A stretch of 64,000 bases of DNA from Escherichia phage SelmaRatti. The translations under genes were made by a program, and so were the position numbers. Position 1 is the stretch's first letter; every line of letters begins with the position of its first letter. Under the pieces are notes generated by a model. The model had not been told where the DNA came from and did no database searches. It saw nothing but the letters and a program-made list of their open reading frames with translations. The stretch is from the sequence record MZ501103. The stretch is one strand, 5' to 3'. Below are positions 1 to 64,000 of this stretch, in pieces.

Positions 1-655
1 ATAGCCCAATCTTATAGCGAGCACATGATATTTCTAGGAAGTTAGTGAAAGTTGTAGCCACACAATGGTGAACTTCATCAACTATAACAGTACCGAATAC
101 TTTAGAAAGATTATTCGCATGTTTATTCACTGTTTGAATATTACTGACCACAATTGGTGGATCAATATTGTATTTTCCAGAACCTATGATACCTGGTTCA
201 AACCCAAACCATTTACGAACTTCTGCCGCCCACATTTCACGAATAGATGTGTTGGTACAAATTACCAAAGTTTTCTGGCCAAATTTATACGCAAGTGCAA
301 GGGCTAAGATAGTTTTACCAAATCCAGGCTTACCATTAATAATACAGGTATCATCACACTCTTCATATATTGGAAGCTGGTCTTCTTCACGCAGTTTGAA
401 CTTAGGTTTTGGTATATCTACCGGAGCTAATGTGCGTTTATCTACTAATTCGTATTTTACTCCTTTAGCATCTAATAAATCTAGACGCGTGATAGGAATC
501 CACTTAATCTCTTTGGCAACAACACCACTATTCTTATACATAATAGGGTATTTACTAGTCATTGTCTCAATGTGATAAGTGGTTTGCTTACTACAATAAT
601 CCCAAAGTTCATCATCGGGCTTGAAATAGGCTTTATTAGATATAACAACCTTCAT
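1..655 (-). CDS. DExH-box SF2 helicase, N-terminal part (gene continues beyond window start; T5 D10-like)
   Basis: Reverse-strand translation from ATG (rc of 653-655) gives MKVVISNKAYF...GKPGFGKT (Walker A)...VDEVHH (DExH); open to window edge; ATGA overlap with stop of upstream ORF. Confidence 0.6.
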   Translation of the reverse strand, partial: MKVVISNKAYFKPDDELWDYCSKQTTYHIETMTSKYPIMYKNSGVVAKEIKWIPITRLDLLDAKGVKYELVDKRTLAPVDIPKPKFKLREEDQLPIYEECDDTCIINGKPGFGKTILALALAYKFGQKTLVICTNTSIREMWAAEVRKWFGFEPGIIGSGKYNIDPPIVVSNIQTVNKHANNLSKVFGTVIVDEVHHCVATTFTNFLEISCARYKIGL

Positions 656-1149
656 AATTTTATTCTAAGTCTAGGAATTTCAGGCTCCTCTTGATGGACT
701 TGGTAAATAACCGGGCTATTATTTACTAGAATATAGCTTATATACGCTGGAACATAGGATAATACAAATGGATAAGGTACTTTAGCCACATAGCATTGGT
801 ATTTTCCGTTATAAATTCTAGCCGAATGCAAAACTTTAGAGGTGGCAACATCATAGAACGTAGTTTTCTTCCAGTTAATAAGATTTCCATCAGAATCTAT
901 AAATTGGCTACGCTTTGACCCAACTAATTGAGACAACATTGATATTCTACCTCTAATAGGATAGAGCTTGTACGGTAATTCCTTCCGTTTCTCAAATAGA
1001 ATAAGTCTACGTTGAGAAAAAGTGCCAGGCAACTTCCTGTTATCTAACACATATTTATTATATCTTGTTGTAATTACGGAATAATCACCTTCTTGCTCAA
1101 TTGATACAAACGCCCGTAAAGCATATACGGGCAATTTGAAATCAAGCAC
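652..1149 (-). CDS. hypothetical protein (165 aa)
   Basis: ORF in same orientation as flanking replication genes, start overlaps polymerase stop. Confidence 0.45.
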   Translation of the reverse strand: MLDFKLPVYALRAFVSIEQEGDYSVITTRYNKYVLDNRKLPGTFSQRRLILFEKRKELPYKLYPIRGRISMLSQLVGSKRSQFIDSDGNLINWKKTTFYDVATSKVLHSARIYNGKYQCYVAKVPYPFVLSYVPAYISYILVNNSPVIYQVHQEEPEIPRLRIKL

Positions 1150-4100
1150 CTAAAATCCTTTTCACATTATCCAGATCTTTACATACAGCAATAAACTTAT
1201 CATCCTTGTACTTGCTGTGGTCTGGATGCTCTTTATCCATTGCAGCTAACTTCTTATACTCGAAATCTGCATCGAGTAATACACCCTTAACATAACGAGT
1301 ATACTCATCATCATCAATACAAGCGATTGATGGATGCTGCTTCTTCATCTTACCACAAGAGTAGTCACGAGAACCTCCAGCTTCAGAATCAGAATCAATA
1401 CCAATCGGACAACCAGGAATACTGATACCACGGTCTTTCTGAATATTACGAATCAGGATTTCATTGTATTGGTCGATCAAATCCTCACGAACAATAGCAA
1501 CTACGGAGTCGTGAACTAGCATAACAATCTTCATCTCTTGTTCTAGGCCAAGAGAAATGATCTCATTATCTGCATCTACAGCACCTAAAAGGAGACTATC
1601 AGAAGAAGCAGACTGAATGATTGCGTTAAATCCAGAACGGATTTCTTCACCTTGAACACCACGGTCTTCGGAGTGGATATTATGCAGACGACGTTTACGA
1701 CCAAAGTGACTGTAGATAAATCCATGATTCTTGATCTGATCATGGCACTTATCAATCCAACGCTTAAGCTGCGAGAACTGACCGAAGTAAGTTTCAATGT
1801 ACTCTTTAGCATCTGCAACAGTACACTCTACAAACGGTTCGCCTGTCTTAGCAGCCTGCTCCAGAAGAGCTTCGTTAACAGAATGAGCTACTTTAGATGG
1901 GCCAGAACCATACAAAATACCAAAGGTAATTGCTTTAGCTGCTTGACGCAGAGCTGGGAATAGCTTTTTAACATCACGAGGTTCGCATTGGAGCTTAAAT
2001 ACCATGTGTGCGATGTTAGAGTGGAAGTCAGGGTATTTATCAGGTTCATTTCTCATGTTGATAAATACTTGTTGCATATTTCTATCACCAGATAGAACAG
2101 CAGCATAATAAACTTCCGCAGTTGTTAAGTCCCATGCAATTACACGGTATCCAGGTGGTGCAACTACACAACCCTTGATAATAGATTCATCACGAGGTAA
2201 CTGTTGAAGGTTCAGTTTACCAGAAGAACTCAGACGACCAGAGGTAGTCATGTGTTCATGGAAGCCAGTACGAATGCAACCATCAGCATCAATACTCAGT
2301 AGAATCTTCTCAACATAAGTAGAGATCAGCTTAGTCAGCTTACGAATCTCTAGCAGAGTTTTAGCAATTGGATGCTGCGTAGCCAGTTCATTTAGAGCTT
2401 CTGCATCTGTAGAGTCTGCTCCAGTATCCGTCAATTTACCTGTTGGAGTTAAGCCAACATAATCAAACAGAAGAACACGTAGCTGCTTAACAGAGTTAGG
2501 ATTAAACGCTTCATTCTGGTCTTTCTCTAGCTGAACGACTTCTGGATAAGTATACAGTTTCTCACGAGCCTTATTCAGGTTATGGGTTAACTGGTACTGT
2601 GCTTCTTTCAAGCGATCAATAGAAATTGGTACACCACGATCCTCAACACGCTGGAGAAATACACAACCAGGCATTAGAACATCATAATACAGACTACAAA
2701 GTTTTTCATTCTTCTCAATTTTTGGTAAGAAGAAATTGTGCAAACGTATGGTGGCATCTGTATCTTTACAGTTGTGAACTACACCAACTTTAGTTACAAA
2801 GTTATGATTATCTTTTACATCTATGCACCAACTGGTAGAGTAACCTCTTCTAGAAGCTGGAACTATCCAATCCTCAATCCCATACACTTCTGCGTAGTAG
2901 TACTTAGATGTTGAAAAATCCCAAGTTCCTATTCCTACTAAATGCTTGAATCTTTCTGGCACCTTGTAAGCCATAGAGCTATGCATATATGGAGCAATCA
3001 AAGGGAATAGTTCTTCATTATCTAATACAAAGAACTGATTATTTTCTCCATCGTTATGGTAGTGTGCTGTAACGCCTAGATTTTTACACCATTCTATGAA
3101 ATTTTGCTGCTCTTCTCTACAATCAGCAACTGTTCTAGACCAAATGCGTGCATTTCCTTGTGGCAGGGTACCAGCATCTTGATACCAAATAGCTAGTGCT
3201 TTTTCATCTAACCCTTCTAGATTTTTCTTAGTAATTTTTAACTTATACTTTGTAGTATTATCTCGCACCTCTAAGGTAGAGAATAAGTCAGAATACTCAG
3301 AGGTATATGGGAAACTATACGTATATGCTTTTTTATCTCCCTTTGTAGAAACACTAAGAGTTGGTGTTTCTACTTGAGAAGCTGCCTTAAAATCTAGATA
3401 CTCTTTATGCGCTTCTGACTGTGTCAGTTGTAGACCAGCGCCCCATTTATTTCTAGATACCAGAGCACCATCCCCAAATAGGGATGCCATTAATACTTGC
3501 TTACTATCAGATGGTAAAGCAATTTCTTCAGTTTGGATTTTATCCTGTCCTGGAATAATATCTTGTACTTCTATGTATCCATTCTGAGTTAATACCCTAT
3601 GGTCTGGTGTAAATACTGGACCATTAATAGTACCACTAGAGTTTCTTTTCTGAGATTTAACTACTAACTTCTTCCATTTTTTGGATTTATGTTCATTTTT
3701 ATACCATCCAGTAATAGGTTTGTTCTCAAATTGCCCAGTTGATTCGTTGAATGATACTACAGCTTCTGTAGATTTGGTACGAACAAGTTCCCCAATAGTC
3801 TTCCAATTCCCTGAAGCCATCTTAACTTGGGAATCGTGAGTAAGACATGCATAAGGCCACATAATATCAAACGGAATTAAATCATAGGTGAAATCTTCTT
3901 TCTTGATTTTATGTGCTTTGCAGTAATCATCTTTGAACTTATCTAGTTCGAAGTCATAGTCACCCATATCTGTATACTTCATTGCTAGAGATTTCAAGCC
4001 ATGAGTACCACGACGTTCATCTAGAACATAGTGCTGCAACATGGTATCATGGAGCCTGCGTTCTTTATGTGCTTTATCAAAGGTAAGTCCCAGATGGTAC

Positions 4101-4786
4101 TTATAAAAGTGCATATCAAACTTCAAGTTGTGAAAAACAATAGTGTGGTTTTCACTATCCAGAATTTTCTGGAGGTAATATACTGCAACCTCTGTGAGAC
4201 AATCAGAATCTATATATACACCCTGATACTCTTGGTGAGAAATAGAAACACCAAGCAAATAACCATCTCGACAGTATAGTGCTGAGGTTTCGGAGTCGAA
4301 TGCGATAGGTCCGATAACCATATTATACACCATCTTGATATATTCTTCCGCCTCGTCAGGGTCAGTAATAGGACGGTAATCACCAGCTTTTGCAATCTTC
4401 TCACGACCATTGATAATATCGTGGATATTCTCTACTGTTGCATCAAAAACTGGTTTCATTTCAGGCTTAAAGTGTAACTGGGCTGGGCTGATACTCGCAA
4501 TCCAGTTAGCATATCCATTATACTCTACACGTTTACCAGTATAGTCACCAATGCCTTTCTTACCTGCGAAGTACAGGAAAGGTTCAGCACCTACTAGTAT
4601 AACAAAATCATAATCATTCGGATCAAATGGGTTTTCCGGAGTCCCGATAGTAATATGCTTTTTGAGCAAACGACCGGATAACTTCTCGTTACACATATGG
4701 AATACATCAACTTCCTCGCCGTATAGCTGGAAATGTTTATCATAACGAGTGTTATTTAGAGCTTTATCAACTACTGCGATTTTCAA
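1142..4786 (-). CDS. family A DNA polymerase (T5-type) containing an in-frame intein
   Basis: Exo motif FDSETSAL, pol motif B RQAAKAITFGILYG, motif C VHDSV; 1214 aa, of which 359 aa are an intein, leaving 855 aa. Confidence 0.9.
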   Translation of the reverse strand: MKIAVVDKALNNTRYDKHFQLYGEEVDVFHMCNEKLSGRLLKKHITIGTPENPFDPNDYDFVILVGAEPFLYFAGKKGIGDYTGKRVEYNGYANWIASISPAQLHFKPEMKPVFDATVENIHDIINGREKIAKAGDYRPITDPDEAEEYIKMVYNMVIGPIAFDSETSALYCRDGYLLGVSISHQEYQGVYIDSDCLTEVAVYYLQKILDSENHTIVFHNLKFDMHFYKYHLGLTFDKAHKERRLHDTMLQHYVLDERRGTHGLKSLAMKYTDMGDYDFELDKFKDDYCKAHKIKKEDFTYDLIPFDIMWPYACLTHDSQVKMASGNWKTIGELVRTKSTEAVVSFNESTGQFENKPITGWYKNEHKSKKWKKLVVKSQKRNSSGTINGPVFTPDHRVLTQNGYIEVQDIIPGQDKIQTEEIALPSDSKQVLMASLFGDGALVSRNKWGAGLQLTQSEAHKEYLDFKAASQVETPTLSVSTKGDKKAYTYSFPYTSEYSDLFSTLEVRDNTTKYKLKITKKNLEGLDEKALAIWYQDAGTLPQGNARIWSRTVADCREEQQNFIEWCKNLGVTAHYHNDGENNQFFVLDNEELFPLIAPYMHSSMAYKVPERFKHLVGIGTWDFSTSKYYYAEVYGIEDWIVPASRRGYSTSWCIDVKDNHNFVTKVGVVHNCKDTDATIRLHNFFLPKIEKNEKLCSLYYDVLMPGCVFLQRVEDRGVPISIDRLKEAQYQLTHNLNKAREKLYTYPEVVQLEKDQNEAFNPNSVKQLRVLLFDYVGLTPTGKLTDTGADSTDAEALNELATQHPIAKTLLEIRKLTKLISTYVEKILLSIDADGCIRTGFHEHMTTSGRLSSSGKLNLQQLPRDESIIKGCVVAPPGYRVIAWDLTTAEVYYAAVLSGDRNMQQVFINMRNEPDKYPDFHSNIAHMVFKLQCEPRDVKKLFPALRQAAKAITFGILYGSGPSKVAHSVNEALLEQAAKTGEPFVECTVADAKEYIETYFGQFSQLKRWIDKCHDQIKNHGFIYSHFGRKRRLHNIHSEDRGVQGEEIRSGFNAIIQSASSDSLLLGAVDADNEIISLGLEQEMKIVMLVHDSVVAIVREDLIDQYNEILIRNIQKDRGISIPGCPIGIDSDSEAGGSRDYSCGKMKKQHPSIACIDDDEYTRYVKGVLLDADFEYKKLAAMDKEHPDHSKYKDDKFIAVCKDLDNVKRILGA
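2771..3847 (-). mobile_element. intein inside DNA polymerase (aa 314-672), with endonuclease-like insert
   Basis: Begins with Cys (…IMWPYA|CLTHDSQ), ends VVHN followed by Cys (HN|CKDTD); internal LFGDGAL motif; codons checked at both junctions. Confidence 0.75.
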
Positions 4787-4848
4787 ATTTAATCTCCTCT
4801 TGGTAAGTAAGTATAACTTCAGTGTTTCTTCTCTAACTTACCAATATA

Positions 4849-5739
4849 TTATACCAAATCTTTAAGCGATTCAGCAACTAAAATTTCAATACGTTTTGCT
4901 AACATATCAATCTCTTCTTTATTTAAGTCACCAGGGTCTTTACCTTCAGGCAGAAGAAAGTTAGCAATTACAGGTGTTAAACGCGTTTTTGTACGAATTA
5001 GCTTGGCCAATGCTTGTGCAGCTTTAGTACCAGAAGCATCATTATCTAGTAAGATAACAACAACTTTAACACCAGCAATAATATACGGACTGAACTTATC
5101 TGCAATGTTATCCGAAGTAAACTGATGTGTACCAAAGCAGCAAGAAGCATAGTCTATACCATTATCCTCTAGGTTCAGCATATCAAAGATACCTTCAACT
5201 AAAATAAGAACTGGAGTATTATATCGTACAGGAAAAATTGGCGGTGAAACTTGTTTTGGTTTTACTAAGTATTTAGGAGGGGCAGAACTGTTTATAGAAC
5301 GACCCAAAAATAGGATATTGCGTCCAACAGCATCTGTGATTGGGAATACAATTCTGCCTTCCCAGTTCTCTTGATGTTGGAAAGCAAAATACTTCTTCAA
5401 GGTCTTAGAACTGATACCTCGGAAATCACCTTCAAAAAGAAAGGCAGATTCTGGGATTGCAAGATTCGTAGATCCATTTCTAATCTCTGAAATCTTTTTA
5501 CGTACCTGCGATAGTCTTGGAGACTGTCGGTACTGAGTCTCATTAAAATAATGGTAAATGCTCGGTATACCTTTACCGAAGCCACAACTCAAGCAGTGCA
5601 TGACCCCTGACTCGGGGTCAATACGTAGACTTGGGTGTTTATCGTCATGATCTGGATTGAGGCAGCATATAAGAATATCCCCGCCTGTATCCTTATACTC
5701 AATTCCTTTTAGATCAAGTAACTCTGTTATTCTACTCAT
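4849..5739 (-). CDS. DNA primase (DnaG-like, zinc-binding + TOPRIM)
   Basis: CLNPDHDDKHPSLRIDPESGVMHCLSCGFGKG zinc motif; TOPRIM-like LVEGIFDMLNLED and VILLDNDASG. Confidence 0.8.
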   Translation of the reverse strand: MSRITELLDLKGIEYKDTGGDILICCLNPDHDDKHPSLRIDPESGVMHCLSCGFGKGIPSIYHYFNETQYRQSPRLSQVRKKISEIRNGSTNLAIPESAFLFEGDFRGISSKTLKKYFAFQHQENWEGRIVFPITDAVGRNILFLGRSINSSAPPKYLVKPKQVSPPIFPVRYNTPVLILVEGIFDMLNLEDNGIDYASCCFGTHQFTSDNIADKFSPYIIAGVKVVVILLDNDASGTKAAQALAKLIRTKTRLTPVIANFLLPEGKDPGDLNKEEIDMLAKRIEILVAESLKDLV

Positions 5740-7259
5740 ATATCACTGGCCTGTTCACCTGTTGAATTTTCAGCTTTGTCTTTCTTAGCACGTTTAGGTT
5801 GAGCCGACTTATCCTTCTCAATAGGGATAACGAACTCAGCTTCCATTTGAGATATATCTTCCATTGCTAGGTTGGTAGTGTTATCCATCCGCAAGGTTTC
5901 CCAGTTCATTTTAGGCATAAACTTCACGCTATCAGAAGAACGAGTCTTAACGAAGTCAAACATAATAGCACCTTGACCATTATCAGCTTTTGCAGCATTA
6001 AGATTAGCAGCCATGTCTGCGGAATCAAGAATCCCCTTTGACATACGTGTTCTACCGTCTTGATCGATCTGGTAAGGAGCTACACCAGCCACGTTATGTT
6101 TCTGGCAAATAGATTTGAAAGACGAGCTAACAACCATCTGTTCTTTCCAGTCATACATATCAATGGTTTTAGAATCTGGAAGTCGGGTTTGGTTAATATA
6201 GTCCAGTAAAGCTACTGTAACTTTATCCCCATATCTAGCAACTAATTTATTTAATTCTACGTCAACTGTTGTAATAGACAGCTCAGGATCATAAACAATA
6301 ATCATAGGAGTATGTAGCTCATACCCTTCTATTAGCTTACTTTCCATATCGTAGAAATCACTCATCTTAGCCATTGTGTACTGTTTAACGAAGTTATCGA
6401 AAAGCTCTTCACCACCGTTAAACATCCTGGCTCTAGTTCTGGCTAATCTCAACAGAGCTGCACCTTCTAGAGTATTATTACGCATTGCTAGTGCTGATAC
6501 ACCAGCTAACATGGCTAGATTACGTCTAAATACTTCATGTTCTTTCATCTCAATTGAGAAGTATGGAGCAATATCTCCATTCAAATATTGCTGAACCTGT
6601 ATGTTTGAACAGATAATGGATTTACCGGTACCACGCCAACCACCAAGCAGTAACGTTTCTGTGCGAGCTAAACCAATTTGAGCGTCGAACTCATTACAAA
6701 TACCAAGAGCGATTAAGTTCAGTTTGGTATCTTCTTCTCTCTGGAAAATACGCATGTTATCTGCGTTGAATACTTTTCCAGTATTCGTTACTTTCTCTTC
6801 TAATTTTAAGTGAAGGGAGGCAACTCGGTTAAGAATTTCTCCCTGATCCAGCATTGTTAAATCTTGAAGCACGTCTGTTTCTAGAAGCTTCAGGAATAAA
6901 TCCTGTGTATACTCGGCTTCTAGGACTTCAAGTGCCTGTTCCATGCTAACTTCTGGAATTTGAGTGTTAGCTAAGACGACTAGAGCTTGAGAAAGGCGGG
7001 CGTTCCTATTAGCCTCAAGCATCAGTGCGTCAATGGACGGCATTGTGTTATATTTTTTATAATAATTCTGGACGGCTTGGTAAATTGAGGAGAAAGCGTC
7101 ATTAAAATGATCTTTATGCAGTTTTGAGAATGTTTCCAATGCTATTTGCTTCTGTTCGGAAGCTAGAAGCATCTTCAACACTACAGCTTGCACGTTAAAC
7201 AAGGTCATTCTCCTTTGCACGCTTTCGTGCCTTCTAAATGCAAAAAGGGGAAGGAGCAT
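5736..7259 (-). CDS. replicative helicase (DnaB-like)
   Basis: Walker A GGWRGTGKS; length 507 aa; adjacent to primase; C-terminal tail ...NSTGEQASDI. Confidence 0.8.
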   Translation of the reverse strand: MLLPLFAFRRHESVQRRMTLFNVQAVVLKMLLASEQKQIALETFSKLHKDHFNDAFSSIYQAVQNYYKKYNTMPSIDALMLEANRNARLSQALVVLANTQIPEVSMEQALEVLEAEYTQDLFLKLLETDVLQDLTMLDQGEILNRVASLHLKLEEKVTNTGKVFNADNMRIFQREEDTKLNLIALGICNEFDAQIGLARTETLLLGGWRGTGKSIICSNIQVQQYLNGDIAPYFSIEMKEHEVFRRNLAMLAGVSALAMRNNTLEGAALLRLARTRARMFNGGEELFDNFVKQYTMAKMSDFYDMESKLIEGYELHTPMIIVYDPELSITTVDVELNKLVARYGDKVTVALLDYINQTRLPDSKTIDMYDWKEQMVVSSSFKSICQKHNVAGVAPYQIDQDGRTRMSKGILDSADMAANLNAAKADNGQGAIMFDFVKTRSSDSVKFMPKMNWETLRMDNTTNLAMEDISQMEAEFVIPIEKDKSAQPKRAKKDKAENSTGEQASDI

Positions 7260-7290
7260 AGCCCCCTCCCCTTAGGTTTAATTTACCAGA

Positions 7291-8058
7291 TTATTCAGCA
7301 GCCGCAGCTTTTGCATCCAGTTTAGCACGCTTAGCGGCACCATCATAGTCCTTAGCAACCAGACCACGACGAGACAGCATAGATTTAACACCGCGCTCAG
7401 ACTTACCAGTTTTCTCAGCGATCTCAGCAACAGTCATGTTAACCAGATCCAGACCTTCTAACAGATCTTCACGAGTTTTAGCACTTGAAGTTTCCTGTAC
7501 CGGCATAGCAGCGATACGACCTTCACGAAGCAAGCTCAGAGCTTTACCACGGATCTGCTTGATATTACGACCGAAGTGAGCAGCGATAGCTTCAATAGTA
7601 GCACCAGCAACAACCTGATTAACAAAATCAGTTTCTTCATCCGGAGTGAAGGAACGAACTGCAGCAGCTTTTTCGGTTGGCTTAACAGAAGCGGTCATTT
7701 CCAGACTCAGGATCTTACCCTGTACCTGCTTAGCACCGAACTGACCACCAGCTACAGCAGCAGCGATTTCAGCATAGGTATACTGACCATCATGAGCGTT
7801 CAGGAAATCAACCAGTTCAGCTTCCTGCTCAGGAGTCCACGGGGATTTCTGTACTTCGTTAGCTTTCTGTACTTCGAAACCTTCTTTACGCAGCTTAGAG
7901 CCAACAGAGCGAGCGGTAACGTCTTTGCCAGTTTCAGTAGCCAGTTCAGCAGCGATAGCGGCTACTTGTTCTTGAGAGATTACAGAAACACCCAGAGCAG
8001 TGGCTTTTGCTTTCAGAGACTCGGTTACACCTTCTACGTTCCAGTTCAGTTTAGACAT
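7291..8058 (-). CDS. putative abundant DNA-binding protein (D5-like), internal repeats
   Basis: Ala/Lys-rich with repeated helix-like segments, GC-rich codon choice unlike neighbours; function inferred only. Confidence 0.4.
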   Translation of the reverse strand: MSKLNWNVEGVTESLKAKATALGVSVISQEQVAAIAAELATETGKDVTARSVGSKLRKEGFEVQKANEVQKSPWTPEQEAELVDFLNAHDGQYTYAEIAAAVAGGQFGAKQVQGKILSLEMTASVKPTEKAAAVRSFTPDEETDFVNQVVAGATIEAIAAHFGRNIKQIRGKALSLLREGRIAAMPVQETSSAKTREDLLEGLDLVNMTVAEIAEKTGKSERGVKSMLSRRGLVAKDYDGAAKRAKLDAKAAAAE

Positions 8059-8833
8059 TATTATTTTTCTCCAATAGTTCTTTAATCGACAGGATTTCTA
8101 TCCCATTCGTTTCGGCTTTCTTATAAGATGAGGAAGAACGCTTAGATTCATCCTCACAGATTAGGTATTTAACGTCTTTGGTAACTGATTTTTTAACAGT
8201 ATACCCTAGACTTTCTAAATAGTTTGTTGCATCCGTTCTATTTGCAAAATCTTGCAAAGATCCGGTAATACATACCGCGATTCCATTTGGCTGGGCAACT
8301 AATTCATCTGTAGTGATAATATTAGCTTTAGTGCCCTTAATACCAGTTGAAAATTTCCACGGTAGTTCAATAACATCCTTGCCTTGTGGGGAATTTAGCC
8401 AGGCTCTATAGTTTTCTCCAGCCTTGCCGTCAGCCTTCACATCGTGGAAGCTAGTGCAATTTTGGGATAATTTCTTTGCTGCAACCTCTCCAATTAGAGG
8501 GATTCCTAAAGAACCGAGAACTGAACCAAAGTCAATGTCTCCGCGAACTTTAGTATTTAATTCGCTAATTAACTTAGCGGCAACCTTGCTACCCACGGCT
8601 CTAACCAAATCTTCTTCGGTTAGGTAAAATAGTTCTGAAATCTTCGTCAGCTCCAGCTTCTCAATAGTTTTTGGGCCAAAGCCCTTTAACTTCATTTTTG
8701 AACAGAAGTTCTCAATTAACTTACTTGATTGCGCTGGACAGTTGGACTTATTCCGACAGAATAATTGTCCGTTGACAAGATCTAGCTTAGAACCACAAGA
8801 GGGACATTGTGTTGGAATTTCGATTTTCATCAA
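8051..8833 (-). CDS. NAD-dependent DNA ligase, C-terminal portion (Zn finger-HhH-BRCT; subunit B)
   Basis: CPSCGSKL...CRNKSNCPAQ zinc finger, HhH GFGPKTIEKL, BRCT-like C-terminus. Confidence 0.8.
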   Translation of the reverse strand: MMKIEIPTQCPSCGSKLDLVNGQLFCRNKSNCPAQSSKLIENFCSKMKLKGFGPKTIEKLELTKISELFYLTEEDLVRAVGSKVAAKLISELNTKVRGDIDFGSVLGSLGIPLIGEVAAKKLSQNCTSFHDVKADGKAGENYRAWLNSPQGKDVIELPWKFSTGIKGTKANIITTDELVAQPNGIAVCITGSLQDFANRTDATNYLESLGYTVKKSVTKDVKYLICEDESKRSSSSYKKAETNGIEILSIKELLEKNNNV

Positions 8834-8860
8834 ATTTCTTCCTTATCAATTTATATAAAT

Positions 8861-8889
8861 ATTATAGCAAGTATTTAAGCATTTAGCAA
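8861..8889 (-). promoter_or_regulatory. sigma70-type early promoter for ligase subunit B operon
   Basis: rc reads TTGCTA-17-TATAAT then ataaattga box. Confidence 0.55.
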
Positions 8890-9032
8890 CTACAATTTTA
8901 ACTAACTTTGCTTACCCTCGCCATAACTTTCTATCCCTCAACTGAATGATAATAGTATATACCTAAGCGGCGAAAATGTCAATAACCACTTTATAATTCC
9001 GATATGGTAGATGGGTAGCAAAGGGTTATGTA

Positions 9033-10004
9033 TTAATCGTATACTCGCTCTACTATACACGGGATTACACCACCAGCACGAATCACTCGAATTTGGCAAC
9101 CGATCTCTAGATCAAGAGAGTTAATATAATCAACGTTATTAAGAGTCGCTTTAACAATTGTAGCATCATCAATAATTACCGGTTCGAAATAACCAACTGG
9201 AGTTACTTTACCAGAAGCCCCTACCTGCCATTCAACTTTAGTAAGAGTTGTAATCTCGCCTTCTTCATCCTCTTTAATAGCGAATGCTCCGCGAGGGAAT
9301 TTATTAGTCCAGCCTTCTCGGAAGAATTTGTTGTTGTCATTAATACGAACAACTTTACCATCTGTCGGAATCCATTTAAAGAAGGAACGCACATTAACAA
9401 CTGTTAAGAAGTTCTCATTCTCTAGCCAAAGCATATCTTTTAAATACGTTTCTGTAATACCTACAGATTCAGCAGAACACTGGATACCATATGCAACGAA
9501 GATTAAACCACCTTCTCCGATACGTTGTACGAAATCATCACTATCTTTTAGGTTAATAGCACCAGAGGCAAAGTTACGTTTATTTTCTACTTCTTTTGTA
9601 ATTAGAACTTCACCAGTGATTTGAGTAGGTACTTTTTGGGAAATCTTTTTAGGGATGTTCAGCAATCTTACGTTGCTTGTGACATCATTCCCTAGAATAC
9701 CATTACCACGAGTTAGTGCTTGAACAAATTCGCCATTAATATATAACAAAGAAATCGCACAACCATCTAACTTATCAGTTTCTACCTGACCTAATGGGTT
9801 AAACGGAGGTTTATCCCCACGATTATAATAAACTTTCTGTAAAGAATACATACGATACAGATGTGGGATATCACCCTTAGGCCCGATCTCTTCTTCTAAC
9901 GGGAATCTTTTAATAAGACGATCATATTCTTCGTCAGAGATTAAAGACATTCCCTGGTAATACGCTTCTTGACAACGTTTAATAAAGTCTTTTATATTAG
10001 TCAT
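9033..10004 (-). CDS. NAD-dependent DNA ligase, N-terminal adenylation/OB portion (subunit A)
   Basis: Adenylation motif TDKLDGCAISL (KxDG) and LigA-like flanking sequence; separate ORF from the C-terminal part. Confidence 0.8.
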   Translation of the reverse strand: MTNIKDFIKRCQEAYYQGMSLISDEEYDRLIKRFPLEEEIGPKGDIPHLYRMYSLQKVYYNRGDKPPFNPLGQVETDKLDGCAISLLYINGEFVQALTRGNGILGNDVTSNVRLLNIPKKISQKVPTQITGEVLITKEVENKRNFASGAINLKDSDDFVQRIGEGGLIFVAYGIQCSAESVGITETYLKDMLWLENENFLTVVNVRSFFKWIPTDGKVVRINDNNKFFREGWTNKFPRGAFAIKEDEEGEITTLTKVEWQVGASGKVTPVGYFEPVIIDDATIVKATLNNVDYINSLDLEIGCQIRVIRAGGVIPCIVERVYD

Positions 10005-10277
10005 TTATTCTGCCTCATAGTACGTGGGTTGTCTAGTGGATCCGTGCCATGTAAAATTTTTGCAGAGATGCAAATACGTGGTTTTTACTAGCCTACCTGA
10101 CAATGGAGAGTATATTTCAGCTATTAATACTTCTTTTTCGTAATGAAGTGAAATCAGCTTATACCCACTTCTAGTTTTAGTATACTTTTCTCCATTAATC
10201 TTCTCCTCCCACATAAGTATAAGAGGCTGTCCGATATATGGGAAAGGTTTAAGTGTACTTATATTTATCTTTTTCAC
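10005..10277 (-). CDS. hypothetical protein (90 aa)
   Basis: ORF abutting ligase subunit A start; own upstream promoter. Confidence 0.4.
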   Translation of the reverse strand: MKKINISTLKPFPYIGQPLILMWEEKINGEKYTKTRSGYKLISLHYEKEVLIAEIYSPLSGRLVKTTYLHLCKNFTWHGSTRQPTYYEAE

Positions 10278-10307
10278 TTTGCAACCCTCTCATTAATTTA
10301 TATAAAT

Positions 10308-10336
10308 ATTATATAACAAAACTGAGTTGAAAGCAA
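10308..10336 (-). promoter_or_regulatory. sigma70-type early promoter
   Basis: rc reads TTGCTT-17-TATAAT then ataaattaatgag. Confidence 0.55.
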
Positions 10337-10342
10337 ATACAT

Positions 10343-10654
10343 TTATTCTTTTTCCGCCAGGCGTTTAGCTTCTTTTTCTACTTCTAATAAAACCTCACTA
10401 TTAGATAATATTTTAGTAAATGCCTTAAATAAATGAGATGTTGTTTCTAGAGTGTATGGCATACTGAATCCACTTTTTGTTGGAAACCATTCACCTTCTA
10501 TATCTTGGAGCCAGTACCTAATTCCTAAGTATAGATTCCCCCTAAACTCAGATACAGTTAGCCTAACCTGTTGGCCATCTTCTCTCTCCCAGATAACTAT
10601 GGACTGATCATCTACATGTCCAACATAATCCTGATTTACATTATCTCCTGACAT
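10343..10654 (-). CDS. hypothetical protein (103 aa)
   Basis: ORF in operon context. Confidence 0.4.
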   Translation of the reverse strand: MSGDNVNQDYVGHVDDQSIVIWEREDGQQVRLTVSEFRGNLYLGIRYWLQDIEGEWFPTKSGFSMPYTLETTSHLFKAFTKILSNSEVLLEVEKEAKRLAEKE

Positions 10655-11301
10655 TTTATTGCTCCCTGACTTAGGAGATATTCCTCTGCCTCCTCTGGTT
10701 GAATACTGAAAAACTCAGTAGAACCGTCAAATATTGACTCTGTAAATATCTGCATACTAGAAAAGAATTGATGGGCTTTATTTTCTAGGGTATATGCAGA
10801 GCCTTCATAAGAGTATACCCCATGTATACTCAGATCCACCAAATTAGAATCTTTTTTGATCTCTTGAAGTCTTCTATCTGGGTTTTTAGATGTTCCTATT
10901 TTTGTTCCTAGCTGCGGGCTATAAAATAGATACAAATAGCTTGTAGCCGCACAGATAGGGCAAGATCTTCTAGCATTTTTAATCTTATCCACGCTGCTAG
11001 CCCATCTATGCCCTTCTACACACTCGAACTCTGCTTGACTACGGGAATTAATATAGGGAGATACAAGTTTTATACCCCTACTAGCTAGCTGTTGGTTTAT
11101 TTGCTCTACAGTAAGCTTAGCTTTATTACTACAATGTGGGCAACCACTACCCTTTCTTATATTATTTAGGTAAGCTTTCCATTGGTGGCCATTTAAGCAT
11201 TTAAACATGGCTGGTGTTCTTATGTTAACCCATTCACTTACTATACTAAAGCCTCGTGACTCTAACTCTTTATTTATTTGTTTTGCTGTTAACTTTTTCA
11301 C
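10636..11301 (-). CDS. zinc-ribbon repeat + T5orf172/GIY-YIG-like domain protein (homing-endonuclease-like)
   Basis: Two repeats C..GH.W...CP.C (FKCLNGHQW...CPHC; FECVEGHRW...CPIC) and C-terminal YLYLFYSPQLGTKIGTSKNPDRRL. Confidence 0.6.
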   Translation of the reverse strand: MKKLTAKQINKELESRGFSIVSEWVNIRTPAMFKCLNGHQWKAYLNNIRKGSGCPHCSNKAKLTVEQINQQLASRGIKLVSPYINSRSQAEFECVEGHRWASSVDKIKNARRSCPICAATSYLYLFYSPQLGTKIGTSKNPDRRLQEIKKDSNLVDLSIHGVYSYEGSAYTLENKAHQFFSSMQIFTESIFDGSTEFFSIQPEEAEEYLLSQGAIKCQEIM

Positions 11302-11348
11302 TATACTTTATATACAACAAAGGAGAGCCGAAGCTCTCCTTTTCTTTA

Positions 11349-11639
11349 TTATTTTTTACCTACTGGCGTAGCTCTATCAAGTTCACTAGACAATGAAGTG
11401 ATACGTTTTACCTTATTTACCGGGATGAATCGGAAGCTATCATTAGTACGGCTAAATACTAGAATCTCGTCGTCTTTTGGTTGGCGAATACGCTCCTGGG
11501 CGAATCGTTTACTGAGATACTTATCAGAAAAGTCCATAGTACCTTGAAGATACGTAGTACCTTTTTGACGTAATTTCTCATAATGAAGGTAGAACTCGTT
11601 ATGAGCTTCACATGCGGAGATGATTTCTTGTTTATTCAT
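11349..11639 (-). CDS. hypothetical protein (96 aa)
   Basis: ORF, operon context. Confidence 0.4.
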   Translation of the reverse strand: MNKQEIISACEAHNEFYLHYEKLRQKGTTYLQGTMDFSDKYLSKRFAQERIRQPKDDEILVFSRTNDSFRFIPVNKVKRITSLSSELDRATPVGKK

Positions 11640-11654
11640 GCAAAAATCCCCTTA

Positions 11655-12065
11655 TTACTTAGTGATAGCTCGGATTGCTTCTGCCAGATGAGCAGCCGCT
11701 TTACCAGTCAGTTTGTCGATAATTGCATCATCCAGAAAATCTGGTGCTAGGCCAGCATCAGAGAATGCTGAACGAAGATCGGCATGAGCTTGGGCTTTAG
11801 AAGTGCGAGAACCACCAGAAGCTTTTTCTCCAGTAGATGCGCTAGATTTAGAAGCAGAGCCAGCAGCTTTCTTGATGTACAAACCTGCTTTAGTCAGCTT
11901 CATACGAAAACCGTTCGGAGTTACACCATTTTCCTGGGCAATTTCGCTAACAATTTCCATGCTAACACCCGGACGTTCATCCTCTGGGAATTGCTCCATA
12001 CGAGCAACGTATTCGGAAGACATTTTTTCGAACAGTTCATCAGTCCACTGAGTTGGAGTAGTCAT
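11655..12065 (-). CDS. hypothetical protein (136 aa)
   Basis: ORF, Ser/Ala-rich linker; upstream promoter. Confidence 0.45.
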   Translation of the reverse strand: MTTPTQWTDELFEKMSSEYVARMEQFPEDERPGVSMEIVSEIAQENGVTPNGFRMKLTKAGLYIKKAAGSASKSSASTGEKASGGSRTSKAQAHADLRSAFSDAGLAPDFLDDAIIDKLTGKAAAHLAEAIRAITK

Positions 12066-12122
12066 ATTTTATATTTCCTTAATTAAGAATTAAACAGAAT
12101 AGTTCTTTCAAACTATGAGAAT

Positions 12123-12151
12123 ATTATATCAAGAATTATAGGATTAAGCAA
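12123..12151 (-). promoter_or_regulatory. sigma70-type early promoter
   Basis: rc reads TTGCTT-17-TATAAT. Confidence 0.55.
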
Positions 12152-12171
12152 CTGAAATTTTTCGGTAATTG

Positions 12172-12426
12172 CTACACATCTAGTTCAACAATCTCCCAAT
12201 CGTCGGCCAGAGCCTCGTCTAGGGTAAGGTTTACTTGACGGATAAGTGGGGATTCCATACCGTTCTCCCACACATGTTCAGTCACTGTACCCTGCTCTAC
12301 GTTAAATTCTAAAACCACTGTAAAGTGTTTATTATTTTCCCAGCTATCCCGCTGGAGATATTTTACATCCCCATCTTTCAGTAAATCTGTTAGCTTACTC
12401 ACGGCGTTTTCCTTTTTCTTTATCAA
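12172..12426 (-). CDS. hypothetical protein (84 aa)
   Basis: ORF, overlaps upstream gene stop. Confidence 0.4.
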   Translation of the reverse strand: MIKKKENAVSKLTDLLKDGDVKYLQRDSWENNKHFTVVLEFNVEQGTVTEHVWENGMESPLIRQVNLTLDEALADDWEIVELDV

Positions 12427-13099
12427 GTTTCAGGGCAGCCTTGACAGCTTCGTTAATCAACGTAATAATTTCTTCACGAGTCCATTTATATCCTAGAGAT
12501 TTTACGTCAACCCCTAGCTTTTCCAGATGTTTAACAGAGGCCAACTCGTAATTCATATAGTGGACGTTCTGTTGTTTGCCTTCCGATAGAAGCCATACAC
12601 GGTAACAACCAACAGGATTATCCATTGCTTTTTTGATTTCACCGATACACTGGTATCCAGGAACCCAAACAAGCTCACCAACTGCAAATTCTTCTGCTAC
12701 AGCATCATCAGGAATAATTGGAGGATTCAATGGATCTACAATATCGTTCAAACGAAGTAGAGCACCGTATCGTTCCAGAACAGATTTAACCATTGCTACA
12801 GAGCGATAATTACGATCGGCAATTTCTTCGAAAGAATCACCAGATAAATACTGCTCAATAACGTTAGCTAACTCGATGCCTTCAATGAGTGTGCCACGTT
12901 TCTTTTTCTTCATTTCGGCAACTTGAATCTGGCGATCTTGCCACTCCTCAATCATCCTTTCCATAGTTGGATTGGACGATACGCCGAGCATTTCACATGC
13001 TGCTTTCTTAGTACCACCGTTCTCCAGATGCTCTATAACCTTTTTAAAGACTTCATCTGGGATTTCATGGATATGTTTCTTTCTACGAGAACCAGCCAT
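12395..13099 (-). CDS. putative HTH DNA-binding protein (234 aa)
   Basis: N-terminal KKAACEMLGVSSNPTMERMI helix-turn-helix-like segment. Confidence 0.45.
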   Translation of the reverse strand: MAGSRRKKHIHEIPDEVFKKVIEHLENGGTKKAACEMLGVSSNPTMERMIEEWQDRQIQVAEMKKKKRGTLIEGIELANVIEQYLSGDSFEEIADRNYRSVAMVKSVLERYGALLRLNDIVDPLNPPIIPDDAVAEEFAVGELVWVPGYQCIGEIKKAMDNPVGCYRVWLLSEGKQQNVHYMNYELASVKHLEKLGVDVKSLGYKWTREEIITLINEAVKAALKLDKEKGKRRE

Positions 13100-13130
13100 A
13101 TTTAAACTCCTCTCTCAAATTTATGAATCT

Positions 13131-13159
13131 ATTATACAGAAATTTTTTGAACTATGCAA
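13131..13159 (-). promoter_or_regulatory. sigma70-type early promoter
   Basis: rc reads TTGCAT-17-TATAAT then cataaatttgag. Confidence 0.55.
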
Positions 13160-13167
13160 ATAAATTT

Positions 13168-13410
13168 TTATGATTCCTTGAGCAAAGAAGCAAGTTCAGC
13201 ATAGACTTTATCTAATTCAAAGCCGATGCGAAGAGACACGTTTGTTTTCCGTTGTTTAAGTAACCACTCGGATATGTTAGGGATGCCAGCTAGTCTAGCA
13301 GGAACCACCCTACATAGCTTTTCCGAAGTGTCGTAAACAGGAAATTTATGTTCTTTTACTGGAAACTTCCTTGTTTCCCATTTTTTATTCTTCACTGTCA
13401 TTTCTAGCAC
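13168..13410 (-). CDS. hypothetical protein (80 aa)
   Basis: ORF. Confidence 0.35.
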   Translation of the reverse strand: MLEMTVKNKKWETRKFPVKEHKFPVYDTSEKLCRVVPARLAGIPNISEWLLKQRKTNVSLRIGFELDKVYAELASLLKES

Positions 13411-16174
13411 CTAGCTCCGCCATTGCTTCATCATGCATATGTTTCTCCTCATCAGTCATAAACTTATACGGGATTGGCATACACTCGATTTTACAATAAG
13501 TCCTGTACCAGTCTACAATATTCTCCGTGTTCATATCCTTGCCAATACCCATCATACCAAGATACATTCTTGCATATTTTGGGTTAGCACTCTGACCTGT
13601 TTTAAGGAAGAAATCTTTCTTCTTACCTTTCAGAGCTTCTATGAATGGTTTGATAGTGACATTTGAACACTTCTTAATATCTTCCCAGAACATCTCGTGC
13701 ATCTTATGGAAGAATGCAGCTCGATCATTAGGTTTATCCTTGATATATTGTTCAACATGCTCAACTGTTACATCTTTAATAGACTCAAGATGATAGTAGC
13801 GAACAAGAAGTAGTTTAGCTTCATACGCATCTGCATGGCGTGGAGCACAATAATCAGGAGTTGAATACAAAATAGCTTTGATTCGCTCTTCCGTATATTC
13901 CTTCCCAGCACCTTCGATAGTTCCCCAGCTTTCACTGAAAATATCAATAGTTGCACCCTGATCAAGCAAGTAATAGCGTAGAGTACTAGTATAGTTTCTA
14001 GATTCCAGCTCCCTGCGACGTGCATATAGTTGCTGTGCTAACTCCAGCCAACCCTCATCAATGTTATATTGCTCAGAACCTGCGGAGAATCCACTCGTAG
14101 ATTTATCAATAAAATAATAGATATTCTGAGCACCACGGTCGCGCCTGATTGCTTGAAAACGCATGTTTGGCGCTTGGTTACTGGTTCTAGTGATAACGAA
14201 TACGTTATCAAAATAGTTGAAGTCAACACCACTAGTTACGGATGGACTACATAATAAGCAATCAATTTGTTGATCAATCAGCTCATTAGTTGTGTAATCC
14301 AGAATACGTCTAATATCCACATCAGACGTAGAATTTGAGTGGATTTCCTTAACTAACGCACCCGTATTACGACGTAATGCCATACCCTTCTCATTCAGCT
14401 CATCAGGGCCACAATCAGATACCAGAATAGATTTCTCACCCATCTCTAGAGAAGTCTGAAGTGCAACCCAAATACTGGATTCATCAGGAAACTCATAAGC
14501 ATGAGCTTTTGACAGCATTTTACGGTGATGATTATAAAATGCAACCGGTTTATCAAACTCGATCAAAGAACCATATGCTTCAATTGTTTCTGCACTAATA
14601 TCACCATCTGATAATATAATGATTTTTGCAGTTGCAAGAATATCCCGAAGAACCTGAATACATTCACGACGTTGTTTAACAACCGGGGCGAATAATAGGT
14701 CGTTCATTACTGCATCACATTCATCGATAAAGATTGCATCAATTTGACCAATAAAACTCTTGAACTTATGCAAAGAGTGAATAGTTGTGGACATACGGTC
14801 AATAGCACCACGCTTAAAATTAAGCATATCTACAGACTTATCATATTGTCCTGCACTAAATTTCTTAGCATTGGAAGATACTAGCGCTCTAGTATTTGTA
14901 ACTGCTAAAAAGTTGCCAGGAAGAACACCTGCGTCCAGCCATTTAGTTACTGCCGTAGTTTTACCAGTACCAAGACTTGCCTTAACAAAGGTTATGTGGC
15001 CTTTTGGAGGCACAATGTTAATCTTCAGGTATGGAACTTCTGGTGGAGAATCCACTTCTAATTTCTTGAGTGGAACACCCTTCAGATTTAATGGAATCTC
15101 ACGTTTAGAATTATTAACAAACGCTTTGAGAGCCTGCTTACGACCGTTATTAAAGTAATCTTGAATATTACGACTGTTATCTTTAGTTGCAATATATTCA
15201 GATAAAGCGGGTTTAATCTCACGTTCTAGCCATGCGAAATCAACACCATCCTCTAATGCTCTATGGTATAGTTTAGGGATAATACGCAAGTACACCCCAT
15301 CCTCAGCTTCTTCCAATTCGCTGATAGTTTCTTCTACTTTATCAGACGCGATCTTTTTGCCTTTAATTTGGTCAAGTAAGGAATAGAATTCCTCTTTGAA
15401 CTCCCCTCTAGTTGTTTCATAGTCAACCAGATTATTAGGCAAATTTACCTTCGAACCTTTAACATACACCAGACGTGGCTTACTATCCGCTTTAAACGGA
15501 TCAACAATACCATCACTAAATAAAGGATCGGCAAAATAATGGAGCTGGACAGATGAATAATAAGCTAAGTCGGCAATGTCAAAACCGAATTTTTGCTTAC
15601 TACTATCATTGATAGACGTAAATAAGAACTTTAACTGACCTTGAGTTACCTTGACGTTAGATTCTAGCATTAAGTGCATTCGGATACCTGGTTTTAGGCC
15701 AGCCGAAGACGATGCATGAGCAATAAACCCTGCATCAAGAGGAAACATGTCCTCACTAATACTATTCAACATCTTAATAATGTGACGGGCCATGCCTACA
15801 AGATTAAACTTGTCGTACCCACCGGTATCTAGGATACCATCCACGTCCATAGCAATAATATTGCTAGGGTTAGACACATTAAAGTTACCTTTCTTACGTC
15901 GCACATTATTTTTAGGTGCAAGACATCGACCTCGTACCGCAACGATATGAGGGTCAGACGTTAAACGTCTCATAAGTGGTAACATTTCGGCAAGGCTTTG
16001 CGGGTCGTGCTCTTCTATTACATCAAATTTGAAGGGCATAGAGGCTGGTTTACCTTCTGGATGCTCTTTCGAGAATCGCTTGGCAAAGGTATAATCTTCC
16101 GCTTTGATTTCTCGCCAAATACCTGTTGCTAAATCACGAGAAAATCCGGCGTGACCTTGAAGAATAGAAAACAC
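13385..16174 (-). CDS. large SF2 helicase-like ATPase (putative replication-origin binding protein)
   Basis: Walker A SLGTGKTT, Walker B FIDECD; 929 aa; RBS aggag before start. Confidence 0.65.
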   Translation of the reverse strand: MFSILQGHAGFSRDLATGIWREIKAEDYTFAKRFSKEHPEGKPASMPFKFDVIEEHDPQSLAEMLPLMRRLTSDPHIVAVRGRCLAPKNNVRRKKGNFNVSNPSNIIAMDVDGILDTGGYDKFNLVGMARHIIKMLNSISEDMFPLDAGFIAHASSSAGLKPGIRMHLMLESNVKVTQGQLKFLFTSINDSSKQKFGFDIADLAYYSSVQLHYFADPLFSDGIVDPFKADSKPRLVYVKGSKVNLPNNLVDYETTRGEFKEEFYSLLDQIKGKKIASDKVEETISELEEAEDGVYLRIIPKLYHRALEDGVDFAWLEREIKPALSEYIATKDNSRNIQDYFNNGRKQALKAFVNNSKREIPLNLKGVPLKKLEVDSPPEVPYLKINIVPPKGHITFVKASLGTGKTTAVTKWLDAGVLPGNFLAVTNTRALVSSNAKKFSAGQYDKSVDMLNFKRGAIDRMSTTIHSLHKFKSFIGQIDAIFIDECDAVMNDLLFAPVVKQRRECIQVLRDILATAKIIILSDGDISAETIEAYGSLIEFDKPVAFYNHHRKMLSKAHAYEFPDESSIWVALQTSLEMGEKSILVSDCGPDELNEKGMALRRNTGALVKEIHSNSTSDVDIRRILDYTTNELIDQQIDCLLCSPSVTSGVDFNYFDNVFVITRTSNQAPNMRFQAIRRDRGAQNIYYFIDKSTSGFSAGSEQYNIDEGWLELAQQLYARRRELESRNYTSTLRYYLLDQGATIDIFSESWGTIEGAGKEYTEERIKAILYSTPDYCAPRHADAYEAKLLLVRYYHLESIKDVTVEHVEQYIKDKPNDRAAFFHKMHEMFWEDIKKCSNVTIKPFIEALKGKKKDFFLKTGQSANPKYARMYLGMMGIGKDMNTENIVDWYRTYCKIECMPIPYKFMTDEEKHMHDEAMAELGARNDSEE

Positions 16175-16672
16175 AACAATACTCCTGTGTTGGTTAATCG
16201 AAAATCTTTTCTTTAGGACTATTCAGAAAGAATAGAACAACTATTACTACTATTTACGTAAACATCAATTATCATCAAGCAATATGAATAAGTTATCATA
16301 TCTCAGTGCTGTGCTCTCTTCGCTCATATACAGAATAGAACCTAGGTCATTGGCCGCTAAGCCGATTCTATTTGTCCTCACTATCCTATTGGTAGGTGAC
16401 TACTGTACGTGCCGCCATTCGCTGCTCTTTTCGTTCGCACCCCCATATAAAGCTCTGCCTATATAACGAGCTAAATATGCACGGTTTGGATTTACCTTTC
16501 CGAATTCAGGGTACACAGATCACTTAATTGAAGATTAACTAATGCAATATAAACACTAGTAACAGTTAAAACAACCCTTAATGGGGCAGCCTAACTGTTC
16601 CGTATCGCGGATTGTAAACAAGAAAAATTAGCAAAATCAATTTTTACTAATGTCTCTCAATTCAATATAAAT

Positions 16673-16701
16673 ATTATATCAAGATTTTGAGCACCGTGCA
16701 A
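16673..16701 (-). promoter_or_regulatory. sigma70-type promoter upstream of long leader of the 929-aa helicase gene
   Basis: rc reads TTGCAC-17-TATAAT. Confidence 0.45.
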
Positions 16702-16792
16702 GTAAATTTTTCCCAAAGGTGCTATCAGTGTCTTTGAGTACAGAGAAAACCGAGCCAAAATGACTCGGTAATCAGAGTTCAGCTAGTAAAAA

Positions 16793-17185
16793 TCATTCAT
16801 CATTTAGGCCTGGAACATAAATCCCAATACGGTTTAATTGTTCTTTAGCTTCTTTGAGAATATCTGGAGTGTACTCCCAAATATCATCTTTCACCTGTAA
16901 AAGATGGGGCGAACAACCGTCATCAGGCACACGACATATGGCAAAACCACGTGGATGGAACAAAGAGAAATTTAGGGAAACAATTAAACCCATAGAGGAC
17001 AATTCATTCCAGTCCATCTCCCATTCCCCGGCATATCCAGACAGGAAAACGCCAGTGCAGGGATCATCTATTTGCTGCTCTGGAAAAGTGAAGGAGGCTT
17101 GCTTTACCCCCAACCAACGTTGTAGCAGCTTCTCAGCACGCTTCACCAAACTAGGATCAATCTGGCGCCAATATACTTGTTCCAT
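16793..17185 (-). CDS. hypothetical protein, paralog of adjacent ORF
   Basis: Shares ...W.EL..MGL...LN..LF.P......Y.PGL with the 17195-17623 product. Confidence 0.45.
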   Translation of the reverse strand: MEQVYWRQIDPSLVKRAEKLLQRWLGVKQASFTFPEQQIDDPCTGVFLSGYAGEWEMDWNELSSMGLIVSLNFSLFHPRGFAICRVPDDGCSPHLLQVKDDIWEYTPDILKEAKEQLNRIGIYVPGLNDE

Positions 17186-17194
17186 TCTGCCTCC

Positions 17195-17623
17195 TTAAGC
17201 AGTTAAACCTGGGATCATATACCCGAAACGGCGAAGTTTCTGAATCCCCTCATTCACTTCTTCCGGTGAGTAAGACCAACCATAACGTTCATTAACCTGA
17301 AAACCAGGAGATTCACTAGTTTTATAGTTAACAACTAGGCGATGCTTAGCAGGCATAAACAGCTTATAGTTTAACGCAAAAACTAAGCCCATTTCGTCTA
17401 ACTCTTTCCAGCCCACAATCTCTTCAAGACCATCCTCTACCTGCACAATTAAACCAATACAGGGGGCCTCATCAATATCATCCTTAAAAGCAAAGGAGAT
17501 TTCGTTATTCTCACACCATATTTTCAAAGAGTTAATAGCCTCATTATACAGGCTAGCTGGGAGAGTACGCCAAAAGTTAACCAAAATTGGGTTAGCTTCT
17601 TTAGAGAATACATTATTGAACAT
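17195..17623 (-). CDS. hypothetical protein, paralog of adjacent ORF
   Basis: Tandem paralog, see previous. Confidence 0.45.
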   Translation of the reverse strand: MFNNVFSKEANPILVNFWRTLPASLYNEAINSLKIWCENNEISFAFKDDIDEAPCIGLIVQVEDGLEEIVGWKELDEMGLVFALNYKLFMPAKHRLVVNYKTSESPGFQVNERYGWSYSPEEVNEGIQKLRRFGYMIPGLTA

Positions 17624-17625
17624 AT

Positions 17626-18075
17626 TTACACCTTAAATTGTTGTAAGGATTTACACATTTCAATATCTGGGCTAAATTCTAGCATATAGCTAACAGCTTT
17701 TAAATCTTGAAGATTTATCCCAGTCCTACCGTTGACTATAACCGTTGGATACTGATACATCATAGCACCAGCACGCTCAATAAGGTCATCAACGTTAGTA
17801 GTCAAATTTACTACTTGACCAGGATATTTCTTATACCATTCCCCAATACGCAAGTGTGCAAGGTTAGGTTCAACAGTTTCTAGCTCTTCACGTCGCTTGT
17901 TGTAAAACATATGGGTTTTATGATAAAAGTTACCACGAAAGGCATGAATATTACATACCTCTTCTAAGTCATAATCATCCCACAATGCTTTACCACTAGC
18001 AGTATCAGTACGGAAGGCTCGTACACCACTTTCAACACTCAAACCTACACCACTGATAATAATTAATCTACGCAT
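17626..18075 (-). CDS. Sir2-like NAD-binding N-terminal domain protein (truncated, 149 aa)
   Basis: ISGVGLSVESGVRAFR...NVDDLIERAG resembles CobB/Sir2 GAGIS.ESGI..FR...QNID.LHERAG; no zinc ribbon, no catalytic His. Confidence 0.5.
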   Translation of the reverse strand: MRRLIIISGVGLSVESGVRAFRTDTASGKALWDDYDLEEVCNIHAFRGNFYHKTHMFYNKRREELETVEPNLAHLRIGEWYKKYPGQVVNLTTNVDDLIERAGAMMYQYPTVIVNGRTGINLQDLKAVSYMLEFSPDIEMCKSLQQFKV

Positions 18076-18289
18076 TTTTCACCTGTTCTCTAAAGTTTTG
18101 CCCAATACTGTCTAACAGCTCAGCTAATTCTTTATTGCCTTTCTCCATTAAGGTATTAGCAATAACTTCTAGCATAGTAGCGCAGGATTCAACACCATCC
18201 TTATAGCCAGTTTCCCAGTGCTGCATTAATGCGTTTTCCAAAGCGGTGTTTAAATCACTGCCTGGTAGCATCGGCTTCGAGAATGCCAT
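18068..18289 (-). CDS. hypothetical protein (73 aa)
   Basis: ORF. Confidence 0.35.
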   Translation of the reverse strand: MAFSKPMLPGSDLNTALENALMQHWETGYKDGVESCATMLEVIANTLMEKGNKELAELLDSIGQNFREQVKNA

Positions 18290-18461
18290 AAAGTTTCTCC
18301 TCTAGTTCCATAACACGATTTTCATAAGAGGCACGCAACTTTTCAATTGCCAGTGCACGCACTGTAACCTCATTAGAATTAATAGCTAATTGGGCCAGAT
18401 CTTCTGTTTCCATACGTCCGTTGTAAATTAAGCGATATTTAAGATGTTTTACGTTTTTCAT
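18255..18461 (-). CDS. hypothetical protein (68 aa)
   Basis: ORF. Confidence 0.35.
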   Translation of the reverse strand: MKNVKHLKYRLIYNGRMETEDLAQLAINSNEVTVRALAIEKLRASYENRVMELEEKLYGILEADATRQ

Positions 18462-18853
18462 ACTTTTAGCTCCGCCCCAATATCCTCATAGAAGTAATCG
18501 TAGTAAACTTGCTTAATATGATGCTTAATAACAGAGGAGAAATCCTCTGTGCCATTAGAGGTAACATTAAATACTTGTAAGTGGTTCCAATACACAAATT
18601 CTAGAGTCTCTTTTAAGTCTTCAGGTTCTTCGTATATAGGATTATAGACAGTAATATCTAATTCTTGCTCTACAAAGTCGCCTAGTAATGTAGGATACCC
18701 AATACCTTCTAGTAATGAGTAATCACCCGTAGCAGCAAAAATAGCTTCCTGAATAGTATCTACCCCTAAGTGATAATGTCCTAACTTAGATACAACAATA
18801 AATGGTTTTAGTTCCATATACCCTCCTCTCAAATTTATAAATCTATTATACAT
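18458..18853 (-). CDS. hypothetical protein (131 aa)
   Basis: ORF with upstream promoter. Confidence 0.4.
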   Translation of the reverse strand: MYNRFINLRGGYMELKPFIVVSKLGHYHLGVDTIQEAIFAATGDYSLLEGIGYPTLLGDFVEQELDITVYNPIYEEPEDLKETLEFVYWNHLQVFNVTSNGTEDFSSVIKHHIKQVYYDYFYEDIGAELKV

Positions 18854-18873
18854 ATATTTTTAGCTGAAAGCAA
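18845..18873 (-). promoter_or_regulatory. sigma70-type early promoter
   Basis: rc reads TTGCTT-17-TATAAT then tttataaatttgag. Confidence 0.55.
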
Positions 18874-18908
18874 ATAAAATAAAAGCCAGGTCGACTAGCA
18901 ACCTGGCT
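18871..18908 (-). terminator. rho-independent terminator after nrdD
   Basis: Stem gccaggt/acctggc followed on the minus strand by a U-run. Confidence 0.5.
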
Positions 18909-18915
18909 GATTAGC

Positions 18916-20742
18916 TTATTTAAGATTTAAGTGTTTTACTCTACCAAGCACTTCTTTTTGTTTCCCAGAATTGAAAGGCCTACTGCCCGGGGATCCCAGG
19001 TACCCGCAAACCCTACGTGTAACCTCTATTTCTTCAGATCCACAACCCGGACATACAAACCCACGTTCAGAAGCAACAGATTCACCCATATATCCGCAGT
19101 TGAAACACTCATCAATTGGTATATTAACACCAATATAATGGCTACATTCTAGCCCCTTATCCACCACATACTCAAGAGCTTTGTGGAACTTTTTCATTTG
19201 AGGTAGTTCCACAAATGATATATTACCACCATTAGCTATTTTGGTAAAATGAGCTTCGTACTCAAATTTAGTATCTGGGGCTACTTTCTCTCTTACGTCC
19301 AAATGGTGACTATTAGTAAGATAGCCTTTATCTGTTAACCAAGAATACTCTGGGAACCTACGTTCTAGTAATTTATTAAAACGATTACATAGAGACTCAC
19401 TAGGAGTAGCATACAAGCTAAACCCAAGATTAGTCTCATTAGCTTTAACTTCGCAACGATTTTTTAGGTGAGTGAGAACTTCCTCTGTAAATTCAATACA
19501 ATCCCTATGGGTTTGTGGTAGACCAAACATTATTTGGCACATCTCATAGACCCCAATGTATCCAAGAGATACAGAAGATCTACCCTCAAAAATAGGCCAT
19601 ACATACTCTTCCCCATCTAAACGCACACCAAAACCCCCGTGCATATAAAGAATAGGGGCTTGTTTAGCCTTCACTTTCTTAAGTCTATTTAAGAAAAAAT
19701 CATGAGCTTCAAAAGCCTCATCCACATATTTGTCCAGAATATCCCAGAAATCTTCAAAAACCCCATCTGCCTCAGCAGCAACCATAGGTAGATTAATAGA
19801 CACTACACCTAAATTATTGCGCCCTGCAATTTCTCCGGAGGGGATAGCAGATAAAAAGCTACGACAACCCATAGGTGCTTTAAAATCACCAGTAACAGCT
19901 ACAACTTTCTCGTAACTTAAATAGTCCGGGTACATACGGGTAGCAGAACACTCAAGTGCTAGCTGTTTTATATCGTAGTTAGGGTCGCCTGGATTTTTAT
20001 TTAACCCTTCTTTAACTGAGAATACTAGTTTAGGGAAGATAGGGGTTGACTCAGCAGCACCTAAACCTTTAATACGGTTTTGGAGGATGGCTTTCTGAAT
20101 CATCCTTTCCTCCCACCCCTGTCCTAGCCCAAAGCCAAGCGTAACAAAAGGAGTCTGTCCATTAGAGTTAAATAATGAATTAGTTTCATACTCTAGGGCT
20201 TGGAATGCGTCATAACACTCTTTTTCAGTAAGTTCAGTAGCATATACAGCAGCTTTCCTTTCATCCTTGAGCCAACGTAGACCACGACCCAGATGTTTAT
20301 TGTAAGACTTTCTGACATACGGGGCTAGAACCTCATCGATACGATCAATAGAGGTGCCACCATACTGAGCACCAGATACTTGGGCAATAATCTGAGCAGT
20401 GATTGCACATGCAGTAGTTATGGATTTAGGAGTTTCAATATTTGCATTACCAATTTTAGTACCATTCTTCAGCATGCTACCAAGGTCTACTAAGCAACAG
20501 TTAGTGTACCCCTGTGCTCTGTAATCCATATCATGAATGTGTATCTTACCTAGATTATGGGCGTCTAACAGGTGTTTAGGTAACTCTTGCGATACTAAAT
20601 ACTTGTTAACTTCCCCAGCTAATAAGTCTCTTTGAGTATGGAACATCTCACTAGGTTTATTAGCATTATTATGCTGTAAATCCTTATCCGCAGTTAGAGT
20701 GAGCAGACCTTTGCAATTCTCAATTAATTCATTCTCTGTCAT
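18916..20742 (-). CDS. nrdD: anaerobic ribonucleoside-triphosphate reductase
   Basis: C-terminal Cys cluster CFNCGY...CPGCG and glycyl-radical motif RRVCGYLG; 608 aa. Confidence 0.85.
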   Translation of the reverse strand: MTENELIENCKGLLTLTADKDLQHNNANKPSEMFHTQRDLLAGEVNKYLVSQELPKHLLDAHNLGKIHIHDMDYRAQGYTNCCLVDLGSMLKNGTKIGNANIETPKSITTACAITAQIIAQVSGAQYGGTSIDRIDEVLAPYVRKSYNKHLGRGLRWLKDERKAAVYATELTEKECYDAFQALEYETNSLFNSNGQTPFVTLGFGLGQGWEERMIQKAILQNRIKGLGAAESTPIFPKLVFSVKEGLNKNPGDPNYDIKQLALECSATRMYPDYLSYEKVVAVTGDFKAPMGCRSFLSAIPSGEIAGRNNLGVVSINLPMVAAEADGVFEDFWDILDKYVDEAFEAHDFFLNRLKKVKAKQAPILYMHGGFGVRLDGEEYVWPIFEGRSSVSLGYIGVYEMCQIMFGLPQTHRDCIEFTEEVLTHLKNRCEVKANETNLGFSLYATPSESLCNRFNKLLERRFPEYSWLTDKGYLTNSHHLDVREKVAPDTKFEYEAHFTKIANGGNISFVELPQMKKFHKALEYVVDKGLECSHYIGVNIPIDECFNCGYMGESVASERGFVCPGCGSEEIEVTRRVCGYLGSPGSRPFNSGKQKEVLGRVKHLNLK

Positions 20743-21634
20743 TGATTATTTCCTCGATAAACTTTATAGCTACTTTTGGTTCAATATTGAAGAATTCCGT
20801 AGCACCGTCAAAATCTTTGTACTGGCAATTCTGCTCTTTAAAGTAGTTATGGGCTAATTTTTCTATTAGAACTGCACCACTATATTCTCCAATTTCAAAT
20901 ACTTTAATTATTTCCAAATCAGTAAGGTGGCTACTAGACCTAATATGTAGAAGTCTACGCTCTGGATTGTTAGATCTACCTATTTTAACTCCGTGTGATG
21001 GGCTATGCATAACATATATCTTAGTACTTTCTAAATCTCTATAACTACAGTAAGGACAACCATTCCCTCTTAATACAGATCCTGGAGTAGCTTCCCACCT
21101 ATGCCCTGCACCACAAAGAAAGGCGGTCTTAGTATTCGCATTACTATACTCACCCACTATTCTGATATTTCTGGCAGCAAGACGATCATTTATAGTATTA
21201 ACACTAAGTTTCTGTTTATTAGCAGCACAAGATGGGCAGCCACTACCTCTATTAATTATACTATTAAGTGTAGTAGCCCACTCATGACCACAAACACACC
21301 TAAATTTAGTATTTATATCAGCACTATTTTTATAGCCGTTCAACAATGTAATACCTCTGTCCTGTAATATAGTATTAATTTTATCAATATCTAGTTTACG
21401 GCTACTAATAGAGCAAGTATGACACTTGGTCTTTCCATTCCTAATGGCGTCAAATTTAGCTGTCCATTGATGACCGTATTCGCACTGATACGTATGCCTA
21501 TACCTAGAATTTTGATATGGCTTATCCACCATAGTAAAACCACGCTCGGCTAGGCATTTATCTACTTCTTCTTGAGTTAATTTTTTCGGCATTCCACTTC
21601 TCCACAGAATTTTTACACCTATTATACTAAACAT
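20729..21634 (-). CDS. zinc-ribbon repeat + T5orf172/GIY-YIG-like domain protein (homing-endonuclease-like)
   Basis: Three C..GH.W...C..C repeats and C-terminal IYVMHSPSHGVKIGRSNNPERRL. Confidence 0.6.
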   Translation of the reverse strand: MFSIIGVKILWRSGMPKKLTQEEVDKCLAERGFTMVDKPYQNSRYRHTYQCEYGHQWTAKFDAIRNGKTKCHTCSISSRKLDIDKINTILQDRGITLLNGYKNSADINTKFRCVCGHEWATTLNSIINRGSGCPSCAANKQKLSVNTINDRLAARNIRIVGEYSNANTKTAFLCGAGHRWEATPGSVLRGNGCPYCSYRDLESTKIYVMHSPSHGVKIGRSNNPERRLLHIRSSSHLTDLEIIKVFEIGEYSGAVLIEKLAHNYFKEQNCQYKDFDGATEFFNIEPKVAIKFIEEIINDRE

Positions 21635-21649
21635 TATCCACTATGTCAA
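21621..21649 (-). promoter_or_regulatory. sigma70-type promoter of divergent pair (minus arm)
   Basis: rc reads TTGACA-17-TATAAT. Confidence 0.55.
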
Positions 21650-21786
21650 TTAAAATTTTCTTTCGCCATCTAATACTGTAATATTTCGCGTATAAATAAA
21701 TGATTATCTAGTATCATATTTCTACCTTTATAAGCAAGTAAATTTTTTATTTAAAAGCAATATCATAGGTTTATTTAAAATTATAC

Positions 21787-21815
21787 TTGCTTTTTGCTGT
21801 AAACCTTGTTATAAT
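21787..21815 (+). promoter_or_regulatory. sigma70-type promoter of divergent pair (plus arm, phoH)
   Basis: TTGCTT-17-TATAAT. Confidence 0.55.
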
Positions 21816-21891
21816 ATATTTGTAAGTTGATAAACAAGATCTCTTTGTTGATCCTCTGTTAGAAGCGAAGTACACTATAGGAGTGTTATTT

Positions 21892-22644
21892 ATGGGAAAA
21901 GCACGTCAAAAAAGAGAGAACCGCAATGGTTCAAGAAAGCGTGGCAACAAATATGAGAATAACGTAATTCAGGCTGATTTTTCTAATGATTACGCTAACC
22001 CAGTTGCTAAATCCCTAGTAGGTAAAAACCGAGAGCAAAAATCATATATCAATATGATCAAGAACAACACAGTGACTGTGGGTATTGGTGAGCCAGGTAC
22101 TGGTAAAACCTTTATCCCGTCTGTTCTTGCAGCTCAGGAACTCGTAGACATTCACTCAGATATTGAGCAAGTGATTCTAGTCCGTCCTAATGAACCTCTA
22201 GGTAAGTCTCTTGGTATGCTTCCTGGTGATCTAGCAGAAAAGCTAGAGCCTTGGTTAGAGCCAATAGCTGATGGTATGAAATGGGCCATCGGTGATCATG
22301 CCTATAATGGGTATGTCGAACGTCAGAAAATTAAATTTTTGGCTGTAGAACATGCTCGTGGCAGAACTTTCAACAACTCCTATGTAATTGTCGATGAAGC
22401 TCAGAATATTTCCGTTGAGGCAATGATTTGTCTCCTAACTCGTGTAGGACAAGACTGCCGTTTAATTATCTGTGGAGATATAGCTCAGAAAGACATTAAA
22501 GGTGACTCAGGTCTAGCACTCCTTATGGAAGTCTATGAAAAATACGAAAATGCCCCATTCTCAATGATCGAATTGATTGATAACGTTCGTTCTGTTGAGT
22601 CTAAAGCATTCTATGATATTTTTAAAGACATGGGGAAGGTGTAA
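21892..22644 (+). CDS. phoH: PhoH-like ATPase
   Basis: Walker A GEPGTGKTF, Walker B VIVDEAQN; ATG 21892 chosen for RBS spacing. Confidence 0.8.
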   Translation: MGKARQKRENRNGSRKRGNKYENNVIQADFSNDYANPVAKSLVGKNREQKSYINMIKNNTVTVGIGEPGTGKTFIPSVLAAQELVDIHSDIEQVILVRPNEPLGKSLGMLPGDLAEKLEPWLEPIADGMKWAIGDHAYNGYVERQKIKFLAVEHARGRTFNNSYVIVDEAQNISVEAMICLLTRVGQDCRLIICGDIAQKDIKGDSGLALLMEVYEKYENAPFSMIELIDNVRSVESKAFYDIFKDMGKV

Positions 22645-22645
22645 T

Positions 22646-22843
22646 ATGGGAGACGTTGTACATCTACACCGAAAAACTAAAATACATCGTACTTCACTGA
22701 GTGCTGCTAATATGATTACACGTAAGGAAGGGGAAGAAAGTCCTAAGACTACCCTAGCGTGGAAAATTGTAACCTCAAATCCAAATCGGCCCTTCAATTA
22801 TAATGAACTAAGTACCTCAATAGATATTCTGCTGAGAACTTAA
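22646..22843 (+). CDS. hypothetical small protein (65 aa)
   Basis: RBS gggaagg then ATG; the longer 22577 ORF overlaps phoH. Confidence 0.35.
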   Translation: MGDVVHLHRKTKIHRTSLSAANMITRKEGEESPKTTLAWKIVTSNPNRPFNYNELSTSIDILLRT

Positions 22844-22872
22844 GTGGCCAAAAACTAGACTGACAACACAGA

Positions 22873-22906
22873 AGGCCTGGGTATGAAAATGCTCGGGCCT
22901 TTTCTA
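22873..22906 (+). terminator. hairpin terminator upstream of nrdA
   Basis: GC-rich imperfect stem then ttttct; shares cgggccttttctat with the 44216 terminator. Confidence 0.4.
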
Positions 22907-22987
22907 TCAGAAAATTTTATTTGCCAAATGACTGAGAATAAAGTAAACTATTTCCTAAATCCTGATAACTATAAAAAGGAAAGCCAA

Positions 22988-25900
22988 ATGAGCCATCGCA
23001 TTGAAAAAGTAATTAAACGTGACGGTACTGTAGAAGACTTTGCTCCTGAAAAACTCAATGGTTGGGCAGAGTATGGTTGCAAAACAGTTGATGTAAGTTG
23101 GTCAGCCATTACTATGGCTGCTCAAAAAACCCTACCTAAAGGGGTTGTAGATTCCGACACTCTTATGGACGCATTAATTAAAGCTGCTGAAAGTCTTATC
23201 AAAGATAACCCAGCATACGATGTGCCAGCAAAGGAATTACGTCTTGCGCAAATGCGTAAGCGCCTTTATGACTCTTTCGAACCACCTTCTCTACGCTTCT
23301 TCCATGACCACATGGTTAGCGTAGGTACATGGGAAGACATGAGTGCATGGATTACCGATGAGCAATTTGAAGCTCTGAATCAGGTTATCGACCATGATCG
23401 TGACCGTCTTTTTACTAGTGGTGGGCTGAAGCAGTTCTTTGATAAGTATTCACGTCGTAACATAGCCACTGGTGAAATTTACGAAACCCCTCAATTCGCC
23501 TATATGGGTATGGCAATGGCGATGTTATCTCAACCTAACTGGACAATTCTAGATGCAATCGATCTCTACAATGCAATGTCGCTCCACAAGATCAACGTTC
23601 CTACGCCGCCATTGGTTGGCTTGCGCTCTAGTGACCGTGGATTTGCTAGTTGCTGCCTCGTGGATTCCACTGACACATTGGATTCAATCGACACAGCAGA
23701 GCACATCGTCTTCAAAATGGTCGCAGCCAGAGCGGGAATCGGGTATCATCTTGAAAGCAGATCAATTGCTGATCCGGTGCGAAATGGGGCATTCCCGCAT
23801 TCCGGAAAACTGCCATATTATCGACACATTGACCGCTCAGTAAAGGCCAATACTCAGCAAACTCGTGGTGGTTCTGCTACAGTGTCTTATCCATACTTCG
23901 ACCCTGAAATCATTCAATTGATGCAGGTTAAGCAACAACGTGCTACAGATGAGAATAAAATCGATAAGATGGATTATTCTCTGAGCTTTAACAATCTTTT
24001 GTTAAAACGTTATCTTAAAAACGAAGATATTACGCTAATGTCATACTTCTATGCTCCAGAAGTTCATGAAGCGTTTTATAGTGATGACGAGGCTAAATTT
24101 GAAGAAATCTACGTGGCAGCGGAGAAACGTGTGGCATCTCTTACAAAAATCGACCACGAAGGAAAAACAGTTCCAGCAGCTCCTAAAGTCTCTGCAAAAG
24201 AAATCCTAGATACTTGGCTACGTATCCGAATGGAAACAGGACGTATGTACGCTCACCACATCGGGGAATCTAATCGTCACGGTAACTTTCTTGATCCAAT
24301 CCGTATGACTAACCTTTGTGTAGCTCCAGAAACAAAAATTTTAACCAAAAATGGTAACATAGAGATTATTGATTTAGTTGGTAAAGAAGTAGAGATTTGG
24401 AACGGGCAAGAATGGTCAACAGTTATCCCTGCTAAAACTGGGGAAGCTCAGGAGTTGATGAAAATCACATTCTCTGATGGATCTACTATTGAATCTACTC
24501 TTTATCATAAGTTCTACCACCAGCCCAAATATGTAAGAGAGGATCGTAGTACCTCCTTCAAACAGGGTCTAGAAGAGGTACGAGCAGTAGACTTGCAAGT
24601 AGGTATGAAAATGCCTAAATTTAGTAATCCTATTGTAGATCATGGAAATATGGTACTAAAATCTCCTTATACTAACGGTTTCTTCACTGGAGATGGAACT
24701 TATGGAAGACATGGAGAACCTAAGCTGTACTTCTATGAAAAAGGAGGCAAACTACCATTAGTGGATAAAATTGACGCAAAGATTCAGGGAAGTGGATTAC
24801 TGGACAGCACAGGTAGACTGAGTTATATTGTTAAGTCTGATTTAATGCCGAAGTATTTTGTACCTGGCCCAGAATACACTATTGATAGCCGTATCAAATG
24901 GTTAGAGGGATATTTAGATGCAGATGGCTGCATACAGAAAAATGGCACAACCCCTAGTATTGTGGTTGCTTCGGCAGAGCCTGATTTTCTAAGTAAAGTG
25001 AAGGATTTGTTACTAGAATTGGGGATTACTAGCAAGATTATTTTAGGACGCCAAGAAGGTGACTACGAGTTACCAGATGGTACTGGTAGTAGTAGTAAAC
25101 TATACCACTGCAAGGAGACTAGTAGGCTTATTGTGGGGAGTAGTGGCTTCTGGAAACTTAAAGATTTAGGACTCTCTTTGGATAAAGAGAAACTCTTAAA
25201 CCTAACACGCCCCAATAGAGACGCAACCCGTTTTGTAACTGTAACTAACGTTGAGTTTACTGGTCGTATTAGTGATACCTATTGCTTTACAGAACCTAAA
25301 TTAAACTTGGGTGTATTTAATGGCATTTTAGCTGGTAACTGTGTAGAGATTACTCAGCCTACACGCCCGTTCCACCACATCACAGAGCTGTATAAGACAA
25401 AAGAGCAGCTTGATCAAATGAAGCCGGAGGATATTGGTGAAGTATCTCTGTGTAACTTAGGTGGTGTTGTACTTGGACGCATGGAATCTCTGGCTGAGTG
25501 GGAAAAAACTTGCTACATCCTTCTGAAATTCGTTGATACAATTATTGAAATTCAGGATTATCCGTTCCCAACTATGGAATATACGGCTAAGAAACGTCGT
25601 AATGTTGGTATTGGCCTGATGAACGCAGCAGGTGCAATGGCAGCAGAAGGTCTGGCTTATGAAGGTATTGAAGCCCGTAACTGGATTCACCGTGAGGCTG
25701 AAAAACTGTCTTACTTCCTGCATAAAGCCTCTGTACGCCTAGCTAAAGAACAGGGCGCATGTGAGTGGTTTGATCGTACTAAACCATCTAAAGGAATTCT
25801 GGTAATCGACACTTACAAGAAAACTGTTGATGAACTGGTATCCGTAGGTCTAGAAATGGATTGGGAATCTCTGCGTGCAGATATTCTGAAATACGGTATG

Positions 25901-26344
25901 CGTAACTCTGTTCTGACTGCGCAGATGCCTGGAGAAAGCTCTTCTGTACTATTGGGTGTTACCAACTCAATTGAGCCACCTCGTAAGATTGTATCTATCA
26001 AGGGTAGTGCAGTGAATAAAGTAATTGCAATTGCTCCAGGTGCAACCGATTGGGATACTCTCATGAGCTATAAACTGGCCTATGATATTGATCGCACTGA
26101 GTGGATCAAGTGGAACGCCGTTTACCAAAAATTCTTGAGTCAGTCATCAAGTTTCCAGATGTATTATGATTACTCTAAATTCGAGAATGAAATCATCCCT
26201 GGCCCAGTAGTAGTTCGTGACTTTATGACTGCGGTTAAGTATGGTATAAAAACCTGGTATTATGCTAACTTTAACACTGCGAATGGTGGAGGAGCTGGTG
26301 AAGAGGCGGCAACAGGTTGTGCATCAGGCGGTTGTCAGTTATAA
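22988..26344 (+). CDS. nrdA: ribonucleotide reductase large subunit (class Ia) with in-frame intein
   Basis: MSHRIEKVIKRDG matches NrdA N-terminus; C-terminal CxxC tail; RBS aaaaggaaag; upstream part of the 22883 ORF is a terminator/leader. Confidence 0.9.
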   Translation: MSHRIEKVIKRDGTVEDFAPEKLNGWAEYGCKTVDVSWSAITMAAQKTLPKGVVDSDTLMDALIKAAESLIKDNPAYDVPAKELRLAQMRKRLYDSFEPPSLRFFHDHMVSVGTWEDMSAWITDEQFEALNQVIDHDRDRLFTSGGLKQFFDKYSRRNIATGEIYETPQFAYMGMAMAMLSQPNWTILDAIDLYNAMSLHKINVPTPPLVGLRSSDRGFASCCLVDSTDTLDSIDTAEHIVFKMVAARAGIGYHLESRSIADPVRNGAFPHSGKLPYYRHIDRSVKANTQQTRGGSATVSYPYFDPEIIQLMQVKQQRATDENKIDKMDYSLSFNNLLLKRYLKNEDITLMSYFYAPEVHEAFYSDDEAKFEEIYVAAEKRVASLTKIDHEGKTVPAAPKVSAKEILDTWLRIRMETGRMYAHHIGESNRHGNFLDPIRMTNLCVAPETKILTKNGNIEIIDLVGKEVEIWNGQEWSTVIPAKTGEAQELMKITFSDGSTIESTLYHKFYHQPKYVREDRSTSFKQGLEEVRAVDLQVGMKMPKFSNPIVDHGNMVLKSPYTNGFFTGDGTYGRHGEPKLYFYEKGGKLPLVDKIDAKIQGSGLLDSTGRLSYIVKSDLMPKYFVPGPEYTIDSRIKWLEGYLDADGCIQKNGTTPSIVVASAEPDFLSKVKDLLLELGITSKIILGRQEGDYELPDGTGSSSKLYHCKETSRLIVGSSGFWKLKDLGLSLDKEKLLNLTRPNRDATRFVTVTNVEFTGRISDTYCFTEPKLNLGVFNGILAGNCVEITQPTRPFHHITELYKTKEQLDQMKPEDIGEVSLCNLGGVVLGRMESLAEWEKTCYILLKFVDTIIEIQDYPFPTMEYTAKKRRNVGIGLMNAAGAMAAEGLAYEGIEARNWIHREAEKLSYFLHKASVRLAKEQGACEWFDRTKPSKGILVIDTYKKTVDELVSVGLEMDWESLRADILKYGMRNSVLTAQMPGESSSVLLGVTNSIEPPRKIVSIKGSAVNKVIAIAPGATDWDTLMSYKLAYDIDRTEWIKWNAVYQKFLSQSSSFQMYYDYSKFENEIIPGPVVVRDFMTAVKYGIKTWYYANFNTANGGGAGEEAATGCASGGCQL
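24317..25339 (+). mobile_element. LAGLIDADG intein in NrdA (341 aa) at the catalytic Cys
   Basis: Exteins join to MTNL|CVEITQP (conserved NLCxEI); intein starts CVAPETKIL, ends ...GILAGN|C; LEGYLDADGCIQ motif. Confidence 0.8.
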
Positions 26345-26352
26345 TAAAAACA

Positions 26353-26380
26353 AGGAGATCTTCGGGTCTCCTTTTTCTTT
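26353..26380 (+). terminator. rho-independent terminator after nrdA
   Basis: aggagatc-ttcg-ggtctcct then tttttcttt. Confidence 0.6.
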
Positions 26381-26390
26381 GAAATTTTAC

Positions 26391-26419
26391 TTGCTAATCG
26401 CTACCAGATTTGCTATAAT
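26391..26419 (+). promoter_or_regulatory. sigma70-type early promoter (nrdB)
   Basis: TTGCTA-17-TATAAT. Confidence 0.55.
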
Positions 26420-26450
26420 ATTCCTGAAATAGTGAGAAAGAGGAAAATCA

Positions 26451-27596
26451 ATGACTACTTTACTAAACCTGAATTGGGATCATACTAATGCTGACCTTTT
26501 CCTGGGAGATTCTCTCGGTATCGCAGATTATGTACGTGTAGCACATCCAGAACTAGAACGTCTGGCGTTATTAGCTCGCTCTCAATTTTGGACTGAAACT
26601 GAAATCAGTCTGGAAGCAGATAAGAAACAATGGCCTAATCTCCCACGAGAAATTCAGGAAATTACCCTCCTGAACTTAGCATGGCAGACTCAAACAGATT
26701 CTTTCATTAGTCGCGCGCCTGAAGCAGCTATTATGCCGCTTGTAAGTCGTCCAGAATTGGAAGGCATGCTCAAACAGTGGAGCTATTTTGAAGACCTGCA
26801 TAGTCGTGCTTATAGCAATATTATTCGTAATGTTCTGACTGATCCAGCAGAATTTATTGATTCTGTAACCAAAAACCAAGAAGCATTCGCACGCATCGCT
26901 GATTCTGTTGAACTATTCGATGAACTGTACCAGTTAGGTCAGTATTTCATCGCAGTACGCGATCATCGTGGTGACAATACATATCCAGAAACTGAGTTCC
27001 CTGAAGTTAAACGTGAAACTCAGGCTAAGCTATTAGACGCTTACTTTGCGATCTATGGTCTGGAAGCAATGCAGTTTTACGCATCCTTTGCATGTACCTT
27101 TGCATTAGCAGAGAACGATATTCTGCAAGGTATTGCTAAAAATCTGCAATTAATCGCTAAAGATGAAGCTCTGCACACTCAGATGTCCAAAGCAATCATC
27201 CAGATTATGTTCCAGCAGTTTGACAAAGATCTGGTGGATGAAGCAGTGGCTAAAGCACCAGCACAGCTCCTGAAAACTCTGAAAACTGAAATTGAATGGG
27301 GTCACTTCATTTTCAAAGGTCGTAGTCTTATTGGCTTGAATGCAGAACTTCTAGAAGAATATCTGTACTTTGTGGGGCGTAATGCATTTATGCACATCGG
27401 TGTAGAATGGCCTAGTCATTTACCAGCAATCACTAAGAACCCCATTCCGTGGATCATGAACTGGCTGGATACCACTTCTTTACAGCCTGCTCCACAAGAA
27501 ATCCAGATCGGTGCAGCATATCGTGTAGGTCAAGTCACCGAAACCTCTACTGATACTCTGAAAGATCTGGGTAATGAATTTGGAGATTTCTTATGA
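26451..27596 (+). CDS. nrdB: ribonucleotide reductase small subunit
   Basis: 381 aa directly after nrdA with own promoter; di-iron ligand-like E/H pattern. Confidence 0.85.
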   Translation: MTTLLNLNWDHTNADLFLGDSLGIADYVRVAHPELERLALLARSQFWTETEISLEADKKQWPNLPREIQEITLLNLAWQTQTDSFISRAPEAAIMPLVSRPELEGMLKQWSYFEDLHSRAYSNIIRNVLTDPAEFIDSVTKNQEAFARIADSVELFDELYQLGQYFIAVRDHRGDNTYPETEFPEVKRETQAKLLDAYFAIYGLEAMQFYASFACTFALAENDILQGIAKNLQLIAKDEALHTQMSKAIIQIMFQQFDKDLVDEAVAKAPAQLLKTLKTEIEWGHFIFKGRSLIGLNAELLEEYLYFVGRNAFMHIGVEWPSHLPAITKNPIPWIMNWLDTTSLQPAPQEIQIGAAYRVGQVTETSTDTLKDLGNEFGDFL

Positions 27597-28126
27597 TTAC
27601 AGCAATGTATGCAGTTGGGCCGAATGGAGAGTTCGGCCTCCGAGGTAAACTTCCCTGGGGTTCCTTCAAAGAAGAACTAGATGCTTTCTATTCTCAACTG
27701 GACGTGTTGAATCCAGATAACATCATCATTGGTGCGGGTACTTATTTAGCACTTCCAGAAGTTGTTCGGCAACGTATGATTGGAGAATCTGACCTCTTTA
27801 TTCGTGCGGATCGTCCTCTGCCTGATGATATTAAACATGGTATTTACACTCCAATTTCTAAGATTGGGGATACATTACCTACATTCTTAAAAGATCAACA
27901 GACAGTGGTTTTAGGTGGCGCAACATTACTGTACGAAATGTATATTCATGGACATATTGAAAGTGCTTTTGTATCAACAATCTTTAGTAATCAAAAACTA
28001 GAGGCAGATGTACATCTGGATAATATGATTCTAGATTACAACTATGAATCTACTCGTTTAGTTTACGCAACCGGCGCAAACAGTGATAACAGCCTGCGAT
28101 TTGTACAGGAATTGGTTACTTATTAA
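27593..28126 (+). CDS. dihydrofolate reductase
   Basis: 177 aa, overlapping start with nrdB stop, directly upstream of thyA. Confidence 0.65.
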   Translation: MITAMYAVGPNGEFGLRGKLPWGSFKEELDAFYSQLDVLNPDNIIIGAGTYLALPEVVRQRMIGESDLFIRADRPLPDDIKHGIYTPISKIGDTLPTFLKDQQTVVLGGATLLYEMYIHGHIESAFVSTIFSNQKLEADVHLDNMILDYNYESTRLVYATGANSDNSLRFVQELVTY

Positions 28127-28959
28127 TGAAACAGTATATTGATTTAATTAATAAAGTTTTATCTGAGGGAACTCACGTGTCTGACCGGACAGGTGTAGGT
28201 ACTATCTCTTCCCTAAATAATATTGTCTCTTTTGACCTTACTAAAGGGTTTCCAGCAGTAACAACAAAAGCACTAGCGTGGAAATCCGTGGTAGGGGAGT
28301 TGTTGTGGTTCCTCTCAGGATCCACTAACTTGTATGATCTAGAAGAGTATACTCATGGGACTAGAGGAGAGAAGCGTACTATCTGGCATCCTAATTATGA
28401 AAAACAAGGGGTCGAAAAAGGCTACACTGAAGGTTATCTGGGATATATTTATGGGAAAACCTGGAGAGACTTCTTCGGCACAGACCAGATTATGAAACTA
28501 ATCGAGGATATCAAATCCGATACTTTTCATAATAGAAAAATGGTAGTCTCAGCATGGAATCCTGCAAAACTTGACGACGTTGTGCTTTCCCCCTGCCACG
28601 TAATGTTCTCCGTAAACCAAAGAGATGGACACCTACACTTAACATGGTACCAGGTTAGTTGTGATGTATTTCTGGGATTACCATTTAATATAGCTAGCTA
28701 TGCCTTACTCTGTCATATTTTAGCTGCACTCACAGGAAAGAAACCTGGGTCAGTAACGGGACATCTTGTGGACACTCATATTTACTTAAATCACCTAGAC
28801 CAAGTAAAGGAGCAAGTAACTAGAGAACCCCTGGAGCTACCTAGACTAGTGCTACCAAACTTCTCTTCCTTAGAAGATCTTCTGGCCCTAACACCCAAAG
28901 ACTTTATCCTGGAAGAATATAAACATCACCCTAAATTAACTGGTAAAATGGCAGCATGA
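28126..28959 (+). CDS. thyA: thymidylate synthase
   Basis: Active-site VLSPCHVMF (PCH motif); 277 aa. Confidence 0.85.
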   Translation: MKQYIDLINKVLSEGTHVSDRTGVGTISSLNNIVSFDLTKGFPAVTTKALAWKSVVGELLWFLSGSTNLYDLEEYTHGTRGEKRTIWHPNYEKQGVEKGYTEGYLGYIYGKTWRDFFGTDQIMKLIEDIKSDTFHNRKMVVSAWNPAKLDDVVLSPCHVMFSVNQRDGHLHLTWYQVSCDVFLGLPFNIASYALLCHILAALTGKKPGSVTGHLVDTHIYLNHLDQVKEQVTREPLELPRLVLPNFSSLEDLLALTPKDFILEEYKHHPKLTGKMAA

Positions 28960-29729
28960 TTTACATCTATAGTATAACTCAGTTATCTACTGGAAGACAG
29001 TACGTTGGATCGACTAAGGATATTGAGGCTAGAAAGCGTAAACATTTTTACTCACTAAGTAAGGGGAACCACCATAACGCTTTTCTACAGAGAGCTTATG
29101 ATAAAACCGGAAAGCAAGACTTTGTATTTGACATCTTAGATACTACTGAAGAAGTAGATCAGCAGTTCCTACTAGAAGAAGAGTGGGCTAAGGAGCTGGG
29201 AGCAGAGTTCAACATAGGTAGTTACGGTGGTGGGGATAATCTCACAAATAATCCTCGAAGAGAGGAGATTATTAAGAGAATTGGTGAGAGTGTTAGAAAG
29301 CATATAGCGTCCTTATCTGAAGAAGAAAGAAAAGCCCGGTGGAGTAGACCAGGTGAGCTAAACTATAACTGGAAGGGAGGAGTATCTACTCGCTCAAAAA
29401 CATGTATTGATTGTGGTTCCCTACTAGCCCTTAATAACACTAATGGGGAGTACTGTAATAGTTGCAGGGATCGAACAGGTGAGAATAACCCCTTTTATGG
29501 GAAGAAGCATACTGAAGAGGCTCTGAGCAAGATGTCTCAGGCTTCTAAGCAGTACCAAGAAAGTATTAGAGAGGGAAAGACACCCCTTCCTACCCACTTT
29601 AAGGCAGTACGTGTGGATGGTGTGGAATACGTTAGTATGAGTGCAGCAGCTATAGCATTGGGGTGTTCCACAGCGACTATAGGTAATAGAGTTCGTTCAC
29701 CTAAGTTCCCGACGTATGAGTTTGTATAA
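28956..29729 (+). CDS. GIY-YIG homing endonuclease
   Basis: N-terminal IYIYSITQLSTGRQYVGSTKDIEARKRKH; C-terminal zinc-finger-like CIDCGS...CNSCRD. Confidence 0.75.
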   Translation: MIYIYSITQLSTGRQYVGSTKDIEARKRKHFYSLSKGNHHNAFLQRAYDKTGKQDFVFDILDTTEEVDQQFLLEEEWAKELGAEFNIGSYGGGDNLTNNPRREEIIKRIGESVRKHIASLSEEERKARWSRPGELNYNWKGGVSTRSKTCIDCGSLLALNNTNGEYCNSCRDRTGENNPFYGKKHTEEALSKMSQASKQYQESIREGKTPLPTHFKAVRVDGVEYVSMSAAAIALGCSTATIGNRVRSPKFPTYEFV

Positions 29730-29734
29730 TTTAA

Positions 29735-29760
29735 ATAGCCCTTCGGGGCTATTATATTTA
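29735..29760 (+). terminator. hairpin terminator after GIY-YIG gene
   Basis: atagccc-ttcg-gggctat then AT-rich tail. Confidence 0.45.
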
Positions 29761-29831
29761 AATTTCATTTGCTTATTTAGTGAAATTTAAATATAATATA
29801 CTCAATTAATAAACAAAGGATAAATACGAAT

Positions 29832-30341
29832 ATGATTAATCCAAAAGTAGCTAATGCCTATATTAAGTACAAAGAAGGGACAGCTTCAAAAGAGCAGCTA
29901 AAGTTGCTGCTAGATGTAATAGCCCAAACGTTCCATTATATGGAACTACATGCACTAAATAGTGATGAGGACTGCCAGCTAGTCATTCGTTATGATGGAG
30001 TAGGTCAGGAAGAGGAATGGCCGGACTATCTAGCAGAGGAGATAGATAGTATAGAGTGTGATGAATCTTTAACTGCTGAGGAAACAGCACAGAAGGTTCA
30101 AAGAGTACTAGATGAATATTATAAAACCAAACCTAAGAGGGGTGCAACCTGTTCCATAGAAACTCTCACACCTTGTGAAGATGATATTCAAGAGGTAACT
30201 GAGTGGTTCTCAGAGTTTAAAGAATATACCCACTACTTTAGTGAGCCAGCTTTTCTCTCACTATTAGCACTACCTAGAATGTATAAACCAGCAGATAGTG
30301 AACCATCACATTGGCCTGAAGATACCTACGAAGGGGAATAA
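29832..30341 (+). CDS. hypothetical acidic protein (169 aa)
   Basis: ORF with RBS. Confidence 0.45.
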   Translation: MINPKVANAYIKYKEGTASKEQLKLLLDVIAQTFHYMELHALNSDEDCQLVIRYDGVGQEEEWPDYLAEEIDSIECDESLTAEETAQKVQRVLDEYYKTKPKRGATCSIETLTPCEDDIQEVTEWFSEFKEYTHYFSEPAFLSLLALPRMYKPADSEPSHWPEDTYEGE

Positions 30342-30343
30342 TA

Positions 30344-30820
30344 ATGTCGGTTTTCCACGTTTACACAGATGGGGCTTGTAAGGGTAATCCGGGTTTAGGT
30401 GCTTGGGGTTTCGTAGTTTATGATCCTAATGACGAACGTTTAGGTTCTAAGTCGGGTTTCAGCCCAAAAACTACAAATAATGAAATGGAACTCACAGCTA
30501 TTGTTGAAGTTCTGCGCTGGGCCACTAAGAATGATAAACGCCCAGTTATAATTTACACTGACTCTGCATACTGTAAAAATGGTATGGAGAGTTGGGTATT
30601 TGCCTGGCAAAAGAAAGGATGGAAAAAAGCAGATGGTGAGGCCCCTCTTAATCTAGAACTATGGAAAGAGGCATTTTCTTTACTACAGAAATATATAAAC
30701 TTCCATGACACTACGCCTACTTTTATAAAAGTCAAAGGTCACTCAGGGGACCCTAGAAATGATGAAGTAGATGCTCTATGTAACACAGTTATTACTGAGC
30801 AAGAACTTGCTGAGATGTAA
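30344..30820 (+). CDS. ribonuclease H
   Basis: VYTDGACKGNPG start typical of RNase HI; 158 aa. Confidence 0.8.
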   Translation: MSVFHVYTDGACKGNPGLGAWGFVVYDPNDERLGSKSGFSPKTTNNEMELTAIVEVLRWATKNDKRPVIIYTDSAYCKNGMESWVFAWQKKGWKKADGEAPLNLELWKEAFSLLQKYINFHDTTPTFIKVKGHSGDPRNDEVDALCNTVITEQELAEM

Positions 30821-30896
30821 TAAATAAATTAAAAATCTTCTTGCTTAAAGCCCTCTAATTTAGTATAATATTCGTATTGAAAGTGAGGAGGGCTTT

Positions 30897-31175
30897 ATGC
30901 GAATTTATAACTCAAATTCATTAGGATTTAAACCGTTGAGAAAACGTGCACAATCACCTCGTCAAATAAGAAAGGCTAATATTGGTGAGCCAGAAACACG
31001 TCTCCCACCTCCTCCAGAACAACGTTTAGTTTATCTGGATGAAGAATTAGCTGAACGCGAAAGAAAAGCTCAAGAAGAGATTGAGCGTAAGAAAATGTGT
31101 ACTGCTCCAGCGTATAATAAAGGAGCGTATCAATATGTTTCCGATGCAGAACAAGCCAAGATGGTTGGTAGATAA
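30897..31175 (+). CDS. hypothetical protein (92 aa)
   Basis: ORF. Confidence 0.4.
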   Translation: MRIYNSNSLGFKPLRKRAQSPRQIRKANIGEPETRLPPPPEQRLVYLDEELAERERKAQEEIERKKMCTAPAYNKGAYQYVSDAEQAKMVGR

Positions 31176-31191
31176 TTTTTAAAAAATTCAG

Positions 31192-31220
31192 TTGCTAAAC
31201 GCTTCAAATTCTCGTATAGT
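31192..31220 (+). promoter_or_regulatory. sigma70-type early promoter
   Basis: TTGCTA-17-TATAGT then cataaattga. Confidence 0.5.
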
Positions 31221-31258
31221 ATACTTCATAAATTGATAAACAAAAAGGAAAACAAATA

Positions 31259-31774
31259 ATGGCTAAGCAGAAAAACGCAAAAACTCAAGCAGCTACTACA
31301 GTTAAAACTTTCCCGCAGACTGAGGCTAACCGCAAAGCTCGTCTGGAACGCCACCTGCGCAAGCACCCTACTGATGCTCAAGCTGCACAGGCACTGAATC
31401 GTCCGGCTCCTATTCGTCAAAAGCCGAAGGCTAAGAATGCTACTCGTTCTGTAGCCCGCCTTGTGACCTATGTACAGGGTTATGGTCACAAATCTGTTCC
31501 AGTAACACTGAGTTTCAATGCTGGAGCTGAATTGTTCTCTCGTAATGGCATGGCCATGAAAGATTATGAGAAAGCAGTTAACCAGAAGCGTAAACCAACG
31601 GCAGATGTACTGCGTGATGCTCGTGGACAGTTTGGTTCTGTTAAGCCAAATATCTTCGGTGTAGAGTATAGCAAAGATAACGTTCGTGCTCTGTGCTACG
31701 GTGTAGGGATTAAATTCACGGGCGATTCTGCTCGTAAATCTGCTAAACCAGCTCGTAAACGTAAAGCGAAGTAA
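31259..31774 (+). CDS. hypothetical basic protein (171 aa)
   Basis: Strong promoter and RBS, Lys/Arg-rich, followed by hairpin terminator. Confidence 0.5.
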   Translation: MAKQKNAKTQAATTVKTFPQTEANRKARLERHLRKHPTDAQAAQALNRPAPIRQKPKAKNATRSVARLVTYVQGYGHKSVPVTLSFNAGAELFSRNGMAMKDYEKAVNQKRKPTADVLRDARGQFGSVKPNIFGVEYSKDNVRALCYGVGIKFTGDSARKSAKPARKRKAK

Positions 31775-31779
31775 TAGAT

Positions 31780-31806
31780 AAGAGGGGCTTTCGCCCCTCT
31801 TAGTTT
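31780..31806 (+). terminator. rho-independent terminator
   Basis: agaggggc-tttc-gcccctct then tagttt. Confidence 0.55.
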
Positions 31807-31815
31807 GGAGAAACT

Positions 31816-32037
31816 ATGCGTAATTTTGTAGTAAAGAATGATTTTAACCGTGCTAGCACTCATAAGTCTGCTAGAGATTACACACGACTTTCTAGTCATG
31901 AGATAATGGATTTAGCAGTGGATGAGTTAGACTTAGATGACCTCTCTATGGAAGAGAACTGGGATGTCAGTGAAGATATGCTTCCTGGTTTTAAAGACCC
32001 CAAGAAGTGGGAGTCTATTAAAGAGACAACTCTTTAA
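31816..32037 (+). CDS. hypothetical protein (73 aa)
   Basis: ORF. Confidence 0.4.
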   Translation: MRNFVVKNDFNRASTHKSARDYTRLSSHEIMDLAVDELDLDDLSMEENWDVSEDMLPGFKDPKKWESIKETTL

Positions 32038-32065
32038 TAGTTTTCTACACAATAAAGGATAAGTT

Positions 32066-32767
32066 ATGAAAGTAAAACCATTTGGTATGCTAGATATTGA
32101 ATCTCTAGGAACTCCAGGAGATTGTGGTACTACTCATATTGTAATGCCTTCTTTCGCTTTTGTGGCTATGCACGGAATTGATAAAGATCCTGGTCTAGTG
32201 TTTGTTACTTTAGATGTACAAGATCAGCTTAATTCTGGAGCTAAAGTTACGGCATCTACTCTAGCATTCTGGATGGATCAAGCTAAACATAGCCCGTCTG
32301 CTGTCCACATTATGGAAGCTATGAAGGAACGTAATCCAAAACTGATTGCCTTCCAAAATGGTAAACATTATTGCACTAATAAATTAGGCTCAAACTATGC
32401 TGCCTTCTCTATGGCTAAAAACATTATGGAATCGGCTCTAGGAGAGAATGCTCTATACTACGGCAATGGCCCGGAGTTTGATATGACTATCTACTCTGCA
32501 AATACGTTCCACGCGGGAACTCACGAAGAGGTAGTTCCGTGGAAATTCTGGAACTTAGGTAATGTTCGATCTATACGCAATCTTTGGATGCAGGCTGGCT
32601 ATAGTTATAAAGATCTAGAAGCCGAAGGTATTAGCTGGGCAATAGCTAAAATGGAGAAGATGGACACCATTCGTTATGGGATCTATCCGGTTAAGCATGA
32701 TCCAGCATTCGATGCCTTAGTTGAGAGCTATTGTATTGCAGCTATGATCGAAAAAATGAAAATTTGA
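32066..32767 (+). CDS. DEDDh-type 3'-5' exonuclease-like protein
   Basis: N-terminal MLDIESLG (Exo I D-x-E) and C-terminal HDPAFDAL (Exo III H-x4-D). Confidence 0.45.
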   Translation: MKVKPFGMLDIESLGTPGDCGTTHIVMPSFAFVAMHGIDKDPGLVFVTLDVQDQLNSGAKVTASTLAFWMDQAKHSPSAVHIMEAMKERNPKLIAFQNGKHYCTNKLGSNYAAFSMAKNIMESALGENALYYGNGPEFDMTIYSANTFHAGTHEEVVPWKFWNLGNVRSIRNLWMQAGYSYKDLEAEGISWAIAKMEKMDTIRYGIYPVKHDPAFDALVESYCIAAMIEKMKI

Positions 32768-32768
32768 T

Positions 32769-32797
32769 TTGCTTCCGGCTCCAAAATTCTGTATAAT
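32769..32797 (+). promoter_or_regulatory. sigma70-type early promoter
   Basis: TTGCTT-17-TATAAT then cataaatttgag. Confidence 0.55.
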
Positions 32798-32854
32798 ATA
32801 TTCATAAATTTGAGAAAACAATAAAAAAAAGAAAACAATAAAAGGAAAACAAAT

Positions 32855-33037
32855 ATGCCAGTATCTAAAAATGTTCGTAAAAATGGTAAGAAAGCTACTC
32901 GTAACCTGGGTATCCGTCGTATGGCTGAACGTCAATCAGGTGTCCAGAAAATCTTTGATCTGCTAAATCGTGCTAATCCTAAAATTGATAACAGTAACGA
33001 TACTGTTCTGCGCACTCTGCTGGCAATTGGTCTGTAA
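32855..33037 (+). CDS. hypothetical protein (60 aa)
   Basis: ORF behind promoter 32769-32797. Confidence 0.4.
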   Translation: MPVSKNVRKNGKKATRNLGIRRMAERQSGVQKIFDLLNRANPKIDNSNDTVLRTLLAIGL

Positions 33038-33090
33038 TAAACCAAGTTTAAACAAATTCAAATCTCAAATTTCATATAAGGAAGCAAATA

Positions 33091-33729
33091 ATGACTACTA
33101 GTATTTCTAAAACTCGCGCTCTGGCAACTATCAAATCTCTGGAAGCTAAAATCCGTAAAGCTACTGAACAACAGCTTCTGATCGCTGTTGGTGAAGGTAA
33201 GGATAAAAATAAGGTTGTAGTTGGCGCTGCAATCGAAGTAGACGATCTGTCTGCTCGTATTAAGACTGATTTCCAGTCTCTGCTGGATATGATGTCCCAG
33301 CGTGATCGTATCAAAGCTGCTCTGATTAAAAGCAATGCTGAAACAATCGTTGAGATTGGCTCTCGTAAGATGACTGTTGCGGAAGCAATTGAAGCTAAGC
33401 GTTCTATGGAACTTAAAGCCCAACTGCTGGATAACATGCGTAAGCAGTTCCATGCCGCTACGGTTAAGTTTAATACGCAGAAAGCACAGTTTGATGCTAA
33501 ATATGAGCGTTTGCAGGATAGCATGGCTACCCGCGATAAGAAAACTTCCGAAGATGAAGTTAAAATGCAGCTCAACCTGCTGGAACTCAAGAATACTCCA
33601 TTCTTGATTGACCCGCTGGAACTGGAAAAGCTGATTAAGCAGCACGACGAGGAATACCAGGACTTTGCAACAAATGTTGACTTTGTTCTGTCCGAGTCTA
33701 ACGCCTCTACCTTTATTGAAGTAGAGTAA
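33091..33729 (+). CDS. hypothetical coiled-coil protein (212 aa)
   Basis: RBS aaggaag; overlapping minus-strand ORFs have implausible composition. Confidence 0.5.
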   Translation: MTTSISKTRALATIKSLEAKIRKATEQQLLIAVGEGKDKNKVVVGAAIEVDDLSARIKTDFQSLLDMMSQRDRIKAALIKSNAETIVEIGSRKMTVAEAIEAKRSMELKAQLLDNMRKQFHAATVKFNTQKAQFDAKYERLQDSMATRDKKTSEDEVKMQLNLLELKNTPFLIDPLELEKLIKQHDEEYQDFATNVDFVLSESNASTFIEVE

Positions 33730-34112
33730 TAATTTAAAAGCTAGTAAATCGGTAGACGAAAGCCCAAGCATCTTACCTCGCAGCAGCGGTTGAAATACGA
33801 GGTTAAATAAGACCGCTGACCATACTATAAAGTATAATCTATTGGAGATTATGTTTATTACATCAGACACTTAATCTGACACGTAAAAACAAAGCGTCGT
33901 TGATATTACCGACACAACTTCAAAGATCAACATTTAAGTATGAAAGCTGAAAAGTTTAAAGAACTCAAACTTCTAAACTTCTAAAGCTAAAAGATGCAAA
34001 GTATTCGTTGATGATTCAAACCCTAGATCAAAGGTACATGGCTCGTAAGATATGGCCTGTGGCGCCTCTAGGCTGTTTATCGGTTTACTAGTTTCACAAT
34101 TTAAAAATGTAT

Positions 34113-34141
34113 TTGCTAATCTACTAAATTATATGTATAAT
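34113..34141 (+). promoter_or_regulatory. sigma70-type early promoter (HNH gene)
   Basis: TTGCTA-17-TATAAT. Confidence 0.55.
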
Positions 34142-34171
34142 ATATTTTTAAATTGATGAAACGAGGCTATT

Positions 34172-34993
34172 ATGGGTAAATTACAAAAACAAATACTACC
34201 ATATATAGATTATATTCGAGAAATTATAAAATATAATCCTTATACCGGTAAATTATTTTATAAGCCTAATAAATACAAGAATAAAACTTGGCACACCCTA
34301 TATGCTGGGAGAGAAATATGTAGTAAGAACTCTAATGGGTACATCAGAGTTAGCTTGCTCTTAGGTAATAAACCCACAATTATTTATGGGCACCGAATAG
34401 CGTGGTTGCTCCATTATGGTGAAGAGCCACCTGATATGATCGACCATATAAATACCATACCGTGGGATAACAGAATTCTTAATCTAAGAGAGACAAATTT
34501 TAAGTTAAATAGGATTAATACTGATAAAACCGTAGGTGTAGAACTCCTCTCCGAGGGTTTTGTGTATAGCATTACATTAGGTGGAAAGTTTTTCGTATCT
34601 CCTGGCTTCACCACTTTCGAACAAGCTAAAGGGGAAAGAGAAAAACTAGTAAATGGTTTATGTAATGCAGAAATTGGGAAGCAGACCAATATTCTAATAG
34701 ACGATGTTAGAGATCTACCTGAAATGTCCATTATTTGTCGTACAGTTATAGGTGCGCTGGAACTATCAGATATGTTTAGTTTCACAGGATCCTATTTATT
34801 TATGGACTCAGATTTAGGGGATCCAGAGGTACAAGGAAAAGATTTATTAGATCATATACTATTTTTAGGTCAAAGACCACTAAAAGTGGTTCTAGTAACA
34901 TCTAATCCTGTTGACGCAGAGTACATGAGAGGAACCCTTACGTCTTATGGATACCGAGAAAATCCCAATAGATTAGAATATGATCTATTTTAA
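34172..34993 (+). CDS. HNH homing endonuclease (AP2/HNH_3-like)
   Basis: GYIRVSL...HRIAWLLHYGEEPPDMIDHINTIPWDNRILNLRETN. Confidence 0.7.
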   Translation: MGKLQKQILPYIDYIREIIKYNPYTGKLFYKPNKYKNKTWHTLYAGREICSKNSNGYIRVSLLLGNKPTIIYGHRIAWLLHYGEEPPDMIDHINTIPWDNRILNLRETNFKLNRINTDKTVGVELLSEGFVYSITLGGKFFVSPGFTTFEQAKGEREKLVNGLCNAEIGKQTNILIDDVRDLPEMSIICRTVIGALELSDMFSFTGSYLFMDSDLGDPEVQGKDLLDHILFLGQRPLKVVLVTSNPVDAEYMRGTLTSYGYRENPNRLEYDLF

Positions 34994-35005
34994 GGAGTAA
35001 AAAGA

Positions 35006-35455
35006 ATGAAGGCAGCTTTGCTTTTAGTAGCTGCCCTTACCTTCAGCTTTAGTAGTCAGGCATCGCACGATGCAAAAGAAATAGATTGCATTGCTAAAAA
35101 TATCTATTTCGAAAGTCGTGGTGAGGGCATAAAGGGAATGACGGCGATTGCACATGTTACTAAAAACCGTGTAAACTCCGGTAAATTCCCAGATTCCTAC
35201 TGTAAAGTATTATATCAGTCTAACCAGTTCTCTTGGGTATCTAAGAGACCAAAAGTTGATAAAACTGATGAGGCTTGGCAAACCGCCAAGAATTTAGCTA
35301 GAGTGATATACTACGTTGATTTACCACAAGATCCTACACATGGAGCACTATACTTCCATAGTGGTAAAGATAAACCTTACTGGACAAAGAAGTTTAAGAA
35401 AACAACTAAGATTAAGGGACATACGTTTTATAAACCTGTTGTCACTAAAACTTAA
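35006..35455 (+). CDS. SleB-like cell wall hydrolase with signal peptide
   Basis: Signal peptide then CIAKNIYFESRGEG...AIAHVTKNR...GALYFH. Confidence 0.55.
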   Translation: MKAALLLVAALTFSFSSQASHDAKEIDCIAKNIYFESRGEGIKGMTAIAHVTKNRVNSGKFPDSYCKVLYQSNQFSWVSKRPKVDKTDEAWQTAKNLARVIYYVDLPQDPTHGALYFHSGKDKPYWTKKFKKTTKIKGHTFYKPVVTKT

Positions 35456-35466
35456 AAATTTATTAA

Positions 35467-36156
35467 ATGAAAAAATTAACACAGGAAGAAGTAGAGAGTT
35501 ACCTAGTTAGTAGAGGCTTATTCACTAATGATAAGTATACTAATACTAGGACTAAAATGCAGTTCTGTTGCACCTATGGACATGTTTTTAATGCTACCCT
35601 AAATAATATTAGGAACGGAAGAGGTTGTCCCTACTGCTATGGAAATGTTAGGTACACTCAAGAACAAGTATCTGAATATTTGCGTAGTTTAGGATATTAC
35701 ACCATTACCAAATATATAAATAATAACTCTAAGCTACAACTTACTTGTAGTAAGGGGCATGTATGGATTACCACTTTTAGTGCCATAAAAAATATGGGTA
35801 ATAGATGCCCTGAGTGCTCCAATATATGGAGCGATGGTGGGATACTTTATATAATAACTAGTTCATTAGGTACAAAAATAGGAATTACTAATTCTCCTGC
35901 TCGTAGGTTAAGGGATTTGATTACTGCATCCGGGGATCCCACAGCTAAGTATTATGGTCATTATACATATGGTAGCTCTTCTAAATCAGAAACCCTTGCT
36001 TTAGAGAAGAAGGCACATATGTATTTTAAAAGTCATAATTGTGGTTATAGTGGATTTGCTGGATCTACTGAATACTTTAATATTTCCACCGAAGAGGCAG
36101 AAGAATTCCTCTTGAAAGAGGGGGCCACAATAGTACAGAAAGAGGGTGGTTTATGA
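35467..36156 (+). CDS. zinc-ribbon repeat + T5orf172/GIY-YIG-like domain protein (homing-endonuclease-like)
   Basis: FCCTYGHVF...CPYC, LTCSKGHVW...CPEC, then LYIITSSLGTKIGITNSPARRL. Confidence 0.6.
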   Translation: MKKLTQEEVESYLVSRGLFTNDKYTNTRTKMQFCCTYGHVFNATLNNIRNGRGCPYCYGNVRYTQEQVSEYLRSLGYYTITKYINNNSKLQLTCSKGHVWITTFSAIKNMGNRCPECSNIWSDGGILYIITSSLGTKIGITNSPARRLRDLITASGDPTAKYYGHYTYGSSSKSETLALEKKAHMYFKSHNCGYSGFAGSTEYFNISTEEAEEFLLKEGATIVQKEGGL

Positions 36157-36323
36157 AGAACTTGATCGTCATTGGTGTTAATACTCGCGGTATTCGTACT
36201 ACGAAAACTGTTAAAACTTCCAACGTTGCTGAGATCACTACGAACCCTAAGAAGTTTGATTTCGCTAAAGTCTCGGCAGTTATGACAGAACAATCTTTTA
36301 ACCAAGCACTGGGAATTAAATAA
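36153..36323 (+). CDS. small hypothetical protein (56 aa)
   Basis: ATG overlaps previous stop; stop overlaps next start (TAATG). Confidence 0.3.
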   Translation: MKNLIVIGVNTRGIRTTKTVKTSNVAEITTNPKKFDFAKVSAVMTEQSFNQALGIK

Positions 36324-36766
36324 TGGAAGAGAATATTCTAGATGTTTTGCGTAGGGCTTTGCAGGGATCTAAGGTTGATGGTTCTGATAAAGAAGTAGCT
36401 AAAAGCTACCAGACCATAATCGGAGATCTTCAGCGTGTTGATAAAGACTTCATTACTTCTGAACAGTTTGTATCTTATCTAAAAGCTCAACTGAAAAGCA
36501 TTAATCAGACGAAAGCTAAACTTCACGGTCAAGACCTTGATAATTATAGCTTGCAGTCTGCTCAGTATGAATATATACTGAACAAATGGTTACAGCAGTA
36601 TTTGCCACCTCAGTTATCTGATTCTGAGATTCGCAAATACTTTGCAGAATTAGTTAAGTTGAACCCTGGGATTACAAAAGGTATGCTGATGAAAGCGATT
36701 AAGGAAGAATTTCCTGGGCGTTATGATGGTGGTACTGCTGCTCAGATTGCTGGCGAATTTAATTAA
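36323..36766 (+). CDS. GatB/YqeY-domain protein
   Basis: QQYLPPQLSDSEI and C-terminal G..DGG.A.QIA match the YqeY pattern. Confidence 0.55.
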   Translation: MEENILDVLRRALQGSKVDGSDKEVAKSYQTIIGDLQRVDKDFITSEQFVSYLKAQLKSINQTKAKLHGQDLDNYSLQSAQYEYILNKWLQQYLPPQLSDSEIRKYFAELVKLNPGITKGMLMKAIKEEFPGRYDGGTAAQIAGEFN

Positions 36767-36789
36767 AAATTTACTTGCTAAATGCTTAT

Positions 36790-36818
36790 AAATTCTGTAT
36801 AATATATTCATAAATTAG
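36790..36818 (+). promoter_or_regulatory. sigma70-type early promoter driving the tRNA/ncRNA region
   Basis: TTGCTA-17-TATAAT then cataaattagag. Confidence 0.55.
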
Positions 36819-37455
36819 AGAGTAATTCTTCTCTAATTTATTAAATAGTGGGGTGTGGAAATCACTTATGTAGTAACACTGCCGTCCTAGTATAATTGGT
36901 ATTATCAAGCCGTAACTGGTGGAAGATGTAGGTTCGAATCCTACGGTCGGTAAGAACTGGATAACTGATGCTTTTAACGTAAAAGCTTCCGAGGTTAGTT
37001 GCGCACTGCCTAAACCACGCGGTAGTTGGTTCCAGACTAACCAACCAGTCTGCTGAATAGTTTTATTACGATTTAACTATGTCCAGGCTAAAGAAGAACT
37101 TTAGAAGGTATTTCTAGGGTAGTGAAGTTCTTTCTCCATATCGGAGTAGTTTTTCAGGCTATCCACAAAGTGGGAAATGCTGACATGAGAGATGTCACTA
37201 ATGGTGCACAATAGCACAGGTAATTCGCGATAACTCCTGTTGAGTAGCAGCAAAAGGCGGGAAGTCATGACCCCAAGCCTAACCGAGTCCTCAATATACC
37301 GCAGGACATAACCACTAAGTCACCCTGACTTAAACTGGAAAATAATAGACGTTACCGTATTTTGTCTTGAAATACTTAATGAGTGAGACTTATGACTCTC
37401 CCGGTATCGTCTGTATTTTTAAGAGTTTTTACGAGAGTTCTTAAAAATACTTAAA

Positions 37456-37530
37456 CGGGGTGTAGTCTAAGGGAGAGGCAGGAGTCTTCTAAATTCCTTT
37501 ATGCAGGTTCGAATCCTGTCACCTCGGCCA
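37456..37530 (+). tRNA. tRNA-Arg (anticodon TCT)
   Basis: Hand-folded cloverleaf: acceptor cggggtg/cacctcg, anticodon loop cttctaa, T-arm gcagg-ttcgaat-cctgt, encoded CCA. Confidence 0.7.
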
Positions 37531-37564
37531 ATTTTATTAACTGTAACTAAAACAAAGGAAATAT

Positions 37565-38512
37565 ATGTTTAATACTAAAAATATGAAAGAACTAACTTCT
37601 GAGCAGAAAGTAATTCGTACTATTAAACGTTGGGGGATTGGTGCTGTAGTTGGTTTAGCAGGTTTAATCCTAGCTTTTAATTCATATACTATTGTTTCTG
37701 ATGGTACGGTTAAAACTCAAACATTCCTGGGTAAAGTAGACCCTAATCCAGTATTACCTGGTTTCCATATTGTAAACCCGTTTGCATCTTTCGATACTTT
37801 CAGTACAAAAGATATTGCTGTAAAATTAGATAAACTTCAGGTTCCTAGTCAGGATAAGTTTAAATCCACTGTTGACCTGACTGTTATGTTACAATTTGAT
37901 GGTTCTAAGGCACCGATCAACCGTATTAATGCAGGTACTCAGGATCAGGCTCTAGATAAGTACGTAACTGAAAAATTACTGTCCACTATTCGTGAGTTCG
38001 GTAAGTCTGTACCTAAAGCACAAGATTTATTTGATGCTAAAATTCAGGCTCAATTGCAAACTGCAATTCAACAGGAAGTTGAAGAGTATGCACGCCCATA
38101 TGGTTACACAGTTAAGCAGGTATTCCTTCAGGATATTACTTTGCCACCGGTAATCATGGAACAGGTACAGAATACCAAAGTTCGTGAAGAACAGGTTAAT
38201 GCTGCTAAAGCTGAATTAGCTCGTGTTGAACAGGAAGCACAGCAAAAAGTTAAACAAGCAGAAGCAGATCGTGAAGCTCGCAACAACCAAGCTATCGCTA
38301 ATGAACGTGACGCAGATGCTAAACTGTACGCAGCTAAGAAAGAAGCTGAAGCTAACGCCGCACTGCAACGTACCATTACTCCTGAGATGATTCGTTGGAA
38401 ACAACTGGAAGTTGAGATGATTCGTGCTCAGAAATATCAAGGTGGTGTGCCGCAGACTGTGGTTGGCACTGGTTACGATGGCCAGATGATTATGGATATG
38501 CGTAATAAGTAA
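37565..38512 (+). CDS. SPFH/band-7 membrane protein
   Basis: N-terminal TM helix, band-7-like core, C-terminal coiled coil. Confidence 0.55.
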   Translation: MFNTKNMKELTSEQKVIRTIKRWGIGAVVGLAGLILAFNSYTIVSDGTVKTQTFLGKVDPNPVLPGFHIVNPFASFDTFSTKDIAVKLDKLQVPSQDKFKSTVDLTVMLQFDGSKAPINRINAGTQDQALDKYVTEKLLSTIREFGKSVPKAQDLFDAKIQAQLQTAIQQEVEEYARPYGYTVKQVFLQDITLPPVIMEQVQNTKVREEQVNAAKAELARVEQEAQQKVKQAEADREARNNQAIANERDADAKLYAAKKEAEANAALQRTITPEMIRWKQLEVEMIRAQKYQGGVPQTVVGTGYDGQMIMDMRNK

Positions 38513-38588
38513 TATCCACGCGTAATATTCGAAGTAAGCCCTGTGTTTCCTGGAGAGCGCAGGCAATTAAATGAATTTATATAAAATT

Positions 38589-38621
38589 TTGCTTGTTTTT
38601 GCGCGTAAAATTTTATATAAT
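38589..38621 (+). promoter_or_regulatory. sigma70-type early promoter
   Basis: TTGCTT then TATATAAT; exact -10 register ambiguous. Confidence 0.45.
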
Positions 38622-38651
38622 ATTTACTCAAATTTGGAAGAATACGTTAAC

Positions 38652-39023
38652 ATGAATACTAATAAGAAAGGAAATATAGGGCTAGGAAGTGCGATTGCTC
38701 ACTTTACTAGTAAAGGTTTGATTGTTTCACTACCTTTAAATGACAGTCAAGATTACGATCTAATCGTAGATATGGGGGGTACTCTAAATAAAGTTCAGGT
38801 GAAATATACCTCCCAAAAGGCACCCTCTGGTAGTTATATTCTAGCTATGAGAAGTACAAGTGGCACTTCTAGAGTAGCGTATAAGACTCTTAATGAAACT
38901 AATATTGATTTAGTGTTTGTGTATACTGATCAGTATCAGTTGTTAATTCCAATTAAGAAATTAACTAATAAAAATCAAACTACCCTTACTAAAGAATTAG
39001 TACAAGAATTCCGAGTTATATAA
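38652..39023 (+). CDS. hypothetical protein, possible PD-(D/E)xK nuclease fold
   Basis: ATG 38652 chosen because the longer ORF starts inside the promoter; DYDLIVD...KVQVK motif. Confidence 0.4.
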   Translation: MNTNKKGNIGLGSAIAHFTSKGLIVSLPLNDSQDYDLIVDMGGTLNKVQVKYTSQKAPSGSYILAMRSTSGTSRVAYKTLNETNIDLVFVYTDQYQLLIPIKKLTNKNQTTLTKELVQEFRVI

Positions 39024-39025
39024 AA

Positions 39026-39115
39026 GGAAGAATACGTTAAAAGGTAAACGAGCTGATTGCTAATCAGTAGCTCTGAAATATAGCCTTGTGGGTTCGATTC
39101 CCACTTCTTCCGCCA
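39026..39115 (+). tRNA. tRNA-Ser (anticodon GCT), type II
   Basis: Acceptor ggaagaa/ttcttcc, anticodon loop ttgctaa, long variable arm, T-arm gtggg-ttcgatt-cccac, encoded CCA. Confidence 0.7.
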
Positions 39116-39121
39116 AACATA

Positions 39122-39196
39122 GGGTCGGTAGCTTAAAGTTAAAGCGGTGGCCTCATAAGCTAACGAGTAGGAGTTAGATTCTCCTCCGACCCACCA
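39122..39196 (+). tRNA. tRNA with anticodon CAT (Met or Ile2)
   Basis: Acceptor gggtcgg/ccgaccc perfect, anticodon loop ctcataa, T-arm aggag-ttagatt-ctcct, encoded CCA. Confidence 0.6.
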
Positions 39197-39211
39197 AATT
39201 AAGGAAATAAG

Positions 39212-39379
39212 ATGTATAGACATCCACCTCCGCCAACACGTCGTTCTAGAGAAGTTATCCTCATGGAATTGACTAAAAACTTCAAGGCAACTCTTGAAGA
39301 TAGAGATTTAGGCACAGATGAAGATGTTGATTTCATCTGTAAACTATTAAAAATGAAACTGGAGAAACAACATGGCTAA
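39212..39379 (+). CDS. small hypothetical protein (55 aa)
   Basis: RBS aagga; stop overlaps next ORF start. Confidence 0.3.
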   Translation: MYRHPPPPTRRSREVILMELTKNFKATLEDRDLGTDEDVDFICKLLKMKLEKQHG

Positions 39380-39578
39380 TCCTGAAATTACCGCACAACG
39401 TTTCATGCTTAAAGGCATGATTGCTGAGGCAGGTATGACTCAAGAAGTTGTAGATTTTCAAAAGCAATTCCTCAATATTCTCACTCAAGCCAAAGAGCTA
39501 GGAGAGAAAGAACATGGAGCAGCAATTATGGCTATATCTCTTATTAGTCTAGACTTGGCTGAAGAATCAGGAGTTTAA
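39372..39578 (+). CDS. hypothetical protein (68 aa)
   Basis: ORF. Confidence 0.4.
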   Translation: MANPEITAQRFMLKGMIAEAGMTQEVVDFQKQFLNILTQAKELGEKEHGAAIMAISLISLDLAEESGV

Positions 39579-39608
39579 CTCCTCCAAGCAGAAATTTTAA
39601 AAATGTAC

Positions 39609-39638
39609 TTGCCTTTTGCTTTAAATTTCTGATATAAT
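39609..39638 (+). promoter_or_regulatory. sigma70-type early promoter
   Basis: TTGCCT-18-TATAAT. Confidence 0.5.
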
Positions 39639-39649
39639 AGTTATATAAA

Positions 39650-39943
39650 TTGATGAGAGGAATCAGAATGTCAAAACGTGTTACAGCAACTGGTATTGAA
39701 AGTGTAATCTGCAAATCCTGGGAAGACAGGGAAGGTGAGATTGAATGGCTTTATTTCTATGATGTAGAACTTCTACCGGAAGTTAAAGCTAAATGTATTG
39801 AAGCTGGTATGGCTCCTGATGCTACTGCTGATGTTGAGATTATCATGAATAAGCTAGAGGGTCTGGTAATCACTGTTAGTGATGAGGGCGAAGAAGTCTT
39901 CGAACTTCCGTTCTCCTTAACTGTCACTCCTAAGTTCGACTAA
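39650..39943 (+). CDS. hypothetical protein (97 aa)
   Basis: Promoter 39609-39638, RBS gagagg. Confidence 0.45.
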   Translation: MMRGIRMSKRVTATGIESVICKSWEDREGEIEWLYFYDVELLPEVKAKCIEAGMAPDATADVEIIMNKLEGLVITVSDEGEEVFELPFSLTVTPKFD

Positions 39944-39979
39944 CTAATACAGCACTGAGCAAGTTCTTCAAAATTTTAC

Positions 39980-40008
39980 TTGCTCAGTGCCATAAAACTT
40001 GATATAAT
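39980..40008 (+). promoter_or_regulatory. sigma70-type early promoter upstream of tRNA-Tyr
   Basis: TTGCTC-17-TATAAT; -35 lies inside an 11-bp inverted repeat. Confidence 0.5.
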
Positions 40009-40071
40009 AGTTATCTAATTTGGAAACATATTTAAAAGTGTTTAAACTAGTATTTGAATACTTTTAAATGT

Positions 40072-40155
40072 GCATCGTTGGCAGAATGGCTATTGCAGCG
40101 GTCTGTAAATCCGTGCCCTTCGGGGTTGGTGGTTCAAATCCATCACGATGCACCA
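40072..40155 (+). tRNA. tRNA-Tyr (anticodon GTA), long variable arm
   Basis: Acceptor gcatcgt/acgatgc perfect, anticodon loop ctgtaaa, variable hairpin gccc-ttcg-gggt, encoded CCA. Confidence 0.7.
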
Positions 40156-40172
40156 AATTAAAGGAGCTGCTG

Positions 40173-40445
40173 ATGCATCCTGAAAACTTCTTTATTTACT
40201 GCGAGGATAAGTAGCTGAAACGTAGAATTAACAAAGTCTATCATTATCGTGCTAGTCAACAGCCTTATATATACGCTTTTGACGGTGATCACATTCCACT
40301 AGAACAATTATCCTGTGATTACATGATATTGAAGAACTTTGACGAGACAAAGATCTCAAGCGTTCATAATCGACAGAATCCATTAACGTGGAAATATAAG
40401 AAGAAAAAGAAAGGCATCAAATTCTTAAAAAATGTAGTTGCTTAG
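40173..40445 (+). pseudogene. ORF with strong RBS interrupted by in-frame TAG at codon 14 (40212-40214); pseudogene or amber read-through
   Basis: aaggag then ATG 40173; 13 codons, TAG, then 76 further sense codons in frame. Confidence 0.3.
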
Positions 40446-40466
40446 TTTCCAAAAGTTCTGTATAAT
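40438..40466 (+). promoter_or_regulatory. sigma70-type early promoter upstream of tRNA-Cys
   Basis: TTGCTT-17-TATAAT then cataaattgaa. Confidence 0.55.
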
Positions 40467-40514
40467 AATTACATAAATTGAACTGGAGAAGCAACATGAC
40501 AGAACAAGGTAAAT

Positions 40515-40587
40515 CGACCGTTGGCTGAATTGCTTAGGTGAAGGATTGCAAATCCTTTTTATGTGAGTTCAAATCTCATGCGGTCGT
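40515..40587 (+). tRNA. tRNA-Cys (anticodon GCA)
   Basis: Acceptor cgaccgt/gcggtcg (one G-U), anticodon arm aagga-ttgcaaa-tcctt perfect, T-arm gtgag-ttcaaat-ctcat. Confidence 0.65.
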
Positions 40588-40596
40588 CTAAATTTT

Positions 40597-40680
40597 AGGG
40601 TCGTTAGCCAAGTGGTTTGGCGGCGGATTGTTAATCCGTGTCGAAAGACAACGTAGGTTCGATTCCTGCACCCGCTGCCA
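40597..40680 (+). tRNA. tRNA-like gene, candidate Asn (GTT); acceptor stem imperfect
   Basis: D-arm, anticodon arm gcgga-ttgttaa-tccgt, T-arm and CCA fold well, but acceptor pairs only 4/7 and an extra gtc-gaaa-gac hairpin sits in the variable region. Confidence 0.35.
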
Positions 40681-40700
40681 TCTTAATAGAGGATTTCGAA

Positions 40701-40865
40701 ATGAAAGTATTTCGATTAGTAGTAAGTGATCGACGTTCTAGCAAAGATCGTTCGAAGTATACCTTAGCCCACTATGGTAAAGATGAAAAAGAAGTAATGG
40801 TGGAGTTTGGGATTAATCATCGCTACTTAGAAGTTTACTCTATTAAGGAAGTTTATCCGTATTAA
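40701..40865 (+). CDS. small hypothetical protein (54 aa)
   Basis: RBS agagga then ATG 40701; the longer ORF would start inside the preceding tRNA. Confidence 0.35.
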   Translation: MKVFRLVVSDRRSSKDRSKYTLAHYGKDEKEVMVEFGINHRYLEVYSIKEVYPY

Positions 40866-40943
40866 GGGTCGTTAGCTCAATTGGTTAGTAGCACTTGCCT
40901 TTTAAGCAATAGGTTGAAGGTTCGAGTCCTTCACTACCCACCA
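40866..40943 (+). tRNA. tRNA-Lys (anticodon TTT)
   Basis: Acceptor gggtcgt/actaccc (one mismatch), anticodon loop cttttaa, T-arm gaagg-ttcgagt-ccttc, encoded CCA. Confidence 0.6.
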
Positions 40944-40950
40944 AATTTTT

Positions 40951-41024
40951 GCTCGGTTAGTTTAATGGGAGAACCCCGTCTTTACACGGCGGTTGCGATA
41001 GTTCGATTCTATCACCGAGTACCA
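40951..41024 (+). tRNA. tRNA-Val (anticodon TAC)
   Basis: Acceptor gctcggt/accgagt, D-arm gttt/gaac, anticodon arm ccgtc-tttacac-ggcgg, T-arm gatag-ttcgatt-ctatc, encoded CCA. Confidence 0.75.
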
Positions 41025-41043
41025 ATTAACTCAAAATAAGGAA

Positions 41044-41409
41044 TTGCAAATGCAATTATCAAGCAAGATTCAAGGTTATTTCGGTCATGTGACAATGGAG
41101 TTCGCTATCTCTAAAGGTTGGGATTTCGAGCAAGATCTAGCTGAGTTCTACAAAGATATTGATCTGAACGTACCGTATATGGGACTTTCTACTGGTCAGG
41201 AGATCACAGAAGCCGATGTATTCAAGGCAAGTCAAGGTGAGATAACACCTAGTTTTGCCACTTTTTGGAGTGGCTTCACAATTAAAGAAGAAGCTCCAGA
41301 TGATGATGTATTTATGCAAAGCATGCACTCTGGGAGTTCTGATATGTTATTTGTTAAAGATGTACGACATATCCAAGAAGTGGTAAAAACGTATTTGCAA
41401 AATGCTTAA
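41044..41409 (+). CDS. hypothetical protein (121 aa)
   Basis: ORF with RBS aaggaa. Confidence 0.45.
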   Translation: MQMQLSSKIQGYFGHVTMEFAISKGWDFEQDLAEFYKDIDLNVPYMGLSTGQEITEADVFKASQGEITPSFATFWSGFTIKEEAPDDDVFMQSMHSGSSDMLFVKDVRHIQEVVKTYLQNA

Positions 41410-41423
41410 TTTCTTGTTATAAT
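41395..41423 (+). promoter_or_regulatory. sigma70-type early promoter driving unannotated RNA region
   Basis: TTGCAA-17-TATAAT then tataaattgatg. Confidence 0.5.
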
Positions 41424-41756
41424 ATTTATATAAATTGATGCGAAAATAGCTGCCTAGATACCAGGTGTATGACGTCTACACTAGCAGAGCTACCGAAAAA
41501 GAGATCCTCAGGATAAACGTCGTAGCAAAATTAGTCTGGTATCCATCAATTTAGTTCACTAAGGTATTAGCTCGACCTAGGACTGGCTGCCAAAAAGCAC
41601 GACCCCTACGACTCGGGAGAAGTTCTAGATTAGTCCACTAGATTCAGCGGCAACTGAATAGTGTATCGGGTTTGTGAAGAGCGGCTATCCTCTACTGGCT
41701 AATGTATGAGGTTAGTACGCACACCGAGCTAATAGCCTTAGTAAACTAAAGAATTT

Positions 41757-41831
41757 GGGCGAATAGTGTCAGCGGGAGCACACCAGACTTGCAATCTGGG
41801 AGGGAGGGTTCGAGCCACTCTTTGTCCACCA
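41757..41831 (+). tRNA. tRNA-Ala (anticodon TGC)
   Basis: Acceptor gggcgaa/tttgtcc (G-U pairs incl. G3-U70), anticodon arm ccaga-cttgcaa-tctgg perfect, T-loop ttcgagc, encoded CCA. Confidence 0.6.
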
Positions 41832-41955
41832 AATTAAAAAGAATGCGCGCGATTGACGGAATAGGTATACGTGTAAGCCTTAGAAGTTGAATTTTGAGGG
41901 TTCGAATCCCATCGAGGCGTAACTGCCTGGTGTGATAGAGGCATCATCTTATTAT

Positions 41956-42046
41956 TGGAAGAGCAAATCGAATTGGCGACGAAAACCGCTGGGAAAGTGG
42001 CTGACTGGTAAAACGGCTTGAGAGTTCAAATCTCTCCTCTTCCGCC
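41956..42046 (+). tRNA. type II tRNA-like gene (Leu/Ser class?), anticodon arm not resolved
   Basis: Perfect acceptor ggaagag/ctcttcc, T-arm gagag-ttcaaat-ctctc, CCA, D-loop gaattggcgac; no canonical anticodon stem found by hand. Confidence 0.35.
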
Positions 42047-42059
42047 AAACAATTTATAA

Positions 42060-42154
42060 GGTAGGTCAATCCAACGGCTGGCGATGGACTCCGACTTGAA
42101 ATCGGTTGATCGTAGTGATACGGTGTAAGGGTTCGATCCCCTTACCTACCTCCA
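42060..42154 (+). tRNA. tRNA-Ser (anticodon TGA), type II
   Basis: Acceptor ggtaggt/acctacc perfect, anticodon loop cttgaaa, variable hairpin cgta-gtga-tacg, T-arm aaggg-ttcgatc-ccctt, CCA. Confidence 0.65.
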
Positions 42155-42628
42155 AATCTTGAAGTATGCCGGAATCGGTAGACGGGGCTTCCTAAAGGGC
42201 GTAAGGGGAACATCCACTCCTCATAAGATACCCGAAAACGAGGCTGAGATAAATGGTCTATCTCGTGAAGGTTCAAGTCCTTCTGCTTCTTGATACCTCT
42301 ATGGCTCAAAGTGTAACGGTGCTATTTGATGCTCTTAGTAAGACTTTCCCGACATGCGTTCGGGGGTAAGCTGCTAAGACTAGAGTAGAAGAGTTTCGGA
42401 GAGCCGCCACAATTGAAAATTCGTACTCGTCTTGAGCTGCGTGCAATAGGAGATAACTTGATTAGTATTCTAGAACATGCTAATTGAGGAAGGTTTCTCT
42501 AACCCTGCGAGTTTTCAATTGTGGCTATATCATAATTGGTTAATGATCCTGATTGTGAATCAGGCCTTCCAAGCCTCGCTGAGTAGGGTTCGATTCCCTC
42601 TAGCAGCTCCAACTTTAAGGAAACATTT

Positions 42629-42850
42629 ATGCACGTTTTTGAGTTTAGTGATAAAAGTAACAATAAACGAGTTATTGTTATTGGAGAAACATACCGAGCT
42701 TATGAACAAACTGACGGCTCTGTTATCTTGAATGATGAGAAAGCTGGTTTCAGTTTCTATCCTGACGAACCTTATGAAGAGTTTCGTACTAAGTTTCTTT
42801 TACCAGACTGGCTAGCAGTAGCCGAGCAACGAGAATCCAAAGATGGCTGA
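42629..42850 (+). CDS. hypothetical protein (73 aa)
   Basis: RBS aaggaaa; first ORF after tRNA cluster. Confidence 0.45.
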   Translation: MHVFEFSDKSNNKRVIVIGETYRAYEQTDGSVILNDEKAGFSFYPDEPYEEFRTKFLLPDWLAVAEQRESKDG

Positions 42851-43365
42851 TAATCTAAAATTAAGGTTGACAAACAAAAGAAATACGTTGAGGTTGAATT
42901 AGGCGAATAACGCTTAAAGCTAACTTTCGAGTTTCTTCAGCAGTTGGCTATGACAGTTATGACTGATAAGTCTCCTGTTATTGAAAAAGAAATCCCGTTG
43001 AAATAATGGGATCATCGCTCTTAAAGCATTGCCGGAGATGCAACGGTCTTGTAAACCGTGGAACGGGCGTGACAGCAGGAAGTAGACTGCAACTCCATGC
43101 TATCCAGGAGTATAAATGTAGAAGCTAAGACTTTAGATAGCCATTGTCTTAGCGTGAGCAATCACGTAGTTGCAACAGACCAGGGGGATCGCAACGTTAA
43201 AATCAAAGCTCCTGTACTTATTAAACTTAATGGGACTATCAATCCACAAGCCGGACTACGAGCGATTATCGGGTATTCACTTAATAAGCAAGCCTGCCTT
43301 CCAGTTTTTATCTTGCTTCTGGGTTAACAAAAAGCTGAGCCAAATTCTAACATCAGGGAGATCTA

Positions 43366-43734
43366 ATGAAAGCGTATCAAAACCTTAAATCTGGCGTAAT
43401 TAACATTGTTCATAACAATCAGATCATTCAACTATGTTCTAAAGATGGTGAACTTAAACAGAAAGTTCTAGTCGAAGATCTAGAAGGTATCACACCTCAC
43501 TTTGACCCTGAGGCCTTTCGCATTGTAGATGTGGAAGTGATTCCTCAAATCGAGGGAGGTCAGCACCTAAATGTCAATGTGTTAAGTCGTGATCAGCTTT
43601 TGGATGCACAGAAACATCCTGAAAAATACCCTCAATTAACTATCCGTGTTTCAGGGTATGCTGTACGTTTTAACTCACTGACGCGTGAACAGCAGAACGA
43701 CGTTATTAGTCGTACATTTACTCAGGCGATGTAA
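43366..43734 (+). CDS. autonomous glycyl-radical cofactor (GrcA/YfiD-like)
   Basis: [11 protein letters not shown]...[24 protein letters not shown]...RTF matches the GrcA/PFL glycyl-radical signature. Confidence 0.8.
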
Positions 43735-43815
43735 TGGGGCTTGGATACGGTTTCTACGAACTACGTAAGGTAGTCGAGCAAACTCCATTTATCTCCCAAG
43801 TTTTAGGAGAAATGT

Positions 43816-44061
43816 GTGGATCGAGCATTAAGACGTCATCACCGGCAACGTGTAAAGAACAACCGCAAGAAGTATTGGACAGTCTTCCCACATGAAGAAA
43901 GCCCTAAGCGGTTAGGTATTATCACTACTACTCCTTGCATCTGTTCTTGTTGGATGTGCGGGAATCCTCGCAAACACTTTAAGAATAGTAAAGCAGGGAT
44001 GAAAACCTCGGAGATTAGGAAAATGGTGGATGGTAAGCTTTGGCGTGATCATGTGAAATAG
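43816..44061 (+). CDS. hypothetical Cys-rich small protein (GTG start)
   Basis: RBS aggag 6 nt before GTG; CICSCWMCGNPRKHF. Confidence 0.35.
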   Translation: MDRALRRHHRQRVKNNRKKYWTVFPHEESPKRLGIITTTPCICSCWMCGNPRKHFKNSKAGMKTSEIRKMVDGKLWRDHVK

Positions 44062-44215
44062 TTTGCTCTTTTTCCTGATGATGATGTATCATGTATGGCA
44101 GTGAAGCCTTGAGCCTTGAGCTTTCGCTTTAATGCATTGTGAAATTTTTATAGATTCACAATGACATTAAGGCCACGCTCCACCGAAAGGTGATAATGGC
44201 AAGAGATTTGGATGA

Positions 44216-44246
44216 GGCTCGACAGGAAACTGTCGGGCCTTTTCTA
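44216..44246 (+). terminator. rho-independent terminator
   Basis: cgacag-gaaa-ctgtcg extended stem then ttttct. Confidence 0.5.
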
Positions 44247-44320
44247 TATACAGGTAAATAATTTATGTATAACAAAATTCATCCACATTAGGTTAATTTA
44301 AAAGACTTAATGGAGGTAAT

Positions 44321-44668
44321 ATGAGCCGTACTTATCGTAGACAATCTGGTGATCAGTGGTGGAAGTCTAAAGCTAATTACACCCAGGGATATACTTTCCT
44401 CAAAGCAAGTGGCTACTACATTCGTGTTATTTATGCTAAATCCTGGGATGAGGTAGAACAGGAAATGGAAGAAGCAACCATTAGTAATGAGAAAAAGGAT
44501 GGTTATAACTGGAATTCTGTTAGTAAGAATGTTAAGTGGCATTCTAATAAAATGGTTCGTCAAGGAAATCGTCAAGAACTCCACCGCGTGATGAAAGATC
44601 CAGAAAATTATGACTATAATCGCGATCATGACATGCGTAAGCGTGGATTATGGTGGTGCTATGATTGA
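44321..44668 (+). CDS. hypothetical protein (115 aa)
   Basis: RBS ggaggtaat; follows terminator. Confidence 0.4.
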   Translation: MSRTYRRQSGDQWWKSKANYTQGYTFLKASGYYIRVIYAKSWDEVEQEMEEATISNEKKDGYNWNSVSKNVKWHSNKMVRQGNRQELHRVMKDPENYDYNRDHDMRKRGLWWCYD

Positions 44669-45182
44669 GAACAAAATGGAAGAATGGAAAATCATCGAGA
44701 ATTTTCCATCTTATGAGGTTTCTAGCTTAGGTAGGGTTAGAAACTTAAAAACAGGAAAAATCCGAAAACCCGTAGTACATCACAGTGGATACTTACAACT
44801 AAACCTAGTAAAGAAAGATGGGTCTAAAAAGACTGTGTATATCCATAGGGTAGTGGCCTTTGCTTTCTGCAATCCTCCTAAAAACTGGAAAGAATTAACT
44901 GTCAATCATAAAGATGGAAATAAGGAAAATGTAGAGGCTACTAACCTAGAGTGGATTAGTATGTCAGATAATTTAAAACACACAAGACTTACTGGTTTAA
45001 ATCATATAGATGGTGAAATGAACGGTAGGGCTTTATTAACAGCAGAACAGGTTCTTTGGATACGGAATGTTTATATACCCAGGGACAAGGAATTTGGGCA
45101 GAAAGCCCTTGCAGAAAAATTCAATGTTAGCAAAGCCACTATAAGCCATATAATAACACGTAGGACTTGGACAGAAATTTAA
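44661..45182 (+). CDS. HNH homing endonuclease with NUMOD4-like N-terminus
   Basis: WKIIENFPSYEVSSLGRVRN then HRVVAFAF...VNHKDGNKENV.NLEW; start placed at ATGA overlap. Confidence 0.65.
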   Translation: MIENKMEEWKIIENFPSYEVSSLGRVRNLKTGKIRKPVVHHSGYLQLNLVKKDGSKKTVYIHRVVAFAFCNPPKNWKELTVNHKDGNKENVEATNLEWISMSDNLKHTRLTGLNHIDGEMNGRALLTAEQVLWIRNVYIPRDKEFGQKALAEKFNVSKATISHIITRRTWTEI

Positions 45183-45191
45183 ATAATTCAT

Positions 45192-45220
45192 TTGCTAAAC
45201 CTCTCTTTTCTTGCTATAAT
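45192..45220 (+). promoter_or_regulatory. sigma70-type early promoter
   Basis: TTGCTA-17-TATAAT. Confidence 0.55.
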
Positions 45221-45250
45221 ATGTTTATAAATTGATGAGAGAGGTTTGAA

Positions 45251-45532
45251 ATGAAAACTCGTCTAGATTGTGCTGTTCATGTTCTTGAACATGATGTTGT
45301 GGGAACCTGTATGTCTTACCACGAAGCAGGTCGCTTAATTAAAGAACGTGTGGCAGATGTGTGCGGATTGAAGATTACTGTTAAGGAAGCTGATGATCTT
45401 TTAGGTCAAGCACTAGAGAAAACCGAAATGTTTCTCTGCGATTCTTGTTCTTGGTGGTGTGAAGCTCACGAACGTTCTTTCAACGATTATGATGTATGTC
45501 GTGATTGTAGTGGGGAGGATGAAGATGAATAA
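45251..45532 (+). CDS. hypothetical Cys-rich protein ending ...CSGEDEDE
   Basis: Promoter 45192-45220, RBS gagagg. Confidence 0.45.
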   Translation: MKTRLDCAVHVLEHDVVGTCMSYHEAGRLIKERVADVCGLKITVKEADDLLGQALEKTEMFLCDSCSWWCEAHERSFNDYDVCRDCSGEDEDE

Positions 45533-45824
45533 GTTTATTATTGCACTGATGATCTCCGCAGTTAGTTTCGGTTCTCTGGCATCTACCAAAGTTTCTATGA
45601 AAAACGGGAATGTTAGGATACAACAGAACGGCATTATTACCGAGTATGGTAAAGTTCGTGATGTTAAAGAACGTAATGGTAAAGTAGAAATCTATACTAA
45701 TAAAAACTTCTCTACTCCAGCCGTTACTATTAGCAAACACGGTGAAATAACCACTCAACGTACTAATAGCTCCGGTTCTTTTACTTGTCGTTATGATTGC
45801 GACTTTGAAGGTGAAGATGAATAA
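45525..45824 (+). CDS. small secreted protein (signal peptide) ending ...CDFEGEDE
   Basis: RBS ggggagg; start overlaps previous stop in the motif gaagATGaaTAA. Confidence 0.45.
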   Translation: MNKFIIALMISAVSFGSLASTKVSMKNGNVRIQQNGIITEYGKVRDVKERNGKVEIYTNKNFSTPAVTISKHGEITTQRTNSSGSFTCRYDCDFEGEDE

Positions 45825-46212
45825 TTTAGACCCTAGAATTAAATTTGCTATTACAGAAATCCAAGATCAAATTGATGAGGACTTCACTGTTTGGTCAAGG
45901 TCTGGTAATGGAGAATATTGCCAGCTTTATAGCATGAAAATGGGTATCTCAATTGAGCTTAATATCAACTCTGAAGGTAGAGTAGAAGCCCAACCTATGT
46001 TTAGTATTCCAGGCTTCTCTGGATTTGTTGCAGGTATGAAATTGTGTCTACCAAATAACCATCTTCATCGAGTTATTTGTCAACTAGAGACTATTAAACA
46101 CTTCTTACCAGAAGATAACATTAATGACCACTACCATGAAGTAGTAGCAGCTCATATGATGAAAGAATGCAAACGTCGGAGAGAAGAACGTGAAAAAGCT
46201 AAACATCAATAG
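45817..46212 (+). CDS. hypothetical protein (131 aa)
   Basis: Same gaagATGaaTAA start/stop junction as previous gene. Confidence 0.45.
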   Translation: MNNLDPRIKFAITEIQDQIDEDFTVWSRSGNGEYCQLYSMKMGISIELNINSEGRVEAQPMFSIPGFSGFVAGMKLCLPNNHLHRVICQLETIKHFLPEDNINDHYHEVVAAHMMKECKRRREEREKAKHQ

Positions 46213-46486
46213 CACAGTGCAGATTCCAGCAACTAAGGATATTTTAACATTCCTACGTAGTGAAAACACTCAGTTTTGGCACGACTATATTCAGGAAAAT
46301 AAAAATAATCCAGATATAGTGGCTTTTGCCAAAAAACGTATTGGTGAATATAAAGATCCAGAGATTAAAGATGGGATGATTACCATGCAATTATGGATAG
46401 CTATGAAAACCTTTGGACCCACTATGAGTCTAGGATTTACTCCACTGTTTACTAATATTCTAATTAATGAAAAGGATCTGAAATGA
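46190..46486 (+). CDS. hypothetical protein (98 aa)
   Basis: ORF. Confidence 0.4.
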   Translation: MKKLNINSTVQIPATKDILTFLRSENTQFWHDYIQENKNNPDIVAFAKKRIGEYKDPEIKDGMITMQLWIAMKTFGPTMSLGFTPLFTNILINEKDLK

Positions 46487-46767
46487 TTATCTCTCCGTTT
46501 GCTCTTTGGTTCGTCATTGGCTCTGTGGTTGCTATTTACAGCTGTGTTGACGATGTGTTCTTCTCGAAAAACAAGGCTGTATTATTAGAGCATCTGTGGC
46601 GAACTTCCCCAGATACTTTAATCTTCTTTGGTGCGGAAAAGGGATACAAGATCGCCCTAGTGATATTTATTATAATTGACACATTATTAGGGCCAGTAGC
46701 TCTCTACGGATTCTATCGTAAAACCCGCAAGATGAAACAACTCAAAGCTAAATACTTTGGGAAGTAA
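46483..46767 (+). CDS. small membrane protein
   Basis: Two hydrophobic helices. Confidence 0.4.
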   Translation: MIISPFALWFVIGSVVAIYSCVDDVFFSKNKAVLLEHLWRTSPDTLIFFGAEKGYKIALVIFIIIDTLLGPVALYGFYRKTRKMKQLKAKYFGK

Positions 46768-46877
46768 AGAATTCGCGTAGGACCGAGTTGCGTCACCTGC
46801 AACTGTTACGGATAAGGGAGTCGTGCCCCTTAGTGCGGTAAGTGGTGAGTTGGTCGCTGACCTTAACTGGAGATGAT

Positions 46878-47222
46878 ATGACTATAGTATTAATTCTTGT
46901 TACCACTTGGTTTTTAATTGGTGCTGGGTATGCAGTAGATGTACTTAGACATTTGGACGAATATTCTGCTGAATGGTTCATCAAATACCTTCGTATCGAC
47001 AACAAGGAACATGAATTTAAAGATGAAAAGCAGAAAAAGGCAGTAGAGAAAATGACAGCCAAAGAATGTTTATTCTACATGCGTATTATAGGATTCTTTG
47101 GGTTATTAATTGCTGGCCCAATTGGTTCTACTATTGCTCCGTACAAAGAAACAGTTGCTGACATCAAATTATGGAGAAATGCAGGGGTACTACGCAAAGC
47201 TAGAGAAACTAATATTACATAA
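46878..47222 (+). CDS. small membrane protein
   Basis: RBS ggag then ATG 46878; hydrophobic N- and C-terminal helices. Confidence 0.4.
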   Translation: MTIVLILVTTWFLIGAGYAVDVLRHLDEYSAEWFIKYLRIDNKEHEFKDEKQKKAVEKMTAKECLFYMRIIGFFGLLIAGPIGSTIAPYKETVADIKLWRNAGVLRKARETNIT

Positions 47223-47316
47223 GATTGACACTAAGTCAACTTACTAGCAAAAGCAAATAATGACAAAGCCCAGCCTGCACTTTTGCGACTGGGCTATTTT
47301 TGTAATAAAATTTTAG

Positions 47317-47345
47317 TTGCATAGATGCCCAAACTTTTGTATAAT
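47317..47345 (+). promoter_or_regulatory. sigma70-type early promoter
   Basis: TTGCAT-17-TATAAT. Confidence 0.55.
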
Positions 47346-47376
47346 ATACTCATAGATTGAGGCAATAGGATTAAAT

Positions 47377-48075
47377 ATGAGAATCATTTCTAAATTCGCA
47401 GATGTGTATGATTTGCAGAACAGTTTGTTTGATCCCGATCGTGTTTGGGAGCGTAAAACTGAAGAGTTACTAGTTAAGGTAACTGATGATGCAGAAAAGA
47501 ACATTGTGCATACTCGCCAAGTATTTCGTGAGGGTTCACTATCTTTCCGTGGTGACTTCGAATACTTCGTAAACCCACTGTTTATTGCAGGTGAAGTTTA
47601 CTGGCTACACGAGCTGTACTGCTGGCACCCAGCATTTAGTTTCAAAACGTTCAACCTCGACACTATGTTCGATAAAATGGAAGAGATGGGATTGCATGCT
47701 CGCTCCTACTTAATGGATAAGAGTCGTGGAGATGTTCGTGAAACAATGCGTGATTTGCTCGTTGAAGCAAAACCTAAAGCAGAACGTATCTTGTCCGAAC
47801 TGCGTGTACCGATTGCATATGTGAAAGGTATTAAGAAGAACGATAACGATGATGTTCGTAACTTCGTGATTCAGACTAACATTCGTTTCCATCAGTCAGG
47901 TATTCCGTGGCAGGAAATTGAAAGTAACTTATACCGTTTACACCAGATGATCGAGCAATATATCTGGGGCGTGTTAGGAACCGGTGAACCAAATACTATT
48001 ACGATTTCCGATAAGGATCGCTTAGCTGCACATGGATTTGATACGATTACATCATTCAGGAATATGAAAAGATGA
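47377..48075 (+). CDS. hypothetical protein (232 aa)
   Basis: Promoter 47317-47345; RBS. Confidence 0.5.
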   Translation: MRIISKFADVYDLQNSLFDPDRVWERKTEELLVKVTDDAEKNIVHTRQVFREGSLSFRGDFEYFVNPLFIAGEVYWLHELYCWHPAFSFKTFNLDTMFDKMEEMGLHARSYLMDKSRGDVRETMRDLLVEAKPKAERILSELRVPIAYVKGIKKNDNDDVRNFVIQTNIRFHQSGIPWQEIESNLYRLHQMIEQYIWGVLGTGEPNTITISDKDRLAAHGFDTITSFRNMKR

Positions 48076-48515
48076 TAAAAAACTTTATTAGTTCCCTATG
48101 GCAAGGTAAGTGGTATATCCTGGGAGCAGGTCTAGCGATAGGCATCGGGTTCGGTGCTTATCACTTAGTAGATAAAGTGGAGACTCTAGCAGGAGATCTT
48201 GCGGTAGCTACTAAAAAGATTACGTCCCTAGAGACTTCCCTTAATAATATGAAAGCTGAGAGTAAACTTCGTGAAACTCGTATGAATCAGTATTTCACAA
48301 TGAATAATGTTTCCCAAGCAGATCTAGACAAGAAGATTAATCAGCTTGATAAGGCACTTAGTCGTCAAGATATTATAGCTGCAAAGCCTGGATTGGTTAC
48401 ATTAATTGCTAAAAAGCAGAGTAAAGAATTTGAGGAGAGATTAGCATGTCTTTCTGGAAGTGTGGAATACTGCTCGCAGCCGCAATCACAATCACAGGCT
48501 GTGCACAAGAAATAA
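48072..48515 (+). CDS. possible i-spanin-like protein (N-terminal TM + coiled coil)
   Basis: N-terminal TM helix then helical region; 3' end overlaps the lipoprotein ORF out of frame. Confidence 0.35.
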   Translation: MIKNFISSLWQGKWYILGAGLAIGIGFGAYHLVDKVETLAGDLAVATKKITSLETSLNNMKAESKLRETRMNQYFTMNNVSQADLDKKINQLDKALSRQDIIAAKPGLVTLIAKKQSKEFEERLACLSGSVEYCSQPQSQSQAVHKK

Positions 48516-48799
48516 AGCCAGAACCTACACATGAGCTACCAACAGCTCACGTAGATTGGCCTAAAGGACTTCAACCTTGTAGCTTTGACTTTAAGTTTGA
48601 AAAGAAATTAGCTACAAATGGGGAAGATGGCGTAGTAGTAGTCGTACCATATAAAGATTGGAATATGTTGGCAAAATGCCGTGAGGCAGAATATTCATAT
48701 ATTTCACGGCTGACAAGTATGGTTTGCTTCTATCGCCAAGATTTACAAGAAAAACGTTGCTTAGTTTACTATCCACCAATTAACAATAGGAAAGATTAA
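48446..48799 (+). CDS. possible o-spanin-like lipoprotein
   Basis: Lipobox LAAAITITG|C after signal peptide; overlaps upstream gene by 70 nt in another frame. Confidence 0.35.
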   Translation: MSFWKCGILLAAAITITGCAQEIKPEPTHELPTAHVDWPKGLQPCSFDFKFEKKLATNGEDGVVVVVPYKDWNMLAKCREAEYSYISRLTSMVCFYRQDLQEKRCLVYYPPINNRKD

Positions 48800-49551
48800 T
48801 GTCAGTATTAGTCGGTTTACATGGCGAGGCAGGTGCGGGAAAAGATACCGTTGCAAAATTAATTATCGATTGGTGTAATAACACGTATCCAACGTGTTTA
48901 TCCAGTCGTTACAGTTTTGCTAAGCCCGTTTATGAACTTGCATCCGTAATTCTCGGTGTAACTCCAGAGTTTCTAGGAGAGCGCAGGGGAAAAGAGGTTG
49001 ACCAATGGTTTACGGTCACACAATCTCAATTGGAGCGAGCCAGAGATGTGTGGTTTAAGTACGGTATCGATAAGTTTGAAGACTTCTCGTACGTTTGGCC
49101 TATTTTTGAGGAAAAATATCTTAATCCTCAACAACTTATCTCAGAGAATAAAGAAGACGGACTTTATAGTTTATTTATTTCTCCGAGAAAAATGTTACAG
49201 CTCGTAGGAACAGAGCTAGGAAGGCAGCTGGTGCATGAACGCATTTGGCTCATAATTCTGGAGCAATCCATCGCTAAAGACGACCCAGATGTCGCCGTAA
49301 TAACAGATGTGAGATTCCCCAATGAAGGAGAGTTACTAAGAGAAACAAACCATTTAGATATGGATTCTTTGATATTAAATGTAGTACCCGCTGAGCAGAA
49401 GTTCACTATTAAATCAGATCATCCATCTGAAAGTGGTATTCCTGCAAAATATATTACTCACGAATTAGTTAATAAATTCGATGGTATCAATAACCTTAAA
49501 CTAGAAGTTTATAACTTCTGTGACTTAGAGCTAAAACCACTAGTTGGATAA
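48799..49551 (+). CDS. deoxynucleoside monophosphate kinase
   Basis: P-loop GLHGEAGAGKDT at N-terminus; 250 aa. Confidence 0.65.
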   Translation: MSVLVGLHGEAGAGKDTVAKLIIDWCNNTYPTCLSSRYSFAKPVYELASVILGVTPEFLGERRGKEVDQWFTVTQSQLERARDVWFKYGIDKFEDFSYVWPIFEEKYLNPQQLISENKEDGLYSLFISPRKMLQLVGTELGRQLVHERIWLIILEQSIAKDDPDVAVITDVRFPNEGELLRETNHLDMDSLILNVVPAEQKFTIKSDHPSESGIPAKYITHELVNKFDGINNLKLEVYNFCDLELKPLVG

Positions 49552-49563
49552 TCAAGGATCGCT

Positions 49564-50160
49564 ATGACTAATAAAAAAGAAGAAAAGACTAACCTGTTTC
49601 ACTCCATTCGCCAATCTAATGAGTATACCTTTTTCTTTGATGAAGAATTAGGTCCGCCGGATGAATACCGTGATTTATCAATGGTACTTATGCAAGCAAA
49701 TGAGAACGACGAAATTAATCTGATGATTAATGGTCCAGGTGGTTATGTTGATACTGCTGCACAGTTATCTAACTTAATTGCTAATTGCCGTGGAACAGTT
49801 ATAGGGCATCTGGTTGGTCCTAGTGCTTCTGCTTACTGCACAATCTTCCTATCTTGCCACGGTTGGGTAGTACATCCGCATGCTACGCTAATGGGACACA
49901 CGTTCTCTGGGGGGTTCTGCGAGAAAGGTCAAGAAATCAAGAAAGCCTATGAATCTTACAACAAGTTCGTAGAAGATATGATGCTAGATGTCTACTATCC
50001 ATTCTTCTCAATAGATGAAATCGACGAGATGGTAAAAGACAACAAAAATATCTATCTAGATAGCAAGGAAATCCATAAGCGTATTGAAATCTTGGCAAAA
50101 TATCGATCTGAGCAATATAATAAAGCCCAGTTACCTCAATTCGAGGAGCATAAAGAATAG
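49564..50160 (+). CDS. ClpP-like serine protease family protein
   Basis: INGPGGYVDTAAQ...GHLVGPSASAYCTIF resembles the ClpP core. Confidence 0.45.
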   Translation: MTNKKEEKTNLFHSIRQSNEYTFFFDEELGPPDEYRDLSMVLMQANENDEINLMINGPGGYVDTAAQLSNLIANCRGTVIGHLVGPSASAYCTIFLSCHGWVVHPHATLMGHTFSGGFCEKGQEIKKAYESYNKFVEDMMLDVYYPFFSIDEIDEMVKDNKNIYLDSKEIHKRIEILAKYRSEQYNKAQLPQFEEHKE

Positions 50161-50225
50161 TAAGTAGTTTTAAGCCAGGGTTTAACGACCCTGGCTTTTC
50201 TTTTAAGAAAAATAAGGAAAAATAA

Positions 50226-50762
50226 ATGTTAACACAGAAGGAATTAAAAAGAAAGATAGAGTACAACCCAGAAACAGGAGAGTTCTTTAGGAAGCTGAAA
50301 AGTGGTAAAAAGTTAATAAATAATAGACCTAACAAAGATGGGTATATTTTAATAGGAGTTGCAGGGGGTGGAGTGCCACAACAACTAGCCCATCGATTAG
50401 CTTTCCTTTACATGACTGGAAAAATACCAAAAATCGTTGACCATATTAATAGAAATACAGGAGATAATCGTTGGTGTAATCTTAGAGACGCTACTCCACA
50501 ACAAAACAGCAGAAATAGAAAGTCTAATAATAAGTCAGGATACTTAGGTGTATTTTGGAGTAAGGTTGCACAAAAATGGCAAGTACAAGTAACTGGATCA
50601 AACGAAGAGCTAGTATACGGAGGGTTATTCGAATACTTGGAACTGGATAAAGCAGTCGAAAAAGCAAATGAGCTAAGATTACAGTACCATGGTTCTAGGG
50701 CAATGGTAGAGGTTTTCGATAATACACGACCGTTACCGCCTATTAAGGGATTAAATATGTGA
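50226..50762 (+). CDS. HNH homing endonuclease (AP2/HNH_3-like)
   Basis: GYILIGV...HRLAFLYMTGKIPKIVDHINRNTGDNRWCNLRDATPQQN. Confidence 0.7.
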   Translation: MLTQKELKRKIEYNPETGEFFRKLKSGKKLINNRPNKDGYILIGVAGGGVPQQLAHRLAFLYMTGKIPKIVDHINRNTGDNRWCNLRDATPQQNSRNRKSNNKSGYLGVFWSKVAQKWQVQVTGSNEELVYGGLFEYLELDKAVEKANELRLQYHGSRAMVEVFDNTRPLPPIKGLNM

Positions 50763-50838
50763 TCCAACCCCCGGATATAAAGTATACTTGACATTACGCA
50801 AAAAATTTTGTGCTCCAGAAGTGATCTTTAAAAACACA

Positions 50839-50867
50839 TTGTAATTTTCCTCCAAAATTAGTATAAT
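50839..50867 (+). promoter_or_regulatory. sigma70-type promoter of holin/endolysin operon
   Basis: TTGTAA-17-TATAAT. Confidence 0.5.
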
Positions 50868-50891
50868 GGTATTGGTTAGAGGAGGTTACAA

Positions 50892-51548
50892 TTGGAAAAG
50901 TTCTTACAATTATTAACGGTACTGCTCCAAGAAGCGAAAGATCCAGCATCGCTTCTTAAACGTCTGCTAACTATCTTAGTTGCTGTCATTATTTTCTTGT
51001 TTGTAAGTAACACTAGCGAGGTGATGTCATTTTTAAAGACTTTCTCCACGTCTTCGGTTTTACAGGATGTTCAAACCCAAAGGATAGATAACTTTCCTAA
51101 TGTAGCACGAGAAAAGAGCATGGTACTCTTTTCTCAAACGGGTGCGGATGCTGTTTTTGTCGTCAAGTATAAACCCGATGCCATTAATGATTATTCTAAC
51201 ATTATTGCATGGGAAAGCAATGCGCAATTAGATAGGGCTGACTTGGCCGATAAAGCGGTAAATAAAACGTCTGAGCTATATAGACGTCACTTGGAAGGCT
51301 TTAACTACGCATCGGATTTAAGTGTAAAAGTAAATAAATACATGGGGTTAAATATACCTGCGTTTAAGAACGTTACTTTTAATTACATATACACTTGTCC
51401 GTATTTCAATCTAAACAATATCTATGCTGGATATATTGGTATTGCTTGGAAAGATAATCCTGTAGATGCAGCCGATTCTGAACAGTTCAAGGAATATTTA
51501 GCAAAGCTCTGTTCCCCACAACAGAGATCTTTAGGTAGGTCAATATGA
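50892..51548 (+). CDS. putative holin (TTG start)
   Basis: N-terminal TM helix; stop overlaps endolysin start; RBS ggagg 6 nt before TTG. Confidence 0.45.
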   Translation: MEKFLQLLTVLLQEAKDPASLLKRLLTILVAVIIFLFVSNTSEVMSFLKTFSTSSVLQDVQTQRIDNFPNVAREKSMVLFSQTGADAVFVVKYKPDAINDYSNIIAWESNAQLDRADLADKAVNKTSELYRRHLEGFNYASDLSVKVNKYMGLNIPAFKNVTFNYIYTCPYFNLNNIYAGYIGIAWKDNPVDAADSEQFKEYLAKLCSPQQRSLGRSI

Positions 51549-51958
51549 GTTTTAAATTTGGTAAAAATAGCGAAAAACAATTAGCTACTGTTAAGCCAGA
51601 GCTACAAAAAGTAGCTCGTAGGGCTTTAGAATTATCTCCATATGATTTCACGATCGTACAGGGTATTCGTACAGTAGCACAAAGTGCCCAGAATATTGCT
51701 AATGGTACTTCATTTTTAAAAGATCCTAGTAAAAGCAAGCATATTACTGGGGATGCTCTTGATTTTGCTCCATATATTAATGGCAAAATTGATTGGAATG
51801 ACTTAGAAGCATTTTGGGCAGTTAAAAAGGCTTTTGAACAAGCTGGTAAAGAGCTAGGCATTAAACTTCGTTTTGGTGCTGATTGGAATGCTTCGGGAGA
51901 CTATCACGATGAAATAAAACGTGGTACCTATGATGGCGGTCATGTAGAACTAGTTTAA
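51545..51958 (+). CDS. endolysin, L-alanyl-D-glutamate peptidase (M15/VanY-like)
   Basis: SKHITGDALD...DGGHVEL zinc-peptidase pattern; 137 aa. Confidence 0.7.
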   Translation: MSFKFGKNSEKQLATVKPELQKVARRALELSPYDFTIVQGIRTVAQSAQNIANGTSFLKDPSKSKHITGDALDFAPYINGKIDWNDLEAFWAVKKAFEQAGKELGIKLRFGADWNASGDYHDEIKRGTYDGGHVELV

Positions 51959-52035
51959 TTAATAACTTAGGCGGGAATATTCCCGCCTTTTTAGGCAAAG
52001 GGGGCTTTAATAATTTTTGAAGATAGGAGAAAGCC

Positions 52036-52452
52036 ATGTTTGCAGAACTATTCACTATGATGCTGCTAGGTATCTGGAAAATAAGTCTAGTAGTATTCGT
52101 TTTAATGATAGTCTTTACTATCCTTGCATTAACTACCCGAAATAGCTTATTAATAAAGGTTATTCACGGACTAGAGTATATAATTATGGGTTCATTCGGC
52201 GTTTGTAAATGCAATTGCCATAGAGATACGAAATATTGTTGGTTATGGATGGAACTAGAGAATCCTATATCCATAGCTTTGGCTGTTTCATTCGGTATGA
52301 TTCTTATGGCCCTTACTCTAGCATTAATACCTTTGATGTTAGCTGGAGGAGTTACAGCGTATTTCACCCTTTTCTCCCCAATAACTATGTACTCAATTTA
52401 CCCAATAACTATGTATCTAGTTAGGAAAAGATTTATACATGTAGTAGATTAA
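52036..52452 (+). CDS. multi-pass membrane protein
   Basis: Three or more hydrophobic helices. Confidence 0.4.
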   Translation: MFAELFTMMLLGIWKISLVVFVLMIVFTILALTTRNSLLIKVIHGLEYIIMGSFGVCKCNCHRDTKYCWLWMELENPISIALAVSFGMILMALTLALIPLMLAGGVTAYFTLFSPITMYSIYPITMYLVRKRFIHVVD

Positions 52453-52465
52453 GATAAAAAAGTAG

Positions 52466-52494
52466 TTGACTTTTAGCCCTAGTTATTATATAAT
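52466..52494 (+). promoter_or_regulatory. sigma70-type early promoter
   Basis: TTGACT-17-TATAAT. Confidence 0.55.
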
Positions 52495-52527
52495 ATATAC
52501 ATAAATTAGTTAAGAGAGGTATATATT

Positions 52528-52956
52528 ATGTCTGATCGTTTCTACACTCAAATGGCTGAACATTTTCGTATACCACATTACGAGCTAAACATTGCACTCC
52601 GTGATCATGACTCTCCTGAGTACAAAAAGCTCGAAAAGAAAGCGGAAAAATCTATTGATACAAAGGTAGGTGCATCTATGTCTAAGGGCAAAAAGTTAAC
52701 TCGTCTTGATCTTAATAAAATTTTAACTGAACTTTTGGGTACTGATATTGAAGGTGCTAAATTACCGCTTCTTGTACTAGAGACTATGATTAAAAAGGTC
52801 AAAAATAAAGAGTATAAAAAGGTAGAAGTCCCAGAAGGAAGATTGAAGGCTCCTTATCAGGAAGCATTAACCGAGTGTTTGGGTGTAAATCTTGATCTGA
52901 GCACCGCAACCGTAAAAACTATGAAAAACTTCTTAGAGGCCATTAATAAATTGTGA
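52528..52956 (+). CDS. hypothetical protein (142 aa)
   Basis: Promoter 52466-52494, RBS agagagg. Confidence 0.45.
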   Translation: MSDRFYTQMAEHFRIPHYELNIALRDHDSPEYKKLEKKAEKSIDTKVGASMSKGKKLTRLDLNKILTELLGTDIEGAKLPLLVLETMIKKVKNKEYKKVEVPEGRLKAPYQEALTECLGVNLDLSTATVKTMKNFLEAINKL

Positions 52957-53459
52957 TTACTATGGAAAGATTATTAGAGGTACTAGAATATCATGAAGAT
53001 GGTACTCTAACCTGGAAACCTAGACCGGAAGGTACAAGAGGTTGGAATACTAGCCTTAACAATATGCCTGCTGGGTCTATTAATGCTGATGGCTATCTAA
53101 TGCTCTCTATTGATGGAGAACGAATACTTGCGCATAGAGCAATCTTCTTTATGCACAAAGGCTATTTACCTGATATAGTAGATCATGATGATACCAATAC
53201 GCTAAACAATCGTATTGGTAACTTAATAGAAGCTACAAAAGCTCAAAATGCTTTTAATAGGAAATCGGCTAATAAAAATAACCTATTGGGATTAAAAAAC
53301 ATATCTCAAAGAGGGAAGTCTTTTAGAGTAAAAATCTCTAGGGCAGGAATCAATTATATGAAAACGTGCAGTTCTTTGGAAGAAGCAATTGCATGGAGAG
53401 ATAAAAAACTAGAAGAACTCCACGGTGAGTTTGCCAGCAAAGGAAATAAAAATGTCTAA
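52953..53459 (+). CDS. HNH homing endonuclease (AP2/HNH_3-like)
   Basis: GYLMLSI...HRAIFFMHKGYLPDIVDHDDTNTLNNRIGNL. Confidence 0.7.
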   Translation: MITMERLLEVLEYHEDGTLTWKPRPEGTRGWNTSLNNMPAGSINADGYLMLSIDGERILAHRAIFFMHKGYLPDIVDHDDTNTLNNRIGNLIEATKAQNAFNRKSANKNNLLGLKNISQRGKSFRVKISRAGINYMKTCSSLEEAIAWRDKKLEELHGEFASKGNKNV

Positions 53460-53742
53460 ATTAGTCTATCTATTAAAAGGTTCCACTTGTAACCCATGTA
53501 AACTTTTCGAACCAGTATTTGATAAAGTAGTCAGCGACTATAATTTGGAAATCCATAAAGAGACTGATAATACAGAATTAATGCAGAAATTTGGTGTGCG
53601 CCAAGTTCCTGTAGTAGTTCTGGCAGATCGCTTACCTAATGGTCGAGTAGAAGCTAACCATATTTTGATTGGACGTCAGCTTCGTAAAGAAACTATGCAC
53701 GAAGCTATTAAAAATTTCCTGGATGATAACCCAGAGGATTAA
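53452..53742 (+). CDS. thioredoxin/glutaredoxin-like protein
   Basis: CNPC redox motif near N-terminus; ATG 53452 with RBS aaggaaa. Confidence 0.5.
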   Translation: MSKLVYLLKGSTCNPCKLFEPVFDKVVSDYNLEIHKETDNTELMQKFGVRQVPVVVLADRLPNGRVEANHILIGRQLRKETMHEAIKNFLDDNPED

Positions 53743-53747
53743 TAAAC

Positions 53748-53780
53748 AAAGCCTGATCAGCTAAGATCAGGCTTTTATTT
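53748..53780 (+). terminator. rho-independent terminator
   Basis: agcctgatc...gatcaggct then tttatttt. Confidence 0.6.
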
Positions 53781-53783
53781 TAC

Positions 53784-53812
53784 TTGCTTTTTACTAAAAA
53801 TTTTGGTATAAT
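53784..53812 (+). promoter_or_regulatory. sigma70-type early promoter
   Basis: TTGCTT-17-TATAAT. Confidence 0.55.
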
Positions 53813-53839
53813 ACTTATATAAATTGATAGGAGGATTAA

Positions 53840-54085
53840 ATGTTAGCAGAGCAAGCAAAACGTTTAGCTAGGATAAATAGAGTTGCACTCTTTAAGAGCC
53901 GAAAGAAAACGTATAGATGGGTTGAGCGGAGGATAGTATCTTCTGTAGAGGCTGGGGGTTCTTTTATACAATTTAATCGTGATGAAATTAGTTATGAAGC
54001 TATAAAAGCCCTCTATAAAGATGGTTATACTCTCCAATTATCTAATGAGTATGGCACAACTATTTTAACTGTTATTTGGGAATAA
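53840..54085 (+). CDS. hypothetical protein (81 aa)
   Basis: Promoter 53784-53812, RBS taggagg. Confidence 0.4.
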   Translation: MLAEQAKRLARINRVALFKSRKKTYRWVERRIVSSVEAGGSFIQFNRDEISYEAIKALYKDGYTLQLSNEYGTTILTVIWE

Positions 54086-54951
54086 TTATGAAAAAAGAAT
54101 TTAATGTGCATAAAACACTAGTAGTACCTGATGATGTTAATTTATTCTTTGTTGGTGATATTCATGGATGCAACGATTTACTAGAAGATGCACTACAATT
54201 AGCTGGCTATAACGGCAAGAAAGACTGCGTTGTATGCGTGGGGGATTTAATTGATCGAGGCACGCAGAACCTACAAGTTTTAGCCAAATTCCTGTATAAT
54301 CCACGCTTTATCAGTGTCCGTGGAAACCACGACCAGTTTATGATTGTGGGAGATTGGGCTAACTGGATGTATAATGGTGGTATGTGGGCTATGAATGAAC
54401 TAGATGCAGATACCATTAAAAATATTGCCGAAGATATGGCTGAAAAACTTCCAGTATTTCTGACTGTGCTGCATCGTGGCAAGAAATTTGGTGTTGTTCA
54501 TGGTGGTGTACCTTTTACATACAAAGAATGTGGTAACGAAGTAGAAACCCAAGTATGGGATAATCTTATTGCGCAAGTAGAAGCAGCTAAGGAAGACCCA
54601 CATGACCATCCGGGATACCATGTTGAACCATATTTATGGGATCGAGATGTAATCCAAGAAATAGGCTTCTACTTGTCCAAAAATGGTGAGGAACACCCAT
54701 ATTTCCAGCGTTATGCAGGATTTAAAGAAAAATACATGGTAGAAGTGCCAGAAGTTAAGGGGGTAGATTTTGTGTTCCACGGACACACTGGGGTTCCTTA
54801 CCCACTTCTTTATAAAAACCGTGTTTATCTTGATACTGGCGGTGTTTTCAACGGGCAGTTGACGGTTGCGCAAGTTAATGATGAAACTGGCAAAATCACA
54901 ACATTTACCACGCTTCGCGAAGATAGCTGTGGCATACAGAGGATTCTTTAA
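54076..54951 (+). CDS. Ser/Thr protein phosphatase (calcineurin-like metallophosphoesterase)
   Basis: GDIHG, GDLIDRG, GNHD motifs. Confidence 0.75.
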   Translation: MGIIMKKEFNVHKTLVVPDDVNLFFVGDIHGCNDLLEDALQLAGYNGKKDCVVCVGDLIDRGTQNLQVLAKFLYNPRFISVRGNHDQFMIVGDWANWMYNGGMWAMNELDADTIKNIAEDMAEKLPVFLTVLHRGKKFGVVHGGVPFTYKECGNEVETQVWDNLIAQVEAAKEDPHDHPGYHVEPYLWDRDVIQEIGFYLSKNGEEHPYFQRYAGFKEKYMVEVPEVKGVDFVFHGHTGVPYPLLYKNRVYLDTGGVFNGQLTVAQVNDETGKITTFTTLREDSCGIQRIL

Positions 54952-55472
54952 TGAAAGTCTGCTTTTGGAGCGATCTACACTTAGGACATGAAAATATTAC
55001 TAAATTCAGACCAATCTTCTCTACTATGGAAGAGCATGATGAATTTATTATGGATACTATTACATCCATGAAAGATAAGCGTACAGTATTTTATATTTTA
55101 GGGGATGCATTTGTATCTAGAAATGGTTTGGAGAAATTCGAAAAACTCTTTAGTAATGTTAGAACTACATTAGTTTTGGGGAACCACGACTTAGAACGAG
55201 AAGGGTTATCTTTCAAAGACTTAGTGGGAGTTGTAGATAACGTACAATCCCTAGTTAAGTATAAAAACTTTTGGCTTTCCCATGCTCCAGTACATCCAGA
55301 AGAGTTAAGGGGCAAGAAGAACTTACATGGGCATACTCACTTTGAGTTAATGGGGGACCACCGTTATATTAACGTTTGTGTAGAGTATGCAAAATCACCA
55401 GTACGCCTGGAAGACATCATGAATGGTAAGTACACTTCTCATGATAAAACTAGCTGGATGTTAAATGTCTAA
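54951..55472 (+). CDS. metallophosphoesterase family protein
   Basis: SDLHLGH...GDAFVSRNG...GNHD...GHTH motifs. Confidence 0.6.
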   Translation: MKVCFWSDLHLGHENITKFRPIFSTMEEHDEFIMDTITSMKDKRTVFYILGDAFVSRNGLEKFEKLFSNVRTTLVLGNHDLEREGLSFKDLVGVVDNVQSLVKYKNFWLSHAPVHPEELRGKKNLHGHTHFELMGDHRYINVCVEYAKSPVRLEDIMNGKYTSHDKTSWMLNV

Positions 55473-55580
55473 GTATATAGCTGAGGTTATTATTAAACGA
55501 ATTATACAGGCGATAGCAATACTTATAATCATTTGTATTGCTATTGGCACAGGATTAGGCATTTTAATTGAAAGTTTTAT

Positions 55581-55609
55581 TTGCTAAAATGCCTAAGTTT
55601 CTGTATAAT
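55581..55609 (+). promoter_or_regulatory. sigma70-type early promoter
   Basis: TTGCTA-17-TATAAT. Confidence 0.55.
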
Positions 55610-55639
55610 TACTTTATAAATTGATGAGAAGGAATCAAA

Positions 55640-56071
55640 ATGAACAAAGTTGATAAAGCTCTAGTTTTCGCAGCAGCAGATAAGTTTGAACAAGTTAAGG
55701 CAACTTTCCGAACCTTGTTCCAGTCTTACGTTCAGGATAAGTCTAATCCTATCTCTGAACGTTTGATGGTCTGGGAATGTCATGCATGCAATGCCTTATT
55801 AATTGCTGATTATCGTAGCGATATAGATAAAGATCTGTGCGAAATTCTTATCGCTGAGGAGGCAGAACGTTATCAGTTAATCTCTTTCCAAGATTTGGCA
55901 GAGCATATCATTCCCGATGATCTTTGGGATAAATACTATGGTGATCCTGAAGATGAAGGAATGACTCCAGAAGCATGCATTGAGCTGATCTGCAAAGATC
56001 ATCCTGAAATTGCAGAGAAATTTGAAAAAGTTTTTGCTTCTGAGTTCTCCGGCGTTGTTAACGATTGGTAA
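55640..56071 (+). CDS. hypothetical acidic protein (143 aa)
   Basis: Promoter 55581-55609. Confidence 0.45.
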   Translation: MNKVDKALVFAAADKFEQVKATFRTLFQSYVQDKSNPISERLMVWECHACNALLIADYRSDIDKDLCEILIAEEAERYQLISFQDLAEHIIPDDLWDKYYGDPEDEGMTPEACIELICKDHPEIAEKFEKVFASEFSGVVNDW

Positions 56072-56089
56072 GTAATTAAAAAATTCAGT

Positions 56090-56118
56090 TGCTTTAAGCC
56101 TTAAAATTCTGTATAATA
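56090..56118 (+). promoter_or_regulatory. sigma70-type early promoter
   Basis: TTGCTT-17-TATAAT. Confidence 0.55.
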
Positions 56119-56131
56119 AGTTCATAAATTA

Positions 56132-56425
56132 ATGAGAGAGGAAATTCTAATGGAAAACATGACTAAAGACTTCGACGCCTCTAACCTTACCAAGACTGAA
56201 ATGGCCAATGTATTAGCAATTCTTCTCGACATGCAAGGATTTGAGGGGCAACTGATGAAAATGTCCATCCCAGCAATGAAAAAGATGTATGATTCTCTTA
56301 ATAAGAACGCTATGGCCTTTAACTTAGCGAAACAAGAGGCACGATTTGCTAAAGAGCATCAAGCAGTGGCAGAACGCCGAGCAGCTAGCTTTGAGCGTGA
56401 AGTCAAGCAATTAAAGAAAAAATGA
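56132..56425 (+). CDS. hypothetical protein (97 aa)
   Basis: Promoter 56090-56118. Confidence 0.45.
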   Translation: MREEILMENMTKDFDASNLTKTEMANVLAILLDMQGFEGQLMKMSIPAMKKMYDSLNKNAMAFNLAKQEARFAKEHQAVAERRAASFEREVKQLKKK

Positions 56426-56958
56426 TAACACAAGAAAGATTAAAAGAGCTATTTGAATACCGCCAGGAAACGGGCGAGTTTATAAGGAAAGTCAGTAGAG
56501 GGCGAGGTAAAGCAGGTAGTATTGCTGGTAGTCCTGATAAGGATGGTTATATATTTATTGGAATAAATAGAAAAAGATATGCAGCCCATAGATTAGCCTT
56601 TTTGTATATGGAGGGGTATATTCCAAATCTAGTACACCACTTAAATAATATAAGAAAAGATAATAGATGGTGTAATTTAAAAGATTGTACGTCCCAAGAG
56701 AATAATCGTAGCAAAATCGCTCAATCTAATTCGGGGTACTTAGGAATTACTTGGAAAAAAGATAGACAACAATGGAGAGTCCAGGTCAGAAGCGCCGAAA
56801 GTATTACAGTACACGGAGGCTACTTTAGGTATCTAGATTTAGAGTTGGCAGTTCAAAGAGCTAATGAACTACGTTTAGAACTACATGGGGCTAACGCTGT
56901 TATAGAAACTTTTGATCATACAAAACCCTTACCTACTTTAGAGGAATTAAATAAATGA
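56422..56958 (+). CDS. HNH homing endonuclease (AP2/HNH_3-like), paralog of 50226-50762
   Basis: GYIFIGI...HRLAFLYMEGYIPNLVHHLNNIRKDNRWCNL; both ends align with the 50226 product. Confidence 0.7.
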   Translation: MITQERLKELFEYRQETGEFIRKVSRGRGKAGSIAGSPDKDGYIFIGINRKRYAAHRLAFLYMEGYIPNLVHHLNNIRKDNRWCNLKDCTSQENNRSKIAQSNSGYLGITWKKDRQQWRVQVRSAESITVHGGYFRYLDLELAVQRANELRLELHGANAVIETFDHTKPLPTLEELNK

Positions 56959-57236
56959 TTACAGAAATTTTAATTGGGTTACTAATTCTTACTACGCTAG
57001 TAGCGATTGGTGGAGTTATTGGGGTTGTAAACGCACGAAAAAACATGGAAAGTATGCTCATTACTAATGATGGATTACACCACCGTTTGCTAGAGCAAGA
57101 GCAAGATATTGAATTAGCACAAAGACGCTCAGATATTCTTAAAGAAAAATTAAATAATATAGAAGCAATAATTGGGAATAATAAATTACCCGCTAAAGTA
57201 ATGCGTACACAGATAATCACGGAGATTAAAAAATGA
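56955..57236 (+). CDS. small membrane protein
   Basis: N-terminal hydrophobic helix. Confidence 0.4.
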   Translation: MITEILIGLLILTTLVAIGGVIGVVNARKNMESMLITNDGLHHRLLEQEQDIELAQRRSDILKEKLNNIEAIIGNNKLPAKVMRTQIITEIKK

Positions 57237-57475
57237 TGTTTATTCTAGCATTTTATATAATCGTGGTAGGGGTTCTAGTTACTAAGTACCATACATGGGC
57301 ACCAAAGAATGTAGCTAAGGTAGCATTATTTGTTATTCCAGTTCCCCTTGTTATATTTTCTATGCTACTAGTGATGTTAATCGGTAAAGTGACGAAGACC
57401 GATGTTAAGCGCATTGCTGACGAATTGCAACAGTCCTGTGATATGATTGAGGATATTATTAAAGATGAAACTTAA
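57233..57475 (+). CDS. small membrane protein
   Basis: Two hydrophobic helices. Confidence 0.4.
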   Translation: MMFILAFYIIVVGVLVTKYHTWAPKNVAKVALFVIPVPLVIFSMLLVMLIGKVTKTDVKRIADELQQSCDMIEDIIKDET

Positions 57476-57791
57476 TTTCAATGAGTTAAATACTTTGCAT
57501 GAGCTGTTACAGTTTGTAAATAATAATATTAGTATTCCAGATGATACACTAGAAGTTCTCATGTTAATAGAGAAAAAGGTAGGGGTTGAAATTGAGGATT
57601 CTTGGAAACCACTTTCTACATTAACACCTCTCAAAATGAAGGTGGTTGTTAAAAATATTGAAACTGGAGAAGAACGTGAGATGGTTCGTACAGAACTAGC
57701 GAATAGTTACTCTCCAACGTCTGTAGTGATGCAACATGATGGTGTTTCCGAAGTTCTACAGACAGCTAATTACGTATGGCGTCTCCCATGA
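57465..57791 (+). CDS. hypothetical protein
   Basis: ATG 57465 overlaps previous stop. Confidence 0.4.
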   Translation: MKLNFNELNTLHELLQFVNNNISIPDDTLEVLMLIEKKVGVEIEDSWKPLSTLTPLKMKVVVKNIETGEEREMVRTELANSYSPTSVVMQHDGVSEVLQTANYVWRLP

Positions 57792-57890
57792 TTGATTTAG
57801 TACCAATTACTGCTGGGCTAATAGCATTATTAGTGCTAGCAGTTTTCATTATTGTGGAGCAGGCCAAAGTAATAAGGAGACTTAAAAACA

Positions 57891-58091
57891 ATGATAAAAC
57901 GTATTGTTTATCAGACACCAAAGATTGTAACTGAGTATTTTGTATTACTGCCTCAGATTGTATTTCTAACAGCATTATTTAATATACTTTTTCGACATCT
58001 AGGAATAACGGAAAATATATTCTATACTTCTGGGTTACTTCCTTTTATGTACGAAGGCATCATTATGGCAATTAACGGGGTTCGTAAATGA
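57891..58091 (+). CDS. small membrane protein
   Basis: ORF with hydrophobic core. Confidence 0.35.
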   Translation: MIKRIVYQTPKIVTEYFVLLPQIVFLTALFNILFRHLGITENIFYTSGLLPFMYEGIIMAINGVRK

Positions 58092-58549
58092 CAGCACTAC
58101 AACAACTACAGAATTACTGGTTTGATAACCAATTTAACGATCTCTTCATCCAGTTGTTTGTCGAAACGAACGGACGCTTCAACTACCGATTCTTTAATAA
58201 GTTTCACGAAACAAAATTCTCACATACAGAAATTAATGCAGCAATCCAAGACCTAACTGGTTCTAAAGTAATTCAGTATCGTGAAGTAGACTTCACACCA
58301 GATTGTTTTGGGTTTGAATTGTTTAAGAAAGCGTATAAATTTGGTAAGTTTGAGGATGCTCGTCAATGGGTTCATGATTTCTGGTACAACACCGATATTG
58401 TCCCTAGTCGCGTGCTGATTCTTAACTGGATTGCTAAGCAACATCCACCTAAAACGCAATCATCCTTCTTACCGACTGACACAGGAAACCTCTACCATGA
58501 CAGAAAAGAAAAATCCATTATTGGAGCAGATGAAGGAGTGGGAGAGTAA
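58088..58549 (+). CDS. hypothetical protein (153 aa)
   Basis: ORF, overlapping start. Confidence 0.45.
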   Translation: MTALQQLQNYWFDNQFNDLFIQLFVETNGRFNYRFFNKFHETKFSHTEINAAIQDLTGSKVIQYREVDFTPDCFGFELFKKAYKFGKFEDARQWVHDFWYNTDIVPSRVLILNWIAKQHPPKTQSSFLPTDTGNLYHDRKEKSIIGADEGVGE

Positions 58550-58868
58550 TATTGAAACTGGTCTAATAGACGGTGAAGATATTGTCAACTCCATGCTAGA
58601 AGTAACAGTAGATAATATTAATCCTATTTTGGCTGGAGAAACCTCAGATCTTATAGGACTCTCTAGCACATTTGATTCTTTGGCTAAATTAGCTTTAGAC
58701 GATGAAGAGATAACTAAAGAAGATCTCGCTACAGCTATGAATATGGCTATTAATGCTTACATCGGTAAACGTACTGATGAACTTGGTAAACAGATCAATA
58801 AGCGTGATGCTACGCTAGGTCTTATGGAAACGGCCACTATGTTAAGAAGTGGTAAACAACTTCATTAA
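58497..58868 (+). CDS. hypothetical protein
   Basis: Internal ATG 58497 preferred over the longer overlapping start. Confidence 0.4.
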   Translation: MTEKKNPLLEQMKEWESNIETGLIDGEDIVNSMLEVTVDNINPILAGETSDLIGLSSTFDSLAKLALDDEEITKEDLATAMNMAINAYIGKRTDELGKQINKRDATLGLMETATMLRSGKQLH

Positions 58869-58924
58869 TTTTAGGAGGCCAGAACAACTAAGTCCTGGCC
58901 TTTTATGTTTTCAAGGAACTTCAA

Positions 58925-59128
58925 ATGCAAGTATATGTCCTTACTAGAGATATAAATGAGTATAATCAGGATGGTGAGTATTTTGTAAAAGTATTCGCTG
59001 AAAAGCCAAGTAAACAACAATTATTAGATGCGGGGGTACCCGAAGACCAGGCTAAGTGTATACTACAAGATAAAGAGTTTACCGGGGATGCTTACGAATG
59101 TTTCTACCTTAACTGTGAGACTATTTAA
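58925..59128 (+). CDS. hypothetical protein (67 aa)
   Basis: ORF after a hairpin. Confidence 0.4.
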   Translation: MQVYVLTRDINEYNQDGEYFVKVFAEKPSKQQLLDAGVPEDQAKCILQDKEFTGDAYECFYLNCETI

Positions 59129-59129
59129 T

Positions 59130-59570
59130 ATGAGAGAGAAAGTAAATGAATTATTAATCGAGGAAGCTAACAACTTTCCAATAAATAGATTCATTAAATC
59201 GGATGGATCTATTAATAGAACTAAGATTAAGCAGCTACATCCCGACTTTCAACAAGAAGCACTAAACCTTATATTTATCAAGAAAGCTGTTGCAGTTCAT
59301 GGAGCTTTCTTTGGGTATGAACGTGTAAATTATAAGACAATGCAACAGCAAGTCGAGATCTACTGCCCGGACCATGATGGTTATTACTGGCAAACTGCTA
59401 GATCTCATTTAGAAGGGCACGGTTGTCGACTGTGTGCACACAAGGTTGTGCAGCGTGTCACGGATTATGGAACTTATACCGTGCCATCATGTTACCATAA
59501 ATTTGTAATTGACGATAATCATATAGTTTGGTATAATAAGTTTTCAAAGTTAAGAATGGAGATAAAATAA
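59130..59570 (+). CDS. hypothetical protein with Cys/His cluster
   Basis: ATG directly after previous stop; CPDHDGYYWQ...GHGCRLCAHK. Confidence 0.4.
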   Translation: MREKVNELLIEEANNFPINRFIKSDGSINRTKIKQLHPDFQQEALNLIFIKKAVAVHGAFFGYERVNYKTMQQQVEIYCPDHDGYYWQTARSHLEGHGCRLCAHKVVQRVTDYGTYTVPSCYHKFVIDDNHIVWYNKFSKLRMEIK

Positions 59571-59586
59571 TGGAAACACTTTTTTA

Positions 59587-59751
59587 ATGCTCGTAGGTTC
59601 GTTAGTAGTTATATTAGCACTTCTACTAATCTGCAATATTCTTAATAATAAGAATTTAGAGTTAAAGTGTGAGAACCAAATCCTTAATCGTGAACTTACA
59701 CAATATAATGTAGCAGCTCGCAAGCTGTTAGACAAACTGGAGAATAAATAA
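59587..59751 (+). CDS. small membrane-anchored protein (54 aa)
   Basis: Below the ORF-track cutoff; TAATG overlaps at both ends. Confidence 0.3.
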   Translation: MLVGSLVVILALLLICNILNNKNLELKCENQILNRELTQYNVAARKLLDKLENK

Positions 59752-60362
59752 TGTTTACACAACAAACCATTAAAGTAGTAGCAGATCATGAACTCGACAC
59801 ATGGGATTACAGCTTTAAAGATCTGACTGCTACAGTACAGTTTAAATCTATGCAACTGTCGTTTTTGCACACTGATCTTCAAGGTTGTAAAGAGTTTCAG
59901 GCTAAGCTCATCGATGCTCGTAAGATTTTTGGTACGGCTCGCATCCCGGCTGATAACCTGATTAATGCACTAATCGATGCAGGGTACAAACTCGTGAAGA
60001 CCGAGGTGAACCGCCCTAGTACTCCAGTGACTATTAGAGATCCGTGGCAGTCAGGGACAATCTCAATGCTGAATAACTCCGATAAAAGATTAATGTCGGA
60101 TATGCACAATGTTCATTGTGGTGGTGTGGTAAGCAATACGCAATCATATAAGTTTGGTGAAGATTGCGGCCCTTCTGTACAGCTGCAACATACCCAAGAG
60201 GCTTTTGAATCTGATATGCGAAGCGTAGCACCTGAGGATGCTGGAGTTTCTAGGAGTTCTGTTTGTACTATTCATTTTAATAATCTTAGGCCTGGGAATA
60301 TAAATGATACTATCCTTGAAGCGTTGGGGGCTGCTCTTAATGAAGATAAGAGAGGTAGTTAA
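59751..60362 (+). CDS. hypothetical protein (203 aa)
   Basis: ORF, coupled start. Confidence 0.45.
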   Translation: MFTQQTIKVVADHELDTWDYSFKDLTATVQFKSMQLSFLHTDLQGCKEFQAKLIDARKIFGTARIPADNLINALIDAGYKLVKTEVNRPSTPVTIRDPWQSGTISMLNNSDKRLMSDMHNVHCGGVVSNTQSYKFGEDCGPSVQLQHTQEAFESDMRSVAPEDAGVSRSSVCTIHFNNLRPGNINDTILEALGAALNEDKRGS

Positions 60363-60709
60363 TGATATTTGGTAAAACAAAAATAACTTCTGCTGGTGAC
60401 GATTTAATTACTCTTAGTCTCTACTATAAAGATGAAAATGTAGAATTAGAAACATTAGAGTATATTCTAATAACTACTAATAAGCCAAAAATAGGAGAGT
60501 TATTTGATATAATATCTATAGTCTCTGCTAGGGAAGATATTCCAAGTATAACACCAAAGAATATAGCTCACTTAGCACAACAATTAGGAATCCTATGGTA
60601 TAAAGTAGATCTTCCAGCTAAAGAAAGAACCAAAGGAACCTTTGCAGAAGTTGCAAGAAAACCTAAGCCAGAAAAGAAAGAAACAGGGGAGCAAGCGTCT
60701 GATATATGA
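60362..60709 (+). CDS. hypothetical protein with C-terminal tail ...TGEQASDI
   Basis: Last 8 residues identical to the helicase (5736-7259) C-terminus, encoded with different codons. Confidence 0.45.
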   Translation: MIFGKTKITSAGDDLITLSLYYKDENVELETLEYILITTNKPKIGELFDIISIVSAREDIPSITPKNIAHLAQQLGILWYKVDLPAKERTKGTFAEVARKPKPEKKETGEQASDI

Positions 60710-61419
60710 TTAAAGAAGCTGAAAAATTAAAACGTCTCATCCAGTTAGCGCGTGGTGCTACACAAAAGAGTCTTTCACAGCTAACTGATGAAGAAAAATA
60801 TGCAGTAATGTTTTTAGGAGATCATTATCCTGCTAAGTGGGATAAGGGTAAGATCAAATATGATCGTGATGCAAAACAAGTAGTTTGGTCAGGCTCATAT
60901 GTAGAGGTGAATAAAGCATTAAAGGCTTTAGATCCTGCAGCAAAAGGTTTCTCTTCTAATGCTATTCATATTCTAATTGATGAAGATCTCCCAAGATTTA
61001 AGGAAGCATCATTTAAAGAAGCATTAGCTAGCGAAGATCTTATTCCTTTCAAACATGGCAAATATGCACATCTTCCTCCACTAGAAAAAGAGAAACCAAC
61101 TCTAGTTAAAGATGAAGTTTATCGTGGGATTGGCACAATGCTAGCGAGTTTGACTGTAGCTCTCCATAAAGATCTAGAGTTAACGCCCTTAGAAAATGCT
61201 GTGCATTTCATGTGCCATAAATATGAGGATACATTTAAAGAACTATGTAAGTCGCTAGGAATGCCAAGTTACACGATATTAAACTACGCTCCTGAGTATA
61301 CTAGAGCAGCTCGCGGAACTATGGATTACGATGATACAGGATCAACTGCTTCCTATTTAGCAACTTATATCTACTTCGCATCCTTAGGTATCAAACTCAA
61401 ATCCAAGAAGGAGGAATAA
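60706..61419 (+). CDS. hypothetical protein (237 aa)
   Basis: Last plus-strand gene before the non-coding repeat locus. Confidence 0.45.
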   Translation: MIKEAEKLKRLIQLARGATQKSLSQLTDEEKYAVMFLGDHYPAKWDKGKIKYDRDAKQVVWSGSYVEVNKALKALDPAAKGFSSNAIHILIDEDLPRFKEASFKEALASEDLIPFKHGKYAHLPPLEKEKPTLVKDEVYRGIGTMLASLTVALHKDLELTPLENAVHFMCHKYEDTFKELCKSLGMPSYTILNYAPEYTRAARGTMDYDDTGSTASYLATYIYFASLGIKLKSKKEE

Positions 61420-61437
61420 AAGTTAACAAAATTTTCT

Positions 61438-61466
61438 TGACAACTCATTGCGGCACATGTTATAAT
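61438..61466 (+). promoter_or_regulatory. near-consensus sigma70 promoter with no ORF downstream
   Basis: TTGACA-17/18-TATAAT; terminator about 165 nt downstream. Confidence 0.5.
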
Positions 61467-61603
61467 AATCTCATAGATTAACAACTACTCTAGTTGATTA
61501 ACTCTAGGGGCGATGATTATTACACGAATGTCTCGTATAGCTTGCGGCTGAGCAACAGCGGTATGACGGCATGAGTACTCACGTAATTAATCACGCGCCC
61601 CCA

Positions 61604-61640
61604 GGAGAGACTCTCATGAAATTGGGGGTCTCTTTTTCTT
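61604..61640 (+). terminator. rho-independent terminator closing the ORF-less transcription unit
   Basis: agagac...gtctct stem then tttttcttt. Confidence 0.5.
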
Positions 61641-61893
61641 TATATTATTTAAATATTTAAATATTTTTAATGGCAATATCTGTGTTCAAGATGATACACC
61701 GGTTGCCGCTCATCTGCTAGGATGGCACAACACTTTCTAGTAGACTCCTAAGTTTCTAGGAAAACTCTCACTTTCTAGGGCAGTTTCTCTCCAACGTTAC
61801 ATATCCTAGGCCGGTTTTCCTATACAGGGCGGTTATGGGGAGGGCGGTTATTTCTAGAAGACATTTTTTGAAAACATTTTTCCAGAAATTACT

Positions 61894-62495
61894 GTCGGAT
61901 TTGCACCTTGTGTTTCTAGAAATTTATGGTCGGATTTGCACAATCGCCTAAGTTTTTAGGAACATATAATCTCCTGAAAATGGCAGCATTATTTCGGGCC
62001 GAAGGCCCATGATTGCCTGAGTTTTTAGGGCCACAGAAATTTTCACTTGTCAAGCTATTTTGCCCCATTTTGCTAATAAAATTTTACTTTTTCTGCACCT
62101 ATCTCAAATTAACCCAAATTATCTCAACTCTTCCCCAAAATCCCCGCAAATCGGGTGCCCCGCACCAAACATGCGCCCCTCTCACAGTTCCCTCAAATTT
62201 CTCTCGCTATCTCACCTTCACTACAAACCTATACAATCACACACCATCTCATCGAAGTCACAAAAATTTCATCGGATTCGCACAGCTCAACACATGTCGG
62301 ATTTGCACATACTCTAGCTAATTCCACAGGATTCGAACGCAGTTCGTGATTGCTGGAGTTTTTAGGGAGACAGATTCGTCACTCTCACGAATTTATAAAT
62401 TTTTTTCGGGTCGGATTTGCACACTACCAAAAATTGTCGGATTTGCACATACATGCCCGCACGTAACACCCGTGGAGCATTGTCGGATTTGCACA
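61894..62495. repeat. seven direct copies of a 13-bp iteron-like repeat GTCGGATTTGCACA
   Basis: Copies at 61894, 61929, 62272 (variant), 62296, 62410, 62436, 62483, all same orientation; interspersed with repeated TTTCTAG(G/A) and GTTTTTAGGG motifs. Confidence 0.7.
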
Positions 62496-62520
62496 AAAGC
62501 GCAGGGCAATTGCCCTGCTC

Positions 62521-62700
62521 GCCTGAATGCGAATGATAATGAGAATCAATCTCGTTTAAAAAGCTGAATGCGAATGATAATGATTCGCATTTAAGAAAGG
62601 GAATGAGAACTATTCAAGAAGTGAAATGATTCTCATTTAAAAAGTGGAGTGATTATCGGTTAGCTAGTGAAATGCGAATGATAATGATTCGCATTTAAAA
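62521..62700. repeat. three copies of GAATGCGAATGATAATGA, two extended to perfect palindromes
   Basis: Copies at 62525, 62566, 62671; AATGCGAATGATAATGATTCGCATT is an inverted repeat; related palindrome aatgagaa...ttctcatt at 62611-62637. Confidence 0.7.
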
Positions 62701-62728
62701 ATGGAAGTGAGAAACACTATTATTTAAG

Positions 62729-62810
62729 TTATCCACAGACTTATCAACAGCACGATTTGACTTGACAGAATCCTAGCCATTTTGAGGCGTTATTAACAGA
62801 CTTATCCACA
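62729..62810 (+). promoter_or_regulatory. two consensus DnaA boxes (TTATCCACA) plus degenerate copies
   Basis: TTATCCACA at 62729-62737 and 62802-62810; variants ttatcaaca and ttatcctac adjacent. Confidence 0.5.
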
Positions 62811-63078
62811 GCTTATCCTACTGTATAAATATACAGTATTCCTATGTAGTGAATAATTCTAATATAGGCCTAAAACGTCCTGAATCGCATTCTAACGCGT
62901 TTAATTTTGGTGGAGGTATTTTAATATGGGGAAATTTGAGGAAGGCCATAAAAGGTGGGGCCAGTAGTTGCGCCCCGTGATTATTAGTGGTAGATATATT
63001 TTTGCCAATAGCGGCGGATACTGTCGCCACCAGCGGAATCATTCACAGCCTCAACATTACCCGCGAAAATATATAATC

Positions 63079-63423
63079 TCATTGTGCCACCTTTCGAAAC
63101 GCTATTTCAATACTATCCGCAGTGGATTGAATATATGCGCCTTTCATTATCAGGCGCTCGGTGCATATCTTGCGAAAAATGTTGATAAAATCATCTTCAT
63201 TTTCTGCAATTAATGCCTCACCCATAACCTGAACGTCACAAGACCCAAAAGTTAAAAATTGAAACGCTAGTTCACGGGCGACAACGGCAGAAATTTTATA
63301 ATGCGCCTTACCCTCATAAATATTAACCACGCCTTTATAAACTGGTGAAAGCTGATTTAAATAGTTTGCTAATAATGCCGGACGGCAATTAGCAACAAAA
63401 CGATTGCCCTCATAAATAACCAT
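63079..63423 (-). CDS. hypothetical protein (114 aa), higher-GC block
   Basis: ORF with GC content and codon choice distinct from the rest of the window. Confidence 0.35.
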   Translation of the reverse strand: MVIYEGNRFVANCRPALLANYLNQLSPVYKGVVNIYEGKAHYKISAVVARELAFQFLTFGSCDVQVMGEALIAENEDDFINIFRKICTERLIMKGAYIQSTADSIEIAFRKVAQ

Positions 63424-63546
63424 TTTATAACCTCCCGATCAGATAGCCTGATAAAAGCATAAAGATACCCAACGAAAGAGGGTCATTCTTAAATAAGGTG
63501 GCGATAAAACCGCCAGCCATTGCAAGGAGAACAACAATAACGCTTT

Positions 63547-63759
63547 TCATAGTACCCCACGAAACGCAGCGTAAAAGGTGGCAAAATGTTTAACCGTTTC
63601 AGCGATCACGTTGCCGCGCTTATCAAATTTTTTCTCGGTAACACGAAAGGCATTTTTGTTACGTGCTACATATTCGATTTTACAATCTGGACGCTCGAAC
63701 GTGTTAACATCCACCAGCTTAAAGCCTTTCGAACGTGCAAGAGAAACGTTGCGTATCAT
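63547..63759 (-). CDS. hypothetical protein (70 aa)
   Basis: ORF, same higher-GC block. Confidence 0.3.
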   Translation of the reverse strand: MIRNVSLARSKGFKLVDVNTFERPDCKIEYVARNKNAFRVTEKKFDKRGNVIAETVKHFATFYAAFRGVL

Positions 63760-63761
63760 TT

Positions 63762-63944
63762 TTATTCTCCTTTACTAATCATGCAGCCCAGCAGATAAGA
63801 AAATACAGCAATGCCAGCGCCAATAGTAACCATTGGTTTTGTATTTACTAAACCGCAATAAGAATCTTGAATACCATAAGCGGTGGCGAAAAGAGTCAGA
63901 ATAGCGCCCAAGATACCCGCCAGAATAGCTCGAAAAATAACCAT
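63762..63944 (-). CDS. small hydrophobic protein (60 aa)
   Basis: Two predicted TM helices. Confidence 0.3.
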   Translation of the reverse strand: MVIFRAILAGILGAILTLFATAYGIQDSYCGLVNTKPMVTIGAGIAVFSYLLGCMISKGE

Positions 63945-64000
63945 TTTTATTTCCCCTAGTTAGTGGGTGATACTGTATATCCCCCGTTATTACTTACATT

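What the first reader, a model, noticed from the sequence alone, without database searches (positions are those of the whole stretch)
48072..48799. Overlapping TM-protein and lipoprotein pair resembling a spanin, apart from holin/endolysin
A type-II membrane protein with a helical periplasmic domain overlaps out of frame with a lipoprotein carrying a lipobox (ITG|C). This is the architecture of i-spanin/o-spanin pairs, yet it sits about 2 kb upstream of the holin-endolysin pair at 50892-51958. It could alternatively be a superinfection-exclusion lipoprotein module.
Basis: inference. Interest (0 to 1): 0.45.

Follow-up and report, generated by a model that had tools for sequence, protein, structure and literature searches.

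The report
Known T5-type phage spanin gene pair
These two overlapping genes are the standard inner- and outer-membrane "spanin" pair of a T5-like phage, which breaks the host's outer membrane at the end of lysis; both the pair and its position away from the holin and endolysin genes are already described, so the finding is correct but ordinary.

Summary
ORF 48072-48515 encodes a 147-aa protein with one N-terminal transmembrane segment. ORF 48446-48799 encodes a 117-aa lipoprotein precursor with lipobox ITG|C. The two overlap by 70 nt in different frames, and the T-type holin and endolysin start 2.09 kb downstream.

The spanin reading is supported. The proteins are 88% and 97% identical to T5.045 and T5.044, which RefSeq annotates as "Rz-like spanin". 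They match the PHROG spanin families at 6e-38 and 3e-29. They are distant homologues of T4 PseT.3/PseT.2, whose spanin function was shown by complementing a lambda Rz/Rz1 defect (PMC6139136).

That paper already describes the T5 spanin family, its 70-bp overlap and the relatives in which a homing endonuclease splits the pair.

The gene order orf232, i-spanin, o-spanin, dNMP kinase, Clp-like protease, terminator, promoter, holin, endolysin is conserved across Demerecviridae. The separation from the holin is therefore the family norm. It is about 0.57 kb larger here only because an HNH homing endonuclease gene is inserted.

The superinfection-exclusion alternative has no support.

Verdict: already known, low interest.

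The parts
48072..48515 (+). i-spanin gene (147 aa), the orthologue of T5.045 and a distant homologue of T4 PseT.3
   Evidence: ORF. 88% identity to T5.045. phrog_739 'Rz-like spanin', E 6.3e-38. BLASTP against T4 PseT.3 gives E 5e-7.
48114..48170 (+). Codons for the single N-terminal transmembrane segment of the i-spanin (residues 15-33, YILGAGLAIGIGFGAYHLV)
   Evidence: Best Kyte-Doolittle 19-residue window, mean 1.55, with Lys3 and Lys13 upstream of it. It aligns with the hydrophobic N-terminus of T5, Klebsiella-phage, My1 and T4 i-spanins.
48446..48799 (+). o-spanin gene (117-aa precursor, 99-aa mature lipoprotein), the orthologue of T5.044 and a distant homologue of T4 PseT.2
   Evidence: ORF. 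97% identity to T5.044. phrog_812 'Rz-like spanin', E 3.4e-29. BLASTP against T4 PseT.2 gives E 2e-7, and against PEi20 PseT.2 gives E 3e-11.
48446..48502 (+). Signal peptidase II signal sequence with lipobox ITG|C (residues 1-19). Cys19 is the predicted lipidated residue and +2 is Ala.
   Evidence: Pattern match. Gly18-Cys19 is invariant in the alignment of T5-like and T4-like o-spanins. A lipobox is present in all 69 related loci.
48446..48515 (+). 70-nt doubly coded overlap. It encodes the i-spanin C-terminal tail (residues 125-147, with Cys126 and Cys134) and the o-spanin signal peptide.
   Evidence: The same 70-nt overlap occurs in T5, in 25 of 28 close IMG/VR loci, and is published for T5 (PMC6139136). 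Nucleotide diversity is lowest here (0.053, against 0.080-0.096 in the flanking singly coded parts).
48432..48437 (+). GAGGAG Shine-Dalgarno sequence, 8 nt upstream of the o-spanin ATG and inside the i-spanin reading frame
   Evidence: Read directly from the sequence.
47377..48075 (+). orf232, the T5.047 homologue of unknown function. It is the first gene of the operon, and its TGA stop overlaps the i-spanin ATG (ATGA).
   Evidence: phrog_4243, E 4.8e-114, function unknown. It lies upstream of the i-spanin in T5, IrisVonRoten, My1 and VAC51.
47283..47311 (+). Promoter-like site (TTGCGA-17-TAAAAT) upstream of orf232. Its position corresponds to the promoter annotated upstream of T5.047 in T5.
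   Evidence: Consensus scan, which is weak on its own because the number of sites equals the shuffle expectation. T5 annotation.
48799..50160 (+). dNMP kinase (48799-49551) and Clp-like protease (49564-50160) genes, apparently co-transcribed downstream of the spanins. They separate the spanins from the holin.
   Evidence: phrog_139 and PF21448; phrog_1827 and PF00574. The same order is seen in all Demerecviridae loci examined.
50172..50197 (+). Intrinsic-terminator-like hairpin (11-bp stem followed by a T-run) that ends the spanin-containing transcription unit
   Evidence: It corresponds to the rho-independent terminator annotated after T5.042 in T5.
50892..51548 (+). T-type (class III) holin, a functional partner encoded in a separate operon
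   Evidence: PF11031 Phage_holin_T, E 1.4e-113; phrog_860. A promoter-like site TTGTAA-17-TATAAT lies at 50839-50867.
51545..51958 (+). Endolysin of the T5 Lys type (L-alanyl-D-glutamate peptidase), a functional partner
   Evidence: phrog_465, E 2.2e-54; weak Peptidase_M15_4 match. Annotated 'endolysin' or 'L-alanyl-D-glutamate peptidase' in relatives.

Best explanation
The locus is the two-component spanin of a T5-like (Demerecviridae, Tequintavirus-type) phage.

Shown here:
- Gene 48072-48515 encodes a protein with one N-terminal transmembrane segment and a mostly helical remainder (the i-spanin).
- Gene 48446-48799 encodes a lipoprotein precursor with a lipobox and a non-Asp residue at +2 (the o-spanin).
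- The genes overlap by 70 nt.
- They are orthologous to T5.045/T5.044 and distantly homologous to T4 PseT.3/PseT.2.

Inferred from established spanin biology (lambda Rz/Rz1 and T4 PseT.3/PseT.2):
- The i-spanin is anchored N-in/C-out in the inner membrane.
- The o-spanin is lipidated at Cys19, cleaved by signal peptidase II and sorted by Lol to the inner leaflet of the outer membrane.
- Their periplasmic C-terminal regions bind each other, forming complexes that span the periplasm through the peptidoglycan mesh. Disulfide bonds stabilise these complexes. Cys94 and Cys105 align with the two cysteines essential in T4 PseT.2.
- After the T-type holin (50892-51548) permeabilises the inner membrane and the endolysin (51545-51958) degrades the murein, the freed complexes disrupt the outer membrane, probably by fusing it with the inner membrane. 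This completes lysis.

The spanin genes appear to be transcribed with orf232, the dNMP kinase and the Clp-like protease from an upstream promoter. That unit ends at the hairpin at 50172-50197, and the holin-endolysin pair forms a separate unit.
For: Anatomy: (ORFs, 70-nt out-of-frame overlap, transmembrane segment at residues 15-33, lipobox ITG|C, +2 Ala, Shine-Dalgarno sequence).

Orthology: 88% and 97% identity to T5.045/T5.044, annotated 'Rz-like spanin'. phrog_739 at 6.3e-38 and phrog_812 at 3.4e-29, both 'Rz-like spanin'. Many relatives are annotated i-spanin/o-spanin.

Deep homology to validated spanins: BLASTP against T4 PseT.2 gives 2e-7 and against PseT.3 gives 5e-7. Against PEi20 the values are 3e-11 and 7e-7. 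Invariant o-spanin columns are G18, C19, H35, W38, P39, C94, Y96, R97 and C105. The i-spanin shares a KPxL core within a conserved AxKPGLV-like motif.

Literature: T4 pseT.3/pseT.2 complement lambda RzamRz1am, and both PseT.2 cysteines are essential. The T5 spanin family, with its 70-bp overlap, is listed there (PMC6139136).

Selection: both ORFs are intact in 26 of 26 distinct sequences. Diversity by codon position is 0.047/0.016/0.177 in the i-only periplasmic part and 0.055/0.041/0.192 in the o-only part. The overlap is the least diverse zone.

Synteny: all 32 T5-like IMG/VR loci have i-spanin, o-spanin, dnk, holin and lys in the same order. My1 and the Klebsiella phage VAC51 do too.

Operon signals.
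Against: I found no experimental test of the T5-family proteins themselves. Function rests on homology of about 27-30% identity to T4 PseT.3/PseT.2, plus topology.

My Pfam-A copy and NCBIfam have no model that matches either protein. The PDB has no relative.

The single-sequence AlphaFold models are low confidence (pLDDT 48.5 and 65.2). The helical and beta-alpha-beta descriptions are therefore only indicative.

The promoter assignment is weak: consensus hits in the region are no more frequent than in shuffled sequence.

Lipidation, outer-membrane sorting, i-o binding and the disulfide pattern are inferred, not shown.
Confidence: 0.95

Rival explanations
1. A superinfection-exclusion or lytic-conversion module. 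In this reading the lipoprotein, with or without its membrane partner, blocks a receptor or DNA entry, as T5 Llp blocks FhuA, rather than acting in lysis.
For: The only support is the generic presence of a lipoprotein signal and the location in an early-type operon away from the holin.
Against: - There is no similarity to any exclusion or defence family. PHROGs returns only spanin families. PADLOC, Pfam and NCBIfam return nothing relevant.
- The lipoprotein is homologous to T4 PseT.2, a spanin validated by complementation (PMC6139136).
- It is always paired with, and usually overlaps, a type II membrane protein homologous to PseT.3.
- T5's Llp is treated in the literature as a gene distinct from the T5 lysis cassette with its spanins: phage Shivani keeps the spanins while lacking llp (PMC4342426).
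- The o-spanin is 84-98% conserved across Tequintavirus-like phages. From my own knowledge, these phages use different receptors, which would be unexpected for a receptor-specific blocker.
Confidence: 0.02
2. A spanin pair by descent that is no longer needed or functional in this phage, for example because outer-membrane disruption is carried out by another factor.
For: No direct functional data for the T5 family were found. Some phages are known to lack spanins (PMC6139136, section on spanin-less phages).
Against: Both ORFs are intact in 26 of 26 distinct relatives, with a clear purifying-selection signature. The lipobox, the transmembrane segment and the cysteines aligned with the essential T4 pair are all conserved. 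Even when a homing endonuclease splits the pair, a new o-spanin start with a lipobox and an i-spanin stop are retained.
Confidence: 0.03

Closest known systems
Phage T5 spanins T5.045 (i-spanin) and T5.044 (o-spanin): the 'T5' two-component spanin family of Kongari et al. 2018 (PMC6139136), PHROGs 739 and 812
   Same: Identical lengths (147 and 117 aa) at 88% and 97% identity. The 70-nt overlap, the lipobox ITG|C and the cysteine positions are the same. The flanking genes are also the same: the T5.047 homologue upstream, then dnk, the Clp-like protease, holin and lys downstream.
   Different: Minor points only. The first ~14 residues of the i-spanin and the first 6 of the o-spanin belong to a different haplotype (MIKNFISS... 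and MSFWKC...). T5's hegF, which lies between T5.047 and the i-spanin, is absent here. An HNH endonuclease gene is present between the Clp-like protease and the holin.
Phage T4 PseT.3 / PseT.2 two-component spanin (validated by complementation of lambda RzamRz1am, PMC6139136)
   Same: Homologous proteins at about 27-30% identity, with pairwise E values from 2e-7 to 3e-11. They share the type II i-spanin and lipoprotein o-spanin design, the HxxWP and C-x-YR-x-x-L-x-E-x-x-C motifs, and the spacing of the two essential C-terminal cysteines. In both phages the spanin genes lie away from the holin and endolysin genes.
   Different: - In T4-like phages the two genes merely abut: the gap from the i-spanin stop to the o-spanin start ranges from a 4-nt overlap to 8 nt of spacer, and the arrangement is classed as 'separated' in the literature. 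Here the overlap is 70 nt.
- The T4 i-spanin has no periplasmic cysteine and its o-spanin has two. Here the i-spanin has two (C126, C134) and the mature o-spanin has four besides the lipidated Cys19.
- The proteins here are longer (147 and 117 aa, against 117 and 99 aa).
- T4-like loci have no holin within 5 kb either side. Here the holin is 2.1 kb away.
Phage lambda Rz / Rz1 (the prototype two-component spanin)
   Same: Same functional class and topology: a type II inner-membrane protein with a helical periplasmic domain, plus an outer-membrane lipoprotein encoded in a different frame of overlapping DNA, with periplasmic cysteines.
   Different: No detectable sequence similarity: no Pfam Rz or Rz1 family matched. 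Rz1 is wholly embedded in Rz, and the pair lies in the S-R-Rz/Rz1 cassette. Rz1 is short, proline-rich and unstructured, whereas the T4/T5-type o-spanin is larger with predicted beta-alpha-beta elements (PMC6139136; low-confidence model).
Shivani / phiR201 / IrisVonRoten-type 'separated' T5-family spanins
   Same: The same two proteins in the same operon position.
   Different: In those phages a homing-endonuclease gene of about 700 bp (T5orf172/MUG113 domains) sits inside the overlap. It replaces the i-spanin tail after Cys134 and the first residues of the o-spanin signal peptide. The window has the uninterrupted, overlapped form.

Membership tests
Two-component spanin (functional class; criteria of Summer 2007 and Kongari 2018) | i-spanin: a single N-terminal transmembrane domain with N-in/C-out topology and a periplasmic domain rich in alpha-helix or coiled coil | tested here: met
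   Hydrophobic segment at residues 15-33 with Lys residues on its N-terminal side. Helices 3-77, 82-97, 107-114 and 118-127 in a low-confidence AF2 model.
Two-component spanin (functional class; criteria of Summer 2007 and Kongari 2018) | o-spanin: an outer-membrane lipoprotein signal (signal peptidase II signal peptide, lipobox, no Asp at +2) | tested here: met
   MSFWKCGILLAAAITITG|CA. Matches the lipobox patterns, and +2 is Ala. Gly-Cys is invariant across homologues.
Two-component spanin (functional class; criteria of Summer 2007 and Kongari 2018) | The o-spanin gene is embedded in, overlaps or immediately follows the i-spanin gene | tested here: met
   70-nt overlap in a different frame.
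Two-component spanin (functional class; criteria of Summer 2007 and Kongari 2018) | At least one periplasmic cysteine available for intermolecular disulfide bonds | tested here: met
   i-spanin C126 and C134. Mature o-spanin C45, C78, C94 and C105.
Two-component spanin (functional class; criteria of Summer 2007 and Kongari 2018) | Encoded by a phage of a Gram-negative host that also carries a holin and an endolysin | tested here: met
   T-holin and endolysin lie at 50892-51958. The closest relatives infect Escherichia and Salmonella.
Two-component spanin (functional class; criteria of Summer 2007 and Kongari 2018) | Physical i-spanin/o-spanin complex spanning the periplasm, and a requirement for outer-membrane disruption (spherical-cell arrest in mutants; complementation of lambda RzamRz1am) | not testable with these tools
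   Requires genetics and biochemistry. Shown only for the distant homologues T4 PseT.3/PseT.2 (PMC6139136).
T5 spanin family (T5.045/T5.044; PHROG 739/812) | Full-length sequence similarity of both proteins to the T5 pair | tested here: met
   88% over 147 aa and 97% over 117 aa. PHROG E values 6.3e-38 and 3.4e-29.
T5 spanin family (T5.045/T5.044; PHROG 739/812) | Conserved genomic position: downstream of the T5.047 homologue, upstream of dnk, the Clp-like protease, holin and lys | tested here: met
T4 PseT.3/PseT.2 spanin superfamily | Detectable homology of both subunits, including the two C-terminal o-spanin cysteines essential in T4 | tested here: met
   Pairwise E values 2e-7 and 5e-7 against T4, and 3e-11 and 7e-7 against PEi20. 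C94 and C105 are invariant in alignment A1.
T4 PseT.3/PseT.2 spanin superfamily | 'Separated' gene architecture, a cysteine-free i-spanin, and two periplasmic cysteines in the o-spanin | tested here: not met
   Here the overlap is 70 nt, the i-spanin has 2 cysteines and the mature o-spanin has 4. The pair is therefore a relative of the narrow T4 family, not a member of it.
Lambda Rz/Rz1 sequence families | Sequence match to the Rz and Rz1 families, with Rz1 fully embedded in Rz | tested here: not met
   No Pfam hit above noise. The o-spanin extends 284 nt beyond the i-spanin stop.
Superinfection-exclusion / lytic-conversion lipoproteins (e.g. T5 Llp, Cor) | Homology to a known exclusion lipoprotein or defence family | tested here: not met
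   PHROGs returns only spanin families. PADLOC, Pfam and NCBIfam return nothing relevant.
Superinfection-exclusion / lytic-conversion lipoproteins (e.g. T5 Llp, Cor) | Blocks the receptor or DNA entry when expressed | not testable with these tools
   Requires adsorption and efficiency-of-plating assays.

The most novel reading that the evidence does not exclude
The T5-type spanin may use a disulfide scheme different from both characterised systems. Compared with T4 PseT.3/PseT.2, Demerecviridae spanins have an extra conserved cysteine pair in the o-spanin (C45, C78) and a C-x7-C motif in the i-spanin tail (C126, C134). The C-x7-C motif is encoded at the start of the overlap. These cysteines could form a covalent i-spanin/o-spanin link or a redox-gated step. 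That would differ from the homotypic linkages of lambda and the o-spanin-only linkages of T4. It would be a variation within known spanin biology, not a new system.
Probability: 0.15. Interest if true: 0.3.

Novelty: already known. Interest (0 to 1): 0.07.

Why it matters
It matters little beyond correct annotation. The pair completes the lysis gene set of this T5-like phage: holin, endolysin, i-spanin and o-spanin.

The practical value is as a reference point for annotation. Public records of close relatives often label these two ORFs wrongly or leave them as 'hypothetical'. The exact start of the o-spanin, which determines whether the lipoprotein signal is seen, is sometimes miscalled.

The T5 family still lacks direct experimental study, so its extra cysteines and its tolerance of homing-endonuclease insertion in the overlap are modest open questions.

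Tried and rejected
- Pfam-A and NCBIfam scans of both proteins gave only sub-threshold noise: the coiled-coil-like hits CNOT1, Tnp_22_trimer and MctB, and an FtsL domain at 22 bits against a cutoff of 50. I rejected these as compositional matches to a transmembrane segment plus helix.
- PDB sequence searches found no relative of either spanin or of orf232.
- The PADLOC scan, run to test the exclusion/defence idea, found nothing relevant.
- The word-indexed protein search returned only four close homologues, carrying a precomputed Pfam accession PF26831.1. That accession is absent from my Pfam copy and I could not name it.
- Single-sequence AlphaFold2 models were too low in confidence (pLDDT 48.5 and 65.2) to justify fold searches. 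I used them only as a rough secondary-structure indication.
- Summer et al. 2007 (PubMed 17900620), the original Rz/Rz1-equivalents survey, is not in the held library. Claims about it rest on its citation in PMC6139136 and PMC12894885.
- The promoter scan is not informative by itself: 15 sites were found against 15.9 expected. I cite only the sites that coincide with annotated T5 promoters.
- The chance-ORF explanation was rejected on the conservation data.
Full report
**1. What is in the sequence**

The window holds two ORFs on the + strand at exactly the reported coordinates: 48072-48515 (ATG, 147 aa) and 48446-48799 (ATG, 117 aa). They share 70 nt (48446-48515) in different reading frames.

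The upstream protein has one strongly hydrophobic stretch, YILGAGLAIGIGFGAYHLV, at residues 15-33. Lys3 and Lys13 precede it, which is the signature of an N-in/C-out type II membrane protein. The remaining ~115 residues are polar. A single-sequence AlphaFold2 model folds them as helices, but its confidence is low (pLDDT 65).

The downstream protein starts MSFWKCGILLAAAITITG|CAQEIK. This is a short positively charged n-region, a hydrophobic core, the lipobox I-T-G-C, and Ala at +2, so there is no inner-membrane retention signal. A GAGGAG ribosome-binding site lies 8 nt before its ATG, inside the upstream gene. The upstream gene's own ATG overlaps the TGA stop of the preceding ORF (ATGA at 48072-48075).

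ORF 50892-51548 matches Pfam Phage_holin_T at E 1.4e-113. ORF 51545-51958 matches the endolysin family phrog_465 at E 2.2e-54. The holin starts 2,092 nt after the lipoprotein stop codon.

**2. What it is**

The window comes from a T5-like phage. A 4.8-kb query around the locus matches 454 phage records, almost all Salmonella or Escherichia Tequintavirus-type genomes, at 80-96% identity.

In the RefSeq T5 genome the corresponding genes are T5.045 and T5.044, both annotated 'Rz-like spanin'. They have the same lengths and the same 70-nt overlap. The window's proteins are 88% and 97% identical to them.

Both proteins match PHROG families described as 'Rz-like spanin': phrog_739 at E 6.3e-38 and phrog_812 at E 3.4e-29. 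Curated relatives such as the BASEL phages IrisVonRoten, HildyBeyeler and DaisyDussoix annotate them as i-spanin and o-spanin.

**3. Link to experimentally characterised spanins**

A tblastn search with the lipoprotein reaches pseT.2 of a T4-like phage.

Direct comparisons give:
- o-spanin against PEi20 PseT.2, E 3e-11; against T4 PseT.2, E 2e-7.
- i-spanin against PEi20 PseT.3, E 7e-7; against T4 PseT.3, E 5e-7.

In a seven-sequence alignment the o-spanins share invariant G18-C19 (the lipobox), H35, W38, P39, C94, Y96, R97, L100, E102 and C105. The i-spanins share a KPxL core within an AxKPGLV-like motif.

Kongari et al. 2018 (PMC6139136) showed that T4 pseT.3/pseT.2 complement the lambda RzamRz1am lysis defect. 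They also showed that both C-terminal cysteines of PseT.2 are essential. Those cysteines align with C94 and C105 here.

The same paper lists a 'T5' family among both i-spanin and o-spanin families, with members T5, EPS7, Stitch, SPC35, AKFV33, FFH1, DT57C, My1, phiR201 and Shivani. It states that the T5 spanins overlap by 70 bp. It also describes relatives in which a homing-endonuclease gene of about 700 bp separates the pair. The feature is therefore already published, in essentially this form.

**4. Is the distance from the holin unusual?**

No. T5, IrisVonRoten, LmqsSP1, Stokescottia, Pectobacterium phage My1 (Mccorquodalevirinae) and Klebsiella phage VAC51 (Sugarlandvirus) all have the same order. 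That order is T5.047 homologue, i-spanin, o-spanin, dNMP kinase, Clp-like protease, holin, endolysin.

I retrieved 69 related loci from IMG/VR and analysed them by script.
- All 32 T5-like loci have the i-spanin immediately upstream of the o-spanin.
- Of the 28 close relatives, 25 have the 70-nt overlap and 3 have a 666-nt gap containing the endonuclease.
- The two Sugarlandvirus-like loci overlap by 88 nt, and the two My1-like loci by 34 nt.
- In nearly all the close relatives the holin starts about 1.52 kb after the o-spanin stop.
- The 37 T4-like loci have PseT.3 and PseT.2 abutting, with no holin within 5 kb.

Kongari et al. also note that the T4 spanin genes are not near t and e.

The larger distance in this window, 2.09 kb, is explained by an extra 537-nt ORF at 50226-50762. 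It carries an HNH_3 domain (E 3.5e-14). It lies between a strong terminator-like hairpin at 50172-50197 and a promoter-like site at 50839-50867 just upstream of the holin.

These two signals correspond to the terminator after T5.042 and the promoter before the holin annotated in T5. A promoter-like site at 47283-47311 matches the position of the annotated promoter upstream of T5.047. The spanins therefore appear to be co-transcribed with orf232, dnk and the Clp-like protease, separately from the holin-endolysin operon. This is inferred from consensus signals and the T5 annotation, not measured.

**5. Are both frames really coding?**

In 26 distinct Tequintavirus-like sequences with the overlapped architecture, both ORFs are intact in all 26.

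| Zone | Mean diversity | Diversity by codon position 1 / 2 / 3 |
|---|---|---|
| i-only periplasmic part | 0.080 | 0.047 / 0.016 / 0.177 |
| Overlap | 0.053 | 0.031 / 0.025 / 0.100 (i-spanin frame) |
| o-only part | 0.096 | 0.055 / 0.041 / 0.192 |

The third-position excess in the singly coded parts is the pattern of purifying selection on each protein. The doubly coded overlap is the least diverse zone. All 69 related loci keep a lipobox.

**6. Mechanism**

Shown here: topology signals, lipoprotein signal, overlap, orthology and conservation.

Inferred from the lambda and T4 systems:
- The i-spanin sits in the inner membrane.
- The o-spanin is lipidated at Cys19 and sorted to the outer membrane.
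- Their C-terminal periplasmic parts bind, giving complexes threaded through the murein and stabilised by disulfides.
- Once the T-holin and the endolysin have removed the murein constraint, the complexes disrupt the outer membrane, probably by fusing the inner and outer membranes.

Differences from T4 are minor but real. The Demerecviridae o-spanins carry an additional conserved cysteine pair (C45, C78). The i-spanins carry a C-x7-C motif (C126, C134) in a C-terminal extension that T4 lacks. Whether this changes the disulfide scheme is unknown. That is the only mildly novel reading left open.

**7. Rival explanations**

The superinfection-exclusion lipoprotein idea has no positive evidence. 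No exclusion or defence family matches. The lipoprotein is homologous to a validated spanin and is always paired with a PseT.3-like membrane protein. T5's lytic-conversion lipoprotein Llp is treated in the literature as a separate gene: phage Shivani keeps the T5-like spanins while lacking llp (PMC4342426).

A decayed, non-functional remnant is contradicted by the selection signature. It is also contradicted by what happens when an endonuclease is inserted in the overlap. In IrisVonRoten the i-spanin keeps its reading frame up to just after Cys134, and the insert supplies a new start for the o-spanin (MRKIKL...) while the lipobox is kept.

**8. Verdict**

The alleged oddity is the family norm. 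The feature is already known, as T5.045/T5.044 and in Kongari et al. 2018. Interest is low.

The remaining uncertainty is that the function of the T5-family proteins themselves has, as far as I could find, not been tested directly. Complementation of lambda RzamRz1am and a knockout phenotype would settle it.

Noticed in passing
window 50226-50762 (+): A 178-aa HNH_3 homing-endonuclease ORF lies between the terminator-like hairpin after the Clp-like protease gene (50172-50197) and the holin promoter-like site (50839-50867). T5 and nearly all the close IMG/VR relatives lack it. The only other top hit covering this part of the query (96% coverage) is Salmonella phage Kenya-K18. The insertion accounts for the larger spanin-to-holin distance.
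   Followed up: partly
window 48072-48075, compared with L004 (T5) 7246-7743: T5 has the HNH endonuclease gene hegF (T5.046) between T5.047 and the i-spanin. Here the two genes abut, with an ATGA stop/start overlap. Across relatives, the first ~14 residues of the i-spanin fall into three distinct haplotypes (MIKNFISS..., MRKWFVDL..., LIQKLLSG...). This may reflect co-conversion around that endonuclease site.
   Followed up: partly
L001 (IrisVonRoten) 2673-3377; also L002, L017, L018, L024: In some relatives a 234-aa endonuclease gene (CapR, DUF4379, MUG113 and T5orf172 domains) sits inside the spanin overlap. A motif of about 10 nt, TGGAATACTG, is found at both junctions. The insert's 3' end provides a new o-spanin start codon and n-region (MRKIKL), and the i-spanin tail after Cys134 is replaced. 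Kongari et al. 2018 reported the same arrangement for Shivani and phiR201.
   Followed up: yes
L002 (LmqsSP1) 578-1276 and 1770-2195; L007 (VAC51) 4175-4330; many records: Several public annotations of this locus look wrong. LmqsSP1 labels the T5.047 homologue 'i-spanin' and the real i-spanin 'hypothetical protein'. In many records the feature listed under the o-spanin match is named 'i-spanin'. The VAC51 'O-spanin' CDS is truncated and lacks its signal peptide; the full ORF is 4001-4330.
   Followed up: partly
window 47377-48075 (+): orf232 (the T5.047 homologue, phrog_4243, unknown function) has no Pfam, NCBIfam or PDB match. It is conserved just upstream of the i-spanin in T5, IrisVonRoten, My1 and VAC51, and its stop overlaps the i-spanin start here. 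One record names it 'DNA polymerase III subunit epsilon', which I could not confirm.
   Followed up: partly
window 44610-45182 and 52953-53459 (+): Two more HNH_3 homing-endonuclease ORFs, one with a NUMOD4 motif, lie in the same early region. The region is densely populated with mobile endonuclease genes.
   Followed up: no
window 37456-42611 (+): A cluster of 10 tRNA genes (Arg, Ser x2, Met, Tyr, Cys, Lys, Val, Ala, His), as is typical of T5-like genomes.
   Followed up: no
L018 5354-5889: One IMG/VR relative has about 535 nt of extra sequence between the o-spanin stop and the dNMP kinase gene, in addition to the endonuclease inside the spanin overlap. It may be yet another inserted gene.
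   Followed up: no

What the first reader, a model, noticed from the sequence alone, without database searches (positions are those of the whole stretch)
54076..55472. Two adjacent metallophosphoesterase genes
A lambda-PPase-like Ser/Thr phosphatase (GDIHG/GDLIDRG/GNHD) is followed by a second, shorter calcineurin-fold enzyme with a divergent motif set. The second may target nucleotides or signalling molecules rather than proteins, making it a possible anti-defence candidate.
Basis: inference. Interest (0 to 1): 0.4.

Follow-up and report, generated by a model that had tools for sequence, protein, structure and literature searches.

The report
Phage T5 early phosphatase–phosphoesterase gene pair
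These are the long-annotated phage T5 early genes for a lambda-type protein phosphatase and a small metal-dependent phosphodiesterase; both look like intact enzymes, but the pair is ordinary for T5-like phages and no anti-defence role is shown.

Summary
The window is a T5-like phage (92-95% nt identity to T5, DT57C and GEC_vB_N5). The two ORFs are orthologues of T5 orf5c/T5p034 (PP) and orf4c/T5p033 (PE), annotated since 2004.

A non-protein phosphodiester substrate is therefore plausible. An anti-defence role is untested: the published "anti-defence" phage MPE (A10ZJ24 Gp48, the Bxb1 gp47 family) proved to be a different family.

New details:
- T5-like phages carry two discrete PE alleles (~53% identical) that assort independently of the PP alleles.
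- Small ORFs are inserted between PP and PE in some relatives.
- Some PE homologues carry probable inteins in catalytic motifs.

Verdict: already known, low interest.

The parts
53748..53775 (+). Intrinsic-terminator-like hairpin after the thioredoxin gene; upstream boundary of the transcription unit
   Evidence: An 11-bp stem followed by a T-rich tail. T5 annotates a promoter after the thioredoxin gene at the equivalent place.
53784..53812 (+). Sigma-70-type early promoter: TTGCTT, 17-nt spacer, TGg-TATAAT (extended -10)
   Evidence: Read directly from the sequence. It corresponds to the 'putative promoter' annotated upstream of T5p035/orf6c in T5. The simple scan did not list it, because the -35 hexamer matches only 3 of 6 positions.
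53840..54085 (+). 81-aa ORF, orthologue of T5p035/orf6c, function unknown; first gene of the unit
   Evidence: phrog_7354, E=1.2e-50; the PHROG label 'major head protein' is implausible for an 81-aa early protein. No Pfam hit. 80-89% identical across the T5-like loci that carry it; no match in L028, L032 or L053.
54088..54951 (+). PP: lambda-PPase-clade Ser/Thr(/Tyr) metallophosphatase, 287 aa, orthologue of T5p034/orf5c. The mechanical ORF start is TTG 54076.
54951..55472 (+). PE: minimal binuclear metallophosphoesterase, 173 aa, of the COG4186 / phrog_547 / aq_1665 family; orthologue of T5p033/orf4c. Start overlaps the PP stop (TAATG); GAGG Shine-Dalgarno 8 nt upstream.
55465..55587 (+). 40-aa hydrophobic (single transmembrane-like) ORF overlapping the end of PE; last gene before the next promoter. 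Not annotated in the T5 records examined.
   Evidence: phrog_21849, E=5.4e-26. 85-100% identical in most T5-like loci, whichever PE allele they carry; absent from four of them (L010, L028, L032, L053).
55581..55609 (+). Next early promoter (TTGCTA, 17-nt spacer, TATAAT), homologue of T5 promoter P-F30; start of the following unit (DUF7020 gene, 55640..56071)
   Evidence: Scan match, 10 of 12 positions. T5 annotates 'promoter P-F 30' at the same position. DUF7020, E=2.2e-45.

Best explanation
The finding is the conserved early-gene pair of T5-like phages (Demerecviridae). Both genes are transcribed from one sigma-70 early promoter as a four-gene unit: 81-aa ORF, PP, PE, 40-aa membrane ORF.

PP is a lambda-phosphatase-type binuclear metalloenzyme. 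It most likely removes phosphate from phospho-Ser/Thr/Tyr proteins, and like lambda-PPase it may also act on small phosphoesters. It carries a lineage-specific ~50-60-aa helical subdomain and a C-terminal beta-hairpin that could set substrate choice.

PE is a minimal (173 aa, no cap domain), catalytically intact binuclear metallophosphodiesterase of the COG4186 / aq_1665 / phrog_547 family. By homology with D29 Gp66, it most likely hydrolyses phosphodiester bonds in nucleotides or at nucleic-acid ends. Candidate substrates are 2',3'-cyclic phosphates and other small phosphodiesters. It does not look like a protein phosphatase.

Shown here: the identity of both genes, the intactness of their active sites, the folds, family membership, purifying selection and the operon layout. 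Inferred: the metal dependence, the substrates and the biological role. The two enzymes are ancestral neighbours in the T5 lineage, but they do not behave as an obligate co-evolving pair.
For: - Source and orthology: 92-95% nt identity to T5 and relatives, with both genes annotated there.
- Gp66 is reported to use mono- and diesters and cyclic nucleotides (PMC12287305 citing Dutta 2014).
- dN/dS is 0.03-0.09 for both genes.
- Unit boundaries: terminator and promoters.
- The pair, again overlapping, is kept in a distant T5-like contig (PP 38%, PE 52% identical).
- All 26 T5-like viral loci have PP upstream of PE.
- Independent assortment: all four PP-allele x PE-allele combinations occur.
Against: - No biochemical or genetic data exist for T5 PP or PE in the searchable literature.
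- The Gp66 paper itself could not be read. Its result is taken from its title and from a citing paper.
- Gp66 is only distantly related to PE (about 30% identity in the profile alignment), and substrate specificity in this superfamily is notoriously labile.
- The nearest solved structure, aq_1665, has no assigned function.
- The next structural neighbours include true nucleases (MPE/PdeM, Mre11) and a lipid-nucleotide pyrophosphatase (LpxH), so a 2',3'-cyclic or small-phosphodiester substrate is not singled out.
- PP's helical insertion has no matched counterpart, so its substrate could differ from lambda-PPase's.
Confidence: 0.6

Rival explanations
1. PE is a DNA-end or single-strand DNA nuclease (Mre11/SbcD- or PdeM/MPE-like) that works in phage DNA replication, recombination or repair, rather than a small-molecule phosphodiesterase.
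For: - The best NCBIfam hit is the ligase-associated endonuclease PdeM (TIGR04123, E=5.7e-09).
- In non-T5 phages the annotated immediate neighbours are 5'-3' exonuclease (x4), ATP-dependent DNA ligase (x4), DNA polymerases A and B, RecA, RNR and dCMP deaminase.
- In Acinetobacter phage PhT2 the homologue lies between gp47 and gp46 (Mre11/Rad50).
- D29 gp66 lies near a DnaB-like helicase and a Cas4 exonuclease.
- Probable inteins in the catalytic motifs of some homologues. From general knowledge, inteins are typical of replication and repair enzymes.
Against: - The PdeM score is 35.7 bits against a curated cut-off of 150.
- PE is a bare 173-aa core without the capping or DNA-binding domains of Mre11/SbcD.
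- In the window, PE is not beside replication genes but among small early genes of unknown function.
- From general knowledge: T5 already encodes other nucleases, including the metallophosphatase A1.
- The one studied member of the family was reported as a cyclic-nucleotide phosphodiesterase.
Confidence: 0.2
2. One reading: PE (alone or with PP) is a counter-defence enzyme. It would destroy a nucleotide immune signal (cyclic oligonucleotides, cADPR isomers, Ap4A-type alarmones), or heal RNA ends cut by abortive-infection nucleases.
For: - It is an early-expressed, small, catalytically intact phosphodiesterase.
- Its family member hydrolyses cyclic nucleotides in vitro.
- The locus is mosaic. 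There are two discrete PE alleles (~53% identical) in an otherwise 97-99% identical neighbourhood, and variable small ORFs are inserted between PP and PE. This pattern is often seen for host-interaction genes.
Against: - No experiment links T5 PP or PE to any defence system.
- The published anti-defence phage metallophosphoesterase (A10ZJ24 Gp48) is in the Bxb1 gp47 / phrog_221 family, unrelated to PE beyond the superfamily (hhalign probability 8.5%).
- Other recently described phage counter-defence phosphatases are Macro-domain or HAD-type, not MPP.
- The family is huge (20,589 representatives) and includes chromosomal bacterial and archaeal members.
- Its phage neighbours are mostly replication and nucleotide-metabolism genes.
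- Both PE alleles are under strong purifying selection with identical active sites.
- Mosaicism is general in this region. PP and neighbouring genes also have discrete alleles, and homing HNH genes lie nearby.
Confidence: 0.12
3. PP and PE form a functional two-enzyme module, either as sequential steps on one substrate or as a physical complex. This would explain their conserved adjacency and translational coupling.
For: - Adjacency with overlapping stop/start in the window, in T5 and in a distant T5-like contig.
- All 26 T5-like loci keep the order PP then PE.
- In the only 3 of 54 non-T5 loci that have a PP-like gene within 6 kb (L036, L038, L044), it lies within one gene of the PE homologue, and the gene order varies.
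- From memory (Keppetipola & Shuman 2007, not checked here): lambda-PPase itself has 2',3'-cyclic phosphodiesterase activity, so the two chemistries could be linked.
Against: - 51 of 54 non-T5 loci with a PE homologue have no PP-like gene nearby.
- PP and PE alleles assort independently; all four combinations occur.
- Unrelated small ORFs (99 aa phrog_14979; 122 aa phrog_7810) are inserted between them in many T5-like phages, breaking the coupling.
- No complex prediction could be run with these tools.
Confidence: 0.15

Closest known systems
Phage T5 orf5c / T5p034 (putative Ser/Thr protein phosphatase 'PP') and orf4c / T5p033 (putative phosphoesterase 'PE'); GenBank AY509815, AY692264, AY543070
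   Same: Direct orthologues: 95.5% (PP) and 96.5% (PE) amino-acid identity. Same order, same 1-nt stop/start overlap, same flanking promoters and neighbours.
   Different: Only strain-level differences. The window also has two HNH homing-endonuclease genes (52953..53459 and 56422..56958) that T5 lacks at those sites.
Bacteriophage lambda Ser/Thr protein phosphatase (NinI, PDB 1g5b)
   Different: PP is 287 aa against 221 aa. The extra residues form a helical subdomain of about 50-60 aa between motifs IV and V (helices at residues 157-207; 62 residues, 158-219, are unaligned in the phmmer match) and a C-terminal beta-hairpin (270-286). PP is not an equivalog of E. coli PrpA/PrpB (97 bits against a cut-off of 326). 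Its substrates are unknown.
[quoted passage not shown] 2014, PMID 25307893)
   Same: Same family as PE: both are in phrog_547 (E=4.1e-54 and 4.1e-52). Full-length hhalign match, probability 99.5%, including the family-specific SDLHxGH and HGHTH motifs.
   Different: About 30% identity. Gp66 is 199 aa with extra loops, has an actinophage host, and sits next to a DnaB-like helicase rather than a PPase. Its biochemistry is taken second-hand.
Aquifex aeolicus aq_1665 (PDB 1xm7), structural-genomics protein of unknown function; COG4186
   Different: A cellular, hyperthermophile protein of 195 aa with no known function, so it adds no functional information.
Bxb1 gp47 / A10ZJ24 Gp48 phage metallophosphoesterases (recombination directionality factor, replication-essential probable exonuclease; reported counter-defence nuclease)
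   Different: A different family: phrog_221 against phrog_547. hhalign of the PE profile against gp47 gives probability 8.5%. BLASTP of D29 gp66 against gp47 is not significant. A10ZJ24 Gp48 matches gp47's termini, not PE's. Their functions cannot be transferred to PE.
PdeM / Pseudomonas putida MPE (ligase-associated Mn2+-dependent ssDNA endonuclease, TIGR04123, PDB 6nvo)
   Different: 35.7 bits against a cut-off of 150. There is no ligase or Lhr helicase next to PE in the window.

Membership tests
Calcineurin-like metallophosphoesterase superfamily (Pfam PF00149), for PE | Five motifs that supply the binuclear metal site: DxH, GD, GNH[D/E], H, GHxH | tested here: met
   D8-L-H10, G51-D52, G77-N78-H79-D80, H111 and G127-H128-T-H130. 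H10, D52, N78, H79, H111, H128 and H130 are invariant in 65 homologues and D8 is at least 90% conserved.
Calcineurin-like metallophosphoesterase superfamily (Pfam PF00149), for PE | Score above Pfam's gathering threshold, and the beta-sandwich MPP fold | tested here: met
COG4186 / phrog_547 / aq_1665-like small MPPs, for PE | Full-length match to the family profile and to its solved member; family-specific residues (H13 in DxHxxH; SHxPxH115; R120; H126-G-H-x-H) | tested here: met
COG4186 / phrog_547, function of the studied member D29 Gp66 (2',3'-cyclic nucleotide phosphodiesterase) | Hydrolysis of 2',3'-cNMP or bis-pNPP by the purified protein | not testable with these tools
   Only homology was tested. 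The enzymology needs an assay.
PdeM, ligase-associated DNA-damage-response endonuclease (TIGR04123), for PE | Score above the curated cut-off; genomic association with an ATP-dependent ligase and an Lhr-type helicase | tested here: not met
   35.7 bits against a cut-off of 150. No ligase or helicase gene within about 3 kb in the window.
Bxb1 gp47 / A10ZJ24 Gp48 phage MPE family (phrog_221), for PE | Sequence or profile homology beyond the shared superfamily motifs | tested here: not met
   hhalign probability 8.5%, with only the GHTH motif aligned. PE hits phrog_547 and gp47 hits phrog_221, with no cross-hit.
PPP-type / lambda-PPase family, for PP | GDxHG, GDxxDRG and GNH[E/D] motifs plus downstream His ligands; lambda-PPase fold | tested here: met
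E. coli PrpA/PrpB protein phosphatases (NF008516 / NF007425 equivalogs), for PP | Score above the equivalog cut-off | tested here: not met
   97.3 bits against 326, and 79.7 bits against 332.
ApaH symmetrical Ap4A hydrolase (TIGR00668 / NF001204), for PP | Score above the curated cut-off; ApaH-type cap domain | tested here: not met
Known phage enzymes that destroy immune signalling nucleotides (Acb1, Apyc1, ring nucleases and others) | Homology to such an enzyme, or demonstrated cleavage of a signal | not tested
   No anti-defence protein library is offered here. PADLOC holds defence models, not anti-defence ones, and gave no hit. The literature searches found no MPP of this family with such a role.

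The most novel reading that the evidence does not exclude
PE, possibly together with the adjacent PP, is a counter-defence or host-takeover phosphodiesterase of T5-like phages. It would remove a nucleotide-based signal or a 2',3'-cyclic-phosphate RNA end produced by an abortive-infection system. The two discrete PE alleles, which recombine freely among otherwise near-identical T5-like genomes, would reflect adaptation to different host defence repertoires.
Probability: 0.1. Interest if true: 0.6.

Novelty: already known. Interest (0 to 1): 0.18.

Why it matters
As it stands, the value is in annotation. These are the T5 PP and PE genes. PE should be named a COG4186 / phrog_547 (D29 Gp66-like) metallophosphodiesterase. 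It should not be called a second Ser/Thr phosphatase, as several GenBank records do. It should also not be equated with the Bxb1 gp47 / A10ZJ24 Gp48 family, which one paper lumps with Gp66.

The family is very large: more than 20,000 representatives at 50% identity, and more than 1,000 phage records. It has essentially no defined biological role, so a clean substrate assignment for any member would propagate widely. If the allele mosaicism reflected host-specific selection, the locus would be a useful handle on T5-like host range, but nothing here shows that.

Tried and rejected
1. The 2025 EMBO Rep "anti-defence phage phosphoesterase" (A10ZJ24 Gp48) looked at first like a functional precedent for PE. 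I rejected it. Its primers encode MTERIVV..D10 and end in ..WEV*, like Bxb1 gp47. gp47 is phrog_221 and has no profile similarity to PE.
2. The Bxb1 gp47 replication/exonuclease data (PMC11795197) cannot be transferred to PE, for the same reason.
3. The phage "phosphatases" that counter aRES (Adpp) and Kongming (T5 Dmp) are Macro-domain and HAD-type enzymes, not these genes.
4. The scan of bacterial and archaeal genomes found chromosomal homologues (30-46% identity) but no conserved operon. The largest "neighbour" clusters were antisense-ORF artefacts of my simple gene caller in high-GC DNA.
5. PADLOC gave no hit for any of the four proteins of the unit.
6. The long (430-514 aa) split PE homologues have no Pfam intein hit. 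The intein reading rests only on the junction sequences.
7. The D29 Gp66 and Savinov 2012 papers are not held and could not be read.
8. Literature searches for T5 PP/PE, COG4186, and NinI with defence returned nothing relevant.
9. I considered whether PP might really be an ApaH-type Ap4A hydrolase because of its helical insertion. I rejected this as the primary reading, because lambda-PPase is much the closer match.
Full report
**What is there**

The window is a T5-like phage (family Demerecviridae). The 1.9 kb around the finding is 92-95% identical at the nucleotide level to Salmonella phage GEC_vB_N5, Escherichia phages DT57C and BB1, and T5 itself. In total 439 phage records match.

In T5 the two ORFs are orf5c/T5p034 ("serine/threonine protein phosphatase", PP) and orf4c/T5p033 ("phosphoesterase", carrying the PF00149 and COG4186 notes, PE). 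They were deposited in 2004 in the early C-region and complete-genome records. The window copies are 95.5% and 96.5% identical in protein to T5's.

Both ORFs are at the stated coordinates.
- The listed TTG start of ORF1 (54076) lies inside the preceding ORF. The T5 annotation and the 287-aa length point to ATG 54088.
- PE's ATG shares a base with PP's stop codon (TAATG), and a GAGG Shine-Dalgarno sits 8 nt upstream.
- Both genes are real and constrained. The Pfam and PHROG matches are significant, and dN/dS against five T5-like orthologues is 0.03-0.09.

**Transcription unit**

- A terminator-like hairpin (53748-53775) follows the thioredoxin gene.
- Next comes a TTGCTT, 17-nt spacer, TGgTATAAT promoter (53784-53812; read, and annotated as a promoter at that place in T5).
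- Four tightly packed genes follow: an 81-aa ORF (T5p035/orf6c, phrog_7354, function unknown), PP, PE, and a 40-aa hydrophobic ORF (55465-55587, phrog_21849) that overlaps the end of PE.
- The next strong promoter (55581-55609) is the homologue of T5 P-F30. It starts the DUF7020 gene.

**PP**

- PP matches lambda phosphatase 1g5b at E=2.9e-34 in two blocks separated by about 60 unmatched residues.
- A 49-sequence alignment shows D24, H26, D53, D56, R57, N80, H81, H138 and H233 invariant.
- The extra residues form a helical subdomain (helices at 157-207) and a C-terminal hairpin (270-286).
- This long form extends to homologues only about 38% identical, many of them from T5-like phages (Pectobacterium My1 and DU_PP_V, Serratia Slocum, Yersinia phiR2-01).
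- PP is not an equivalog of PrpA/PrpB or of ApaH.

**PE**

It fails. H10, D52, N78, H79, H111, H128 and H130 are invariant in 65 homologues and D8 is at least 90% conserved. The motifs are the canonical MPP set rather than a divergent one. What PE lacks is the PPP-specific GDxxDRG arginine.
- The family adds its own conserved residues: H13, P113, H115, E118, R120, H126, D136, R138, Y139 and E145.
- The model is very confident (pLDDT 96.0, pTM 0.91). It is a bare MPP core with no cap domain.
- The best NCBIfam hit is PdeM, but far below its cut-off (35.7 against 150 bits).

**Which studied proteins are really related to PE**

- The PE family profile aligns with mycobacteriophage D29 Gp66 over its full length (hhalign probability 99.5%, E=3.2e-23). 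Both proteins fall in phrog_547.
[quoted passage not shown] 2014, as titled and as summarised in PMC12287305). I could not read the paper itself.
- Bxb1 gp47 is a recombination directionality factor, needed for DNA replication, with weak exonuclease activity (PMC11795197). It is in phrog_221 and has no profile similarity to PE (probability 8.5%).
- The "anti-defence" MPE A10ZJ24 Gp48 (PMC12287305) has gp47-like termini, judged from its cloning primers.
- The anti-defence precedent therefore does not apply to PE, even though that paper discusses Gp66 and gp47 as one conserved group.

**Distribution and context**

- tblastn finds PE homologues in 1,034 phage records. They include T5-like phages, Acinetobacter and Vibrio T4-like phages, Kuravirus podophages, Staphylococcus Kayviruses, SPbeta, jumbo phages and actinophages.
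- An exhaustive profile search finds 20,589 representatives at E<=1e-3 and 13,183 at E<=1e-10. Chromosomal homologues occur in many bacteria and some archaea, without a conserved operon that I could detect.
- In 52 non-T5 viral loci most immediate neighbours are small ORFs without a Pfam match. The annotated neighbours are dominated by replication, repair and nucleotide metabolism: 5'-3' exonuclease x4, ATP-dependent DNA ligase x4, RNR x2, PolA x2, PolB, RecA, dCMP deaminase and NUDIX.
- In Acinetobacter phage PhT2 the homologue lies between gp47 and gp46. In Staphylococcus phage JD007 and Escherichia phage ES17 it lies among small unknown genes.

**Is the PP-PE pairing meaningful?**

For a link:
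- All 26 T5-like viral loci have PP upstream of PE.
- A distant T5-like metagenomic contig (PP 38%, PE 52% identical) keeps dnk-Clp-holin-endolysin...PP-PE...DUF7179, again with overlapping PP and PE. The pair is therefore ancestral in this lineage.
- In the three non-T5 loci with a lambda-PPase-like gene within 6 kb (L036, L038, L044), that gene is within one gene of PE, in varying order. This is a weak hint of linkage.

Against an obligate partnership:
- Only 3 of 54 non-T5 loci have such a gene at all.
- T5-like phages carry two discrete PE alleles. Allele A is at least 92% identical to the window's copy. Allele B is about 52% identical and 196 aa long, with all catalytic residues kept.
- They also carry two PP alleles (about 95% and about 77-79% identical). 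All four combinations occur.
- Allele type does not follow backbone divergence. L020 has PP 97% and DUF7020 99% but PE 53%. L032 has a backbone of 76-80% but PE 92%.
- Allele B always comes with an extra ORF between PP and PE (99 aa, phrog_14979, in L020). L032 has a different one (122 aa, phrog_7810), plus an HNH gene after PE.
- Mosaicism is not peculiar to PE. HNH_3 homing-endonuclease genes flank the unit in the window (52953..53459 and 56422..56958) and are variably present in relatives. That offers an ordinary mechanism for allele shuffling.

**Most likely mechanism**

The promoter type and the T5 map position indicate that both enzymes are made early in infection.

PP is most likely a Mn2+-type phosphoprotein phosphatase like lambda NinI, with a lineage-specific helical module that may select substrates.

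PE is most likely a small binuclear phosphodiesterase acting on nucleotide or nucleic-acid-end phosphodiesters, with 2',3'-cyclic phosphate as the leading candidate by analogy with Gp66.

Identity, fold, active-site integrity, selection and operon structure are shown here. Substrates and biological role are inferred.

I rate the alternatives as follows:
- Nuclease: about 0.2.
- Counter-defence signal or RNA-end enzyme: about 0.1.
- Obligate PP-PE module: about 0.15. This one partly overlaps with the others.

I found no data on T5 PP or PE function. Recently described phage counter-defence phosphatases belong to other folds.

**Verdict**

The anti-defence idea is unsupported speculation. The feature has been annotated for about twenty years, so it counts as already known and is of low interest. 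The modest new points are:
- PE is correctly placed with D29 Gp66 / aq_1665.
- PE is separated from the gp47/Gp48 family.
- T5-like phages show a two-allele mosaic at this locus.
- Some PE homologues carry probable inteins inside catalytic motifs.

Noticed in passing
window 52953..53459 and 56422..56958 (+ strand): Two HNH_3 homing-endonuclease genes (168 and 178 aa; Pfam E=1.3e-12 and 5.4e-11) flank the PP/PE unit. T5 itself lacks them at these sites, while other T5-like phages have one or the other at 96-98% identity (L020, L021, L030). They may drive the allele mosaicism seen in this region.
   Followed up: partly
L020-L030, L053 (allele B) against window 54951..55472 (allele A): T5-like phages carry two discrete PE alleles of about 52-53% amino-acid identity, with almost nothing in between (in the tblastn identity bands only 3 of 1,034 records fall between 60 and 90%). 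They are embedded in 97-99% identical flanks and combine freely with two PP alleles (about 95% and about 77-79%).
   Followed up: yes
L020:5712-6011 and L032:5633-6001: Unrelated small ORFs are inserted exactly between PP and PE in other T5-like phages, each with overlapping start/stop codons: 99 aa (phrog_14979) and 122 aa (phrog_7810), both of unknown function. The window and T5 have none.
   Followed up: partly
window 55465..55587 (+ strand): A conserved 40-aa hydrophobic ORF (MSKYIAEVIIKRIIQAIAILIIICIAIGTGLGILIESFIC; phrog_21849) overlaps the 3' end of PE. It is not annotated in the T5 records examined. It is 85-100% identical in most T5-like loci and absent from four (L010, L028, L032, L053).
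   Followed up: partly
window 53840..54085 (+ strand): The 81-aa first gene of the unit (T5p035/orf6c) falls in phrog_7354, which is labelled 'major head protein'. That label has propagated into RefSeq annotations of DT57C, NR01 and others. For an 81-aa early-region protein this is almost certainly a mis-annotation.
   Followed up: no
proteins P0249, P0277, P0280, P0295 (also P0311, P0329, P0338, P0379): PE-family homologues of 430-514 aa match the profile in two halves separated by a ~300-aa insertion. The four aligned (alignment A5) have intein-like junctions (C..TE[ILV]LT ... [TN]GN|C) at two different sites: inside motif V (HGH|..|CH) and at motif III (GNH). None of the five scanned (P0249, P0277, P0280, P0295, P0379) has a Pfam intein-domain hit.
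   Followed up: partly
window 37456..42611 (+ strand): A cluster of 10 tRNA genes (Arg, Ser x2, Met, Tyr, Cys, Lys, Val, Ala, His), as expected for the T5-like tRNA region.
   Followed up: no
L005 (Acinetobacter phage vB_AbaM_PhT2) 4992-5582: In this T4-like phage the PE homologue (196 aa) is inserted between the gp47 (Mre11-like) and gp46 (Rad50-like) recombination-nuclease genes.
   Followed up: no
L053 (Salmonella phage SH9) about 6001-6592; H33 (MET_P1-88): PE is split into two pieces in a few T5-like records (annotated 'phosphoesterase (x2)'). This is either a frameshift pseudogene or a sequencing error.
   Followed up: no

What the first reader, a model, noticed from the sequence alone, without database searches (positions are those of the whole stretch)
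61438..61640. Promoter-to-terminator unit of about 165 nt without an ORF: candidate small RNA
A near-consensus sigma70 promoter is followed by an ORF-free segment with internal inverted repeats (around 61480-61505) and a strong intrinsic terminator. It lies at the edge of the iteron/DnaA-box locus, so it could be an sRNA or a regulatory transcript controlling replication or DNA injection.
Basis: seen in the sequence. Interest (0 to 1): 0.55.

Follow-up and report, generated by a model that had tools for sequence, protein, structure and literature searches.

The report
Conserved small RNA of T5-like phages
Just outside the terminal repeat of this T5/BF23-like phage sits an unannotated gene for a ~170-nt, three-hairpin non-coding RNA with a perfect host-type promoter; T5-like phages of E. 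coli, Salmonella and Klebsiella all keep its fold, but its function is unknown.

Summary
A 12/12 sigma-70 promoter with an extended -10 (61437-61466) is followed by about 168 nt without a conserved ORF and by a 14-bp intrinsic terminator (61603-61636).

The window is a BF23-like Tequintavirus. The unit lies between the last gene of an early operon and the injection-stop/DnaA-box region, about 390 bp outside the terminal repeat.

All 25 T5-like contigs retrieved by a downstream anchor carry the unit at this position. So do T5, BF23 and a Klebsiella phage whose flanking protein is only 33% identical.

The central hairpin occurs in at least 10 poorly alignable sequence versions, and every version folded is far more stable than shuffles (z -3.4 to -6.3).

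Substitutions respect the + strand RNA fold. T5 and Gostya9 differ at 12 positions: three compensatory pairs and one broken pair (P = 0.0002). In five within-type comparisons, 2 of 34 substitutions break a pair, against about 19 expected.

There is no Rfam match, no tRNA, no coding signal, no annotation in T5 or BF23 records, and nothing in the searched literature.

I conclude it is a genuine, previously undescribed structured sRNA family. Its mechanism is unresolved. I favour a trans-acting, protein-binding RNA. A role in replication or injection is unsupported.

The parts
61437..61442 (+). -35 hexamer TTGACA
   Evidence: Relatives have TTGACA, TTGACG, TTGCAT or TTGCAA at this place, while the spacer sequence varies freely.
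61458..61466 (+). Extended -10, TGtTATAAT
   Evidence: It is invariant in all non-T5 versions, including Klebsiella phage Roth37. T5 itself has TGtTATCAT.
61473..61479 (+). Inferred transcription start (A61473) and the T5-type '+1 box' ATAGATT
   Evidence: Nine other promoters in the window have (T/C)ATAAATT 6 nt after the -10. The start site is inferred, not measured.
61474..61506 (+). HP1, the 5'-terminal A/U-rich hairpin
   Evidence: Folding. Three pairs show changes on both sides.
61507..61601 (+). HP2, a long imperfect hairpin. Its lower stem and GAUUAU/AAUC helix are conserved. Its apex is exchangeable and exists in at least 10 sequence versions.
61603..61645 (+). HP3, an intrinsic terminator (14-bp stem 61603-61636 with several G-U pairs, then a U-rich tail) containing the family-wide GGGGG. 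It is also the only terminator for the upstream early operon.
   Evidence: No terminator-like site was found between the stop codon at 61419 and 61603.

Best explanation
This is an independent gene for a structured non-coding RNA, about 168 nt long (61473 to about 61640, + strand).

How it is made:
- Host sigma-70 RNA polymerase starts at a consensus T5-type promoter.
- Judging by its position about 390-590 bp beyond the terminal-repeat boundary, this is probably among the first promoters to enter the cell when second-step DNA transfer resumes. It points back toward the terminal repeat.
- Transcription stops at an intrinsic terminator that also ends the upstream early operon. The same sequence is therefore also that operon's 3' end.

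What it folds into: a 5'-terminal hairpin (HP1), a long imperfect hairpin (HP2) and the terminator hairpin (HP3).

How I think it works: the product acts as RNA and in trans. The sequence-conserved lower part of HP2 is the recognition site for a phage or host protein. That part comprises CUAGG...GAUUAU on the 5' strand and AAUC, a C/A-rich bulge and CCUAG on the 3' strand. The apex would be a structural spacer that is freely exchanged between phages.

Shown: the promoter, the fold, purifying selection on + strand base pairs, the absence of a coding signal, and the distribution among phages.

Inferred: the transcription start, the order of entry, expression itself, action in trans, and protein binding.

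My sub-confidences are about 0.85 that it is a functional structured RNA gene and about 0.35 that it works by binding a protein in trans.
For: Promoter:
- Perfect promoter plus terminator.
- Its functional elements are conserved while the spacer varies.
- The promoter and the first 14 nt are identical in Klebsiella phage Roth37, although the flanking protein is only 33% identical.

Distribution:
- The unit is present in 25 of 25 T5-like IMG/VR contigs retrieved by the anchor.
- The downstream anchor region matches 437 phage records.

Fold:
- z = -6.7 in the window.
- The ten representatives folded have z between -3.4 and -6.3. The + strand has the lower free energy in 10 of 10, by 2 to 12 kcal/mol.

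Covariation:
- HP1 plus the HP2 base: score 0.140 against 0.048 in shuffles (0 of 500 reach it), slid controls at most 0.045.
- HP2 helices in types D to H: score 0.203 against 0.110 (0 of 500), slid controls at most 0.088.

Within-type substitutions:
- T5 against Gostya9 has 12 substitutions: 3 compensatory pairs, 2 wobble-preserving, 1 breaking and 3 unpaired (P = 0.0002).
- In five comparisons, 2 of 34 substitutions break a + strand pair against about 19 expected. On the reverse strand 10 break a pair.

No coding signal:
- No ORF is conserved. The ATG in the terminator loop is ATA in UTK0009 and absent in type D, and the frames differ.
- Substitutions by position mod 3 are 12, 14 and 15.

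Protein site rather than seed: apart from the first 7-8 nt, which coincide with the T5 '+1 box' shared by other promoters in the window, the conserved sequence lies inside a helix-bulge-helix.
Against: - No expression data were examined. The start site and the 3' end are predictions.
- In T5 itself (type C) and in Roth37 (type G) the simple scan finds no canonical terminator after the RNA. The 3' end, and therefore the length, may differ there.
- Type C shares only the architecture and the 3' module with the other types. It lacks the CUAGG/GAUUAU motifs, so it may be an analogue rather than a homologue.
- The CUAGG/CCUAG elements resemble a cluster of (T/C)TCTAG(G) DNA motifs just downstream. 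Part of the conservation could therefore act at the DNA level.
- No protein partner is identified. The adjacent early protein has no recognisable family or fold.
- A global MAFFT/RNAalifold consensus failed. The covariation counts rest on small, partly trimmed alignments.
Confidence: 0.6

Rival explanations
1. The act of transcription and termination is the function. The unit would be a boundary element that (a) terminates and 3'-stabilises the upstream early operon and (b) together with the converging pre-early terminators keeps the injection-stop/DnaA-box/terminal-repeat junction free of read-through. The RNA itself would have no trans activity.
For: - The terminator is the only one downstream of the early operon.
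- Terminator-like sites on the opposite strand at 62518-62501 and 62591-62567 face it across the repeat region.
- In Roth37 the operon has its own terminator immediately before the promoter. This shows that termination is wanted at this spot.
Against: - A terminator alone would do this job. It does not explain a perfect, conserved promoter placed after the last gene.
- It also does not explain selection for pairing throughout a 95-130-nt hairpin that lies upstream of the terminator.
- In Roth37 the RNA gene persists although the operon is already terminated.
Confidence: 0.17
2. It is a base-pairing (Hfq- or ProQ-type) regulatory sRNA. It would target a host or phage mRNA through a short seed such as the invariant 5' end AUAGAUUA or the GGGGG tract.
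For: - It has its own promoter and, in the window, a Rho-independent terminator with a U-tail.
- The 5' end is invariant in all non-T5 versions.
- Several phage-encoded sRNAs of this kind are known (review PMC12197685; lambda PreS preprint 10.1101/2024.10.31.621285, listed).
Against: - The invariant 5' stretch coincides with the '+1 box' shared by other T5-type promoters, which drive mRNAs. It is mostly paired in HP1.
- No complementarity longer than 10-15 nt, and only low-complexity matches, was found in the 64-kb window or in the terminal repeats of BF23 and T5.
- Near-matches to the 13-nt leader are no more frequent than in shuffles: 8 against 4.5.
- Host targets could not be screened.
Confidence: 0.13
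3. It is a DNA-level element: protein-binding sites or hairpin-forming inverted repeats used for DNA injection arrest or restart, for terminase cutting at the repeat boundary, or for replication initiation. That could include an RNA primer or R-loop running into the DnaA boxes. The promoter would be incidental or would serve to activate the site.
For: - Position next to the DnaA-box repeats and about 390 bp from the terminal-repeat boundary.
- CTAG motifs like those of the downstream cluster occur inside the gene in every version.
- A 13-bp palindrome spans the start site.
- Termination looks weak in T5 and Roth37, so transcripts may enter the repeat region there.
Against: - Substitutions preserve G-U wobble pairs only on the + strand, and the - strand fold is always weaker. 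This is the signature of RNA, not of duplex or cruciform DNA.
- The central part is replaced by unrelated sequence in different phages, whereas the true repeat region downstream is at least 90% conserved in most of the matching records.
- In the window a strong terminator precedes the DnaA boxes.
Confidence: 0.07
4. It encodes a small protein. Several GenBank records annotate 37-46-aa CDSs here.
For: - CDSs are called over the region in VSe12, S113, 1-23, BB1, JLBYU40 and K15.
- In the window, AGGAG lies 8 nt before the ATG at 61617.
Against: - That ATG sits in the terminator loop. It is ATA in UTK0009, is absent in type D, and its frame shifts between types A and B.
- No ORF of 10 or more codons is shared across types. 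Only one of the listed ORFs, in type F, has a Shine-Dalgarno-like motif upstream.
- Substitutions show no 3-nt periodicity.
Confidence: 0.02

Closest known systems
Phage lambda OOP RNA (77 nt, promoter pO to an intrinsic terminator, next to the iterons of ori-lambda); comparison from my own knowledge
   Same: It is a short promoter-to-terminator unit without an ORF, made by host RNA polymerase, lying beside an iteron-rich region of a phage genome. It was likewise first suspected of a replication role.
   Different: OOP is antisense to the 3' end of cII and works through that overlap. Here no gene lies on the opposite strand for more than 1.4 kb. This RNA is also twice as long and is dominated by a long hairpin.
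T5 strong promoters of the N25 / H207 type (sequences recalled from knowledge; the family is re-derived from the window)
   Same: Same organisation: a TTGxxx -35, a TATAAT -10 and a conserved ATAAATT-like box at +1.
   Different: The other promoters are followed by a ribosome-binding site (GAGAGGAG) and a gene. This one is followed by hairpins and a terminator.
Stable small RNAs of virulent coliphages with unknown function (T4 species 1/2 or 'band C/D' RNAs; T5 low-molecular-weight RNAs in the tRNA region); from my own knowledge
   Same: They are phage-encoded, structured, abundant small RNAs whose role is still unknown.
   Different: Those lie inside tRNA clusters and are processed from tRNA precursors. 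This one has its own promoter and terminator, and it lies about 19 kb from the tRNA genes in the window.
6S RNA
   Same: Similar size class (about 170-200 nt), mostly double-stranded, and conserved in structure rather than sequence.
   Different: There is no Rfam 6S match. The 5' and 3' ends do not form a closing stem, and no large central bubble is predicted.
Hfq-dependent phage or prophage sRNAs (DicF, StxS, AgvB, lambda PreS)
   Same: Own promoter, intrinsic terminator, and encoded by a phage.
   Different: There is no identifiable free conserved seed and no predicted target. The structure is much more extensive, and the phage is strictly virulent.

Membership tests
Any Rfam 15 family | Match to a covariance model | tested here: not met
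   Window 58000-64000 searched at E up to 10: the only overlap is a spurious RUF6-5 hit, 22.8 bits against a gathering score of 70. Eight loci carrying types B, B2, C, D, E, F, G and H searched at E up to 1: nothing in the unit.
tRNA / tmRNA | Cloverleaf detected by ARAGORN | tested here: not met
   Ten tRNAs are found at 37456-42611 and none near 61.5 kb.
Independent bacterial-type sRNA gene | Own sigma-70 promoter | tested here: met
   12/12 match plus extended -10. The hexamers are conserved while the spacer varies.
Independent bacterial-type sRNA gene | Rho-independent terminator | tested here: inconclusive
   Strong in the window. No canonical site is found in T5 or Roth37.
Independent bacterial-type sRNA gene | A discrete transcript is detected | not testable with these tools
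   Public RNA-seq of Bas33/HildyBeyeler exists (PRJEB101990, PMC13250531), but reads cannot be mapped here.
Structured functional RNA | Base pairs are maintained by compensatory change | tested here: met
Seed-pairing (Hfq-type) sRNA | Conserved single-stranded seed with a complementary target | tested here: inconclusive
   The invariant 5' end coincides with the promoter '+1 box'. No phage target was found. Host transcripts were not screened.
cis-antisense RNA (OOP-like) | Overlaps a gene on the opposite strand | tested here: not met
   The mechanical minus-strand ORFs of 20-37 aa that overlap the unit are not conserved. No gene is annotated on that strand in T5 or BF23.
6S RNA | Closing stem formed by the 5' and 3' ends, plus a central open-promoter-like bubble | tested here: not met
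   Predicted folds of all types consist of three consecutive hairpins.
Leader / riboswitch / put-type antiterminator | A regulated gene downstream on the same strand | tested here: not met
   Downstream lies the non-coding repeat region. Davison describes T5 9194-10856 as non-coding with 97 stop codons.
Small-protein gene | An ORF conserved in frame among relatives | tested here: not met
Host-derived mimic (CRISPR repeat, retron or other defence RNA, host sRNA) | Sequence similarity to E. coli genomes | tested here: not met
   No match at E up to 1 in 5,426 complete E. coli genomes, for type A or for a concatenate of types B to H. Structural mimicry was not tested.

The most novel reading that the evidence does not exclude
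The RNA is an RNA-only effector of host takeover or counter-defence, made within seconds of second-step DNA entry and without needing translation. The conserved lower stem of HP2 would dock a host or phage protein. The cassette-like apex of HP2 would set specificity and would be swapped between phages under an arms race, helped by the homing endonuclease genes that sit next to it. This would be a new class of phage anti-host RNA in one of the oldest model phages.
Probability: 0.15. Interest if true: 0.8.

Novelty: new member of a known kind. Interest (0 to 1): 0.55.

Why it matters
T5 has been a model phage for seventy years. Its two-step DNA injection and its early gene control are still not understood.

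The 450 bp between the repeat region and the first early gene are treated as empty in all three T5 records, in BF23, and in the detailed comparative study of this region. Many other records place spurious small CDSs there.

This work shows that the space holds a conserved, probably very highly transcribed structured RNA gene. That gives a concrete, easily testable new player at the boundary between first-step and second-step DNA. It also corrects the annotation of the many genomes that carry it. Its modular, exchangeable hairpin could make a useful scaffold or marker.

If the RNA proves dispensable, the finding is still a clean new RNA family for Rfam.

Tried and rejected
1. Known RNA families. 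Rfam on the window and on eight relatives and ARAGORN gave nothing.

2. Global MAFFT plus RNAalifold on 16 full-length sequences. This recovered only HP1, because the HP2 versions are not alignable. I replaced it with apex-trimmed and subgroup alignments and within-type substitution tests.

3. A 5'-terminal hairpin AAUCU-CAU-AGAUU. Rejected, because its 5' arm lies between the -10 and the inferred start site.

4. The invariant 5' end as an sRNA seed. Weakened, because the same box occurs at other T5-type promoters.

5. Paralogues or antisense targets. None found in the window or in the BF23 and T5 terminal repeats. The RNAduplex scan ignores intramolecular structure and was not informative.

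6. Host mimicry. No E. coli match.

7. A CsrA-type GGA sponge. GGA motifs are frequent in types C, D and E but absent from type B, so the idea was dropped (by eye).

8. A functional partner in the upstream gene.
   - Pfam gave nothing above threshold and PHROGs gave only unknown-function families.
   - Only four homologous clusters were found.
   - AlphaFold gave pLDDT 39 for the single sequence and 62 with five sequences.
   - Foldseek against the PDB gave no match at E up to 0.001.

9. Small peptide. Rejected.

10. Literature. Six successful searches found no description of this RNA. One of them looked for the exact promoter and leader sequences. A 2025 review of phage sRNAs does not mention T5.

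I did not build a covariance model, because MAFFT alignments could not be made register-consistent across the types.

Full report
WHAT THE WINDOW IS

- The region matches T5-like phages (Demerecviridae, Markadamsvirinae). The best matches are Salmonella phages S114 and VSe12 at 93-94% identity. At this locus BF23 is nearly identical to the window.
- The window's + strand is the reverse of the standard T5 orientation.
- BF23's terminal repeat is annotated as 1-9743. The window's 61664-61768 aligns to BF23 10002-10106. The inner end of the repeat therefore corresponds to about window 62027.
- The unit lies in unique DNA about 390 bp outside the repeat. It sits between the stop codon of an early gene (60706-61419) and the non-coding repeat region.
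- In T5 that repeat region carries the injection stop signal and nine TGTGCAAATCCGACA 'direct repeat D' copies.

THE OBSERVATION

- The scan finds TTGACA, 18 nt, then TATAAT preceded by TG at 61437-61466. This is the best promoter-like site in the region and one of only two 12/12 sites in the whole window.
- It also finds a 14-pair stem at 61603-61636 followed by a U-rich tail.
- RNA 61473-61640 folds into three consecutive hairpins: HP1 at 61474-61506, HP2 at 61507-61601 and HP3 at 61603-61636. The energy is -63.2 kcal/mol, z = -6.7.
- The fold is unchanged when 120 nt of downstream sequence are added.

WHERE TRANSCRIPTION STARTS

- Nine other promoter-like sites in the window have (T/C)ATAAATT(G) exactly six bases after TATAAT, usually followed by GAGAGGAG and a gene.
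- One of them (13160, - strand) reads AGATTCATAAATTTGAGAGAGGAG. From memory, this is the sequence of the classical T5 N25 promoter.
- The promoter studied here has ATAGATT at the same place, so A61473 is the likely start.
- This also explains why the segment from the -10 to +8 is invariant among relatives. It argues against reading that stretch as an sRNA seed, and against a hairpin that would need the untranscribed AAUCUC.

CONSERVATION

- An exact 16-mer from the conserved downstream flank retrieved 43 viral contigs. The 25 that are T5-like all carry a promoter, hairpins and a terminator-like module at the same place.
- The downstream flank occurs in 437 phage records. A type-A query hits 268 records.
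- T5 itself has the unit at NC_005859 about 10,650-10,881 on the minus strand, with a TTGACA-17-TATCAT promoter scoring 11/12 plus TG.
- Klebsiella phage Roth37 has a flanking protein only 33% identical over 65% of its length. It still has a 12/12 promoter, and the segment from the -10 through the first 14 transcribed bases is identical.
- A metagenome scan added one more version.

SEQUENCE VERSIONS

- I distinguish at least ten versions of HP2:
  - A: window, BF23, VSe12
  - A2: VEc33, JLBYU40
  - B: ev219, S113
  - B2: LVR16A, KPP2018
  - C: T5, Gostya9, NR01
  - D: pork29, Seabear
  - E: SP01, H8, BB1, HildyBeyeler, Ob_P
  - F: UTK0009
  - G: Roth37
  - H: a metagenome contig
- The modules recombine. 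Kenya-K33 joins type A HP1 and HP2 to the type B 3' module.
- The 3' module has two forms, CUCUCAUGAAAUGGGGGUAUAUU... and GAGA...GGGGGAUCUUAUAUUUAAAAUAAAAG.

EVIDENCE THAT THE RNA FOLD IS SELECTED

1. The ten representatives folded (types A-F and their subtypes) are far more stable than dinucleotide shuffles (z -3.4 to -6.3). In 10 of 10 the + strand has the lower free energy, by 2 to 12 kcal/mol.
2. HP1 shows U-A/A-U, C-G/U-A and A-U/C-G exchanges in otherwise identical surroundings. On an apex-trimmed alignment of 13 sequences, four pairs change on both sides. The covariation score is 0.140 against 0.048 in shuffles (0 of 500 reach it), and slid controls are at most 0.045.
3. In types D to H, the closing helix (C/G)CUCUAGGC:GCCUAGAG(G/C), the Roth37 variant GCUAGGCA:UGCCUAGC and the GAUU:AAUC helix give a score of 0.203 against 0.110 (0 of 500). 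Slid controls are at most 0.088. One row of that alignment is truncated and partly misaligned.
4. The strongest evidence comes from close relatives of one type.
   - T5 and Gostya9 differ at 12 of 206 positions. Six of these form three compensatory pairs (U-A to C-G, A-U to U-A, A-U to G-C). Two keep a wobble pair, three are unpaired and one breaks a pair.
   - In 5,000 random placements the mean was 0.11 compensatory pairs (P = 0.0002) and 7.05 broken pairs.
   - Over five within-type comparisons, 2 of 34 substitutions break a pair on the + strand, against about 19 expected. On the reverse strand 10 break a pair. A-U to G-U and C-G to U-G changes are neutral only on the + strand.

NOT CODING

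- Mechanical ORFs exist, and several GenBank records annotate 37-46-aa CDSs here.
- None is shared between types. Only one (type F) has a Shine-Dalgarno-like motif. The ATG in the terminator loop is ATA in UTK0009 and absent in type D, and its frame differs between types A and B.
- The 41 substitutions between types A and A2 fall 12, 14 and 15 by position mod 3.

NOT A KNOWN RNA, NOT ANNOTATED

- There is no Rfam match in the window or in eight relatives, and no tRNA.
- There is no similarity to 5,426 E. coli genomes.
- NC_005859, AY692264, AY587007 and the BF23 record carry no feature here.
- Davison's comparative study calls T5 9194-10856 non-coding, ends its repeat analysis at 10409 and never mentions a promoter or transcript.
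- A 2025 review of phage sRNAs does not mention T5. No paper in the library prints the promoter or leader sequence.

WHAT IS CONSERVED IN SEQUENCE

- Besides the promoter, three elements are conserved:
  - CUAGG and GAUUAU (GAUUUA in type E) on the 5' strand of HP2;
  - AAUC, a C/A-rich bulge (CAC, CACGC or GCAU) and (G)CCUAG on its 3' strand;
  - the GGGGG tract in HP3.
- GGGGG is kept even where its CUCUC partner mutates to CACAC (VEc33) or CUCAC, and in types C, D and G it lies largely in the loop. It is therefore not conserved for pairing alone.
- Conserved sequence inside a helix-bulge-helix, together with a freely exchangeable apex, is what a protein-recognition site looks like. This is my reason for preferring a protein-binding RNA over a seed-pairing one. 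It is an inference, not a result.

MECHANISM AND RIVALS

- I found no complementarity to the iteron region, to the pre-early genes of BF23 or T5, or to the rest of the window beyond 10-15-nt low-complexity matches.
- There is one exception. T5's HP2 carries AUAAAUUACUAGAAACA, which matches 16 of 17 positions of the opposite strand of a TTTCTAGAAAT site in the downstream flank (E = 0.025).
- All versions contain CTAG elements similar to a striking cluster of (T/C)TCTAG(G) motifs between the RNA gene and the repeat boundary. There are 16 CTAG in kilobase 61, against a window mean of 4.6 per kb.
- I cannot exclude that part of the gene doubles as DNA binding sites.
- In T5 and Roth37 the scan finds no canonical terminator, so transcripts may run further there.
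- The adjacent early protein (PHROG 8993; PHROG 8583 in T5) changes together with the RNA version. This may reflect linkage or partnership. Its function could not be inferred.

VERDICT

- The finding is a genuine, conserved and apparently undescribed structured small RNA gene of T5-like phages.
Its suggested role in replication or injection remains speculation.
- Expression and function need experiments, and public RNA-seq could settle expression at once.

Noticed in passing
window 8889(-), 13160(-), 34113, 36775, 39609, 41394, 45192, 52466, 55581: A family of T5-type promoters with a conserved box (T/C)ATAAATT(G) six bases after TATAAT, usually followed by GAGAGGAG. The site at 13160(-) reads like the classical N25 promoter (from memory).
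   Followed up: partly
window 61467-61479: A 13-bp palindrome AATCTcatAGATT spans -6 to +7 of the promoter. T5 has a different palindrome, AACTCtatGAGTT, at the same place. It could be an operator or a coincidence of the +1 box. There is only one exact copy in the window.
   Followed up: partly
window 61490-61916: A cluster of nine (T/C)TCTAG(G)-like motifs. There are 16 CTAG in kilobase 61 against a window mean of 4.6 per kb. Two of the motifs lie inside the RNA gene, and the cluster is also present in Roth37. No name or binding protein is known to me.
   Followed up: partly
window 61672-61707 and on to about 61740: A hairpin-forming element, GGCAATATCTGTGTTCAAGATGATACACCGGTTGCC, plus its flank. 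The surrounding 137-nt flank (61664-61800) matches 437 phage records, mostly at 90% identity or more. Its function is unknown.
   Followed up: partly
L002 2159-2515; L061 1-311; relatives OSYSP, SmurfNell, PRF-SP13; window 59028-59570: Homing-endonuclease genes (HNH, GIY-YIG) are inserted directly upstream of the RNA gene in several relatives. A window ORF 2 kb upstream has HNH-like PHROG hits. Homing with co-conversion could explain the mosaic of RNA versions.
   Followed up: no
L001 2738-2857; L003 2713-2826; L050 856-996; L054 611-751; L061 512-682; L063 513-722: GenBank records annotate short hypothetical proteins across the 3' half and the terminator of the RNA gene. These are probably false gene calls.
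   Followed up: yes
L057 (Kenya-K36); also VAH1 and KPP2018: These records hold the downstream anchor twice. K36 annotates its direct terminal repeat as starting right after the upstream gene. In some phages the RNA gene may therefore lie inside the terminal repeat and be present in two copies.
   Followed up: no
window 62501-62518(-) and 62567-62591(-): Two terminator-like hairpins on the minus strand end the converging pre-early genes. The repeat region is thus bracketed by inward-facing terminators on both sides.
   Followed up: no
L004 3352-3380(-) and about 3150-3345(-) (T5, NC_005859 about 10,650-10,881): T5's own version (type C) shares the architecture and the 3' module but lacks the CUAGG/GAUUAU motifs. 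It lacks a canonical terminator and follows a different upstream gene (T5.018, PHROG 8583).
   Followed up: partly
window 37456-42611: A cluster of ten tRNA genes on the + strand (Arg, Ser, Met, Tyr, Cys, Lys, Val, Ala, Ser, His), as expected for a T5-like phage.
   Followed up: no
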